Source of the DNA: Rhina ancylostomus
Lineage: Eukaryota
Assembly (NCBI GenBank): GCA_030265395.1
Contig: JARFYF010000074.1
Coordinates: 30,232,957 to 30,296,956, forward strand
Reading direction: 5' to 3'
Length of the DNA: 64,000 bases
The notes below the pieces were generated by a model that ran no database searches, was not told the origin of the DNA, and saw nothing but the letters and a program-made list of their open reading frames with translations. Shown in pieces: positions 1 to 64,000 of the stretch (its first letter is position 1; the number at the start of each line of letters is the position of its first letter). A program made the translations under genes and the position numbers.

Positions 1-97
1 CTCTGCATCATCTAAAGTGCAATCATGTTGTTCTTGTATTGCGGTGACCAGAACTGCACACAGTACTCCAGTTGTGGTTAAACCAATGTTTTTATAA
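1..97 (-). mobile_element. CR1-clade LINE fragment, ORF2 C-terminal region
   Basis: The minus strand reads KTLV*PQLEYCVQFWSPQY, matching the CR1 motif YKxLVRPHLEYCVQFWSP. Confidence 0.85.
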
Positions 98-139
98 TTA
101 TTCTGTGGTTACACCTCTAGACCTTTTTGTTACCTTGCA

Positions 140-382
140 CAATAGCTCCTTTTGTTATTTAATCTCTCCTCTTTACTACTCCAGGGCACACAACCACCTT
201 TATTCTTACCTGCTTTTGCAAGTTAAAATCTCGCCATCTCTAAATATTCCAGTGTTGATGGAAGGTCTCTGACTTGGGAAAAAAATAACTCTTTATCCCT
301 CCACAAATGTTGCCTATGCTGTTAAGTCTTCATAATTTCTTTTTTAATTTCAGATTTCCAACTTCTGCAGCATTTTGCTTTC
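140..382 (+). mobile_element. Penelope-like element 3' end, old, with destroyed hammerhead core
   Basis: ttgatggaaggtctctgactt...ctccacaaatgttgcct...cagatttccaacttctgcag is colinear with the better-preserved tails at 26511-26645 and 46270-46372. Confidence 0.6.
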
Positions 383-394
383 ATAAAGACAGCA

Positions 395-690
395 GGTCAT
401 TAATAGATTGGGTGGGTTTCTCTGACTGTTCGACAGCTTCGTTGTCATTTTCACTGATACTGGCTTTTAAGCCGACAGAGGTTTGAAAACTGTTGGAAGA
501 ATGGAGATATAGCTCCCTGAAAATGCAAGAATAAAAGACTTACCAGAACAAAGCTTCACTAAAGCCAGCTTTATATTCATGCATTATTTAAGTACTTTAA
601 TTTAAATTTCCCAGCTGACAGGCTGGGATTTGTTTTCCTGGAACATTAATCCAGGAAATGGTTAGTCCAATAATTTAAACTCTGTGCTAC
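395..690 (-). mobile_element. Old SINE-like repeat, same family as the head at 11700-11990
   Basis: The reverse complement shares tggacta...caaatcccagc...cagctgggaaatttaaatt with the 11.7-kb copy. Highly diverged. Confidence 0.5.
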
Positions 691-904
691 TGATGCTCTA
701 AGTGAGGAAAGATTTTTAAAACTGATATTTAATTTCTTTTCTGTGAGTTGAATTCCAAATCTGAATTATTGTTTGTGCAGGACACCCATTAGTGCAGTAA
801 AATAACAAAAGGTAAGATCTTTATTGATGTTGATTGTCATAATGTAGTGTTGTCATAATGATACTCTTATGTACCCAGTGAGTGGAAGTACAGGAACATT
901 TGTT

Positions 905-1014
905 TTAAATGTGCTTGGTGGTGGGGTCCCATTGGAGATGGCAGAAGTGGCGGAGAATGATGTGTTGGATATGTAGGCTGGTAGGATGAAATGTGAGGAC
1001 AAGGGGGACCTTGT
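905..1014 (-). mobile_element. Penelope-like element ORF fragment (RT thumb/linker)
   Basis: The minus strand translates KVPLVLTFHPTSLHIQHIILRHFCHLQWDPTTKHI, containing the PLE PLVLTxHP motif. Confidence 0.8.
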
Positions 1015-1024
1015 ACCAAATGGG

Positions 1025-1553
1025 AAGACCTGGAATATTGTATGCAGTTCTGGTTGCCGTGCTTTAGGAAGCATGTGATTAAGCTAGAGAGGGTGCAGAT
1101 TTTGCCAGAACTGGAGGGCTTGAGTTATTAGTAGAGACTGGATAGTGTGGACTGTTTTATTGGAGTGGAGGAGGCTGAGGGGTGACATTATGGAGATTTA
1201 TAAAACCATGAGGGGCATAAATATGAGAGTTGGTCACATTCTTTTTCCCAGGCTAGGTGGGTCTAAAACTTGAGGGCATAGTTTTAAGGTGTGAGGGGAA
1301 AGATTTAAAGGGCACCCAAGCGACAAGTTTTTCATGCAGAAAGTGGTGGGTGTGCGGAACAAGCTGCCAGGGTAAGCGATAGAGGCGGGAACAATTACAA
1401 TGTTTAAATGGTATTTGGACAGGTTCTTAGACAGGAAATGTTTTGAGGGATATGGGCCCAAATGCAGGCAAATGGGATTAACTGAGGAGAACATCCTGAT
1501 TGGCATGGACAGGTTAGGCTGAGGAGCCTGTTTCTGTGCTGTATAACTCTCTC
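1025..1553 (+). mobile_element. CR1 (HER1-like) LINE 3' end
   Basis: LEYCMQFW and LERVQ motifs, GLFYWSGG/LRGDIMEIYKTMRG, and terminal gcctgtttctgtgctgtataactct tail. Confidence 0.9.
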
Positions 1554-3229
1554 TCTAGTTTGTCAGATCAACGCAGTACATAACATCTATCAAAGTGGCT
1601 GTTGATTTCAAGCAAACCTATGAGGGCGAAACAAGAACAAAATTAGTTTTACAGAGGAAAATTTTAAAAGATTGGTTTATTGGACTGTGCCTACCTTATC
1701 AGTCAATTTCTTAATACAATGTTGTTAAATTTTATGGATTTTTTTTCTGGTGTGGATTTGACATTGTTTTGGCTCCTCCAAAGTACAGAAATATATGCCT
1801 TAAATTTTAAACATTTGAAATGGAGTTTCCACTAGGCTGTGATGGTATGTCTAGTTCTAAACAACCAAGGTTGCCCCAACCAACACACGAGATCAAGGAA
1901 TTTGAAGTGCAAATTGTATCCAGCCCAAGTGGCATTTCAAATATATTTTGCACTAGTTTAAAACAACAGCCTAACTTTTAGGAACACAGCGATGCAGGTT
2001 TCACTGCTATCTGTTGGAATGACTTAGGCATGGAGTGGAATGTGTTTACAATTTGTCAAATTGCACCATTTTGCAAATTTGGCCAGGTAATTCCAGTTGT
2101 GAGATGATCGTTGTTTGCTCCAAATTCCAGTTGTGAATTGCACTTGTGTAGGTGATTCCTTTTCCATATCAATTGCACATCTAATGATGTTATTCCCTGT
2201 TCAATGTTCTTTTAGAGCAGGGTTGGGAAAATTATACCACACGGTCCTGAGGCACGCCTGTCATTGGTCACTCTCAGAGTTAGGCAACTGGCTTCTTGTT
2301 GTAGTGCTTGCTCCACAGCAATGTGATTTGAGGAGATCTTGTTGTACTAACCTTGCCCAGTGCTTAGAATGTCCCTCAGGTTGTTTAGTTCCTTACCTGC
2401 ACTCCCTCCCAGGCCCTCCCCCACTCCAGCCCACTGCTCCACAACAAGGTTGAATAAGAGCTTGAGCAAAACATTCACTTTGCTCATGATTTTTGTGATC
2501 GGATCTCTGTCTCAAGCAGAAACTCTTCTCCCTTTGGCTCATTTATGTTATCAATGGGCCAAAACCAATTGTAACAATCTATCAGGATAAAATACAACTT
2601 ATTTTGCTGTATCAAAAACACCCTTTTCTGACTTACGAAGAAAGCAGTTTACATGCTACCCATACACCTTGCTTGTTAATTGACATATTTGAATGTTCAC
2701 CAATTTACGTTATATGTATACACTGAGGGCCAATTCTTGGATTAATTTGATCTCTGTTCTTAACTTTAAAGCTGAGTGATCTGCATCACTTGCTTCATTA
2801 ATTATATTATTCCAAGGTTACCCTGATTGCTTCAAGGTTCCAGTGGTTTAGAAATGCCATACAATTAATTGCATTTTCTGCTTAAAAACCAGCAGAATTA
2901 ATTGTTATTAAATGAAAACTGCATTTCATCAATATATTGCATTGTAGTTTAAAGTTTTCTGTTTTGAGAAATATTTAATTATTTAATACATTTTTCTTAT
3001 TGTTTTTGCTGATTTGTACTCAGCATTTCTACCCCAGCCATGGTACTATAGCAGCATGAGACCAAGTGACAAATAACACCCCAAGATCATGACAAAGGTG
3101 ACAATTGTCGCAGACTTTAACATGGTTATTATGCCATCTTTTTCCAACAACTCTGTTGTGCACCTGGGTGGACCAAAATCACTTGGTTTAATTCTTATAA
3201 ATCTAGTTATGGCAGGGAATCACTTGCAA

Positions 3230-3580
3230 TGGCATCTCTTCCCTTTCTCTGTAATCTCCAATCCTCCAACTCTAAGATATTTAGATTCCTTGAATGTTAA
3301 CTTCTTGGATATTCCCAAATTGAATCACTTCACTCTAGGTGACCCATGGTGTTTTAAGTTATGGAATTCCTTTGGTAATATCCCCACCTCTCAAGCTCTC
3401 TTTCCTCCTTCATCATTCCTCAAAAGCTACATTTTATGTCCAATATTTTTGCCATCTACCATATAATCATTATATATGAGTTTGTGCCACATTGTGTTTG
3501 ATAATGTTCCTGGGAACCATCTTGTAAGGTTTTACAATGTTAAATCCCAAAGATAAAAATGATTTTCTGTTTCTGTTGTT
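3230..3580 (+). mobile_element. Old L2-clade LINE 3' end
   Basis: KLWNS motif followed by cctcaaaagctacattt and a tail resembling ...ggttttacaatgttaaa...aaatg. Strongly diverged. Confidence 0.55.
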
Positions 3581-5164
3581 TTTCAATTTTCTTCACTGGG
3601 TGAAGCAAGATGGTCTGTGGCTAAAGAGACTGTATCCACATTTGCTGTAGCAGGCCATTCAGAGTTTTCAATCTTTTCCCTCCTCCACTTACAACATCTC
3701 AGTCAGAAATGTTTGTGTTGGGAATATATTGCTAGGAATTTTTGGTAGTGATCATTGCTTGCAAAATATTGGTTAAAGGTAGTTTGAAGGTCAGAAAAGG
3801 CAAAGGGTATTTAGATAATTTAGAAGTGGCCAAAATGCCCAAAGAAATCCAATGTTTTTACATTTGTATGATTTGGTAGTGCAACTGCTTTTTTTCACTC
3901 TACTGTAGTTTATCTGGTTAGTTAATGGCAGTTTTGTTACATTCTGGTTTCTGGTAGCCTAAGTGGAATATCATTTCCAGTCATTTCAGATGAAGGGTTT
4001 ATGCATCTGTGAGTTATCCTGGGAATTCATTTCTTTACTAATCCATACAAATCCCTCTCTAAAAGTTGCTTAATTCAGTGGATTAATGAGCCTCAACCCT
4101 TGGGAAAAGAACTAGTATTTTGTGAAAGTAGCTTTTATTGACTGTTGTCAGATGTATTCCCCTTAAATTCTATTGGGCTTTTTCCATTTCAGTAGTTCTG
4201 GAGAGGTAAAGGGCCAGAGATGCCACAAAGTCAATGGGGATGTTGATCATGGAAGCTTTGACCTTGTCATTGAATCTATTTCTCTGTATGCCTGGTAATC
4301 TCCTCCCATTACAGAGCTCAGAATCAAGTGTCCTGTTTCACGAGGCTGATGGCAGGCATGAGGGTGATTTGTCAGTCCAGTGTAACCAACAAGAAATTCA
4401 TGTTGGGATGTAGTAGGGTGGCATAGTACAAGGGTTGTCTCAGCAGAGGCGGCCAGTGGACTCTGAGACACTTTGCCAGCTGTTGAGATCTTGCCCCCAG
4501 AGACTCATAGGCCGTCAAAGATGTCAGTGCTATTGACTGTGACTGTCAGATATAAGGATGCTGTCAAGTGGTCAGTAACACGTTGCACCTTTTTGTAATA
4601 TTTTTAATTTTAATTTTTGTACATTTGAAACAGAAAAAAACCCTAAAAATTTAATAAAAGCTTTGAAATGAAGGTTAGCAATAATAATAACTACCTTATG
4701 CTGACATCCAGTCTGTCTCTCTCATGTGAATGGGGATGAGGTGCTGCACATGGTTTAACCCAGCACAAGTTCAGTGGCAGATTTCCCAGCCTGAGAGCCT
4801 GTGGATGTTCACTTAGGCCTGTGATACCTATGAGAAGTCCCCCAGAGCAGTCCAGGGGAAGCCACTGCTGTGAAGGTCAGGGGCAGTGTTTGAAACTGGG
4901 ACTTTGCTGGGGATTACAAGTAGGTCTTAGCATGAATACTGGTGTTGGAACTGAATATGTGCCTTTTGGGCTAAAACCCAGGGGTGAAAGAACTTTCCAG
5001 GCCATTTTCTAAGTCTCCACCAATGATTTGTTTGTTTGGTGGAAAATCTTTGTTAATAATCTCTTTGGATTATAAAATTAATTTCAAATAGTTGACATGA
5101 CATTTAAAACAAATTCTGAACAGATCAGTTTATGGCCAAATCATTAAACTGTCAGTGATCTTTG

Positions 5165-5668
5165 TTACAGAGTCATACAGCACAGAAACAGACCCTTGGG
5201 TCCACTACATCTGTGCCAAGTACCTATCCATACTAATCCCATTTTCCAGCACTTGGTTTGTAGCGTTCTGTGCCTTGGTGATCTAAGTGCTTGTCCAGAC
5301 GCTTCTTCTACAATGTTGGGAGAGTATCTGCCTCCACCACCTTCTCAAGCAATTCTTCCTCATACCCCCTCTAAATCTTTTACTCTTCACCATAAACCTT
5401 TACCCTCTGGTCTTTGACACTCTTGCCATGGGGAAAAGTTTCTTACTCTTGACCTTATCTGTACTGCTTATAATTTGGTATGCCTCTGTAAGGTCCCCCC
5501 CTCGGTCTCCTCTACTCCAAGGAAAACAAACCCAGCCTATCCATTTTCTTCTCACAACTGAAACATTCCATCTGAGGCAATATTCTGATCAATCTCCTCT
5601 GCACCCTTTCTAGTGCAATCAATCCTTCCTAAAATGTGGTGACCGGAACTTAACACAATACTCCAGCA
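5165..5668 (-). mobile_element. CR1 LINE 3' end
   Basis: Starts with the reverse-complement tail agagtcatacagcacagaaacag and ends at the reverse-complement LEYCVKFRSPHF motif. Confidence 0.9.
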
Positions 5669-6837
5669 GATGCTGTGATACAGATGGCCTGTATCAGTAT
5701 TACATTTTGATCATTTTTGTGGTTTTCAAGATTTCTCTTGAATTCTTCAGATAACCTTCTTAATCAAAAATGAAAAGGGAAGTAAATTATAGGAAATAAT
5801 CTTTATTGTTACTTCAGTTTTATAGGACACTACACGATACAAGTGTCACTGACAAAGTCATGCTTTTGAAATCTCCAGTCAATTTTGCAAAATACCAATA
5901 AATGAGACTGAATTTTAAATTCAATTTTCTAAGTTACTATAACTTCTCAGATCCCTTGAGATAAATCCTAGAAACCTAATTCAAAACTGATCTCTTTTAT
6001 TGTATCAGTTTTCCCAAATGTTCCACCTGGTGCTAAAACTATCCTGGGCTAAACGCTAAATTGCTTCTGGCATTTATGAACTTTTTTCTTTAAACACAGC
6101 AATATCAGAAAATGACTGTAATCTTCTTGGGGCAATTACATGGTTTTAGATAATAACCAAATTGTGCTCATTTTTCATATCTGGAAAATGCTGTGGATAA
6201 AGAAAGCATCATGAGTTAACACGAGTAGAAAAGCTCCTGAGATGCTTTACCACTAAAGGCTTCAGCAAGGATGATGGAAGGCTACTGATACAGGCATCAA
6301 GTGCTTACAAAGGTCTCCCTGGTTTCAGACCATTTGTATTACAGCATCTACTGAGCCCTCACTGCCATTAGGGATTTCCTCATGAGCTGATGGAAGATTC
6401 TCTTGTACAGACTTCATTACTGTCCACAAAATACAGCAAAATAATGTAGAATGCCCCTCAATCATAATCTGGTGCACTATTGGTTGAAACCTGGACTGAC
6501 TTCTAGGAGTGACATCATCTCCTGTGGCCTTCATCCATGAGAATGTGAAGCTCTTACCAGCCATTATCATTGGTATTGACAGAAGGGGAAGGATTTTGTG
6601 AGCCCATGTGGAGGATTTGGGATGCAAATATATTTAGAGACCATGATTTCTTTGTGTTATTGAATCTCCCACTTGCTTTAGGCAGGAGCAATCATAAGAT
6701 CATGGAAGTTTATCCCCAAAGGTGACCAATCAACCTTTTGTGCCAATGGAGGGAATAGGTTTCTAACTTCTAGCCTGCTTTACAATTACATCAGACACGG
6801 ACTAACTTCTCAATAATAATGTTCATGCTGATAAATA

Positions 6838-6906
6838 ACGCTAGCTGTCCATTTCGCTCTACAGTTGCTGCCTGACCTGCTGAGTCCCTCCAGCAATTTG
6901 TTTCTT
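6838..6906 (+). mobile_element. Penelope-like element tail fragment, downstream of hammerhead position
   Basis: ctacagttgctgcctgacctgctgagtccctccagcaatttg matches 46320-46360. Confidence 0.7.
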
Positions 6907-7078
6907 GGAAGATAGGGTCAGCTTACTGGCTGTAGGAGTCCCAGCAGGAAGTTTCAAGTATCAATGTGCTTCTGGATCTAGTATTATGTAGTTTTCAAAT
7001 GGTATAAAATTATACAACAGATAAAGATGAAAAATTATTATTCACCTCAATGAAATATTTATTATTAACATGACTTGG

Positions 7079-7261
7079 TGTTATGAAAAAAGGTTCTTTT
7101 GGGATCTTAAAGATAGAGGTATCTGGACATATAGTCTTTGTATTTTAAAAGGAGGATTTTATTTACAAAGACCGACATGGGACCAGAATGTGAAGGAACA
7201 AATGCACACTCACACTAGGGTGATCACGAAATGTGGGGGAAGTCACAACAGGGGTGAAATG

Positions 7262-7292
<31 letters not shown>

Positions 7293-7725
7293 AACAAACT
7301 AGTACAAACGATCAGAGAACAAACAAATACGTTGTCTGAATTCCCTGAATCTGGACAAATAATGGCTCTATGCTACTGGGAATCTACTCAGGACACTCCA
7401 AGACCCCTGTGGAAGTGCCCCCTCTCACCTGTGGTCTCGACCTGGCAGCAATCGGAAAAGAGAAAGAGAGCCCATGTGTACCATCTTTTATAGGCCTGTA
7501 GCTTGGTGGAGCCCGCTCAGGTAATTTAAATAAGCCAATGAATCAGGGTCAAGAACAAAGGTGGGTTACAAGCCAGTCCTTAGGTGTGGTCTCTAATGGG
7601 TGGGACGGAGCTGGACCCTTGATTGACAGTGGTATAGCTTCTGACCTGATAGGCAATGCTATTATCCGACCATGGGGGTCAGTAGTGTTGTCACTACCAT
7701 CTGACCCCTGTCCTTTCATACTACA
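7079..7725 (-). mobile_element. Solo LTR (647 bp) with 5-bp target-site duplication CTTGG
   Basis: TG...CA termini with imperfect inverted ends (tgttatgaaa / tttcatactaca). CTTGG at 7074-7078 and 7726-7730. On the minus strand TATAAAAG (7492-7485) precedes AATAAA (7163-7158), the U3-R-U5 order. Confidence 0.85.
7268..7293. repeat. (CA)13 microsatellite inside the LTR
   Basis: Read directly from the sequence. Confidence 0.95.
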
Positions 7726-8109
7726 CTTGGCTACAAATCACCAGGAATACAGTAAAAAAAAGTGAATCATAGCTGGTGAAGCAGATAGGATTTATTTAAA
7801 CTACCATATTCTCTTAACTGGAGGACTGCAAGGCTATAAGACAGGATATCAAACAAATTCTTATTCTGAAGCAGCAGGATCCCCGGCAGAATGGCCACAC
7901 CTAAAGCAATAGTGGTGATGATAGATTAGACATGAACTTTTGAGGCAATGATAGCATTCTGTGCTACTTCAAATGAAAAAGGTGATTAAGTAAGTAATCA
8001 TTCAAATAAATGATTATAATTAGCTTTACTATTTCTTTGTACTTTTTACTGCCTGGGTTGTTGAAGAATATTAAAATTCTGCTTCAAGCCATGCCGTAAA
8101 AATGCATCA

Positions 8110-8446
8110 GAACATAGAAACAGACCCTTTGGCTCACAGAGTCTGTGCTATCGATTTAAACTAATCCAATTTTATTCTCCCCGCATTCCCATCAATTCCC
8201 TCATCCCACTCTCACCAGATTCAACAACCCACCCACATGCTAGGAGCAATTTACAGTGGCCAATTACCCTGCCAACCAATATATCTTTGGGGTGCGGGAG
8301 GAAACTAGCACATTGGGGGGCGGGGGTAGAGGAACCAAGGAACCCACACAGTCACAGGGGGATCGTGCAAACTCCACGCAGACAGCACTGGAGGTCAGGA
8401 TTGAACCCTGGTCACTGTGAGACAGCAACTCTACTAGTTGCCCCAT
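8110..8446 (-). mobile_element. V-SINE (HE1-like) with CR1-type tail
   Basis: Minus strand shows a tRNA-like head with B box GGTTCAATCC, V-domain gctgtctgcgtggagtttgcacg...tgtgtgggtt, and a tail ending gggtctgtttctatg. Confidence 0.85.
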
Positions 8447-8679
8447 TATGGTTCTTTTAAAGTTGCATACTTTATTGTTGCTGATTACACTAATATAAAC
8501 ATGTGCTGATCAAATCTGTAATATATTCAAACTCCTCTCTTGCTGTGCACATTGTCCATAAAACTTTAGCTACTCTTATCATATTCTTGCCATGCTTTTG
8601 CCTTTTGGAATATATATGCCAATATTTACAATGGAAACTTCCTTGAAAATGGATTGTGTAGTTTCAAGATTTTGTAGGC

Positions 8680-9011
8680 TACGTGAACAGAGAGGCTAGA
8701 TCTCTATTCTTACAAAATTCTTAGAGAGAAAAACAGGGAGGATACTCCTTTAGCTGAAGAGTGCAGAAATGGGGAGAAATTTCTTCACCCAGAGTGTCAT
8801 GAATTTTTGAAATTCTTTACCCTATGGGCTGTGGAGGCTCAGTCACTGTGTTCAAAACAGAGACTGATAGATTTGCAAATAGTAGGATCAAGGCAACTGG
8901 GCTCAGAGCAAGACAATGATGTTAAGTAGGAGATCAGCCACAATCTTATTGAATGGTGAACTAGTTTGAAGAGACAAATAACCTAGTCCTTTCCCTATTT
9001 CTTATGTTCTT
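8680..9011 (+). mobile_element. CR1 LINE 3' end, old subfamily
   Basis: RNFFTQSVMNF*NSLP motif and cctatttcttatgttctt tail. Confidence 0.75.
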
Positions 9012-9019
9012 ATATATTT

Positions 9020-9275
9020 CCAAGCATGTTTTGGTGCTCCCAAGCACCTGCTGCCGTTGGCCTTGCTGGTATCAGGCCAGTAACTGCAGCACACTTTGAA
9101 CATTGTTTACACTGTACTCACCTTGTGCCTTTGTGGTGGTGGATCAGGTGCCAATGTGATGGGCTCTGCCCTAGATTGTGTTGTTAGAGCTACATTCATG
9201 CAGGCTAGTGGAGAGTATTCCATCACACACTTGAACTGCTCCTTATAGATAGTGAAATAGCTTTGTGGTGTCAGG
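9020..9275 (-). mobile_element. CR1/L2-group LINE fragment (YKxQVRxxMEY type)
   Basis: The minus strand translates LTPQSYFTIYKEQFKCVMEYSPLACMNVALTT. Confidence 0.7.
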
Positions 9276-9278
9276 GCA

Positions 9279-9425
9279 TAATGCTAGAATCTTATTAAGC
9301 AAGATTGCTGAGCTGCAAGAAAAATTAAGCACATGGAATTATGATGTTGTGGCAATAACAGAGACCTGGATAATAAAAAAAGGGATAGGAATGGATTCTA
9401 AGTATTTCCTGGATACAATGTGTTC
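9279..9425 (+). mobile_element. CR1 ORF2 AP-endonuclease N-terminal fragment
   Basis: NARILLSKIAELQEKLSTWNYDVVAITETW, the APE NxRS...DxxAITETW motif. Confidence 0.85.
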
Positions 9426-10549
9426 AGGCTGTGGGAACATTCTAGGAGCAAGGATGCTGTCTGAGGCCATCTCACTGCTGGGACCCTATTTTGCCTCTGT
9501 GGATGTTTCATGGTGCAGAAGTTCAGTTCTATCATCTCACCAGCTTCCGCCTGGGTAAAACTGGGCAGGTGGGGTCCATGGATGCTGAGCCAGGACAAAC
9601 AAAATTCAACCCAATGTTGCAAATGGTGTGGCATTGGATGAGTAAAAGTACTTTAAATAAAACTCATGGTTTAATTTTGAATTATTTATCTTCTTACGTG
9701 GTATATGTAACATTGATTGTTATTCTCAGACTGCCACCTGTTTTAGGGATTGTGACTAATTTAGATTAATTTCCCAGTTGGTACAACAGTAAGTTCCAAA
9801 GAGGTAGTGTGTGATGGGACCCTGAATAATTCCACTGTTGTTTGAGCTCCTTGCATCTCCCATGTATAAAGCTGTATACATGGTAGTGTTTAAGAACCCC
9901 CCAGGGACACTTGCTTTGCAACCTTCTCTGAATAACAAGAATTTTTCCTAAAAGCATCGTTTTCCCCTGAATTTGCTTGAAAATAAACATCAATTAACCA
10001 TATGTTCTCAGACAGATTACTGTTATTTTGTTGGCACAATAACTTTGAGGCACTGTAATGTCTAATATGAATGAATGGCATTTGTGTTGTCTTGATAATG
10101 TGCATTTATGAAAAACATAGAAAAAGGAGGCATATCTAGTCAGTATGGCAGTATATAATCAGAGATACTATTACTCAGACTGTCTGTTAATATTTACACT
10201 CAAAAATTAATTAAAGGAATTGTAACCCATCTGTCTTGCATAATAACTATTTACTAAGTATTTATCAGTTCATACATATGTCATCTTGTTATTTCAGACT
10301 GATGTTTATGTGGGATTTAAATATGGTTTACGTTATAACCTTACACCTTGCATGCCACAATTCTCTGTTCATCTGGCTTTCTGCTCTGCTGCTGAACTCG
10401 CTATTGAGTTCAAAAATAGATCATTGAGGTGCTGAATGAAAGACTGGTGAACAAAGAGTGGGTTTACTGATCCTGTGGAAAAAGACAAGTGCTGGTAAGA
10501 GCTTGAGTTTAAAATTCTGCTTCAAGCAATGCCGTAAAATTGCATCAGA

Positions 10550-10837
10550 ACATAGAAACAGACCCTTTGGCTCACCAAGTCTGTGCTATCGATTTAAGCT
10601 AATCCAATTTTATTCTCCCCGCATTCCCATCAATCCCCCCATCAACCCACCCACATGCTAGGAGCAATTCACAGTGGCCAATTGCCCTGCCAACCAACAT
10701 GTCTTTGGGGTATGGAAGGAAACTAGCACATTGGGGGGGCGGGGGTAGAGGAACCAAGGGACCCACACAGTCATGGGGGAACGTGCAAACTCCACACAGA
10801 CAGCACTGGAGGTCAGGATTGAACCCTGGTCACTGTG
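10550..10837 (-). mobile_element. V-SINE (HE1-like), 5'-truncated duplicate of the 8.1-kb copy
   Basis: Near-identical to 8110-8419, including a private G-rich insert. Confidence 0.85.
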
Positions 10838-11699
10838 GTATTTAATTACGTTTATTTTTAAATTGCTTTCAATTATTTAAATCTATTTGAATAGTTCTTT
10901 GATGTCTCTGTTTGAGACATTTAAAAGGTGTTCAAAAGCCTTTGAGAAAAATAGTCAAAGGCCATCAACAGTCTACTGCACAGGGCTCCCTTGCCTTGTG
11001 GAGTCCACATCTCCTCGCAGATGTTTCTTGGGTGTGGAGAGTCTGCTCATTTGGCCCCACATAACTGGAGAAAGTAAATTAGTGTAGGCAGCAAGTTCAG
11101 CTGATAGACTGTGACCAGCACAATCTGGCCCATTAATTCACATTTATCGTTATGCTGCCTTTGAGATAAAGCAACACTTTCTATAATTATAGAATGCTCT
11201 TGGTTACCTTATGTAAAATAAGACAGAAGGACTAAACCGTTAACTGCAATCTTTTGGAATCTACCTGAAGAAAGGCACTTTCTAGCATTGCTTGGAAGCA
11301 ATGTCCATAGATGAAAAGCAACGTTTAATGTTGATTTTAAACCTTTCACATCTATATTTTATCAGGAAAATACCATGTATTTTGTGCTAAAAATGGATGT
11401 AGTGAATTCTGAAAATGAGGAAGTTATTGTCATTTATAGTCATTTATTCCCATGCAATTAATTTTATGGANNNNNNNNNNNNNNNNNNNNNNNNNNNNNN
11501 NNNNNNNACTTGGTTCAAAATGAGTCAATAAATTTTAGCATGGTAAGGCATTCAAATTATTGCTGGAATATTTGCATTTCTTATACTTTTGTACTGCGAA
11601 GTATGTTGGTAGTTGTTCTGAGCATATATTTATTACATATTACATCTTCTGATTTTCAATGAAAACATTATATTTCTATGAATTAAATGCAGATTTAGG

Positions 11700-12420
11700 A
11701 ATCTGTGGCATTAGGTTACTGGACCAGCAATCCAGTGGCCTAAACTAGTAATATGGAGATGCAGATTTAAATTCCATCTCAGCAGCTAGGGAATTTAATT
11801 GCAGTTAATTAAGTAATCAGTAAATAAGATTCATAATGGTGACCATGAAATTACTGGATTGTTGTAAAAACCATCTGGTTCACAACTATCCTTCAGGGAA
11901 GTAAATTAGCCATCGTTATGCAGTTTGAACTTTCTGTGATTCCAGTCCCGTACCATTGTGATTGACATCTGCCCCTGAAATGATTGAACTGAACATTTAG
12001 TTGTATCTCTAGGATTTGTGCAGCAGACAGACCATAGGGATCATCCTAGGCATCAGATTGAAGTATAACAAATGCACACATAAGCCAAAATAACTGTGTT
12101 CCCAATTCATTCAAACTGCACCCAAAGAACCTTCAAACAAACATTTGGAGACAGGTGCCTAAGTTGGGAGAATTGTTTCACAGACTAATCAATCAACAGC
12201 CTATCCTAGTCAGAGCCACAGAATCATGATTTTCAGCCCCCATCCCAGATTTCTCCATCATCAATTCTAAGTATGACCTGTCTCACTGGCTACCTGCCAG
12301 GGATGGTGAGGCAATGCTCCTGAGACTCAATATTGACTAAGACTCCATAAGCCTAATGGAAACACATTGAATGGGGCAAGGATTGTGCTTGCTGATTACC
12401 CCTACTCTCGAGCCATGCCC
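11700..12420 (+). mobile_element. LINE 5' region: SINE-like head followed by AP-endonuclease N-terminus
   Basis: Head at 11700-11990 (atggtgaccatgaaa...gtaaaaaccatctggttcac...cttcagggaag), then NIWRQVPKLGELFHRLINQQPILVRATES* from about 12140. Confidence 0.65.
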
Positions 12421-12859
12421 TCCTGAAGCTTGGTAATGTCTTCTTCATTGTTTCTGGGTTTCATTATCATTTACAAACTTTAAAATTATATTCTGTGGAC
12501 TGTCCAGGTTAGTAACATCAATATGGGAACAGGACNNNNNNNNNNNNNNNNNNNNNNNNNNNNNNNNNNNNNNNNNNNNNNNNNNNNNNNNNNNNNNNNN
12601 NNNNNNNNNNNNNNNNNNNNNNNNNNNNNNNNNNNNNNNNNNNNNNNNNNNNNNNNNNNNNNNNNNNNNNNNNNNNNNNNNNNNNNNNNNNNNNNNNNNN
12701 NNNNNNNNNNNNNNNNNNNNNNNNNNNNNNNNNNNNNNNNNNNNNNNNNNNNNNNNNNNNNNNNNNNNNNNNNNNNNNNNNNNNNNNNNNNNNNNNNNNN
12801 NNNNNNNNNNNNNNNNNNNNNNNNNNNNNNNNTCCCCATTTAGTGGTACTTGAACATAT

Positions 12860-12975
12860 CTTTTCAGCTGTCGTAGATTTTCTTGCGCTGTGTCTTTTAA
12901 TGAGATCACTTCTCATTCTTTCAAACTGTGAGTGTTGGCCCAATCTAATCAATCTCTCATGGGATAAGCTAATGA
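12860..12975 (-). mobile_element. CR1 ORF2 C-terminal fragment
   Basis: SLSHERLIRLGQHSQFERMRSDLIK resembles LSYEERLxRLGLYSLExRRMRGDLIE. Confidence 0.7.
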
Positions 12976-13219
12976 ATCTAAGTGCCACTCTTGCCAAGGC
13001 ATGTAGAGCCTTGCAGAGAGCAGGGCTTTAAATTTATAAACCTTAATCACCTCATACAATGGATAAAAGCTTTTGAATGCAGAGATTTGTGGATTGCTGT
13101 ATTCATTGTGGGAATAAAGGATCAATGATGTTGGCGGTTGTACAAATGAGGGGAGAGAGCATGATAACGAGCTGGTCCTCTCATCTGCCTCCAAATCTCT
13201 CAGGAGGCTTGCCCTCCAT

Positions 13220-14530
13220 TAGTCATAGAGTTATGCAGTGCAGAAACAGGTCCTTTTATCCCACATTGACCATCACGTATGCCGCTATACTAGCCCCATT
13301 TTCCAGCACCTGACCTGTAGCCTTTTATGCCTTGGTGATTCAAGTGCTGCTTAAATGTTGTGAGACCCTATGCATTAACCTTGCACTTGAGCAACATGTT
13401 CCAGATTCCATCCACTATCTAGTTGGAAAAAATTCTTCTTTAAGTCCTCTCTAAACCTACTTCTCCTTACTGTAAATCTATGTTCTGTGAATTTAGGGGG
13501 ATAAATTCTTACTATCTATGCCCCTCAATCAGGCCCCCATCAGTCTCCTGTGCTTCAGGGAAAACAAACCCAGCCTGTGCCTTCTATCCTCATATCTGAA
13601 ACATTCCATCCCAGGCAACATCCTGGTGAATCTCCACTGCACACTCTCCAGTGATCACATCCTTCCTATGGTGTGATGACCAGTGCTCCATCTGTGGCTG
13701 AACCAGTGTTTTAATTGGTTTATTACTGAAACATGCGCTGAGTTAGTCAAAAAATTGATTTGCATTGCCATCCATACAGATCATATAAAACAGAGGTACA
13801 TCAAGATAGTAATAACAGAAGGTAAAATAGTGTTACAGTCACAGAAAAAGTGCAGTATAGGTAGACAATAAGGTGCAAGGGCCATGACGAGGTAGATTGC
13901 AAGATCTAGAGTTCATTTTTATCACACGAGGTCTGTTCAAGAGATAAGACTCTTATCTATGACAGAATAGAAGCTGTCTTGAGCCTGGTGGTATATGTTT
14001 TCAAGCTTTTGTACCTTCTGCCCGATGGAATCTCTTGCTTTGCTCCAGCTAATAATGGCAGGTGTCCCACATGCCTTGTTAACTACTTTATCTACTTGTG
14101 CTGCCACATTCAGGGATGCTTGGACTTGCATACCATAGTCTCTATTTTCCTCAATACTCACTAAGGCCCTGCATTTTTCTTGTCTTATTAGTCCTCATAA
14201 AATGCATCACTTCATACTAACCAGGATTAAATTCCACGTGCTATTGATTTGCCCATTTTACCAATGTGTCAATAGCATACCGTAGGCTAAGATTAGCCCC
14301 TTAACAACAACAACACCAATTTTATGTCACGTGAGAGGTTACTACTCGTATCTCCTCCATCATCATAAAACAAACAGTAAAGGTTCCAGTACTGATACCT
14401 GTAATTCACCACTGGTTACAGGCTTCCAATCATAAAAACAACTTTCCACCATCGTCCTCTGCCTCCTTTTACCAAGGCACTTTTGGATCCAATTTGTCAG
14501 CTTGCCCTAGATCCCATGGGCTCCAACCTT
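13220..14530 (-). mobile_element. CR1 LINE 3' part, interrupted by a Rex1/Babar fragment
   Basis: Tail at 13222 and 3' ORF2 to 13712. It resumes at 14030 with QVQASLNVAAQVDKVVNKACG and RT remnants. Confidence 0.85.
13715..14028 (-). mobile_element. Rex1/Babar-type LINE 3' end nested in CR1
   Basis: Minus strand PSGRRYKSLKTYTTRLK, then a 3' UTR ending aataaacc. Confidence 0.75.
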
Positions 14531-14824
14531 GTCACCCCTCAATAAAATTCAATATCTTTTATTAAATATATGCCTTTTGAGGATCCTGATTTAATGGGCA
14601 TTGCTCAGAGTCCTTGGGGTAGAACTCTGCCCCGTGTCACTAGCACTAAACGCACATATTAAGTGGGACTGCACATTATACAGGACTTGTATTCTGTTTT
14701 ATTTTAGTAATTCAGTTCTTTCATTGTTAATGCTGCTCTATTTTGTATGTGGCATCCACAACTGAGCACTCACTCCTTTTGCCACTTCTAGGAGTTTAGT
14801 TACAGCAGAAAGTGGTAATGTACT

Positions 14825-16160
14825 AGAGTCGTACAGCTTGGAAACAGGCCATTCAGCCCACCTCGTCCACCCCAACAGTGGGCACTCTTCCGTAATAATC
14901 CCGTCGCCAGCACTTGGTCCATATCTTTACCAAGCATTTCAACTGTCCATCTAGACACTTCTTAAAATAGTGTCAGCATCACAGCTTCAACCATTCTCTC
15001 AGGTAGTGCATTGCAGGTGCTTACCACTCTCTGGGTGAATAAGGACCCCCTCGTGTCCCCTCAGAGTCTCTTACCCCTCGTGTCCTCTCAGAGTCTCTTA
15101 CCCCTTACCCTAAATCTATGTCCTCTAGTTTTATTTAACACTGATATGGGGAAAAGTTTCCTGTAGTGCACCTATCTATACCCCTCATATACGTCAATGA
15201 TATCCCCCCTTTAACCTCCTCTGCTCCAGAGATTAAAGACCTAACTTCTCCAGTCTTTCCTCATAACTGAGCTACTCCATCCCAAGAAACATCCTGGTGA
15301 ATCTCTTGAATCCTTCCCAGCACTATCCCATGCTTTCTGTAGGATCGTGACCAGAACTGTATGCATTACTCCAGCTGGAGAGTGATCAAAGTTTTATAAA
15401 GTTGAACGTAACCTCCCTCTTTCTATGTTCAATGCCCCAACTAAAGAAGGCCTGTATCTTATTTGTCTTTCTAACCATGTTGTCTACCTGTGTTGCTACC
15501 TTCAAGGATCTATGGACTGGTACTCCCTCTGTTCTTCAATACTCCCAAAGAGTCTACCATCCATGGTATATGTCCTAGTCTCATTAGTGCTCCCAAAATG
15601 CATCACCTCACACTTGTCTGGATTAAATTCCATCTACCATTTTTCAGCTCATTTATCTAAAACATTGATAACTCTCTGCAGCCTAAGACTGTCTTCCATA
15701 CAATCAATGACTCTGCCAATCTTCAAGTCATCCACAAGCTTGCTGATCTTGCCTCCCACATCCACATCCTTTACGTATATTGCAAATAAGGGTCCCAGCA
15801 CCAACCTTCGTGGGACATTAGTAGTCACGGGCATCCAATGTCAAAAACAACCCTCCACCATCACACACTGTCCCCTATTGCCAAGTCAATTTTGGATACA
15901 ATTTGTCAACTTACTCTGAATCCCATGGGACCTCAACCTTTTGAGCCAGTCTCCCATATGTGACCTTGTCAAAGTCCACGTAACTCACATCTACTACCCC
16001 ACCCTCATCAATACACTTTGCCTCTTCAAAGAATTCAGTCAAATTGGTGAGACAGGATCTGCCCTTGACAAAGCCATATTAGTGGTCTCTTAGTCCCTGT
16101 TTTTCCAAGTGATCATTAATCCTCTCCCTCAGAATTTTTTCCAGCATCTATTCTATGACT
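14825..16160 (-). mobile_element. CR1 LINE, RT domain to 3' tail
   Basis: VTTNVPRRLVLGPLFAIYVKDVDVGGKISKLVDDLKIG (decayed GVPQGSVLGPLLF...FADD). Tail at 14825. Confidence 0.9.
15047..15105. repeat. 27-bp tandem duplication within CR1
   Basis: cccctcgtgtccYctcagagtctctta occurs twice with one mismatch. Confidence 0.9.
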
Positions 16161-18085
16161 TGTTAAGATCACAGGTCCATAGTTACTAGAGTTGTTCTTT
16201 GTTTAGTTGTGCCTTATCAAATTATCATTGCTGCAGAGGTTGACTAAGTGGTTTAATTGATATCTAATGCTTAATGAACCCCTCCCCCCCAAAAAAAATA
16301 CTACTCATCCTGCTTGCCAACAAGCCACGCTTATGCCTTCGGCTGTGCCTCAACAGAAATACAAAAGAAATGACACACAGTTGCATTTTGTTGGGGGGAA
16401 ACAAAGCCAAAAATTGGAGAAAATGTTAATGAACTAGCTTACAAGATTTTGTAAATCCAATAATCTCTCTAAATTTTTGAAATAGCTTTAGTTAGTTTCT
16501 CAGGCTGCCCCAAGAGATTTCACTGGGTGGATCTATTAGCTACCAGGTGAACTTGCACCTCTTCTTTTAAAATTACCTCACAATACTAATGTCATCATGG
16601 AAAGACAGTTTGCACTCATTTGCTAACTGTTGCTAAAGACAGGTGATTTCAATATCTCCAATTAGGAATAATTGTGCCTCTAGATAACACAGCTAACTAC
16701 TATTAATTCAGTTTTAAAGTCTGTTCAGTGGAACAATGTAATGCTGCACTTGAAGCTTGCAGAATGTTTTTAAGAGGACAGCAAATTCATAGCAAGGTAC
16801 TAAATTAATTTGTTTTAAGATGATCTCAGTTGACCTTTCTGGTTTTGTATCCAAATGACTCGATAATTGTTTTGTAACCAGCTGCTTCCCAGCTATTAAA
16901 TGTAGCAGTTCTCATTTCAGTCATATATTGAGTTTTGGATGTTTTATGCTATACATCAAAATAAATATTCAAGTTTACAGTAAGTTAAGGGTTAACTTTT
17001 CATTTAAATATTTGTTTGGGGTCTCCAGCATAAATGAATTGTTAGCATGTTATTCTGGGCCAGATTCAATGGCTGTTAATCACAGATGTCCAAAAACTGT
17101 TGTGTGAGATGTGTCACTCTTCTGCTAGCTTTGCAGAAAACAGCAACTATGTCTGAGTCACTGTTGAAATGCATTTAACATTGCTGTAATTAAACAGTAG
17201 ATACAGACCAAACTACATCTAATTCTGTATTGACAGACCATAATTTGCTGTAATCTGTCATCTAACAGTGTTTGCCATTAGCCAGATTTGTTTGCATGTT
17301 TCAGTTATTAAATTTTTGATATAGTGAGCTATTGAAAGTGTACCTACTGCTAGAGCAACAGCTAAGGCACAGAACATCTGTGCCTAGAAATTCTAGAGTG
17401 GCCATGGATGATTTAGATAAGGGTGGCCTGAAGTCCGAGTTGCAGCATACCAGGTGCTGCATGGTTTTGGGTTGAGAGTGAAGAGATGAGGAGGGATTGG
17501 GAGCAGAGGCTGGCATATTGTGGGTGAAGGTTGTGGAAGTTGGGAGCAGTGGGGTTGGGTTGGAGGCCGCATAATTGTGGGGGATTGTATGTTGTAAAAT
17601 TGTTGTGAGGTAGGGGTAGGATCAGTGCCAGCAGCAAAATGAGTAGAATCGTTGGGCCATTTGGGGGGAAAGGGGAAGTGTAGATCTGGTGGGACACTGA
17701 GGGTGGAGAAGGGCCCAAGGATGTAAGTAAATAATTACCTGCATTCCTACCAGGAAGGCACCATGGGAGAAGACCATGTAGCCCAAGGAGTGACTGGCAC
17801 AACCCTTGTCCAAGTTCCTCCGTGCTGCTCCAAATGGATAATCACGTATGATCCTGATGAGAAAATTAAATTGGGCTCAAAAGGTTGATTTGTGACAGGT
17901 TATGCTCAGCTGAATTTTCAAAGCGATATAAAATTACCAGACATAGATCACCCTGAAAGAAAGTTGCATTTAAAAAAAATTGAAATTCCAGCTGCTAGAA
18001 GCCCAATGAATTGGCCAAGAACTGGGTTAGAAATTTGGATTCTGTTGCATGTGCACAATATATGTATGTGCACATTGTACTGTGC

Positions 18086-19390
18086 TTACCATAAAACAAC
18101 ACAGGCCCTTCGGCCCACCATGTTGTGCAGATCTTTAAACCATGCCTAAGACTATCTAACCCCTTCCTCCCACATATCCCCCTATTTTAAATTCCTCCAT
18201 ATGCTTATCNNNNNNNNNNNNNNNNNNNNNNNNNNNNNNNNNNNNNNNNNNNNNNNNNNNNNNNNNNNNNNNNNNNNNNNNNNNNNNNNNNNNNNNNNNN
18301 NNNNNNNNNTATAGCCTCATAATTTGCCTTTCCCCAATTAAATAACTTCACATCCTCTTGGCTCCTATCCTGGTCCATGACAATGCTAAAGGTTAGGGAG
18401 CGGTGGTCGCTGTCCCCCAAATGCTCACCCATTGATAGATCGGTCACCTGACCCGGTTCATTACCTAATACTAGATCTAATATGGCATTCCCTCTAGTCG
18501 GCCTGTTAACATACTGTGACAGAAATCTGTCCTGGACACTCTAAACAAACTCTGCCCCTTCTAGACTTTTGGTACTAAGCAGGTGCCAATCAATATTTGG
18601 GAAGTTGAAGTCTCCCATGATAACAACCTTGTTATTCTTGCACCTTTCCAAAATCTGCCTCCCAATCTGCTCCTCAGTCTCCCTGCTGCTTCCAGGGGGC
18701 CTATGGAATACTCCCAGTAGACTAGCTGCTCTTTATTGTTCCTAACTTCCACCGATACTGACTCTAGAGAGGATCCTTCTACATTATCCACCCTTTCTGC
18801 AGCTGTAATAATATCCCTGACCAGTAATGCCATCCCTCCTCCTCTTCTTCCCCCCCCCCACCCCCTATCCCTTTCAAAACACTGAAATCCAGGATTATTC
18901 AACATCCATTCCTGCCCTGGTGACAGCCAAGTCTCTGCAAGAGCCACAAGATCATAGTCCCATGTACTTATCCAAGCTCTCAGTTCATCACCCTCATGCC
19001 TGATACTTCTTGCATTTAAGTAAATGTACTTTATCCCATCCACCTTTCTACTTTTATACCCTGTACTCTGCTTCCCCTTCCTCAAAGCCTCTCTATGTGT
19101 TAGATCTGACTTTTCCACATCCACTTCTTCCTCTGACCTACACCCCCTGCGTCCCATCCCCCCCATAAACTAGTTTAAACCCTCCTGAACCACCCTAGCA
19201 AACCTGCCTGCAAGGATATTGGCCCCCCCTTGGGTTCAGGTGTAACCTGTCCTTTCTGTACAGGTCCCACCTTCCCCAGAAGAGATCCCAATGGTCCAAA
19301 AATCAAAAACATTCCCTCCTGCACCAACCCTCAGCCATGCATACACTTGTCATCTCCTCCTATTCTTACCTTCACTATCATGTGGCACTG
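18086..19390 (-). mobile_element. Long, relatively young CR1 LINE: ORF1 esterase C-terminus, ORF2 endonuclease, gap, 3' tail
   Basis: 19390-19169 gives FLDHWDLFWGRWDLYRKDRLHLN..ANILAGRFARVVQEGLN*. ORF 18561-19166 gives YLNARSIRHEGDELRAWISTWDYDLVALAETWL. ORF 18205-18447 gives HLGDSDHRSLTF. The tail is at 18086-18209 beyond a 100-N gap. Confidence 0.92.
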
Positions 19391-22300
19391 GCAGCTTCCA
19401 AAATGTTGTTCCATGGAACCCAATGGGTCTGTCTTTCAGCAGCAGAGTGCAACTGCACACACCATTTTAATTCTGTACATGATCATATTGTCTATAGGAG
19501 GGTTTGTTTGCTTTGATCGACTGTGTGTATTGCATGGTGTCATTTGATAGATTGTTGCACCAACCCCTGCTGTTAGTTGAGTTGATTGTTTTCAATAAAG
19601 GATATTTTGTTGGTAACTTGACCCCTGTCAGTAAACAGAAAAACCAAAGAGCCTGTAAACACCATAAACTTCAGTCACTCTTTCTCAATAAATAATCACA
19701 TTGAGATGTTGTGTGATTAGAAGAGAAATTGTGCAGGAAGCATTAATTGGATTGGGAAAGGCAATGTTAAATCAGGTACAAAAATAAAAATTGGTTTGAG
19801 AGAGAATTATACATTTGTGTATATAGGCCACATGACCACTCATTCATGCAAAAACAAGCCTTTACAAGAAGATCTACTCCTGTGAAATGTAGAAGGGGGA
19901 TCTACCTCTGGATTCTCTCACAGATAGATCCCCTTTTGAGAATATAACAAACTTGTATCATTACCACCTCCTCATGGTGTTCTTCAGAACTACTTCCAAA
20001 CCACAGCCCAGTGGCTTCATTGTCAATCTCCTGTATCCTGCCACAAAACCATTAGCCAGTTGTGACCACACAAAATTTGCCACTTTCTGCACCAGAGTGT
20101 TGAGCGTAGATATGTGGGCTCTGTGCATTCTGTACACCCAGTTGCATTACACAGATTCAAAAGTAAGATGCACATGGATTTGCATGTGACAACCAACTAG
20201 TGGCTCCATAGGTCAGCACAATCCAGCTATTTGAATAATACATAAAAATGGGTGTATGGAAACCTGTATAAATCTCCTTTTACATTAGTCATTGCCAGTG
20301 TCACTGGATGATTTGTATTGTGCTGCTGATTTTGGCTAAGGCTGTGCTTGAATTGGATTCAATGAGCTTAAGTTCACAAGGGTGAAATCACTAACAATTA
20401 TTATTCCTGATCACTATCTAATGATCCCTAGATCAAAAGGAGGGTCATGCAGTCAAATGACCTGCTCTGATTTATAGCCTGACATATAGTGATGACTGGG
20501 GCAAGATACAGAAAGGTAACTGGAACTTGCAGAATGACATCCTATTAAGAACTCAAGATCTTCAGGAAGGCAGCAGAGGAAAGTGTCATGGAAAATAAAG
20601 TCAGCAGTGGTGGATGTTGTATCCATTAACTTGGCTTAGACCTATACTTAACTGCAGTAGTTTGCATCGAATGTGCATGTTGTCGTAAGCTCCTTTGAAC
20701 TGTGGGGGAATCTCATTGTCCGCATTGTATTCAACAGATTGATCACCTTTTAACAAAATGTCTGTTTTTCATGTGTGAATGAGGACACTGAGTCCACGAT
20801 TTTCTATCTTGGAAAAACTTCTGGTGTATCTTTGGTGGCAGGAGTTCTCCTTAGTCTGTTGACCTGACCCTGGTTGTTGGCATCTAGATGTTTTTTTTCT
20901 GCATTGGGGATCCTGTCTCAGGAACAATCATTGCTCACAACTAATTGACCAAATTCGCTGCAGAGCATTTAAAATGCACCTCTTCCTGCCTCCTAGCTGG
21001 CTAAAGTATTTTTCAGACACCCATGTCTTTTCAATAATCCTGTCCACATTTCAGCAGATTTATTCAATTTCCCCATCCTTTACCATGGAAATTGTAATGA
21101 TTATTGGGAGAATGTAGAGTAGAACTATAAGAATATTTTGCCTCCTTCCTGAAGTTCTGCTCTGCAGCCAGAAGCTGGTGTGAGTGGGCTATTTGAGCAC
21201 AGGAGGCACATAGTTGGACCTGATCCCGCTTTCACCCAACAACTACATGCTCAGCATGTCCTGAAGATTGTGGTCAGATTCCTGCTCCTACCTTTCCTGA
21301 ACATGTTCAAGCCAGTTGTGGTATTTCTGGTATCATTCTGTTGAGTCCAGTGAGTAAAATACAAACCAAGATTTGAATCTTGATCTTTCTGATGTTCTGT
21401 TTAACAACACAGCAATCCGCTCAACATGCCTTCGATGTTCTCACCTACCTTAAAATGTTCCTAATTCCATGGTTGCTGATAAATGAAATAAGTCTTTTGA
21501 CTATCTACACAGTATAGATGGTCAAAATAACTAAATTCATCAGCCTTCAACCCTTCGAATTTAAGCTGTCAGATTACAAAATTGTCTTGAACATTAACTT
21601 CAAAATTGATAACTGAGATCAATCAGGGTGATTAGCCAAGGATTTGTGCCTAGAATCAATTGTTATTATAATTCAGAAAATATTTAGCAACTGTTTGGTA
21701 ATGGAATTATTATTGATTTTTAGTTAGAACAGAGACCTTTTCCTTGGGGGTAAAATCAAATTGCAGTTTTCTTGGATGTAAATAATTAGAGGAATTGTGG
21801 AAAGATGCTTGTCATTTTCTCGTGACCCACAACTATTAAATACATTTCCTCCTGGGGAGCTTATTCAAGGTTGTAATGAGGCCAGCACTTGTACTTTCAT
21901 ATTTATAACAAATGGAACTTTTTCCAACATGAACTACTTCTGGATTCAATAGCAGAAAGTGCTATCAAATGTCACAATGAAAGTCAAGGACTTGCTTTAA
22001 CTTGGCTAGGAACTGGNNNNNNNNNNNNNNNNNNNNNNNNNNNNNNNNNNNNNNNNNNNNNNNNNNNNNNNNNNNNNNNNNNNNNNNNNNNNNNNNNNNN
22101 NNNNNNNNNNNNNNNNTTTATTTCTTGTTGTGGCTCCAAAGTTCAATTGAATGACAGATTTCAGGTCTGGATGTGTGGAGAGTAAGGAAAAAATCCATTT
22201 GGGGTTGTGAAGGGAGCCCAATTGAGGCTGCTGTTCGTGCTCCATGTCACTTTGCCAGCCTCGGGCTCCTCCAGAAACTGGAAGGCATTACTAAGTGATT

Positions 22301-23249
22301 GTATCTGTGTTTTTTCGACAGCTGCTGTCATGTTTAGTATAATACTTGTATTGATTAAAGAAAAACAGAAGACATATGGAGCCTTTTGTGTTGTATCACA
22401 GCTCTCCCATTCCTCCCGCCCCCAAGCACCTGCTTCAAGAGAGCTTTAAATAAGGAAAGCCTTTTTTTGCCATTTACATTTGCAGGAGCCCAAAAAGACT
22501 GAAGGACAAATGAGCTTTGATCTGTATTTAAAGATTCCTAATGTTACTGGGAATCACTGATGATTGAAAACTTCACTCAAATCATTTGATAAACTGGGCC
22601 CAGGAGAAATAATGCTACCTCGCTTTTCTTTTAACTTCTATCTTATAACCATTTTTTTCCACCAGTACTTTCTTTTCCTCTCTTTACACTCCTACTCCAC
22701 TCATACAATTTGCTTGGAGGTTGTATCACTTTATTCTGAATGAGGCATAGATTAGAATTAGAAAATCTCTGTGTTTTAATGAATCTTTTTAAATCACGCT
22801 TGCCAAAGAATGCCTGAGGCTTGTAGGCTAAGGCCAACTTTAATCAACAATGAGTGAACTGACATCAACGAAGATGGTTTTAGAAGCTTTGCTTTAGACT
22901 AACCAGGATTTGCACCTGTTTTCAGTGCGGGTGTCCTTGCTTCATGATTTGATGGTTCATGAAATCTGAATGAAGCTGAGCTGCAGTGCTCTTCATAGTA
23001 AAGCAACCAAAGTGGCCATTAGACAGTCAGTGAGTGTGTGCAGGGGTGGGGGGCAGAAAGAGGCGAAAGGGAAGTAATGGTGGAAAGAAAGTTTATAAGA
23101 AAGAAGTTAAACGAAAAACAAGGTAACATTATTTCTCCTGGGACCAGTTTATCAAATGGTTTGAGTGAAGTTTTCAACTAACAGTGATACCCAATAACAT
23201 TAGGAATCCTCAAATACAAATTAAAGCTCATTTGTCCTTCAGTCTTTTA

Positions 23250-23640
23250 AGACCATGCCATAAGACCATAAGACATAAGAGTAGAATTAGGCCATTGGCC
23301 CATCGAGTCTGCTCTGCCATTCAATCATGGCTGATTTATTTTTCCCTCTCAACCCCATTCTCTTGCCTTCTCTCTGTGACAGGGAGAACTTTTGACACCC
23401 TTACTAATCAAGAACCTATCAACCTCCACTTTAAATATACCCAATGACTTGGCCTCCACAGCTGTCTGTGGCAATGAATTCCACAGATTCACCACCTTTC
23501 TGGCTAAAGAAGTTCCTCCTCCTCTCTGTTCTAATGGGATGCCCTTCTATTTCTGAGGCTGTGCCCTTTGGTCCTGGGCTCTCCCACTGCTGGAAACATC
23601 TCTACCTCCACTTTATCCAGGCCTTTAAATATTTGGTAGG
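23250..23640 (-). mobile_element. CR1 LINE 3' end
   Basis: (ccataaga)n tail and reverse-complement RRNFFSQKGGESVEF (frameshifted VVNLWNSLP). Same subfamily as 40537-41151. Confidence 0.9.
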
Positions 23641-23649
23641 TTGCCTGCA

Positions 23650-23835
23650 TTAGGTTCATATTCCTCTATTCCTTTCCTATCCCTGTCCAAATGCCTTTTT
23701 AAATATTGTAATTGTATCTACTACCTGTTTTGATAGCTCATTCCATATATATCTAACGTCCTTTGTATGGAAAAACTTGCCTCTTGGATCTCCTTGAAAT
23801 TTCTCCCCTTTTGCTTTTAACCTATGCCCTATAAT
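23650..23835 (-). mobile_element. Older CR1 3' fragment
   Basis: tccaaatgcctttttaaatattgtaattgta...aaatttctcccct...aacctatgccct mirrors 1270-1420. Confidence 0.65.
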
Positions 23836-26061
23836 TGTCAGACATTGGACCATTTAATTAAAAAGATTCACCTTTTGTCAGTAAATTGCACTGGCTCTGG
23901 ACATTGAACAGGCTTAATGGGGCAAATTGGCTTTTACTGTTCCAAGCAGATGCCTTCCCCAACATGGAATTTCACGACTCATTGGGCACAGTTACTGCTG
24001 TAGCTGCCCAGGTTGGAAGGTAGCTAGACTGATGGAGTTGGTCACTGCACACCTAGCTAGTGACCTTCCAACCTTCTACTCACTGGCCCCTCACCTGGTC
24101 ACTGAGGGCAAAGATCCTCTTGACCTTTGTTGGGGTGGGGGGAATCACCACTCGTGTAGTGAGCCAGTCTCTACAAGTGATAGAATCTGGCAGGAGTTAA
24201 TGGGAATGTGGGGAAAACAAAATGGTATAAAAGAGGTGTCAATGATTAGCATGATCTCAGTGGGCCAAGGGACCTGCCTCCGTGCTATATGAAGGAATGG
24301 GTTGTCCATCTTTGTCTGGAACCAAGGATGGGAGGGGTGGGGGCAGAGAGGACGACTACATTTAATTATTTGACATTATGGTTCGAGTAACAGAAGAGCA
24401 GAATCCAAAATCTGGGGAGTGCATGCACCAAACAAAAACTGTGTGTGTTTGTTCAGCATTCAGCAAGTGAAATAAGCAGTGCCCTCTGCTCCTTTCCACT
24501 TATCAGGCATTCCTGTGGTAGATGGAATCGATCCAAACCTTGGGGGTGGGGGGCAGTGGATGGATGGAGTGGAAAACAGGGTGACTTTGTTAACAGGCAT
24601 CAGGCCTCTTTTTCCCTATCCTGACTACTTTTGATCACTAGGCAGCCCTTTGCTAACTCGTAGCGTAATACAGAGCTCATTTCTCACCTTAAGACCACTA
24701 ACTGCGAAGAACTCCTGCCACACTTGTACTGATATCCTCTGGTCTACTATGCCCATTATATTGTGGTGATTTCACATCATTCTGATCATTCAGGCTACTG
24801 TTAGATTTGCTGTTATTCTAAAAATGTCATTAGGATGTGACAAGAGTACTTAATTTGGTCAGTCTTTTCCAGGACTGGGAGTCCTTCCAAGTCTGAATGA
24901 CAGGAAATAGCAGTGCAGGGCAAGAATGTGGTGCGTGCGCTCTGTCCCCTTCCCTCACATCCACCTGCATTGTCCCAGTAGGTGGTGAGTGGGTGGTGTA
25001 TGCTGGCTGTTAAATTTCATGCCTTCAACATTCACACCCACCTTAAGATATTCCTAATTCCTTCGTTGCTGAAAACTGAAACTAATCTTTTGAATATGCT
25101 TGCGGCTTGTTATGACAAGTCTGCCCACTCAATTTAACTGCTCATCTTCCATCACACAATACTTAATTTAAAGATCCTTTGTGAAATCAGCTTTGTCCCC
25201 CTGCAGTTAATGGTCGTTTGCCCTCAGACTATGACTATCTTTGCCTCTTAACAAGGTATGAAGTCCAGAGCAAAGAACTTGCTTCAGGATACATTTGGTG
25301 GAAGATATAGTGAAGAGAGTGACACAACTGGGCCAGTTAATCAAAAAGTGGGCCTCCGGTGCTTTGCTTCTAGTCTTTCTTTCAATGCCTTGGTCTTTCC
25401 ATCTCAGTTTGTCAGCATATGTGCAGCTGCCTCCCTTCCATTTTTTTCTGTGTTAGGGGAGCCTGCCTTCGGACCAAAATTAATGAGTCTTATTGGAAGA
25501 TGGCTCCATTGAACAGAAAACCCAACTGTATATTGGGGGTGGGGTGGGGGAAGGAAATGGCAGATAGGCAGAAGCAGTAAAATATCAAACTAGAAGAAGA
25601 AAGAGAAATACTGATTTCTATGTTAGGCTTAGTGGATCAATGATGAACCCATGGGCAGGCTTGCATGATTAATTTGCTTTCTTATGAGTGTGAACTGTTT
25701 TGTCAAAGCATTTAGAAAGATTTTTAATTTTGGCAATGGATTCAACAATCTGATGTTTGCTTTCTGTGAAGCAGAAATAAAATTATCAACATTTCAGTTT
25801 ACCGTATTTATCAATTTAAGTGCATGGCAATCTAAAAGACCATTTTACTTGAGGCCATTCATTGGAAGTGGTAATATGTTGCTAGTTTAAAATATACACA
25901 TAACCATCTATCACTTTAAGAATGATTTGCATCTCTGTTGACTTTCAACCTAGTCCAATGGTAATTAATCAGATTGGAAGACCAAACCATAAAGCATCGA
26001 AAAATGTCTTTATTCTGAATTAACCGCAAAATCTAATGATAGAAAATTGCTTTATCATTAA

Positions 26062-26095
26062 TGTGTGTGTGTATGTGTATATATATATATATATA
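26062..26095. repeat. (TG)n(TA)n compound microsatellite
   Basis: Read directly from the sequence. Confidence 0.9.
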
Positions 26096-26510
26096 TTTTT
26101 TTTTACATACAGCTTTGANNNNNNNNNNNNNNNNNNNNATTGAATTTATAAAATTTTGTTTAAAAAAAATTCTCTTCTATTTCCCACCCCACCCCCCCCC
26201 CCCCACCAAGTCCAGGAATTCAGAAACAAATGAGGTTTTGAATTCTGCAGAAATGGTCAGTGCTGAATAGACACAAATTTAAAGGGGAGTTGTGGATTAT
26301 TTTTAATCCAGTTTGCTGTTGTGGTTTGGAGTACATTGCATGGACTGTTTGTGGAAGAAGCTTCAGCTGGAATTTTGAAATTGCATAAACACTCAAAGGA
26401 TTAATTTGTAGATCTATGGAGCAAGGGCAGGGGAGGGTAATGAACTGTACAACTCTTTCAAAGAGCTGATATAAGAGGTCATTCAGACCACCATATAGTA
26501 TAATTCCATC

Positions 26511-26645
26511 AGAGTTCTGATGAAAGGTTAACCACCTGAAATGCTAACTCTATTTTTCTCTCTCAATAGATGCTGCCTGACTTGCTGAGTATTTTAAAAT
26601 CTTTGTTTTATTTCTGATATCCAGCATCTGCAGTATTTTGCTGCT
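26511..26645 (+). mobile_element. Penelope-like element tail starting with a hammerhead motif (26511-26551)
   Basis: AGAGTT-CTGATGA-A-AGGT-taacc-ACCT-GAAA-TGCT-AACTCT, then agatgctgcctgacttgctgagt...tccagcatctgcagtattttgc. Confidence 0.8.
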
Positions 26646-27334
26646 GGACTGCAATTCTATGACTTTATGAATGGATTTGATTTGTGATAATGTGATTGCA
26701 TTTTATTTTGATATTAATAACCACATTGGCCCAGAGATTTAACTCTATTTCTGTTGTGTAATGAAAGTATGCACTACACTGAAGTATTCTAAATATTGAG
26801 GCTAAGTGAAGAGCTTGAACTTTGGTATCTTTAGAGAAAAGTTGCTACTTTTCATGTTTAAAACTCTCGGAACTTGTTAAGCCAGTGGAGTGTAGCTAAT
26901 GGCCAATAACTGCAGATGTATTTACATAAGAGTTTTATTGTGCTACTCATCTGCATACCTATTAGAATGGTAATTAACAGGAAACTTGTGTAAGAAGGAG
27001 TAATATACTGTGTTAGAATACTGCCTTTCAAATGCAGTTTTCAGTAAGAAACCAGGACAACAGCAGGTAAATCAGAACTATCATTACCTCCCCAATTACA
27101 TCCAAGTCTAGGGTTTTTACTTCTGTCCAAGCACCATTATGACTCTAGGACTAGCAATTTTATAAAATAATCTACATCCGTTGGTGATGAATGGTTAGAA
27201 AGGGCTGAATTTCAAGGCGTGGGGTGCTCCATGCTCTTTCTCTTCAGAAACTCTTTGCTGAGGATCCTGGTGTATTTGTGCCTGGCAAGTGTGAAAGCAG
27301 TAAATCCAGAGCTGCACTACACTGGACCTCATGC

Positions 27335-27443
27335 CCTTCAAGACATAGGAGGATATGGGAGTAGATGGGCAAAAAAAAGTTGGAGTGGATGTGGTGGGCC
27401 GAAGGACTTGTTTCTGCACTGGATGACTCTGACTCCATGACTC
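27335..27443 (+). mobile_element. CR1 3' tail fragment
   Basis: ggatatggg...gggccgaaggacttgtttctgcactggatgactctgactc. Confidence 0.7.
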
Positions 27444-29929
27444 GTGATGCATGACAGTAAATTGATTTGGTACTCTGCAGTCAGATAGCAGAAAGGACCT
27501 GAAGGTGTGATGGAAGAGATGAATTTTGTTTTGGTGGGGGGTGAAATCAAGAATTTCTATTAAAAAAGACTTGCCCTGTTTAAAAGCTGAAATTATGCTG
27601 AAGAAACGTGGCATGTCTAGGCCTGGGTATTGAATGCAACCTATTCATAGAACATCTAACTGGGAGCAGGCCTTTCAGCTGTTTGAGACTTTTCTGCCTT
27701 TCAGAGATATTGTGTTGGTCTGTGACCTATCTCCATGCATTCTTTTCTCTATACATTATAATAACTTAACAAACATAAACCAACCTTTGATTTAATATCA
27801 ATTGACCTGCCACCCGTTACCATTTGTTGAAGAGAATCTTGGCCTTCCACCATCCTCTGCCTGGCTCTGATTTTCAGATTTCCTAACCAATAGGTATACA
27901 GTCTCTCAATCTACCCTATCAGTTTCCTTTATCATCCTATAATCTTCATTTAAATTGTACTTCAACCATCTAGTTTCCAGGGAAATACACTTTGGTTTGT
28001 GAAAAATTTCATGTAATTTAAATCTTGGAACCCAGGTATCATTCCAGTAAATCCAGGCTACATTCTTTCCAAGGACTATTTGTCCAGAAGGCTATATAGA
28101 ATTTAAGCTTCAGCCTCAAAACCCTGCTCAGATCAGAGCTGTAGGGTGGTGAAGCTGTTGTAACTTGAGTAGGATTCCACTGGATTTTCAGTAACTAGCT
28201 GTGACACTTTATCTATGTAAAGAAACCAATGAGCCTGTTTGGATTTCTACTACTTCCAGCTTTTTACCATTTAGTAAGTACTCTGATCTCTACTTTTGAG
28301 ATCAAGTCTAAAATGGATAAAGTCTCATGTCTTAAAATTCATTTGCCACAGTTTGGCTTTGTCACTGAATATATTACTACCTCTGCAGTTTAATGCTTTT
28401 GTTTGGACTATTCACAATGTTATGTAGTGTTGTACCATCTGCTATGTTGCTCTGTATCCCACCATTCCATTTCTCTTCTCATTCTCCCAGGGATCTTCTA
28501 CTCTTTTACTCATTAACACATTTCGGGATGTGATGGAGAGGAAACAAAAAAACATGTCCTGATTAAACCCTAAAATTATGCAAAACATCATGGAGTCTTT
28601 AGACCTCAGCTTTGAATGTGGGCCATGTTTGAGTGGTATTTCTTTTAATGGGAACATACAATTCTCTGTCTTATTCCCTTGAAGTTGACTTTGTCTAAAC
28701 CTTGAAGCAGTTGTTTTGCTATTATGTTTTCAAGCACAGCATTAAATTCAAGTTATGTTCAAGATTAGAAAGCACAGCTGAGTTTATGATGGGCTTTGTT
28801 GTGGCTCAGTCAGCCTGTGCCAAGGCTTTCCCTTTGTAATGAATGGAAAGAAACACTGCTGGAAGTACAGAGGATAGTTGATTTAACTTGGTTAGTTTAA
28901 ATGTGTTTGAATTTTGAATGTGTTTTTAGTTAATGTTTTAAATAAATCTATTTTTCAGTAATTCCTGCTTCTTTCAGCATGTTTGACTTGGGGTGGGACC
29001 ATGCTGGCTGTCAGAGCTATTCTGTGAGTGCATTGATACCAGGGGAGGCGGTGGACTGCTCCATGTTGCTCCCAGCGAAGACTAAACCTGAGGCTGCTGA
29101 AAGAAGTTGCATGGGTCTCGCTGGTGATGTCAAAGACATAGCTGCACTTCTAGCCATCAGTGATGGCTAGATATAATTGCATATGTACTATGGGATTAGG
29201 CTCAAAAGTTAGAAAAAAAAATACTGGAAAATCAAATATGCTCTCTAAATCAGCTATAAAACACTGGATAAAATTGTGATTTTTTTTTCAAAAAGCCTAT
29301 GTTCATAAACATCAATGTAACCACGCACAGATGCTGTAACCTAGTATTTTCTGCACCAAAGGGAAACTTTACCACTACCTTTTGTTTTTCCCTACAAATT
29401 AAAAGTTCAACCTTCCCAGCAGGGCAATTCTCTAGCAAGACAAACCACATAACTAATGCTCATTTTGTCATGGAACATTGTGTCCATTAAAGCTTCCTTC
29501 AGTACATGTGAAGATTAATGATCCATGCTTCAAAAGCTTATTACTTTCTTCTAGGTTTGTTGTAGCAATAAAGCCATTTATCCACATTTGTTTCTATAAT
29601 TAGGTGAAGAGAAATGTAAAGGATGTCTGATCATTCAGCTACGAGGCAAAAAAATGCATTTGCTTGAGAATCTGTTGCTGCTTCACTGTTTTGGTTTATC
29701 GTGAATAACTAGGTTGCATAATGTAGGAAAGTGCTGAAAAATGAAGATGCTAAAGTATAAGACATTTTAACAATTGGCCCACTTATTACAGTAAGAAATC
29801 CTTGTCATGAAGTACTCAATAATGGCTGATATAACTGCTTGTATTACTTACTGAATTACAAAAAAGATTAAGACAATACCTGTATCCGAATACCTCACTG
29901 AATTTGGGTGAGCTGTTAGGTGAATCACA

Positions 29930-30722
29930 GGTGGCGATGAGTCAGTTTACTGAAGTGCAATAGGACATCTAGTTGAGTGTCGTCGCACCAACAACCTCTC
30001 AATGTTAGAAAAACTAATGAGCTGATTCTTGACTTCAGGAAAGGGAAGTAGGGCAAACGTGGCAGTCTACATTGGGGGATCAGTGAGGGAGAGACTCAGC
30101 AGCTTTAAATTCCTAGTTGTTAACATATCGGGTGACCTGTCCTGAGACCAGCACATAGATGAAATCACAAGGAAGGCACACCAGTGTCTTCCCTTTCTTA
30201 GGGGGTTTGGCTTGTCACCGAACACTCTTAATTAACTTCTACAGATCTACTGTTAGGAGTATTCTGACTGGTTGCATCATGGTCTAGTATGGCAATTCAA
30301 ATGCACAGGAATTTAAGAAGCTGCAGAGGGTAGTGGACTCTGCCCAATGCCTAATGAGCACATCCCTCCCCACGACTGGTAGTATCTACTGTAGGCACTG
30401 CCTCAAGAAGGCAATATCTGTCATCAAAGATCCCCACCATCTGGGCCGTGCCATCTTCTCGCAACTCCCATCGGGCAGGAAGTACAGAAGCCGAAAGTCC
30501 CACACCACCATGTTCAAGAACAGCTACTTCCCTTCAACCATTCAGTTCTTGAACCAGCCGGCATGACCTTAGTGGCTACCTCAGTATAGCAACACTACAA
30601 TGGACTTTATTTTGTTCTAATTGTGTTCTTTCTTGTATAATTTATGTTTAATTTATGTTTTTCTTATGGATGTTGTGTCTATACTTGTGCATACATATGA
30701 CAAAAACTAACTTTGACGTTGA
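29930..30722 (+). mobile_element. Rex1/Babar-type LINE 3' part
   Basis: NVRKTNELILDFRKG, RKAHQCLPFL, IKDPHHLGRAIFSQLPSGRKYRSRKSHTTMFKNSYFPSTIQFLN, and a (tttgac)n-like tail. Confidence 0.88.
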
Positions 30723-30739
30723 GTCCCTTTGCTGCTCTT

Positions 30740-31560
30740 CCTCTAGCCCCGATTGCTGCCTACCATTTGCTAGATTGTGCAGCTTGCAACTCACTGTAAT
30801 GAAGTCTCCACATACTTGGCAGGCACTGCAGAGTGAGTCTGCACTGATGCAAATCTGAGCGCAAGGAGACATTTGCAATATTCTATTACTGTTCTGGTAC
30901 TTCTGTGGCTCTTGTTGTATCTGCATTCAGCCTCCGTGGTTGGAGGTTGCACTGATGTGCAGAACAAGAAGAGCAGAGAGTAGCCCTGTCCCCCAGGGTC
31001 CACCTGTCTGGACAATGCTGACAGTTGAAAACATCCGAAAGTGTGAATTTCCTCAGGTTAAAAGACTCACGAGTGCTTCCCAGAAACAGCCATTTACATA
31101 TTGAGGGAGTGGAAATGTTGTCTGCTTGTAAAAAGATATGGGTTAATAATGGGAGCCCTTCTGGGCACAAGAGTGCAGTCAATGACTGCCTGAAGTCATG
31201 AGAAGCCAGCAATGTTGGCAAATTCCAGTGCCAGAGAGGCCAGGCATCTCTCATTGAAACCAAAATCTCTGAAATTATTTCATTGTAAATATAATGCCTG
31301 TACATCTTCTCTCATGCAGTGATGAGTAGCAGATTAGGAGATGAGTCAGACATCTGCTGCATTATATTGGAATGATCCCTGTCTCTCATCCCTAATCTCC
31401 ATGGAGAGAGCAGTCCAGTTCCAAGAACGTGTGCCCCAAGGTTATCCACAGAACATCGCACATCTCAGTGATGGTTATCTTATAATTAGAGTCTGCCAAA
31501 ATATTGCTCATCAAAGAGGTCCAGGGAGAATATGGGGCCTCTGAAGACTCTATGGAAGTA
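30740..31560 (-). mobile_element. PIF/Harbinger (HARBI1-like DDE) transposase fossil
   Basis: Colinear minus-strand motifs across stops and frameshifts: GSFQYNAADV, FANIAGFS*LQAVIDCTLVPRRAP, SRQHFHSLNM, GSTRESFNL, WTLGD/GYSL, PTTEAECRYNKSHRSTRTVIE, LRFA, CKLHNLA. Confidence 0.85.
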
Positions 31561-32254
31561 GGTTCTTTACTGATGGGCACATCTTTGCCTCCTGCCATAG
31601 CGTCCCTGACCTGAATTGGCAGCCATGGCCATAATGACTCCTCCAGCAATGGAGTGCTGCCTGTGATGTCACCATTGAAGCACCCTTTGAATGGGTCTAT
31701 CAGCAGCTAAATGCTGCAACGAGGACTCTACGCACTTTGGAAGATGTGTAAGCAGTCTGCAGTCAGTTCCGAAGCTGTTCAGACAGGTTTCCTGATGTCA
31801 GCAGAGTCCCTTTAGAAGACATAAAAAAACAACTAAGCATATTGTTTTCCTAGTATACTGAGGCTGTCGATGGAAATAAATATCATTTAGTGCAAGCCTG
31901 ACAAAGAAAAACTGCTAGTCACATGAATATGAATAGTGCCCATCGGTTTTCACCTTTTGGAATACTGTCATCCAGAAATGATCCCAAGTGCAATCTACTC
32001 TGGGTAAAACAGAGGTGAAAACAAAGAGCACCCAAAAAGTTGGTTACATGTGATCAATTTTCTAACATTGAATCTTTGCTTAAGGAGTGTTGAAAAATCT
32101 TTTCGTTGCTGGAACAAATTTATAGGAAACTTTGAGCCATTTATGATGACGACANNNNNNNNNNNNNNNNNNNNNNNNNNNNNNNNNNNNNNNNNNNNNN
32201 NNNNNNNNNNNNNNNNNNNNNNNNNNNNNNNNNNNNNNNNNNNNNNNNNNNNNN

Positions 32255-32375
32255 TAAAAAAATATATCTTTTATGCATAATTGATGTTTTTCTTGTGAAT
32301 GCTATGTGCCTATGATGCTGCTGCAAGCAAGTTTTTCATTGCACCTGTGCATATGACAATAAACTTTGACTTTAA
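32255..32375 (+). mobile_element. Rex1/Babar-type 3' tail beyond a gap
   Basis: gtgcatatgacaataaactttgacttt matches the tail at 30687-30722. Confidence 0.7.
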
Positions 32376-33265
32376 CCAAAAATAATCTTTTGCCTAGATT
32401 CCTAATCAGAATCTTTTGAATAGAATACATTTTGTACTGGACTATCTTAAAGATAATAGTTAGATAAAACATAAATCATTGCTAATTAATACGTTGATAA
32501 ATTGTCACCCAGATCATTGTATAGGTGAAAAAATGTAAGAGTAATAATCCAACTTCTATATGCCAAGACATCTTAGGCAATTATGCAGGAATGATTGCAT
32601 TCATTCATCACCCAGATGGGAATACTGGAAGTTCTATTAATGGCACCTAATCAACTAGAGTCGTGCTAAGAAATTTGGTCAAATGTTAGACCAAATTATT
32701 TAAATCCTACCTATTCAATGAGAAAATGTAATATATTTTGCCCATCTTAACATCATCTGAATACTAATGTACAAGGTGTTAAAATGAAAGTGATTTTGAA
32801 AGGCAAAAGCAAAGATCTGTTCATAAGATGTTCCAGAACTAACTTGTCTGTTTAATTAAGTTCAAAAGTGCAGAAATCCTGCATAATCCTCAGCTTAACT
32901 GAAATAATGAGAACTTGTTTCCCTGATATGTTTATTACTTATGCTGTAAATTGTAGCAGGTCACATTTTGACTGGATTACCTGAATTGCTACTTGCTAGC
33001 TATTTTCCAAGTGCCCCCAGACATGATGTGTGTTGTTCTTTCACCCCTCGCTGACTTTGCGGAACCTCCAACGTAGTTCAGGAGTCAGTGTGTCTTAACT
33101 CCAGTGCAGTGCAAACAAATGTCGTTGTGTGCTGAAGACCTCTTGTCTGATTTTTGCATGTTCTGATGAAGTCAGTTTTAATAGGCATGCCCCAAATGCT
33201 ATCTAATTCTGACAATAGCAGTGGGGGATAAAGAAAGTCTAAAGGAGATATGGTTAAATATCTCA

Positions 33266-33438
33266 AGTATCTGGGTTCTGAAGTAGTTAGTGAGGCCAAC
33301 GTGGGATCCACAAACTCTGCCACAGGTGAAGCAGGAGGTGCTCGATGGGGCAGGTGGGTGGCTCCTTCTGCTAGTTACACCAAATGTCTTGTGTGATTCT
33401 GATGAACTGCCTCAAGGATTTCAATATCATCCTGAATA
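33266..33438 (-). repeat. Inverted copy of the RTE 3' end at 36626-36798
   Basis: Colinear, highly similar reverse-complement match over about 173 bp. Confidence 0.9.
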
Positions 33439-35819
33439 AGACCTTATCAGGAAAATGCATTATTTTTTTTCGCAATACCAAGTTTTATTCTGTCTTTGGA
33501 TGAAATTTGCAATGACAAGTGCAAACTTGTTCCAAGGTACCTTCTGGCAGAAGTCTTCTACCCACTTAAGGACTTCCCTGTAGGGAGATAAAAGCAATGA
33601 TTGGAGCTGGGAGCCCCCAGACCCAGGACATGAACAAGAGGTTCCTGAGGGTCCCCATTGTCCCTTCATCTGCTGAAAACTTCCAGCTTTCTTGTTGAGA
33701 TGTTGACCAGCAATTTGTGGTTGTATATAAATAAACCACATTCTCTTCAATTTTAGGACTGATTTATCATGGATGACAGATTTTTTTTCAAAATTTACAA
33801 TGGCAGGAGTGGGCTCTCAAGGAATGCGCTAAAACATTTGCTGAGTGTCAATTATCCTGACTCTGACTTCCTGCCAGAGGTTTTCTGTCTTGCCCACTAG
33901 CTGGACTGGTATTTTGGCTGTGTGTCTTGTGTTCATCCACTCGGGTGACGTTCTGCCAGTGTTGGGAGTCGTTTAATAAGTTTTCAGAAAAATTGCCCGT
34001 TTTTGGTCCGGTATTAACTGATGTGTCTTTAAATTTGAATCAAGCAGTTGTTTAATGACAGCATATTTACCAATTTGCACAGTTTTTCTCACGAACTATA
34101 CAAATTCTTCTGAATAAAACTGAGGTTTGTTAGCTAACACAGTTTTGTTCTGGAAACCTATATGAAGCATATTAATGAAAAGAGACCCAGCCCATTCACC
34201 ATTTTATGATGCATGTAAGCTTATTGTTGTAAACAACACAGTCCCCCATTCCAGTGCCTCTATCCTTTTGTATAATATGACAATCAGAAATAAATACAGG
34301 GCTCTAAAGGTGGTCTAAATATGGTTCAATCCACATTTAGCATAATGTTTCAACTTTTTAAGTTCCTTCTCCCATTTTGCTCTGTAATTTTCTACTGTAA
34401 TTGAATAAAGAAACAAAAACAAAATAATTGATTGAAGTTCCTGTATTTTCTGACCTTCCCACTATCAAATCCCTCCAAGGGATCACTATTTATTTCAGCT
34501 GGCCCAACCACCTGGTGCCTAAATTTCATCTGACCAGCTCATCTTATTACATGTAGAATTATATTCTATTTTGTTTTACTTCCTTTTCAATTTATCTTAA
34601 TAGCTCTTCTTGCCTTTTTAAAATTTCTTTCCCAGTACCTCTCTTTCCCACTCCCTTACTGTCTTCTGCTGCCCATGTAGTTAATATATGTGCTATCCTT
34701 TATTTTCTGTTTTTCCTTGTGGCTTTAATAAGCCATGGTATCTTACTGATGTTTGGTTTGTTCTTGATTTTTTTTTTAGCTGAATATGCTTTTCCTAGGC
34801 TTTCTTGAACACCATTTTAATTGTTTTTTGCTGTTTTCCAATAATACAACACTGATTCCATCCCAGTATAAATATGGAGATCAGTTAAGATATTGGCAGT
34901 TCATTAGTAATAATTAGCACCATACATGATACAGTTGTCTTTGTCTTTGCGGAATCTGTCAATACAGCTAAAATAAGCAGTTTGAGGGGATAATTTGGTA
35001 AAGAAAGGTCAGTTGTGTAGTGAATATCTCTAATGTTACCAGCTCTTAAATCTCACCTTCATCTTGAATAGTAAGGACACTTATGGGGTGACATTGACCA
35101 CCCTAGTGCACAAAAAGATAGTTTCATATTATTAGCACCTAACTAATGGGGAGTTGTTCATGTGCAACTTGTTCTCTTTGGACTGTGCAGGATTTAATAA
35201 CACCATTATCAGAGGTGGTAGAAATGACAGGTAGTTATTTACTTGTATCTATCCTGACCTCTATCCTGGCCTCAATCTTAAAGGGAAAATATAATGGATC
35301 AGTGCTCTTAGTCTTTTGATATATAGCTGAGTCTTAGAGGAACATTTTCTTTTGATCACTGAATTGCATACAATATGCTTTCTTTTCCTCGAAGGACAAG
35401 AGTTTTACTGTGTCAGAGGGGAAGTGCTTCATACGAATAATAATGAACAGTTGGCTGAAATCTTTCAACAACATTGATGTTCAGGCCTATTTTTCAGTGA
35501 CTTGTGTATTTGAACTAAAACCTGTCTTTGACAGTTAATTCCTATATTTGCAGTTCTGCTCCTTATAATTTTGCACAGTTATAATGTTGTAGGGTAAAAT
35601 TTGGAGAATAGATGTGTAAATGGGTCTGCAAAAGGAAGACATTTGGCATTCTACTTTCCTATGCAAAATTTAACTCCTGAGTTATGGATAATTCAGATCA
35701 ATTATACACTATTTGCATTTGGTGTCAAAATAAACTATGACATTTTTTTTCAGAATAACTAACTGGTTTACAGAACCAACAGTGTTAAAGATATATTGAC
35801 AGGTATGGATGAAATTTAT

Positions 35820-36840
35820 TCAACCAAATGGGAAGCTATTCATCCTACATTGCTTCATTCCAGAACCAAGGTCACGCTGACTTCAGTCATTGAGGTACAA
35901 TATACAGACAATGCTTAACAAATGCACATGTTCAAAGGTTGAGCTCCAAGTCATTGTTGACTCTAATGCCTACATGAGAGAGAATGGTCCTTAGACTTAA
36001 TGTTTGCAAAGCAGAGGTCCCCTGCTATCCTCTGATAACAAAGGTCAGAAATGAACCACTGGGGAAAGAAAAATTATTTATTGTGGAGCAATCTTTCAGT
36101 GAGAGTTGACGTTAATGATGAAATTCACTGTTGCTCCAGTGTGCCAAAACAGCTTTTGTTCATCTTTGCCATTTGATGAAAAACTTATTTGAAAAGCAAG
36201 ATCTCAAACTGGCACACAGCACATGGTCTACTGGCCAGGAGTGATCCCTGCCCTCCTGTATGTTTCTGAGATATGGACTAGTGACAGTAAGCACCCCAAG
36301 GCACTGAATACATACCAGCAATGTTGTCTCTGCAAAACCTTCAAGTCTAAATCCACTGCAGGAAAAGTAAGCCAACATTGGTGTTTTCTCCCAGGCCAGT
36401 ATCCATCATGTTGAGGTCTTAATTACAAGGCTCTGATGGGCAGCTCTTGTCATTCACATGCTTGATGCTAGACTCCAAAAACACACACTATTCTGAACTC
36501 TCCCATGACAAGAGATTACCAGCTGAACAGAGGACATGATTGAGGGATGTTCACAAAGCTTTCTGTCAACTTTCCCATTGACTAAGAGAATCCCTGGCCC
36601 AAGACTGCTCAAAGTGGAGGAGAAATATTTAGGATGATATTGAAATCCTTGAGGCAGTTCATCAGAATCACACAAGGCATTTGGTGTAACTAGCAGAAGG
36701 AGCCACCCAACTGCCCCATTGAGCACCCACTGTCTCACCTGTGGCAGAGTTTGTGGATCCTATGTTGGCCTCACGGACCACTTCGGAACCTGGATACTGG
36801 GTTGGAAGCAAGTGGTGCATGATCGCAAGAATCTGCCTTA
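35820..36840 (+). mobile_element. RTE-clade LINE 3' part, decayed
   Basis: DVNDEIH, LFEKQDLK, MVYWPGVIPALLYVSEIWT, and a C-terminal zinc-knuckle-like CLTCGRVCGSYVGLTDHF. Confidence 0.85.
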
Positions 36841-39182
36841 TTTCTACATTAAATGATGCTTTGGTAGAATTGTGCAATAGTGAAATAAGTTGATGGAATA
36901 AATGCACATTATTGAAACAGGCTGGACTGATGCAATCTCATTTATGCAATTGCACAGGTGAAGAAATAAGGAGTGATTCAATGCATAGTCACATTGCGTT
37001 TAAAAGGGGAGGATCAGATTATTACTTGCAATATTTTTTTACTTAAAAGTTAGAGCTGTTCCTTATTAAAATCAAAGAATTCCCATTTCCCAAGATTAAC
37101 ATCAGCTTTCACTGTACTGCCACATTTTGTCAAATATAATGATCTGGCATGAAAGCATAGTTTTTGTATTTAAGGTACTGTCAGGATTTCAGATTTTTAC
37201 TATTTTTCTAAATACTCTCAACTTGCAGTGGAATTTTCTTGGGTGGATTATTCTAAATATATTAAGCAAAGGATATTTGTAATTGGATAGACCTGTGCAC
37301 TTAAAATCCCTGTGTTAACAGTAATTAAAGTGCAACATAACCAGATGCAGGGGGGAAATTAGTTTACAAGGCATTAAAGTAATGCAAGGAATGAGATGTA
37401 TTAAGATTAATGGTAGAAATAATTTTATTTCTAAGTAGGATAACAGAAATTTAAAACTGCTACTGACCTAATCACTTCTGTGAATAATTGCTGATTACAG
37501 CACCAATCTCACCTTGTCTCAAAACCCAGGACCTGTAATTGAGCTGAGCAGTTGGGCATAATCATTGCTGCAAACTTCATTACTGCAATATCATGAATGT
37601 GTAACTTGACTTGAACAACGGACAAACCTATTGACTGTTCTTGTGTGGTATCCATTTACGTTATATCAGAGTAAAATTGAGGACATTTGAGAGAAATTAA
37701 CACACTACAGGCAGTTGATTCACCTGGGGGTTCGAAGAGCATTGCACTCCAGTCAGTGCTACAAATTGCACTTTTAAGCATTGTTTTGCAAGTTTGGTGC
37801 ACAATTTAAAATATTTGTCAGAACTTTGATACCTGCAGCACAATATCCTGCTGTGCTGGAAAGATATCACTTTCCCCTGAAATTCTGACAAATTCTTCAA
37901 AGCCAAATATCTTCCTTCAAAGATATTTGGCTTCCTGTTTCTGGTTGCCTGCTGTCATGTATATATTCTACTTCTTTTCCAGGTGACTTTGGTGTGAATT
38001 CGCCACACCCATTTTGGGATACATGCAGTTAAATTTTACTGAGTCCTTTTGGAGGAAAATCCAGATCATAGTTAGAGATTTGGTATTAGTATTCCAGGTC
38101 CCAAGTAGTAGCAGATGTGGATTTCAGTTCTGAGTTCCTTGGTGACACTTTATATCTGCCTTCAGTCCTAATATATGCCCACCTCCCATTTCAGCATGAT
38201 GACTGGGATTTCCAATGCTGAAGTAAAAGCATTGACGTTTTCCTCAGTGTACCACCTTGTATTTCTCCCGAGATATCCTATATATCAGAGGTTGCCTTGT
38301 GAAGCTGACGGCTAGAATAGCTTACAGTGGCAGGACACTGAAAGTTATTATTGTAATTATCTGTAACCCACTCAATCAATTAGCAGTATTATGAAATTTA
38401 TCTTGAGGAATAGATGTGCAAGCAAAAGCTATGATGTAGAACTTGNNNNNNNNNNNGTGCCATCAATCCATTGTCATTAATCAGTGCATCGGTGCATGGA
38501 TGAGAAAATCCATTGCCTGCTCCGTCAGTATTGGACACCTTAGGAGATAACGCATGGGTGAATATTAAATTTAAGAAAAATGTAAGTTGTTATTTAAATG
38601 TTTTTAATATTTTCAGGTCAACTCAGGACATCCTACATGCTTGAAGTGTAGTCACTTTTGCTTTTGGAGGCAAGTGCAGCAACCATTTTTTCCATAGTAA
38701 AATGCATGCCCGCAATACACTGGCTGGCACATCACTTAGAACTCCTTATTCTTTCGAAGGTTTTTCCAGTTAACTTTCACAAATCCTTACAGACAAACGG
38801 GAAGTTAATAGGTCTTGTTTGAAAGAGAACACCTTGCAGTGCAACAGTTCCTTAATGGATAACCAGTTGCAATTCTTCTCCATAATGGGTCTGGAGGAAT
38901 GAAGAGACATTGTGGGGGGTAGAGTGCTTACTGCTATAGGACAAGAATTGTGGCTTAGGTGTGGATTAATGAGTAAGGGAAGTGACTGTGTTGGGCAGTG
39001 GATGTGGTTGTAAATTGTTCTCTGAGGGATGTCAGAACATGGGTCTGAGGGTGTGCTGGAGGTTGAGGCCTTTATTATAGGTCTCAACATATTAGGGATA
39101 GACCTTTGCAGAACTGGAGGTCAGTGGATCAGGAATGAGGTCAGTTGGAGAGAGTTGGACACTCTGCTGGAGTGTCCCAAAC

Positions 39183-39322
39183 TGCTGGAATAGCTCAGTG
39201 GGCCAGGCAACATTTGTGGAGGCAGAGGGGTAGACCTGAGTCTTGATGCAGGGTCTCAACCTGAAATGTCGACAATCCCTCTGCCTCCACAGATGCTGCT
39301 GCACCGTTGAGTTCCTTCAGCA
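39183..39322 (+). mobile_element. Short PLE-derived fold-back element with central hammerhead-like motif
   Basis: Arms 39183-39229 and 39277-39322 are imperfect inverted repeats. The centre reads GTC-TTGATGCA-GGGT-ctca-ACCT-GAAA-TGTC-GAC. Confidence 0.8.
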
Positions 39323-39959
39323 ATCACTGTAGTATTGAGAATATCAAGTCATTCAACAGGCGTACACAGAGGCTTTCCATAAGTGGTGGAAGGACTACAG
39401 CATCTCAAAATGGCCACGCATTTGTCCCATCAGTGGAAGAGAACCAACAAAACTGGAATGGAAACAAGTCATCTTTGAACTTTGTTAAAGAAAGTTGCAC
39501 TTTCTGTAGTCATTTTCAGGTGAAGATGTTGCTGGTGTGGCAGGAGTTATAGACTTGGTAACTTCAGGCTTCTGAACATGGGATCATAAATTATTGGTTG
39601 ATGCTGTTTATCATGTTGTTAGCTGATGCTGAGTGAAAGAAAGACCTCCCCTTGAGTAAGATTGATTTTTAATAATGCAAAAGGCCTCAGGCCCTCAAAC
39701 AAAATGTTATTTAAATGGTGGCTCAGGTCATTTTTTTTAATGTGCCTTTACAGCTGCCAAATTCTTGACCTATATATTTATAAACATCTGGATGTTAGAT
39801 TGCATGGCACCATCCTTTTATTTACTAAGTGATTTGATCTCACTAAAAGGTTGNNNNNNNNNNNNNNNNNNNNNNNNNNNNNNNNNNNNNNNNNNNNNNN
39901 NNNNNNNNNNNNNNNNNNNNNNNNNNNNNNNNNNNNNNNNNNNNNNNNNNNNNAAAAGG

Positions 39960-41740
39960 TTGGTCATTGAGGAAAATTGTTAACTCTGCAAGTTCCACAA
40001 AGTTTGTGATTTTCAGACAGAATCAGCATGGTTTAATGAAAGAGTAATTGTGTTTGACACATTTTCTGGAGTTCTGTGAAGATGTAACAAATAGAGTGGG
40101 TAAAAGGGAACCCAGTAGCTATGGTATATTTGGATATCCTGAGGCATTTGATAAGATGCCATTTAAAAGTTCACTGCATTAGGTAGAGTACAATTTGGGA
40201 CAAGATAATTGACGTGGATATGGGGAGTGACTAACAGATCATGGGCAGGATATATGGGTCATTTTGGATTGGCAATAAATAGTGGGGTGCCACAGGTCTC
40301 AATGTTTATAATCTGTAATACTGACTTGGATGAAGGGACTGAGTGCACTGTAGCCAACTTTGCTCTTGCTATAAAGAGTTAGCAAGATGTCAGTTGGACA
40401 CTGCCTGCAAGGGAATATAGATTGGTTTAGTGTGGAGGCAAGAAGATGGAGCATATTATTACATAAATGGATTAAGGTGGTAAGATTATAAAATATTGTG
40501 ATACCAAAGGGATGTGCAGGTTCTAGTACATGAAACTGTAATGCTGAGGCTTTATAAAGTGTTGGTCAGACCACATTTGGAGTATCGTGAGCAGTTTTGG
40601 GCCCCATATCTAAGGAAGGATGTGTTGGCGTTGGAGAGGTTCCAGAGGAGGTTTCTGAGAATGATCCTGGGAATGAAAAGGTTAACATATGAGGAGTGTT
40701 TGGCTCTGGGCCTGTACTCTCTGGAGTTTAGAAGGATGAAGTGGGGGAGGGNNNNNNNNNNNNNNNNNNNNNNNNNNNNNNNNNNNNNNNNNNNNNNNNN
40801 NNNNNNNNNNNNNNNNNNNNNNNNNNNNNNNNNNNNNNNNNNNNNNNNNNNNNNNNNNNNNNNNNNNNNNNNNNNNNNNNNNNNNNNNNNNNNNAAGGAC
40901 ATCCCTTTAGAACAGATGAGGAGGGATTTCTGTAGCCAGAGGGTGGTGAATCTGTGGAATTCATTGCCACAGATGACTGTGGAGGGTATATTTGAAGTGG
41001 AAGTTAATAGGTTATTGATTAGTAAGGGTGTCAAATGTTACGGGGAGAAGGCAGGGGAATGGGGTTGAGAGGGAAAAATAAATCGGCCGTGATCGGATGG
41101 CAGAGCAGAGTCAATGGGCCAAATGGCCTAATTCTGCTCCGATGCCTTAAGGAAACAAAAAGTTAGTAAGTCTCTGCAGCAAGTAATTAGGAAAGCTATT
41201 GGAATGTTGGCTTTGATTGCAAGAGGCATGTAGTTTTGATGCAACTTTACAGACACTGGTAATGCCTGGAATACTGCATACAGTTTTGGTTCCATATTTA
41301 AGGCTGGATATTACTTGCATTGGAGCTAGCACAGAAAAAGTTTGTTAGGTTGATTCTTGGACTGAAGCGGTTGATGCAAGAAGGAAGGTTCAGCAAGTTG
41401 GCACCATACTTATTGGAGTATAGAGAATGAGAGTTGATCTTATTGAAACGCAAAACATTCGGAAAAGGATTCAGAGGTTGGATACTGAGAGGATGATCCT
41501 CCTAGTTGGTTTCAGAAAAACTGGTTACCCACTTGAGATAGATGAGGATTTGTTTTTCTCTTGGGGGTTGTGAACCTTTGAGATTCTCAACCCCAGAGAG
41601 CTGTGAAAATTACAAGGGGTCAAAGGGTATTGGAGAGAAAGTGGGAAAATGAGTCCAAGATTGGGTCAGACAAGATTTTATTGAATGATGGAGTAGGCTC
41701 AAGGGGATGATTGGCCTACTTCTAGGCCTGTTTCTTATTT
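39960..41740 (+). mobile_element. Old CR1 LINE (RT to tail) hosting a younger CR1
   Basis: QHGLMKE*LCLTHFLEFCEDVT, YLD..AFDKMP and SGVPQ motifs. It resumes at 41152 and ends cctgtttcttatt. Confidence 0.85.
40537..41151 (+). mobile_element. Younger 5'-truncated CR1 nested in CR1, apparent TSD GAAAC
   Basis: VMLRLYKVLVRPHLEYREQFWAPYLRKDVLALERFQRRF...SQRVVNLWNSLP. GAAAC at 40532-40536 and 41152-41156. Confidence 0.88.
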
Positions 41741-41744
41741 TATA

Positions 41745-42032
41745 GAGGCATAGAGATGTACTGCAGAGAAAACTGTCCTTCAGCCCACTGAGTCTGTGCT
41801 GAACCCATCAACTTCCCTCCGATTATACCACTCACCTACTCACAACTTATAGTGGCTGATTAACCGACTAACCAGTGTGTCTTTAGGGTCTGAAGGAAAC
41901 CAGAGTACCTGGAATAAATGCATGCAGTCACAAGGAGAGTGTGGAAATTCCACACAGACGTCACCAGGATTGAACCCCGGTCACTGGGGCTTTGAAGGGT
42001 AGCAGTTCAAATGGCCGCACATTGTGCCACCC
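41745..42032 (-). mobile_element. V-SINE (HE1-like) with CR1-type tail
   Basis: Minus strand shows head ggtggcacaatg...ggggttcaatcc and V-domain gtctgtgtggaatttccacactctcc. Confidence 0.8.
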
Positions 42033-42094
42033 TGTTCTTGATTTGCTTCCAGTTCCTCCATGAGCCTGACATGTTGTTCATGTGGGAGCCTGGA

Positions 42095-42860
42095 CGTGTG
42101 CGCAAAAAAAAAAACACTTGGACAGACTCAATCATCAGGCAGCATCTGTGGAGGCAAAAGGTGCAAGTTGACACTTTGAGTTGAGACCCTGCGTCAGTAC
42201 TGAGAGGGAAGAGGAAGGACTGTCAATGTATATTAGTATGTGGTTGTGGGGGTGGAGGGAGAGAGCAGCTCATAGGTGGAACCAGATGGAGAGGGGATGA
42301 TGGGCAGATGGAGCCAGGTGGAGGAGGGGGAATGGTAGAGGTGGACACAGGGACAAGAATACTAGGTGAAGAGCTGAGTGTGTCTGGGAAGAGATCACCG
42401 TTGGGGGGGAGGGGGTGGTGAGATGGGTTACCTGAAATTGCAAAATTCAATGTTTCAACCATTGGGTTGGAAGTTACCCAAGCAGAATATGAGGTGCTGT
42501 GCTTCCAACTTGTGTTTGTCCTCTAGCAATAGAGAAAGCTGAGGCCAGACAGGTCAGTGTCAGAGTGGGAAGGACAGTTAAAGTGACATGCAACCAGAAG
42601 CTCAATATGGCAGCTGAAGACAGAGTGCAGGTGTTCTGCAAAACAGTCGCTTAGTCTACAACTTGGCTTCACCAATGTAGAGGAGGCCCCATCATGAGCA
42701 CTGAAAGCAGGAGACCAGGTGGGTAGAGGTGCAGGTCAACCTCTGCCTCACCTGAATGGGCTCTTTCGGTCCCTGGATGGTGGGCCTGCAAGAGATAGAC
42801 GGGTTCATCTTGCACCTTCTATGTTTGCAGGAGGAATGTGCCAGGGTTACCCAGTGTCCA
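42095..42860 (-). mobile_element. Penelope-like element: GIY-YIG endonuclease, 3' UTR and degenerate hammerhead (42167-42200)
   Basis: CKHRRCK..PTIQGPKEPIQVRQRLTCTSTHLVSCFQCS*WGLLYIGEAK..LSDCFAEHLHSV, a pyrimidine-rich UTR, and CTGACGCAGGGTCTCAACTCAAAG. Confidence 0.88.
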
Positions 42861-43809
42861 AGAGCACTTGGATAATTTTTGGACCTCACTTATTTGGCCC
42901 CTGGACAGAGCAGTCTACTTGTGCATAAGCCAGTGTTCAAAGTGATCTGAGAGGCCTGATTTGTTACAGGGATCCTGCCTGAACAAGCTCCTGGCTTTGG
43001 AGTCCTGCCCTTAGAAATTTCCACAGGTATATAATTTTTATTTAAATACTTATACATCGGGATGGTTCTTTTATGCTCACCTCTGATTGTGACCTACTCC
43101 CCCAAATCAAGACCACTGCCTGACTGCCTTTGATCACAAACTGCTCATTTTACATCTCTTCCCTCCGGTTCCTCCCTTCCCCGATGATTGACCATCTACT
43201 GCACATGAAAGAAATGCCTTTCAGTATGATAAGCCTTCAGTTGTGCTGCAGAAATTTGCTTTGGTGACCTCTGTTCACTTTCATGCGAGCTCTGCTCCAT
43301 TAACTCTCCTGAAGAATGTCATTTAGATTTCTATTTTGGATTTTAATTTGCTGTTGGCTGCCTGTCTTTTTCTTAACTTCACTCTGCCTCCAATAGTAGC
43401 TTGTTAATCTGTTCCTGAAAAGATAATTTCTTTATAAACAGAATTTCTATATCGCTGCTAATGCTCATCCACTGTGGGAATGGAACCTTTCTTTCATTTT
43501 GGGTGAAAGATCTTGGTTGCTTGTTAAACTCAGAACTGATGGTGTTTAATAATGAATCGGTCACCAATCTGGAGCAGATTTTCCACATAATTAATGGGCT
43601 TATGGCTGATCTGATTGAAATTGAAAGAAATTTATGCTGTGAGCTGGTGTCCACTCAGAATGGAGTTGTAATCTTTGCTATTAGAATTAGAATTGTTTTT
43701 TTTATAATCCATTTATGTTTCCTATAGAAATAAATCAGTCAGATAACTAACTTTTTATATTAAACTTATTGATCACAATAATAAAGCAAATATAACTCTG
43801 ATATTTTAA

Positions 43810-44772
43810 TTTGTCCACTGGTTTTGTTACTGGCAAGGCCTGTTCCTAATTGCCCTTGAAATTTGTGCTGAGCAACCACCTTGAATTGTTGCAGCTTGGG
43901 TGTTGAAGGAATTCCTATATTGCTGTTGGGTAGGTAGTCCCAGGATTTGACCTGGTAAAGGATCAAAGATATTTTCAAGTGTGTTAATTAGAAGGGATTT
44001 TGTATAGACATAGTAGTGTAGCGGTTAGCGTAATGCTTTACAGTGGCAGCGAACTGGGTTCAATTCCAGCCGCTGTCTGTAAGGAGTTTGTAGTTCTCCC
44101 TGTGTCTGTGTGGGTTTCCTCCCACATTCCAAAGACATGCGGGTTAGGAAGCTGTGGGCATGCTATGTTGGTGCCGGAAGTGTGGTGACACTTGCGGGCT
44201 GCCCCCAAAATACTACGCAAAGAAGATGCATTTCACTATGTTTTGATGTACATGTGATCAATAAAGATATCTTATCACAGTGCACTGCTGCCCTTAAGTT
44301 TCCATGTGGTAGATGTTATAGATTGAAAGATGGTGTCAAAGCAGTCTTGGTGAGTTGTTATAGTGCGTCTCACAATTGCTATACACTTCAACTATGATGT
44401 GCTGGTGGTGAAAGAGTGAGCTTTTAAGGGGCTACAATAGATACTAATTTATTAGGTTATACTTGATGTTGTTGATCATCTTGAACATTATTGAAATGGC
44501 TCTTTAGGCAAGTAAAGGATATCCCATCACACTCCTGACTTGTGCATCCCAGCCAGGAAGTAACTTTGTAGGTCACTTGTTGTAGAAAACCATTCTATTG
44601 CTTTGCTCTTTTGAAGCCGTCATATTTCGTGCAGCAGGTCAATGGTGAGCTCCAGGATGCTGATACTATGGAGTTCAGCAACGGAAATGCTGTTCATTGT
44701 TAAGGGCATCGGATTAGACTTTCTCTTGTTGGCGACGTTTATTGTTAGGCACTTAGGTGGCAAGCAATGACT
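43810..44772 (-). mobile_element. CR1/L2-group LINE 3' part, split by a SINE
   Basis: Reverse complement of catcacactcctgacttgtgc gives AQVRSVM. Tail ...caagggcaattaggaacagg. Same family as 9020-9275 and 60770-61395. Confidence 0.7.
44007..44276 (+). mobile_element. Young V-SINE with non-CR1 tail
   Basis: A box tagtgtagcggttagcg, B box ggttcaattcc (44057-44067), V-domain, and tail tgcatttcactatgttttgatgtacatgtgatcaataaagatatc. Several CpGs are retained. Confidence 0.9.
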
Positions 44773-45855
44773 ATTACATAATTTCATTTTGTTGATTTTT
44801 CTATTTGACTGGAATGCTAAGGTTAAAAAATTTTATTTGAAGCAATGTTTTAAATTGCTTAGAAAATAACCCCCTATAACTGGAGTACATGCACGCTTGC
44901 ACCAAATGTTCTCCAAGCAGCTTTAGGATAATTGTTTAAGCATCTACAGATGTTCTAAGTATAGATACAATGAATTGGTTTCACTCTAAGTGAATTGATC
45001 ATATTCTGCTTTCAAAGTTATTGATGATTTTCTGAACTATAATTGATATTTATCCAGTCAATTGGATACTTGCCACCAATCTTTTACATACTCCAGATAA
45101 TAAAGACTGCTGCAAATATACAACACCATAGACTTTTTTAATAGTATGAATAAACCAGATATTTTTAACTTGGTAATAAAAGACCAGATTGTTAGTTCTT
45201 CATATTCAGATTTCTGTTGAGAATAGCTTTTGATTTCTACAAGCCATGTATAAACTCTGTAGATTGTTGCATTTTAGCAAAATGTATTTCCCATTCACAG
45301 CCTGCTAACTGTTGGCATATTATTAAATGAGTGCTGTGGCACTCACACAGCTTATTGCTGCACTCCACATGAAATTATGAAACAGCTGAGAGAACGCTGC
45401 ACTGAAGATTGTGGGCTCTGTAAAAGTCCCAGCTGTAATCTTGAGGCCATAAGTCCCTCTGGTCAAACTGTTTCTGTACTGCATTCACATGTGCATAAAA
45501 ATCTGAGTCTTAGTTTATGTTCTACCCCTAGATAAATGGGGTAAATCTAACCAATCCAATTAATAACCGAACAACTTCCTCAGTTCTTTAGTAAACTGAT
45601 CAAAACAGTGTTATCAAGCAACACTCATTTATGCCATGTTCATCAATTCATGGTTGGAGTTCTGCCAAACCACTTGGCTCTGAATGTTATCAATGCCTTG
45701 ACTAAATCACGGCCAGAAGAGCTAAATGTCAGAAGAAAAACGAGAAGAGATGCCTTTGATACTCAACACAAGTGTTTGGAGTCACTCCAGATGAGAAGGA
45801 AATTAGTTGTTGTTGCTGGAGATCAATGACATCAGTTCTGAAACCTGCACTGCTA

Positions 45856-46372
45856 AAGTACATCTTTGCTCCATCCGCTGCAAAAGCCAGGATCTCCCGG
45901 TGGTTAGCCACTTCAATTCTACATCCTACTCCCAAACTGACATGTCTATCCATGGCCACCTCCACTGCCATGTTGAGGCCAGATGCAAGTTGGAGGAACA
46001 ACACCTGATATTCCACCTTGGTAGTCTCCAACCTGACGGCCATCTATTCCCCACCCCTTTGTTCCATGATCCACTGCCCTTTCCTACCAGATTCTTCCTC
46101 CTCTAGCCATTTGCCTCTTCTACCTATCACCTCTCAGCTTCTTAAATCCCTCCCCCTCCCACCTACCTTTCCCCCCCCCCCCCCATCACCTGGACTTGCT
46201 TATCTGCCAGCCTGTGCTCCTCCCCCCTCACCTGACTACCTTATTCTGGCTTCTGTCCTCTTCCTTTCCGGTCCTGATGAAGGGTCTTGACCTGAAATGT
46301 CGACCTGTTTATTTCCTTCCATAGATGCTGCCAGACCTGCTGAGTTCCTCCAGCACTTTTTTGTGTGTGTTG
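45856..46372 (+). mobile_element. Penelope-like element 3' end: GIY-YIG C-terminus, UTR, hammerhead, tail
   Basis: HLCSIRCKSQDLPVVSHFNSTSYSQTDMSIHGHLHCHVEARCKLEEQHLIFHLGSLQPDG, the PLE endonuclease end (xxHF...RxxxE...LxPxG). Confidence 0.9.
46270..46305 (+). ncRNA. Minimal type I hammerhead ribozyme motif (PLE-associated)
   Basis: Stem I GGTC(46270-73)/GACC(46302-05), core CTGATGA(46274-80) plus an extra A, stem II GGGTC-tt-GACCT, GAAA(46294-97), then T-GTC with predicted cleavage after C46301. Confidence 0.8.
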
Positions 46373-46749
46373 TCTCACATCTATTCACTCCTTGATAGAT
46401 TCATCTGTCAGTGCCCTTGGCTATGCTTTGTGCTTCCTAACTTTCTGTTTTCACCAAGTATTGGTGGTTCTTATGGGACCCACTGACTCACCAACCCATT
46501 GTGCTCTCTTCAGACTGCCTTTTTCCCCGGTATTGGTTAAGTGCCTGCCTTGACCACCAGAGAACTCTCCTGCTGCTAGATACTTAGATGTCCCTTTCAC
46601 AACATTTGCAAACTGGTCAGTATTCTTCTCCTACTGCAATCCTCCCCAACCCCATTCCTCACTCCTCCCCATTCTGCCATCTATTGTCAGACTGATCTCT
46701 CCTGCTTTACTGTGATGCAGCAAGTGTGTGGTGCACTTCATCGGGTGGG

Positions 46750-47302
46750 GTGGGACATCATGTAACAGCTGTACAGCACCATTAGTGAGACTGCACCTGA
46801 AATATTGGGTGCAGTTTGGTCACTATGCTGTACAAAGGATGTTATTAAGATAGAGAGGGTGCAGAAAAGATTCACAAGGACGTTGATGGGACTGGAGGGC
46901 TTGAGTTATGAGGAGAGACTGGATAGGCTGGGACTGTTTTCCCTGGAGCAAAAGAGGATGAGGGGTGACCTTAAAGAGGTGTATAAAATCATGAGGGTCA
47001 TGGATAAGGTGGATGGCACAGTTCTAGAGTAGGGGAGTCTAAAACTAGAGGACATAGGTTGAAAGGCGAGAGGAGAAAGATTTTCCACACAAGGTGGTGG
47101 GTATATAGAATGAGCTGTCAGAGGAAGTGGTAGAGGCGGGTCCAATTACATCATTTAAAAGACATTTGGTTAGGTTCATGTATGGGAAAGGTTTCGAGGG
47201 ATATGGGTCAAATGCAGGCAAATGGGACTAACTGAGGAAGGAACCTCAGTCGGCGTGGACAAGTTGGGCCATAGAGCCTGTTTCTGTGCCGTCAAACTCT
47301 GA
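46750..47302 (+). mobile_element. CR1 (HER1-like) LINE 3' end
   Basis: KDVIKIERVQKRFTRTLMGLEGLSYEERLDRLGLFSLEQKRMRGDLKEVYKIMR and tail gcctgtttctgtgcc. Confidence 0.93.
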
Positions 47303-49872
47303 CCCAGAATCATTGGTCCTGACTGTCCTGCAGCAACCTGTCAGTTGAGCAGCTTCTGGGGCCCTTACCTCACCACCCCCCCCCCCCCCCAGCTGATTTG
47401 CCTGGATAGCTATGTATTTAAATAATTTTCCCCAGCAAACCCCCAATCTTCAGGTAATTTTTTTTCAGTGAAATTTGATCTGTGTTTAATTAACTTTCCC
47501 AATGAAACCACTGTTTTAAATTCATTTTATTGGCTGAACTCAGGTGTTTATTTAATTAAATGTGTAAAGGCCTTTTCAATTTATTAATCTTGTATGTATT
47601 TATTTTTGTCAAATTTGTCCCTGATCTCTTTAATTCATTTTGCTAACTTGGTAACATTTCTCCCGATTAATTGTGAACTGTTTTAAATCCATGGTTCGCT
47701 GAGCTTCATTGATTAAGTTTTCTCTTGCATTTTATATTTGGAAATGACTTGCATTTTTGGGTTATTGTGCATTCAATCAAATACCTTTTGGAGTGGCTGT
47801 CCTTCCCTCTTTCCTAAGGTCTGACACTTTCTCATCACTTATTGTCTATTTTTCCTTCAATTGGCTCTCCCGAGTCTTCTTGATATCTTCCTGATTTCCT
47901 GGTCTCCCTTTCCCATCTTAACCAGTGGAATTTGCTTTCTCTTTGCTGCTGGAATTAAGGAATTTTTGGGACCTGATGATTTTTTTTTAGAAGTCCATTT
48001 AATTTTATNNNNNNNNNNNNNNNNNNNNNNNNNNNNNNNNNNNNNNNNNNNNNNNNNNNNNNNNNNNNNNNNNNNNNNNNNNNNNNNNNNNNNNNNNNNN
48101 NNNNNNNNTTTTATCTTTTGTCTCCCTTTGTATTGTGTTTTAATCACGATGGAAAGAAATTATATCAGATGAATGAATAATGTAGGACCTGGAAAGATTC
48201 TTAGATAGAAGGGAAATGTCAAATGGCAGTAGGTAGTTGTCCAAAACAAAGTGATCGATATATAATTAATTTATAATTAAAATTAATTAACTTTTAGCCA
48301 CATAAAGTGAATAATCATCTGCCGCTGACTTTCTAAAATTGGTCCCTTTGGAACTTGCTAGAGTGTTTTAGTTTTTGTTGTACATTTCCAATGGGGTTGA
48401 TCACAAAGGATCTACTAGCTCTGTTTCCTTATTTGGTTTGCAGAGTTCACTACGCGAGGATGATGACTGTTATTCTGAAAATCATTTAGATGGGACTCCA
48501 TCTAGTAAAAGCAGAATTACAGCTCATGACAACATGCTTAATCTTTGAGTTCTAGAATTACTTGTTATTTGAATTTGTCCAAATCTCTCTGTTTAATAAT
48601 ATGTTATTACCACATTTTAAGACATTTTGGCTTAGTTGGGCTTCATTGCTGCCCATTGTCTGGGCATTCATTGGTGTGCATGCATGCATATCTTTAATAC
48701 ATTTTACACCAAATGCCATGTTCAGATAGAGAATAGCTCAAATGTTGCTTGTACATGCCAGAAGAATGCATAATAGGCAGATCATCATTTCAGTCCTCAT
48801 CAGCGCTGTGTTGAGGTCAGAACTGCAGCTAACATGGTGTTTAATGGCAGGAGGAATCTACTCCTACCACCACCTGCATTAATCAAAAGGGCCTGATTTA
48901 GATTTGTTGGTGATTGATTGATTGGAAGGATAAGCAGTTGTGGAAGGATGTTGCTTTTGGAAGAATGAAGTAATATCACAGCTCAAGTTAGACTGAACCT
49001 TAGCTTAAATCAATTGGTGATGATGACCCCTAGGTATTTTCAGGTTGGTGCAGGACATGCATTGCTTAGGAGAGATAATGGAGGCTCCAATTTTCAGGAG
49101 AGTAGAATTCAACTGAATCAGCAGAAAACACATGCACATGGATTCTCAAGGATTGAGAACTTCTGAAAGGTGCAGCAGCCGTCAACTGCACTTGCATCAC
49201 CTGTGGCCCACTGTATTAATATCCGGCAGCATTCAAATACTAGAAAGCACTTCCCTTCCTCAAGCTTCAGTGGTCTGCGATCATTTGCAAAAGATCTTGA
49301 CAACCTTTGGCTGATACCTGGGATGTAGTCATGACTCATTCTGCAATAGAACAATGTGCCTTCTGTACTCAAGTCATCACATCAAACTCAAGAAATGCAA
49401 ATTACGTTTAGATCATTATGGGAATTGAAATAAGGACAGGATCACACATGGGACTGATGGAGAGAGAGGTGATCTACAAATTTCAATATCTTTTCAAAGA
49501 ATGACAATCATACTGGTAAAGTTCATTGACATAGAGGTTGTTTGGCAATGCATTTAAAAACTAATCTCCTCTTGATCACATAAACTGTAATTTTTTCATC
49601 TTCCCTTTAAGTACCACAGGTTTGCTTCCTTCTAGTGATAAGTGTGTAGATTTCATGTGGAAAGTCCAGTGCAGCACAGCATGTGGAGGAGCAGGAATAG
49701 AATGTTATTAACAACCACTTCGGGATTGCCATGTTTAACATTGTCATCAATTTCATTCTGTGTTGGAATGCATGGGCAGCCTTATTATTTTAATTACAGG
49801 AAATCCCAAACCAATAACGCATAGTAAATCTAAGAGTGGTGCGTCATGCTAATTCTGTGGAATAGAGTGGAT

Positions 49873-50052
49873 CAACAAACAGTCTGCTGGAGAAACTCTG
49901 GGTCAAGCAGCATTTGTCAGAGGAAAGAAATTGTTGATGCTTTGTGTCGAGACCCTGCATCAGGACTGAGGTCTGCAGATGCTGGTCGACCCACTGAGTT
50001 CCTCCAGCAGATTGTTTGTTGTTCCAGATTCCAGCATCTGCAGTGTCTTGTC
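49873..50052. mobile_element. Short PLE-derived fold-back element with minus-strand hammerhead-like motif (49933-49966)
   Basis: caacaaacagtctgctggag... is inverted against ...ctccagcagattgtttgttg. The centre on the minus strand reads GTC-CTGATGCA-GGGTCTCGACAC-AAAG-CATC-AAC. Confidence 0.8.
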
Positions 50053-50419
50053 TTCATTGTGAGGATTGTTTGGTAATTAAAAGTGCAAGTTGAATTACTA
50101 ATACACAAATTGTTTGGTAGTAAATGTGAAAGAATGCAGGCCAGGGTGCTGTTTTCTGAATCTCACTTTGGAGGTATTTTACATAATTCAATCCTGCAAT
50201 AATGCAAGGATGCCTCCAGATTCCTGTTTCTCTCCTGAGTTTGAATCACTCATACATGCTGTAGAAATAGGTGACTATAACCATTAATGCCACTAGCTAA
50301 TTCTGTAGTGCAATTGGAGAGAAGTGGTGTTAATCAGTTCTATTAGCATTTGGTAACTCTCAAATGCTGTATTTACCAGGAATGATAAAGAACAGAGGCA
50401 AATAACCTAATGTATTACC

Positions 50420-50790
50420 AATTTCTACATGATGGCAGTTTTCCCCAGGGCTTCAGGTGCTATCGATTGCTCTCAATGTGTCCTTAGTGTTCTGGTAATC
50501 TATATCACTTCAACATTCAAAAATAAACTGTTTTACATCATCAAGGTTTGATTAGTTTGACGACAAGCAGGTTCTTGAAGGCTGAACTTGTCAACATGTA
50601 TCACAATACTTGGATAGTCTTGTATTTCAGCTAACTTTCAAAGTAACGGCAAAGGCTTTTGTGCTTTTCCATGATTCATGGCATCATTTTGACGACTTGC
50701 CAATTCAACAGAAATGAACATAAAACCAGAACTTTGTATTGTGAAAACTATAAGGTGCAGTCTGCAACTTCTGCAGAACGTTGCAATCCA
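50420..50790 (+). mobile_element. PIF/Harbinger transposase fossil, heavily deleted
   Basis: Motifs in order: FYMMAVFPRASGAIDCSQ, NKLFYIIKV*LV, GKGFCAFP*FMASF, QFNRNEHKTR, LLQNVAI. Confidence 0.6.
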
Positions 50791-51579
50791 ATTCAATGCT
50801 CAGCCTAACAAAGGAGTGGAGGAGGAGGTGCAAATACACCAAGAGAAATGAAGATTAGGCATTGCGAGAGGAATGAATGCATCAACTGGCACAATTAAAA
50901 GGATGCCGATTGCTCAGCACACCTTTATTGAAGTGCACCTTTATTGCACTGTTTATCAATGCAGACTTCATTACATAGAGAATTCCAAGTTCAACTTAAC
51001 TTCATCTGATCTCTCTAGCAGTAGAAGCAGGAGAACACAAATCACCACAATCATCACAGGAAAACACAAATTAGTAATAACATGCAGTCTAACAGTATGT
51101 TTACTTGTTTTCCAAAAGTCACAAAGGCCAACAGAAATATCAAGTGCTCTTTTATAATAACTCTTCAGCTTCTAACCACCCAAACATTTTTCAGTTTTCT
51201 CAACTCTGAACCCAGGATACAGATTGTGGATATTTTCTCAGAAGATCCATGTCCCTCTTGGGATGAAGGCGGTGGATCTGTTAAGTCCTGAAATTAACCC
51301 AAAAATAACACTCTGCTGCGATATGCAGCTCTCTCACCTGGTAACAAAACATTGACAGCCCATATTCGGTGGGGGAACAAGTTTAGTGGCGGTACTAAAA
51401 TCCCTCAAACAGAAGTAGACTTTAGTAGGTGATGTAATCTAAAATGCTCTGAATTCTCAAGAGTGCAGCTTGCATCGATTGCTCTGTATGGTTCCTGCAG
51501 GTTGGCAGACGATAGGCCATCATCCTGGTTGGGATTGACCTAATGCTTTCTTGTTAAGAATCAGACAGGTTATTGGAAC

Positions 51580-51733
51580 TAATTCTCCCAGCCTGGTTGT
51601 ACTTCAGGTGATGGTATTTTTGCCATTTTTTGAAAATTCTTCATTTCTTTAGGTTCCTGAGATCCACGTCTGATCTGGCAGACTGATGCAGCTTTCTTTG
51701 CTCAAGTCTCAGAAGTTGCAGTCTTTACTTCTT
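51580..51733 (+). repeat. About 155-bp direct repeat, copy 1
   Basis: Near-identical to 52857-53012. Confidence 0.92.
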
Positions 51734-51984
51734 CGTGCCTTGTGATGAACTCACTGACATTTTCCCCCATCTGTGCTCTCTCGCTGATTTTCAGCGACTA
51801 CAACTGGGTGGTCACTGCAAAGAACAACAAGGGTGACAGAAGGAGTATAGATTTTAATATCTGCCAAAAAACTCTTTTTACCAGATTTCTGCTGCCACTT
51901 TTTAACCAACATTTTGTTCCTGTTTCAGTGCAAGTTCTGCTCAGTACTCTTTTTTTGCTTCCATAATTAGTGTAATTACTTGGT

Positions 51985-52400
51985 TATTACAAAGCTATTG
52001 TGCTCAGGACTTGCAATATCTCCACTTTTTTGGAAGTGGAAGATCTGTTGTTCTGTAGGATGACTGTGGTTTTTCTTCTGGGCCAATTGTTTATTCTATG
52101 GAGACTTGTGGCCTGGCACTCCGGTGATATCTTACAGCTACTCCTGCAAGAAAAAATGATAAATATAACATTTATTTTCATGGGCTCTATCATGAAGTAG
52201 TTCAAATGTTGAATGTGGAAGGTGAGTTTCATAGGAATATGCATTGCAAGATGTGAAAGAGGGGTGCACGTGACCCAGACGTGTGTAGCAAGATGTGCAC
52301 TCTGAAACCCTTGAGAATGCTGAACACCCTTAAGCATGCAGTGATAAACTTTCTCTTGAGTAAGAGTAGTCTGTTGACATGCCTGGTTCGTAAGCTGCCT
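51985..52400 (-). mobile_element. Possible third Harbinger transposase fossil, C-terminal half
   Basis: Minus strand: frameshifted GS-VH-SF-IL, RYHRS..VSIE*TIG, and KKVEIL..VLSTIAL (resembling VLHNIAL). Confidence 0.4.
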
Positions 52401-52856
52401 GCCTTTGATACTCTGAAGGAATTCTGTTCTATAATAGGAACTTATCTCTACATTATAACATGAGTTGCTTCATTAGCAGAATTCTGCTTCCTGAGCCATC
52501 TCTGCTTTATTTCAGCCAGTGGCCTATTCACATTGAGGGCTACAAAGTTCAAGGTTTCTTCTTTACTGCTTTGCAGTTTCTCTTCTCCAGTAGTTTAGCT
52601 GCTTTAACCAGATTCATTCTTGTGAATTTAGTGCTGTAGTCCCTCCTCAACCTTCCCTCACCTTATTCTTGGGACTTTCTGGAATGTCAGTACTCATTTG
52701 TGGATGATTCTGATTTTCTTGTGTACAATTTTTTAAAAAAATGACACCAAGGCTCCTGATTATTGTCAGTGTTTTATATTATCAGTGCTTAGATATTCCT
52801 GCCTGCCACACTTCAGGGAATATGATCTAAGAATTCTCCACCCCTGAACTTTTTAA

Positions 52857-53012
52857 TAATTCTCCCAGTCTGGTTGTACTTCAGGCGATGGTATTTTTGC
52901 CATTTTTTTTGAGAATTCTTCATTTCTTTAGGTTCCTGAGATCCACGTCTGATCTGGCAGACTGATGCAGGTTTCTTTGCTCAAGTCTCAGAAGTTACAG
53001 TCTTTACTACTT
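52857..53012 (+). repeat. About 155-bp direct repeat, copy 2
   Basis: Near-identical to 51580-51733. Confidence 0.92.
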
Positions 53013-53959
53013 TGGGATAATTCAAAATAAACTGAAATGAAAATGTGTCTTAACTGAGTGTATTAGTATTTCAATGAATTTTGCATCCTGACTGCAACAA
53101 AACATTGTGACTGCTTTCTATCTTGTAGCACAGGCATAAAAACACACATATTGATCTTAGTTGAAAGGCCAAGTGCCATATTTAATTCAACTAGCTTTCA
53201 CTTGTTAGATGGCCAGTCTGACATTGTACTGGCTCATTCCTATCAGTCATTACACTTGTTGGCTGATGCCAATTTTTTTTTTCCAGTCAATTTAATCTAT
53301 CTTATTCAAACTAAAAATTATAATAGTTACTAGAATCAGAGTGCTGCAGCTAATTTTACATGAATATAATCCTTTGAAAAATATCCCCACAAATTGAAGA
53401 GCACTATGTGGTGTAATAAATTTAAGATCATTTACATGCTAAATTTTAGAGTGACTGATGGAAAATTGAAATGTACTGGAAGGTTCTGAATCATTGCTTC
53501 AGAACCAGTATAAATGTATTCCAGAGAATTTCAACCAATTGTTTGCATTGACTGAACTTGTATTTAGGAGGGTCTGTCATTCATCTCTATAATGGCATGT
53601 TATGCTGTACACTCAGTAATATACACTTTGTAATTAATCAATGTTTCCTTTGACATTATTGAGTAATTGTTGTAAGGTGGTTAAGACAAGGGAAGCTGTG
53701 ATTGAAGATAAATTGCTTTCTTCAAATACAAACATTAATAAAAAGCTCTTGATAGACACGCCAGTCCAGTCACCTCTTGAGAAGGAAATGTTACATTTGG
53801 CACATTTCATCAAAAGAAAATAAACTAATGGTTTGGGTATTATTTGGGGTTGCGGTGCGAGGAAGTAACATGGTCATTTATAGCCATTCCAATTCACTGA
53901 TGTCATATTCTGGGACATTGGAGCACCTGTACTCCCTCTTGTGTACCACTGCAACATAT

Positions 53960-54160
53960 TTTCTCACATTCCCATTATGTCCCTTTGATTATTTTGCCAC
54001 TTATACTCTGGATTAATCTACAGTGGCCTATTAATCTAGATGTGGTAGGAAACCTGAGCATCCAGGTAAAAACCAAGGAAAATGGGCAAACTCCACAGAG
54101 TTAGGAATGAACCCAGATCCCTGAAGTTGTGAGGCAGCAGTACTAACTACTGTACCAACC
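53960..54160 (-). mobile_element. Old V-SINE
   Basis: ggaaacctgagcatccagg...gcaaactccacaga...tgtgaggcagcagtactaactactgtacca is the reverse complement of the head and V-domain. Confidence 0.7.
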
Positions 54161-54233
54161 TACTGCTCCATTTGTCAGCATGTACCTTGATGTAGAAAAA
54201 GCCAAAGAATAATTAACTTCAAAGATTTCACAA

Positions 54234-54470
54234 GTACGGTAGCATAGTGGTTAGTGTGATGCTATTACAGTGCCAGTGATTGGAGTTTGATTCCCGTTGT
54301 TGTCTGTAAGGAGTTTGTACGTTCTCCTGTGTCTGTGTGGGTTTCCGCCAGGTGTTCCGGTTTCCTCCCACATTTCAAAGATGTATGGGTAGGTTAACTT
54401 GGGTTTAAAATGGGTGGTGTGGATTCCTTGGGCCGGAAGGGCCTGTTACCATTGCTGTAAATAAAATTAT
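54234..54470 (+). mobile_element. Young V-SINE with short CR1-type tail
   Basis: A box tagcatagtggttagtg, V-domain, and tail gggccggaagggcctgttacc...taaataaaat. Confidence 0.88.
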
Positions 54471-54774
54471 TAGAAAAAATGACAAATGTCACAATCTATT
54501 AAATAGCTAATTTAACAATACATTACCATGAACATTGTATAATCTATGCATTTCTAAATATCAGTTATTACATGTAAAACAACATATACCAGTGCACCCA
54601 TTATACAGAGATGGCAATCATACATTATTCCCAAGCATCACAGATCTATATACTAATAATTTCTAACAAATTTGACAATGTGTCTAATCCTGTTCCCTTC
54701 ACGGACACAGTTTCACATCACAACTCTGGCTTCTTGTGGGCACTGGACCTTTCCTTTTTTTTTTCTCCTGACCC

Positions 54775-55425
54775 TTTCAAAACCAGGAGCTCATAACCTG
54801 TGACTTTTGCACTCCTGATGATTCCCAGTTTCCGCAACTCAAATGATTCCTCGCCTCTCTTGCACCTTGGCTGCAGAGTAGTGAGTGGACACCAGTACAT
54901 CCAGACCTGATGTGATATCGTGGGTGGAATCTTCAGATTCATTAAATCGTCTTCACATCACAACCCAGTCCTTGCTCATCTAGCTTGTGCATGGTTCAAT
55001 CCACTGAGCAGTTCCATGGACAGGACCATGCTAACACTATGTTCTTTTCCTAGATCTGTGCAATCACTTCCATCACAGCAGCACCTTCCACTGCATTACA
55101 ATGTCCATTGAGCTTCTCGCCTTCCATCATTGCAAATGATTCGGCCAGAAGTTCAGTAGTTGTCTAGTGTTGCGATTCTTTGAAACACACAGACACTTGG
55201 ATGCTGTGACTTGATCCAGTTGATGCTCATGATTGCAGGTGTGTGGCTCTGGCCCATCATCATGATGTGTAACTGGACCTGCCAAAGTCCACTTTTACGA
55301 ATGGACATATTGTCTAGTTCTGTGTTTTTCCCCAGGATCTCAATGATAACATTTGCTCCCAGGAACATTTCTACCCATTCAATATACAGAGCAAATGACT
55401 TCAACCACTTTTTCTTTTCCATTTT
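54775..55425 (-). mobile_element. Possible Gypsy-type pol fossil (protease to RT start)
   Basis: GANVIIEILG...PAIMSINWIKSQHPSV resembles PxILGxxWLxxHNP and is followed by ELRKLGIIRS, resembling LxxGIIRPS. No catalytic motif is visible. Confidence 0.4.
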
Positions 55426-55660
55426 CTAGAAGGCATTCCACAAAGTAGCATATAAAAGGTTATTCAACAAGACAAGAGTGCCCAGGGATAGGGGTAATGT
55501 ATTGGTGTGGATTGTGGAATAGCTAACTAAAAAAAAGGATGTCTGAATAAATGGGTCATTTTCAGATTGGCAATCACAAATTAATGGGGTACCACTGGAA
55601 TCAGTGCTGAGGCATCAACTATTTACAATCAGTGTTCATGATTTGGATGAAGAGATAGTG
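55424..55660 (+). mobile_element. CR1 RT fragment
   Basis: F*KAFHKVAYKRLFNK...GNVLVWI...NGVPLESVLRHQLFTISVHDLDE. Confidence 0.8.
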
Positions 55661-58600
55661 GTGTATTGGGTTGGGCTACAGTACACTCAAATTAGGCAGG
55701 GACTTTGCACAGCTACTGCATGATAATAACTTATGTTCTCCCTCTCCCTCTCCACTCACTCTCCCTCATGTTCCCATCATGTCCCTTTGATTCTTCAGTA
55801 CCCATAAGATGTATGAAAGTTGTGTGATGTTCATTGCCGAATTGTAGAAGCTCAGTCAGTCTTCCCATCCTCTGCTATGGAAACCACTGTAATGTATTTG
55901 GACCTATGAAACCATCTATTCAGAGTTCCAGCTAAAAACATCTCTTCTTGACCTATTATCAGACACACAGTCTGAATACCGGCATAAATAGTTAAAGCTT
56001 TGTAAGTTCCTTCTTTTAAAAATAGGTTGAGTTTGCTGTTGCCTGTAGGACATAATCCCAGAGGTTAAGATAATTCTTCTGAATTGAACCAGTCCAACTT
56101 CCAGAGGAGGGCTTCCTGATGTGGTTCACGGCACAATAGGGGGATAGTTAGAATGTGGTGACTAACCTTTCATTGGCTCTTCCTTCCTTTGCGATTTCTG
56201 TCACCTTTCATGGTTTCCTATTCTGTGGAGTGAGAGGTCGTAGGTTTCATGTTTCTATTATTTGTTCATTTTATTTCTTACATTTATCTTTTGAAACATC
56301 TTGAATCATTAAAAATATTCATGACAAGCAGCTTTGTCATTACCGATCTTTCCTGCTATTAAAGGCCATCTTCTTCTGGAAGCACGAATGCAAAGAGTGG
56401 CTCACAGTTAAAGGAAAATGCCAACACGGGGAGCATTTCTGGTGCCTGCAACAACCACCAACAGTTCAGGAAAGCCACTTATTGGATGAAAGTCAAAGAA
56501 AACTTCCATTTGAAGGCAAGGGTATAAAATGTGTTGTACAATTTCATGACCACTATAAGTAAGTTGTTTAGGCAATTTAACAATAGGCATGCTTCAAGTG
56601 GCATATACATACACCAGAAACAACTCTAGGCTGTGCTGCTGTGCTAACCTACTCTGCCATTGTGATCGTGGCTGCTCCTGTATCTCGCCTCCACTGTCCC
56701 GTCTGATTCCAATAACCCTTGATTACCCTTTGTCCTCGTATGATTTAGTACAGTACAATTTCTGGCAGATATAGCACTTTGGCTCGCCCACCTACTGTTG
56801 CTTAGTCACAGCAGCTCTGCTTAAAATCTTTTATCACTTCCGAAGCGGACCCCACTCCTGTCCAACCTCTTGAGAAATCACTTAATCATCAGGCTCCACT
56901 ATCCTGCACTAATATTTTCTGACATTCTTTCAAGGAGAAAACTTTAACTGCATATTGGACTGTGCTTATCGGCTTCCATGAACCACTGAGCCATTTAAAA
57001 TATTGCAGCAACATCTAGTTTTCCATGTTATTGACAGAGGCATTTATAAAGCTTTGAGCTCATGCATAACAATCAGCCCAACGAATGTAGAAAGTACAGA
57101 AGACTCCATACCTGCACTCTCAGACAAATGAGAATCCTTGTTCTGCCTTAACTCGATACATCCATTGTGATAACATGGCTCTTATTTTGTAAGACGATCA
57201 TTAATGTCAGAATTATGCAAATTAATAAAAACAGTGAGCAATATAATTACTTGAATTAATTGGAAAAATATTAGCCTTTCATCCTAGACAGATAGATTTA
57301 GAACTTTGGCTCATTACAGAATTATGCTCACTCATACATAAATTAAGATATTTAGTGTTAAAGAGAATAATTAGTTTTATGAACTTATCCGTTTTCATCC
57401 AAATTGCCTCAATTGCTTTGTGTCTTAGGCTTGTAAATAACAAATTAAATGACTAACTTCTTTCTACATCATTATTCTTTATATTTTCAGAATTCAAAAA
57501 ACAAAGATTGAAATGTTATGGGATTATGTCATGGCATTTTTTTTTAAACATATGATGCAATTTAGACATTTTTAAATTAACTCTCAATCTGTCCCTTTAT
57601 TATCTGAATTAAACAATAACGCTTGCTACAGACCAGAAAAATACCATTAACATTATGAAGGAACATGTTTATCCTTTTATAATTATAATAAAATTCCTCA
57701 CAAATGAGGAAGCATGGGATTTCATGCTTAATTCATTTGTGTACGTTATCTGTCTTTAATGACTCTGCCTCTGTTAGTATTATTCCATGTTCCTGAAGTC
57801 AGTTAAATTTCGGAAGTGGAATGCAATGTGCAATCGCTATGACATTGTGTATTTAACTAAAACAACTGAATCTCTCACAGTGTTAACCAGGAAATGTGAA
57901 GCAAGTATGAAAAATCAAAGAAACAGATGTGGTGAGGTTGGGGGGTGGGTGGGTGGGTATGGGGCGAAATGAAACCTCAAATGTTAATTCACTTTTGAAG
58001 GAATGAGGCTCCTTGGTTATAAAAGTAACCTTTTAGAGACAGAGGTTTTGTGGGGATAATTATTATTTCCTCCTGAATGCATACCCCAACTTCTCCTGAC
58101 AGATGGATTAGTGGCAAGTAAACTAAGTTCATGGTATCCCATAACTGAGTTTGTTAGCAGGGGCCATTATTAAAGGATAACTAGTATAGCTAAATAGTTA
58201 ACTGTGCAGTAGCATCTGTCAGACATTTATTNNNNNNNNNNNNNNNNNNNAACTTTGAGCAACACCATTGTCATTAATGTAAAATATGGGCCAAGAGACT
58301 TCTGCATGACTTTAGCAGAGCTAAGCCATGAAAGAATGGGCTCTCCTGTTCGAAGGATCATCAGCAACTCTTCTGCAACTGTCCTGGAAGCTCTCTCTCC
58401 AGCCATTTCCCAGGTTCATTGACATTGGCAGTAGAAAGCAGGAAAGTGATTGGACAGTTAACCTCCTGATAGTATATTTGTACCAATGCCCAGTGAAGAG
58501 TGAGCTAGTGGCTTTCTCCGCTCCAATGCTGGAGAGAAAATTTCATTTGGGCTGGGAATGTAACTGGAGGCGAATTTTCTCTGATTTCCAAGTGGAATAG

Positions 58601-58782
58601 TGGGGAATATTCTAGCTGCACAATTGTGGTTGTCTCAATTATGAACTAAAAGAGCAGCACAATTCAAACCTATTTCCCATTGGAAGAATTTATAATACAA
58701 TTTTATAGTGGTGATTTGGACTAGATGGGCAGTGTTATCTAGCTGACTTGTGGTGATGTAGTTTGGGGCAGCAGAAGGTCCC

Positions 58783-59958
58783 ATTGGTATTGGTTTATTA
58801 TTGTCACGTACCAAGGTACAGTGAAAAACTTGTCTCGCACACTGAATGTACAGGTCAATTGATTACACAATGCAGTTACATTGATTTAGTACAGAGTGCA
58901 TTGAGGTAGTACAGGTAGAAACAATAACGCAGAGTAAAGTGTCACAGCTGCAGAGGAATTGAAAGTNNNNNNNNNNNNNNNNNNNNNNNNNNNNNNNNNN
59001 NNNNNNNNNNNNNNNNNNNNNNNNNNNNNNNNNNNNNNNNNNNNNNNNNNNNNNNNNNNNNNNNNNNNNNNNNNNNNNNNNNNNNNNNNNNNNNNNNNNN
59101 NNNNNNNNNNNNNNNNNNNNNNNNNNNNNNNNNNNNNNNNNNNNNNNNNNNNNNNNNNNNNNNNNNNNNNNNNNNNNNNNNNNNNNNNNNNNNNNNNNNN
59201 NNNNNNNNNNNNNNNNNNNNNNNNNNNNNNNNNNNNNNNNNNNNNNNNNNNNNNNNNNNNNNNNNNNNNNNNNNNNNNNNNNNNNNNNNNNNNNNNNNNN
59301 NNNNNNNNNNNNNNNNNNNNNNNNNNNNNNNNNNNNNNNNNNNNNNNNNNNNNNNNNNNNNNNNNNNNNNNNNNNNNNNNNNNNNNNNNNNNNNNNNNNN
59401 NNNNNNNNNNNNNNNNNNNNNNNNNNNNNNNNNNNNNNNNNNNTTGGTGATGTTCACTCCCAGGAACTTGAAGCTCTCAACCCTCTTGATCTCAGCACCA
59501 TTGATGTAGACAGGTGCATGTACACCGTCCCCTTTCCTGAAGTCAATGACCAGCTCTTTTGTTTTGTTGACATTGAGGGAAAGGTTGTAGTCATGACGCC
59601 ATTCCACTAAGCTCTCTATCTCCTTCCTGTACTCTGACTCATCGCTGTTTGAGATACGGCCTACAATGTTGGTATTATCTGCAAACTTGGAGATGGAGTT
59701 AGAGCAGAATCTGGCCACACAGTCATGAGTGTATAGGGAGTAGACTAGAGGCCTGAGGACGCAGCCTTATGAGGCACCAGTATTGAGAATAATCGTGCTG
59801 GAGGTATTGCTGCCTATCCTCACTGATTGCAGTCCGTTGGTTAGAAAGTCAAGGGTCCAGTTACAGAGGGAGGTGTTGAGTCCTAGGTCTTGGAGTTTGG
59901 TGACCAGTTTGCTTGGGATTATTGTATTGAAGGCAGAGCTGCAGTCAATAAACAATAG
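58783..59958 (-). mobile_element. Young Rex1/Babar-type LINE, RT to tail, centre in gap
   Basis: [70 protein letters not shown], and tail aataaaccaataccaat. Confidence 0.92.
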
Positions 59959-60769
59959 TTCTACAGCAGGCAATGATAAGGCCTTTTGATCAGGAAAAGG
60001 ATGAAGGCTGGGTCAGTGGAGGCTAGAGTAAGTATCAATGGAGTTGGAAGATCCCTGCTGCCCCTTCCACAAGATAACAAGTTTAAAATAAAATAACAAG
60101 TGCACATACTGGGACTGATGCATCTTCCTGGCCTCTTGCTGCAAACTGTGAAAGGGCTGTAGTGGTCCATCACCACCAGATAGAAATACATTCAGTCCCT
60201 GATGACACCATTGAACCTCCATTGGAATATTTATGGAAGGGCACCAGTCATTACAGGTAGAAGTATTTGCCACCTGTGGTGCAAAACCATAGTGGGAAAG
60301 CCCTCCCAACTAATTTTAGCAGCTTCCTAGCCTTGTTTCAGCCCAGCAGTCAGGATTAAAACTGCTCTTAATATCTATATCTGAGTTGGATCAGTAATTC
60401 TGGTATGCATGTGCTATCGTATTTCTCTGTCCATTCCCCCGCCCATCATCACTTATATCCATGAACATTCAGCTTGGGGATTTAAGTATTCATTCTCACT
60501 AATGCCTTTGCTATTGTTGGCACTTGTCCCACATTCATTTTCATTCTAAATGTTTGCCCTTGTGAGGATTTGTTCACACCTGAATTGAGATATGCAAACA
60601 AGTTTGAGTTGTTCAAGAACAGACTTTTTGCCAAAATATGAAATATTAGAACAGGATGTCTGAAAGATTTGAGATTTAAGGAGAGTCTTAAAGGTTAAAT
60701 AAGTAGTAGAGAGTCAGAAATTTTCAGCAAGAGCATTCTGGGGCCCTGGTTTGGGACTTGTAAGGTAGA

Positions 60770-61395
60770 GCAGAGGGCAAGGGCAGCAGATGTAAGCGAA
60801 CACCACCACCAAAGTTGCATAACATCCTGACCTGGAAATTAGGTGGCATGGTCGTGTGGCAGTTGGCGTAATGCTATTACAGCACCAGTGACCCGGGTTC
60901 AATTCCTGCCATTGTCTGTAAGGAGTTTGTACATTCTCCCCATGTCTGCGTATGTTTCCTCTGGGTGCTCTGGTTTCCTCCCACATTCCAGAGATGTACA
61001 GGTTAGGAGCTGTGGGCATGCGATGTTTGCGCTGGAAGAGTGGTGACACTTGTGGGCTGCCCACAGCACATTCTTAGCAACGCAAAAAGATGCATGTCAC
61101 TGTGTTTCGATGTACATGTTACTAATAAGCAGCAACATCAGTAAATATCAATATCAAAATCTGTCGCTGCCCCTTCATTGTGCTGGGTCTAAATCCTTGA
61201 ACACTCACCTAGCTGCCATATCCCACCCCTAACCCTGAATGCCTCATCCTTCCAGCTACCTCCTCTACCCCCCCCCAAGCCTTCACCAGCACTTATTCAT
61301 CATCACTTCACCACTTTCTCAAGGGCAAATAAAGATGGATAATTAATACTGACTTTGTCAGCAACACCCAGATCCCAAAGAATGAATGAATAAAA
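60770..61395 (+). mobile_element. CR1/L2-group LINE 3' end, split by a SINE
   Basis: caagggcagcag...catcctgacctggaaat | gctgggtctaaatcc...ctcaagggcaa...gatcccaaagaatgaatgaataaaaa. Confidence 0.7.
60845..61130 (+). mobile_element. Young V-SINE with non-CR1 tail, same subfamily as 44007-44276
   Basis: B box ggttcaattcc, full V-domain, and tail tgtgtttcgatgtacatgttactaataa. Confidence 0.9.
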
Positions 61396-64000
61396 ATTCA
61401 CACCATGAAGGAAATTCAATAGAAAACTTAGAACTTAAATATTCTGAGACAAAGAAAGATCAAGAGCCACTCAGATGATTTTAGCATGGGGGCATTGAGT
61501 GAGCAAGAATGCTGGCAGGGGCTGGATTTGGTGCAATGGCCTTTAGTCAGTCACTGCCCCCTCCCCCACTCTCACTGGACTCATTGGACCCCGGTGGCGA
61601 GGTAGATGGTCAGATGTGATGTGCCCACATTGTGCCTTGGTGCTTTAGATGTTAACATGCGTGTGCATTAGTCTGAGGTGTTCCAGACGCTGAGCAGCNN
61701 NNNNNNNNNNNNNNNNNNNNNNNNNNNNNNNNNNNNNNNNNNNNNNNNNNNNNNNNNNNNNNNNNNNNNNNNNNNNNNNNNNNNNNNNNNNNNNNNNNTG
61801 CATGAGTCTGAGGTGTCCCAGACGCTGAGCAGCTAAGAGCCACGGATCCTCCAGCTGTAAATGAACACATTTCAGCCCAACCTCTCCGACTGGGGAAAAT
61901 AAGACTGAAACCAAATAAGATTAGAGTAACTTGAGAAAATAGGACAAGGCCAATGTTTCGGTTGACATTTTTTGGCATATTAATGTTACAGTAATAAAGC
62001 TGCTTCTGTGAAGTAGTCATTTAATGGGAGATTTCCCTTGGCATGATGGGCTGTTCTTATATTTTTTGCTATTTATTGAGCCAGGAAAGTTGATGAGTCT
62101 GCCATCAATATGCATTATTCAAAACTGGCTCCCACTGTGATGATGTGAATTGACTTCAAAATAGATGTTTGCAAGAAGGATCTTTTTACTAAAAGCTACA
62201 CTTTATTTTCTGCTTACACATCCAATAAGAATTATTCTGTAAGTTTCCTCCTCACTTCTTGTGTCTGTCTTCAGTTTTAAAAATGCTTTTTCTTGTCTTG
62301 CTACTTGTAGTTCCATGAAAGCATCTTGGGTTGGGTTACTCAAACATGTTTTCTCCTTGTGCAGAAATGTCTGGGCTCTCTTTAGTAACTATATAAAACT
62401 CATAAAGAAGCAGCAGCTCTTGGGAGAACACTGAAATAGTAGACGGTGTAGCAAAATGGCTGAAGGATGATGTAGCCTCCGAGCTAATGATGGACTTTCT
62501 CCTCTCATTAGTAGCTGTTCAATCTTTCCATTTAAGTTGCAACACTTATCACATGGGTTCCTTCACCTTTTCATGAGTAAGGCTTATCACAACCTTCCTA
62601 TCTGGGTAGAAAGTATTGGTTGACTATGCACTAGCCTAATTGTCACCTTTTATAGTTTGGATCATTTCTTCTTGGAAAGGGTTTTTGCTCTTGAGTGGCG
62701 TTTTAAGGATGGTCTTAAAATAAGATGAATTTGTTCAGGTTTTTAAAGAGAGGCCACAAACTGCAGATGTTGAGAATGTTTATCTAAGCCAGACTAGTTA
62801 GCCCGAGAGATTTACAGTCACTGTTGAATACAAAGCAATTTGGGGGAATCGGTTGTCTCGTCCCAAGGCTATTAACCCACATCAACAGGGGTGTTAAGCA
62901 ATTCAACACATCTTTAAAGATGGCCAATCAATACTGAAGCACATGATGGTGAACACAATTTTTAAACTGTCAATAAGATATGCAATGTCTGTGGAGAATA
63001 AAAAGGATGTTATTTTGATTTGAAATCAATTTTGGCAAATGTATATGTGGGAAGTTTGCATGCGTTTGCCAAATGAGAAGAGTGATTTGAATTCCTGGGC
63101 TTCAAATTAAGATGGCCAACAGGCTGATTGCCCGAGCATATCAAAGCACAGGAAACTTGTGTACATTCTGAGCTGAATAAGCCTCCCTCGGCCTATTTAA
63201 AGTGTCTGTTAAAGTTGGATTGCAATCCCTGAAGCCCCTTTTTTCTTGATACTGCTGAATATCTGAGAAGTAAGTCAGAGTTGGGGTCCCTTTCTGCCAA
63301 CTATCATGGAGGAAGATGTAGTATTAGGTTCATAGAAATACTGTTCCTCAAACTGAAGGAGCCTCCCTGGAATTGTTGTTAACCAAACCCAGTTAGGAAA
63401 GGCCACAGTAACAACAGGCAGTGCTGTTGGAAGAGTCGATGACCATATAAGGCAGCAAGGGCAAGTACATCTGAATAGCACTAATAACACCTCACACAAC
63501 TACTCTCAATAAATTTCCTCTGCTCCATTGCAGCCTTCAGCATACAGTCAATGCTGATTACTTCACACTTGAGCAGATCTCTAATTGCCGGGGTCATCTG
63601 CAGCAGTGCAGATGTCACTATAGTCTGGCCTCCACAGCTTCAAGCAGCCTCAAATCACTGGCCACAGGCATTTCAAGGGTCTCCACTTGGTCACCAACAG
63701 CCTTGCTTGGTTGAGATGGGAATAGAAGACACTTAATATGTTAAGAACTGAATCCTTACATTTAATGATTTGTGCACAAGGTTATAGCATTGCTTTTGCA
63801 CACATAGTGCCAGTATATCATTGATATATAAGATGGCTGGATGATTTTAATGTGCTTCACTGCAGGATTGAGGCTGTAGTGAAAGATGCATCAGGGGCTG
63901 TTAAACAAGAGGATTTTGTAAAGTTATGCAAGCAGGGAGTGAGTATGTTAATGGGAATCATTGAGCAATTAAATCTTCTTGGTGCCAAGGTTTTGATGGC

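What the first reader, a model, noticed from the sequence alone, without database searches (positions are those of the whole stretch)
46270..46305. Near-intact minimal hammerhead ribozyme at the 3' end of a Penelope-like element
Seen: all core nucleotides (CUGAUGA, GAAA, GUC), a 4-bp stem I, a 4-5-bp stem II, an extra A after A9 and a loopless stem III (AT|GT), about 230 nt after a GIY-YIG C-terminus. Established: PLE terminal repeats carry minimal type I hammerheads whose palindromic stem III is proposed to let them cleave as dimers. Inference: AT|GT is CpG decay of AC|GT and could still pair through G-U wobbles, so a plus-strand read-through transcript might be cleaved after C46301.
Basis: partly seen in the sequence, partly recalled or inferred. 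Interest (0 to 1): 0.7.

Follow-up and report, generated by a model that had tools for sequence, protein, structure and literature searches.

The report
Decayed jumping-gene hammerhead ribozyme copy
This is a real self-cutting RNA motif at the tail of a broken copy of a known kind of jumping gene, one of very many such copies in this genome, and it is likely inactive here, so it is ordinary.

Summary
The motif is there as described: all 13 core letters, two 4-bp stems, an extra A and a loopless helix III, with 0 chance hits in 9.6 Mb of simulated sequence. It lies in the 3' end repeat of a 5'-truncated, internally deleted Penelope-like element, Neptune-type by its relatives. The family has about 360,000 fragments (131 in 0.70 Mb), and 67 loci keep the undecayed 34-nt motif. 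CpG decay at helix III is confirmed, but two more CpG changes hit this copy, one turning the conserved G10.1-C11.1 pair into G·U. A private change also favours a misfold: predicted stem pairing is 0.02-0.05, against 0.50-0.98 in undecayed copies. Across 1,890 copies the core is kept no better than the adjacent non-core letters (70.0% vs 68.4%), and catalytic G12 is lost to CpG decay in 34%. No intact same-strand partner lies in the window. Verdict: a new member of a known kind (Cervera and de la Pena 2014), likely dead here. This scan has already noted the same family on other DNA of this genome.

The parts
45861..46372 (+). 5'-truncated, internally deleted 3' end of a Neptune-type Penelope-like element, ending without the optional tail
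   Evidence: 81-85% identity to RT-endonuclease loci L114 and L185 over 45861-46041, 71-76% over the rest; repeat depth in two runs rises only over about 45839-46377
45864..46040 (+). C-terminal remnant of the GIY-YIG endonuclease (59 codons), lacking the GIY-YIG motif and the ORF's stop
   Evidence: 71% identity to P0001, E 5e-18; alignment; P0001 has Pfam GIY-YIG at 272-346, E 4.6e-4, below the curated cut-off
46040..46041 (+). Junction of a deletion of about 133 nt that removes the ORF end and the start of the 3' untranslated part
   Evidence: L114 2575 jumps to 2708
46270..46273 (+). Stem I, 5' strand; G46270 replaces the family's A and allows a competing pairing with 46289-46292
46274..46281 (+). 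Core C3-A9 plus the extra A before stem II
   Evidence: sequence; matches the published consensus CUGANGAH
46282..46293 (+). Stem II, 4 bp with a 4-nt loop; CpG-derived T at 46288 (loop) and at 46293 (position 11.1, making G10.1·U11.1)
   Evidence: comparison with the undecayed motif
46294..46301 (+). G12-A15.1, loopless helix III with CpG-derived T at 46298, U16.1 and C17; predicted scissile bond after 46301
   Evidence: numbering as in PMC4209133
46302..46305 (+). Stem I, 3' strand, with one inserted C not seen in the family majority
46306..46372 (+). 3' flank shared by all lineages of the family; the copy stops before the roughly 35-nt tail
   Evidence: flank-only profile finds all lineages; tail present in 42 of 74 readable same-lineage copies

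Best explanation
This is an inherited minimal hammerhead in the 3' end repeat of a truncated, likely Neptune-type Penelope-like retrotransposon copy, and it is likely inactive and decaying neutrally at this locus. Shown: the motif, its link to RT-endonuclease ORFs in longer copies, three CpG transitions, and no excess conservation of the core among inserted copies. Inferred: in the once-active parent elements two tandem motifs swapped strands so that their palindromic helix III halves formed a shared 4-bp helix, probably with help from the element's protein, and cut after C17 to release or circularise the element RNA. Inferred: after insertion, methylated CpGs decayed; this copy kept its 13 core letters by chance, as about one copy in ten does, while losing fold stability and a partner.
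For: Element identity. Abundance: 131 flank-profile hits in 700,019 non-N bases of 80 evenly spaced 10-kb stretches, about 360,000 genome-wide; 8 hits in the window. Chance intactness: 13 of 116 readable copies keep all 13 core letters; 8 of the 100 rows shown keep core and all pairs (hand count); 67 loci are undecayed over 34 nt. Neutral decay: 70.0% vs 68.4%, p=0.31; G12 lost as CA in 647 of 1,890 against 502 TG, the same 1.29 ratio as at the loop CpG, 588 to 456; helix III decays equally to the pairing TG and the non-pairing CA (32 vs 31 of 100). Fold: stem probabilities 0.02-0.05 in three contexts against 0.50-0.98 for three undecayed copies; double-hammerhead energy -5.9 vs -11.5 kcal/mol. 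Literature: single minimal hammerheads showed no cleavage and dimers low cleavage (PMC4209133); the Anolis element's ribozyme needed protein and no RNA-seq ends were found at its cut site (PMC11167929).
Against: All 13 core letters are intact, and every stem position can still pair if wobbles count; only 1 strict hit was found in the 0.70-Mb sample, so copies this complete are a minority (about 2,800 genome-wide, 95% interval 70-15,000). A downstream 10-letter flank control was intact in only 580 of 1,890 copies, which at face value makes the core look better kept than the flank; I discount it because those letters vary between sub-lineages and at CpG-derived sites and any indel in the 6-nt spacer counts as a loss. 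Nearest-neighbour energies ignore tertiary contacts and protein. No activity or expression data exist for this locus. The cross-lineage covariation is weak: 3 of 8 pairs change on both sides, 19-29 of 500 shuffles reach the observed scores, on 12 hand-picked copies.
Confidence: 0.86

Rival explanations
1. The copy keeps low residual activity: a plus-strand read-through RNA would be cut after C46301 when it pairs in trans with another copy's RNA or is refolded by the element's protein.
For: Core intact and wobble pairs possible; many potential partners exist; protein assistance is reported for a related element (PMC11167929).
Against: Predicted misfold and a 4.3 kcal/mol weaker helix III; G·U at 10.1-11.1; no intact same-strand partner in the window; all 103 scored ORF matches in the genome were partial or broken against P0001 or covered only part of an element, and no full two-repeat element was seen in 15 extended loci.
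Confidence: 0.1
2. The host has kept this ribozyme for its own use, as with the mammalian intronic hammerheads.
For: The 13 core letters are intact and the stem I changes happen to keep four pairs.
Against: About one copy in ten is this intact by chance; three CpG transitions in 34 nt equal ordinary decay; no tertiary-contact elements or stable helix III; the flanks are not covered by contigs of the second organism (a blank that proves nothing).
Confidence: 0.03
3. The hammerhead look is a chance pattern in repeat DNA.
For: Rfam gives no hit.
Against: 0 chance hits in 9.6 Mb; Rfam also misses an undecayed copy; the motif holds the same place in several lineages whose ORFs are only about 67% identical; it fits the published consensus.
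Confidence: 0.01

Closest known systems
Minimal hammerheads (min-HHR) of metazoan Penelope-like elements (Cervera and de la Pena 2014, PMC4209133; seen: parts 1-2 of 4 of the main text, part 2 of 3 and a term search of supplement file 2; file 1 not searchable)
   Same: Type I topology, U-rich 5' flank, CUGANGA plus one extra base, G at 10.1, loopless palindromic helix III (CG in the family, as in the fugu, lamprey and Xenopus rows), short stem I, mostly single dispersed copies of truncated elements.
   Different: Stem II is 4 bp, shorter than most listed rows; no cartilaginous fish appeared in the text read or under the terms shark, skate, Callorhinchus, Leucoraja in supplement file 2; this copy has G·U at 10.1-11.1 and a non-palindromic helix III through CpG decay.
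Neptune clade of endonuclease-bearing Penelope-like elements (Craig et al. 2021, PMC8557442; seen: passages and supplement part 54)
   Same: RT followed by a CX2-5CxxC linker and C-terminal GIY-YIG in relatives, with a long linker like Neptune1_Nv; 5' truncation, inverted partner copies and an optional 30-40-nt tail.
   Different: The window copy holds only 512 nt, with no RT, linker, inverted partner or tail. Clade is assigned by motif comparison, not by a tree.
Poseidon element PAc of Anolis and its protein-assisted hammerhead (Frangieh et al. 2024, PMC11167929; seen: parts 1-2 of 4)
   Same: Hammerhead in the pseudo-LTR, tail marking two alternative 3' ends.
   Different: Another clade; there the ORF starts inside the ribozyme, which I could not test here because no full-length element was recovered.
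Non-LTR retrozymes (Li et al. 2026, bioRxiv 10.64898/2026.07.22.740005; seen: part 1 of 5 and passages; supplements closed)
   Same: Type I hammerheads derived from Penelope-like end repeats; reported in one chondrichthyan genome.
   Different: Retrozymes are tandem arrays; this copy is single and carries an endonuclease remnant.

Membership tests
Metazoan PLE minimal hammerhead | Core CUGANGA, GAAA and UH intact | tested here: met
Metazoan PLE minimal hammerhead | One extra base between A9 and position 10.1 | tested here: met
   A46281; consensus CUGANGAH
Metazoan PLE minimal hammerhead | G10.1-C11.1 pair | tested here: inconclusive
   G-C in the family majority and in 67 undecayed loci; G·U in this copy through CpG decay
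Metazoan PLE minimal hammerhead | Palindromic positions 15.2-16.2 | tested here: inconclusive
   CG in the family; TG in this copy, pairing only by tandem wobbles
Metazoan PLE minimal hammerhead | Located in the end repeat of a Penelope-like element | tested here: met
   360-383 nt behind RT-endonuclease ORFs in L114, L185, L191, L194
Metazoan PLE minimal hammerhead | Self-cleavage as a dimer | not testable with these tools
   needs bench work; fold prediction is unfavourable for this copy
Neptune-clade Penelope-like element | RT with C-terminal GIY-YIG endonuclease in one ORF | tested here: met
   in relatives P0001, L112, L114; the window copy keeps only the endonuclease end
Neptune-clade Penelope-like element | CX2-5CxxC zinc-finger linker of Neptune length | tested here: met
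   P0001 and L182 compared by eye with the Neptune and Nematis rows of the published alignment
Neptune-clade Penelope-like element | Placement in the Neptune group on an RT tree | not tested
Neptune-clade Penelope-like element | Inverted truncated partners and optional 30-40-nt tail | tested here: met
   family level: L114; tail in 42 of 74 copies; neither present in this copy
Non-LTR retrozyme | Tandem units, each with a complete hammerhead | tested here: not met
   single copy; nearest same-strand relatives 7.0 kb upstream and 3.7 kb downstream lack an intact core
Domesticated hammerhead | Core conserved above neighbouring sequence at an orthologous locus | tested here: inconclusive
   no orthologue recovered; no excess conservation among paralogues

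The most novel reading that the evidence does not exclude
With hundreds to thousands of still-complete copies scattered through the genome, these minimal hammerheads cut host transcripts by pairing in trans or with help from the element's protein, and this locus is one such cut site. A separate and likelier novelty (about 0.3) lies in sister lineages that carry a C after G8 while keeping both stems: if they cleave, they are a natural core variant outside the published consensus.
Probability: 0.05. Interest if true: 0.55.

Novelty: new member of a known kind. Interest (0 to 1): 0.13.

Why it matters
At this locus it matters little: it is one decayed copy of a described motif. The family is a useful data set, though. 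It gives whole-genome counts showing that inserted minimal hammerheads decay neutrally while parent lineages kept the motif, and 67 undecayed loci plus natural variants would allow direct tests of the open question of what these ribozymes do for Penelope-like elements. If host RNAs were really cut by such copies, a genome holding thousands of them would face a transcript-level cost not yet described.

Tried and rejected
Rfam scans: no hammerhead on the window stretch or on an undecayed copy, so uninformative. RNA evidence: no RNA holder listed; two contig sets were laid and show only repeat depth, no ends or strand. Host gene: 205 stop-to-stop frames of at least 62 aa gave four Pfam hits at E<=0.001; two are LINE endonuclease pieces, one translates as LINE-like decay by my recalled knowledge of such sequences, and one is unexplained and below the cut-off. 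No host gene or strand was established; short exons would be missed. Selection against ribozyme activity: the G12 loss excess (647 vs 502, p=2e-5) looked like it, but the loop CpG shows the same ratio (588 vs 456), so rejected. Downstream flank control: discounted as confounded, see the Against line. A count of all ten non-CpG core letters at once was not obtained; seven-letter blocks were compared instead. Full-length element: none seen in 15 extended ORF loci. Lunse et al. 2017 is not held; I saw only its reference line and a review's summary (PMC6765202, passages), so it may already cover shark or ray copies and core variants. Searches for print on this in cartilaginous fish: hammerhead+Penelope+shark 4 papers, none on it; Penelope+elasmobranch+ribozyme 0; Penelope+batoid+genome+transposable 1, listing only. 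Dropped rows: 15 of 131 sample hits were unreadable upstream and left out of the 116.

Full report
Observation. A strict descriptor finds only this hit in the window and none in 9.6 Mb of simulated sequence. Rfam gives no hammerhead here, but also none on an undecayed copy, so its models do not cover this form.

The element. Upstream, 45864-46040 translates to a fragment 71% identical to a protein named from a ray, P0001, which holds RT motifs, a CX2-5CxxC linker and a GIY-YIG domain. A cartilaginous-fish host is therefore inferred. Searching the genome with P0001 gave 103 scored matches among 67,630 candidates. In longer copies the ribozyme lies 360-383 nt behind the endonuclease end; here it is 229 nt because about 133 nt are deleted at 46041. 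L114 shows ORF, ribozyme, tail and an inverted truncated partner, the layout described by Craig et al. (PMC8557442, passages). The long linker matches the Neptune rows of their alignment rather than Nematis or Poseidon; this is a comparison by eye, not a tree. The window copy runs 45861-46372 and stops before the tail, as do 32 of 74 readable same-lineage copies.

Abundance. A profile built only from the 3' flank found 131 hits in 700,019 non-N bases of 80 evenly spaced stretches, about 360,000 genome-wide, and 8 in the window. Of 116 readable copies, 13 keep all 13 core letters. Sixty-seven loci match an undecayed 34-nt motif exactly, against 0 for the reversed control. In the window's lineage 1,890 copies match both short flanks exactly with a 35-nt spacer; the window copy is not among them because of its inserted base. 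By hand count 8 of the 100 rows shown (all from contig C1) keep the core and all pairs.

Decay. The window copy differs from the undecayed 34-mer at three places, 46288, 46293 and 46298, all C>T at CpG. The seven letters C3-A9 are intact in 1,323 of 1,890 copies and the next seven non-core letters in 1,293, p=0.31. G12, the general base (PMC11300833, passages), is lost as CA in 647 copies against 502 TG; the loop CpG gives 588 against 456, the same ratio, so this is a general strand bias and not selection on catalysis. One control points the other way: ten downstream flank letters were intact in only 580 of 1,890. I discount it because those letters vary between sub-lineages and at CpG-derived sites and indels count as losses, but it was not resolved by a further count.

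Selection in parents. Several lineages, defined by 3' flank alone, carry the motif with different stems, and they sit behind ORFs only about 67% identical to one another. On 12 hand-picked copies 3 of 8 pairs change on both sides, with 19-29 of 500 shuffles reaching the scores: weak support alone, but in line with the motif having been kept in active elements.

Fold. In 66-, 143- and 251-nt contexts the window copy forms stems I and II with probability 0.02-0.05, because G46270 lets the stem I strand pair with 46289-46292; three undecayed copies give 0.50-0.98. A modelled double hammerhead scores -5.9 kcal/mol against -11.5, and the 4-bp helix III loses 4.3 kcal/mol. These energies ignore tertiary contacts and protein, and in this model both dimers are less stable than two separate monomer folds. 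Same-strand relatives at 26514, 39240 and 49977 lack an intact core.

Mechanism. Cervera and de la Pena report no cleavage for a single minimal hammerhead and low cleavage for dimers, and propose processing of precursor RNA (PMC4209133). The Anolis element's ribozyme cleaved only with protein, was not needed for insertion in vitro, and left no RNA-seq ends (PMC11167929). I infer that the parent elements used strand-swapped dimers cutting after C17, and that this copy is likely inactive (0.86). No RNA holder was listed and no host gene was found, so read-through is untested.

Comparison and novelty. It works like, and belongs to, the metazoan PLE minimal hammerheads, fitting the published consensus at family level. 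I found no paper describing them in cartilaginous fish, although a 2026 preprint reports retrozymes in one chondrichthyan and Lunse et al. 2017 could not be read; unseen supplements may already list this family. Six earlier notes of this scan describe the same family on other pieces of this genome with the same verdict; I read them after forming my view and do not count them as evidence. Perreault et al. (PMC3088659, passages and one part) did not show the C-after-G8 variant in the text I saw; their figure was not visible.

Verdict. Observation confirmed; interpretation partly supported; new member of a known kind; interest 0.13.

Noticed in passing
window 39238 (+), about 42200 (-), about 49966 (-); L195 7447, L191 5863, L188 3223: Sister lineages carry C after G8 (CUGANG, C, A, then stem II) in 8 of 27 in-register copies, tied to their own 3' flanks and, in L195, to an RT-endonuclease ORF. 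This falls outside the published CUGANGAH consensus and may be an undescribed core variant or a dead lineage.
   Followed up: partly
genome-wide, window's lineage: Plus-strand G>A exceeds C>T by 1.29 at two CpGs of the motif but not at the helix III CpG (31 vs 32 of 100, hand count). Unexplained: sequence context or deamination of the copied strand.
   Followed up: partly
L083 6117, L101 8634, L048, L158, L170: Several copies, mostly of one sub-lineage, have A at core position 4, suggesting a parent with a U4A change still spread.
   Followed up: no
window 39178-39336 and 49866-50048: Two fold-back pairs of the same family's ends, on opposite strands and adjoining.
   Followed up: partly
window 42135-42585 (-): A second truncated copy with endonuclease end and a decayed hammerhead, from another lineage (68-70% identity).
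   Followed up: partly
window 44007-44270 (+): A tRNA-like head (Rfam 17.8 bits, below threshold; ARAGORN none) followed by repeat-like sequence; probably a tRNA-derived SINE (label recalled).
   Followed up: no
window 18544-19169 (-), 40502-41068 (+), 46766-47270 (+): LINE remnants: endonuclease domain hits at 18544-19169; the other two look like CR1/L2 3' ends (label recalled).
   Followed up: no
L164, L167, L154: In undecayed copies the predicted monomer fold pairs core letters G5-G8 with the helix III and cleavage-site letters, which would lock a single motif off until a partner arrives.
   Followed up: no
G000:C17 9656874-9657106 (L197); G000:C1 110510397-110510934 (L198): Same-strand tandem pairs 175 and 480 nt apart, the layout that would allow a dimer; all four motifs have lost G12.
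   Followed up: partly
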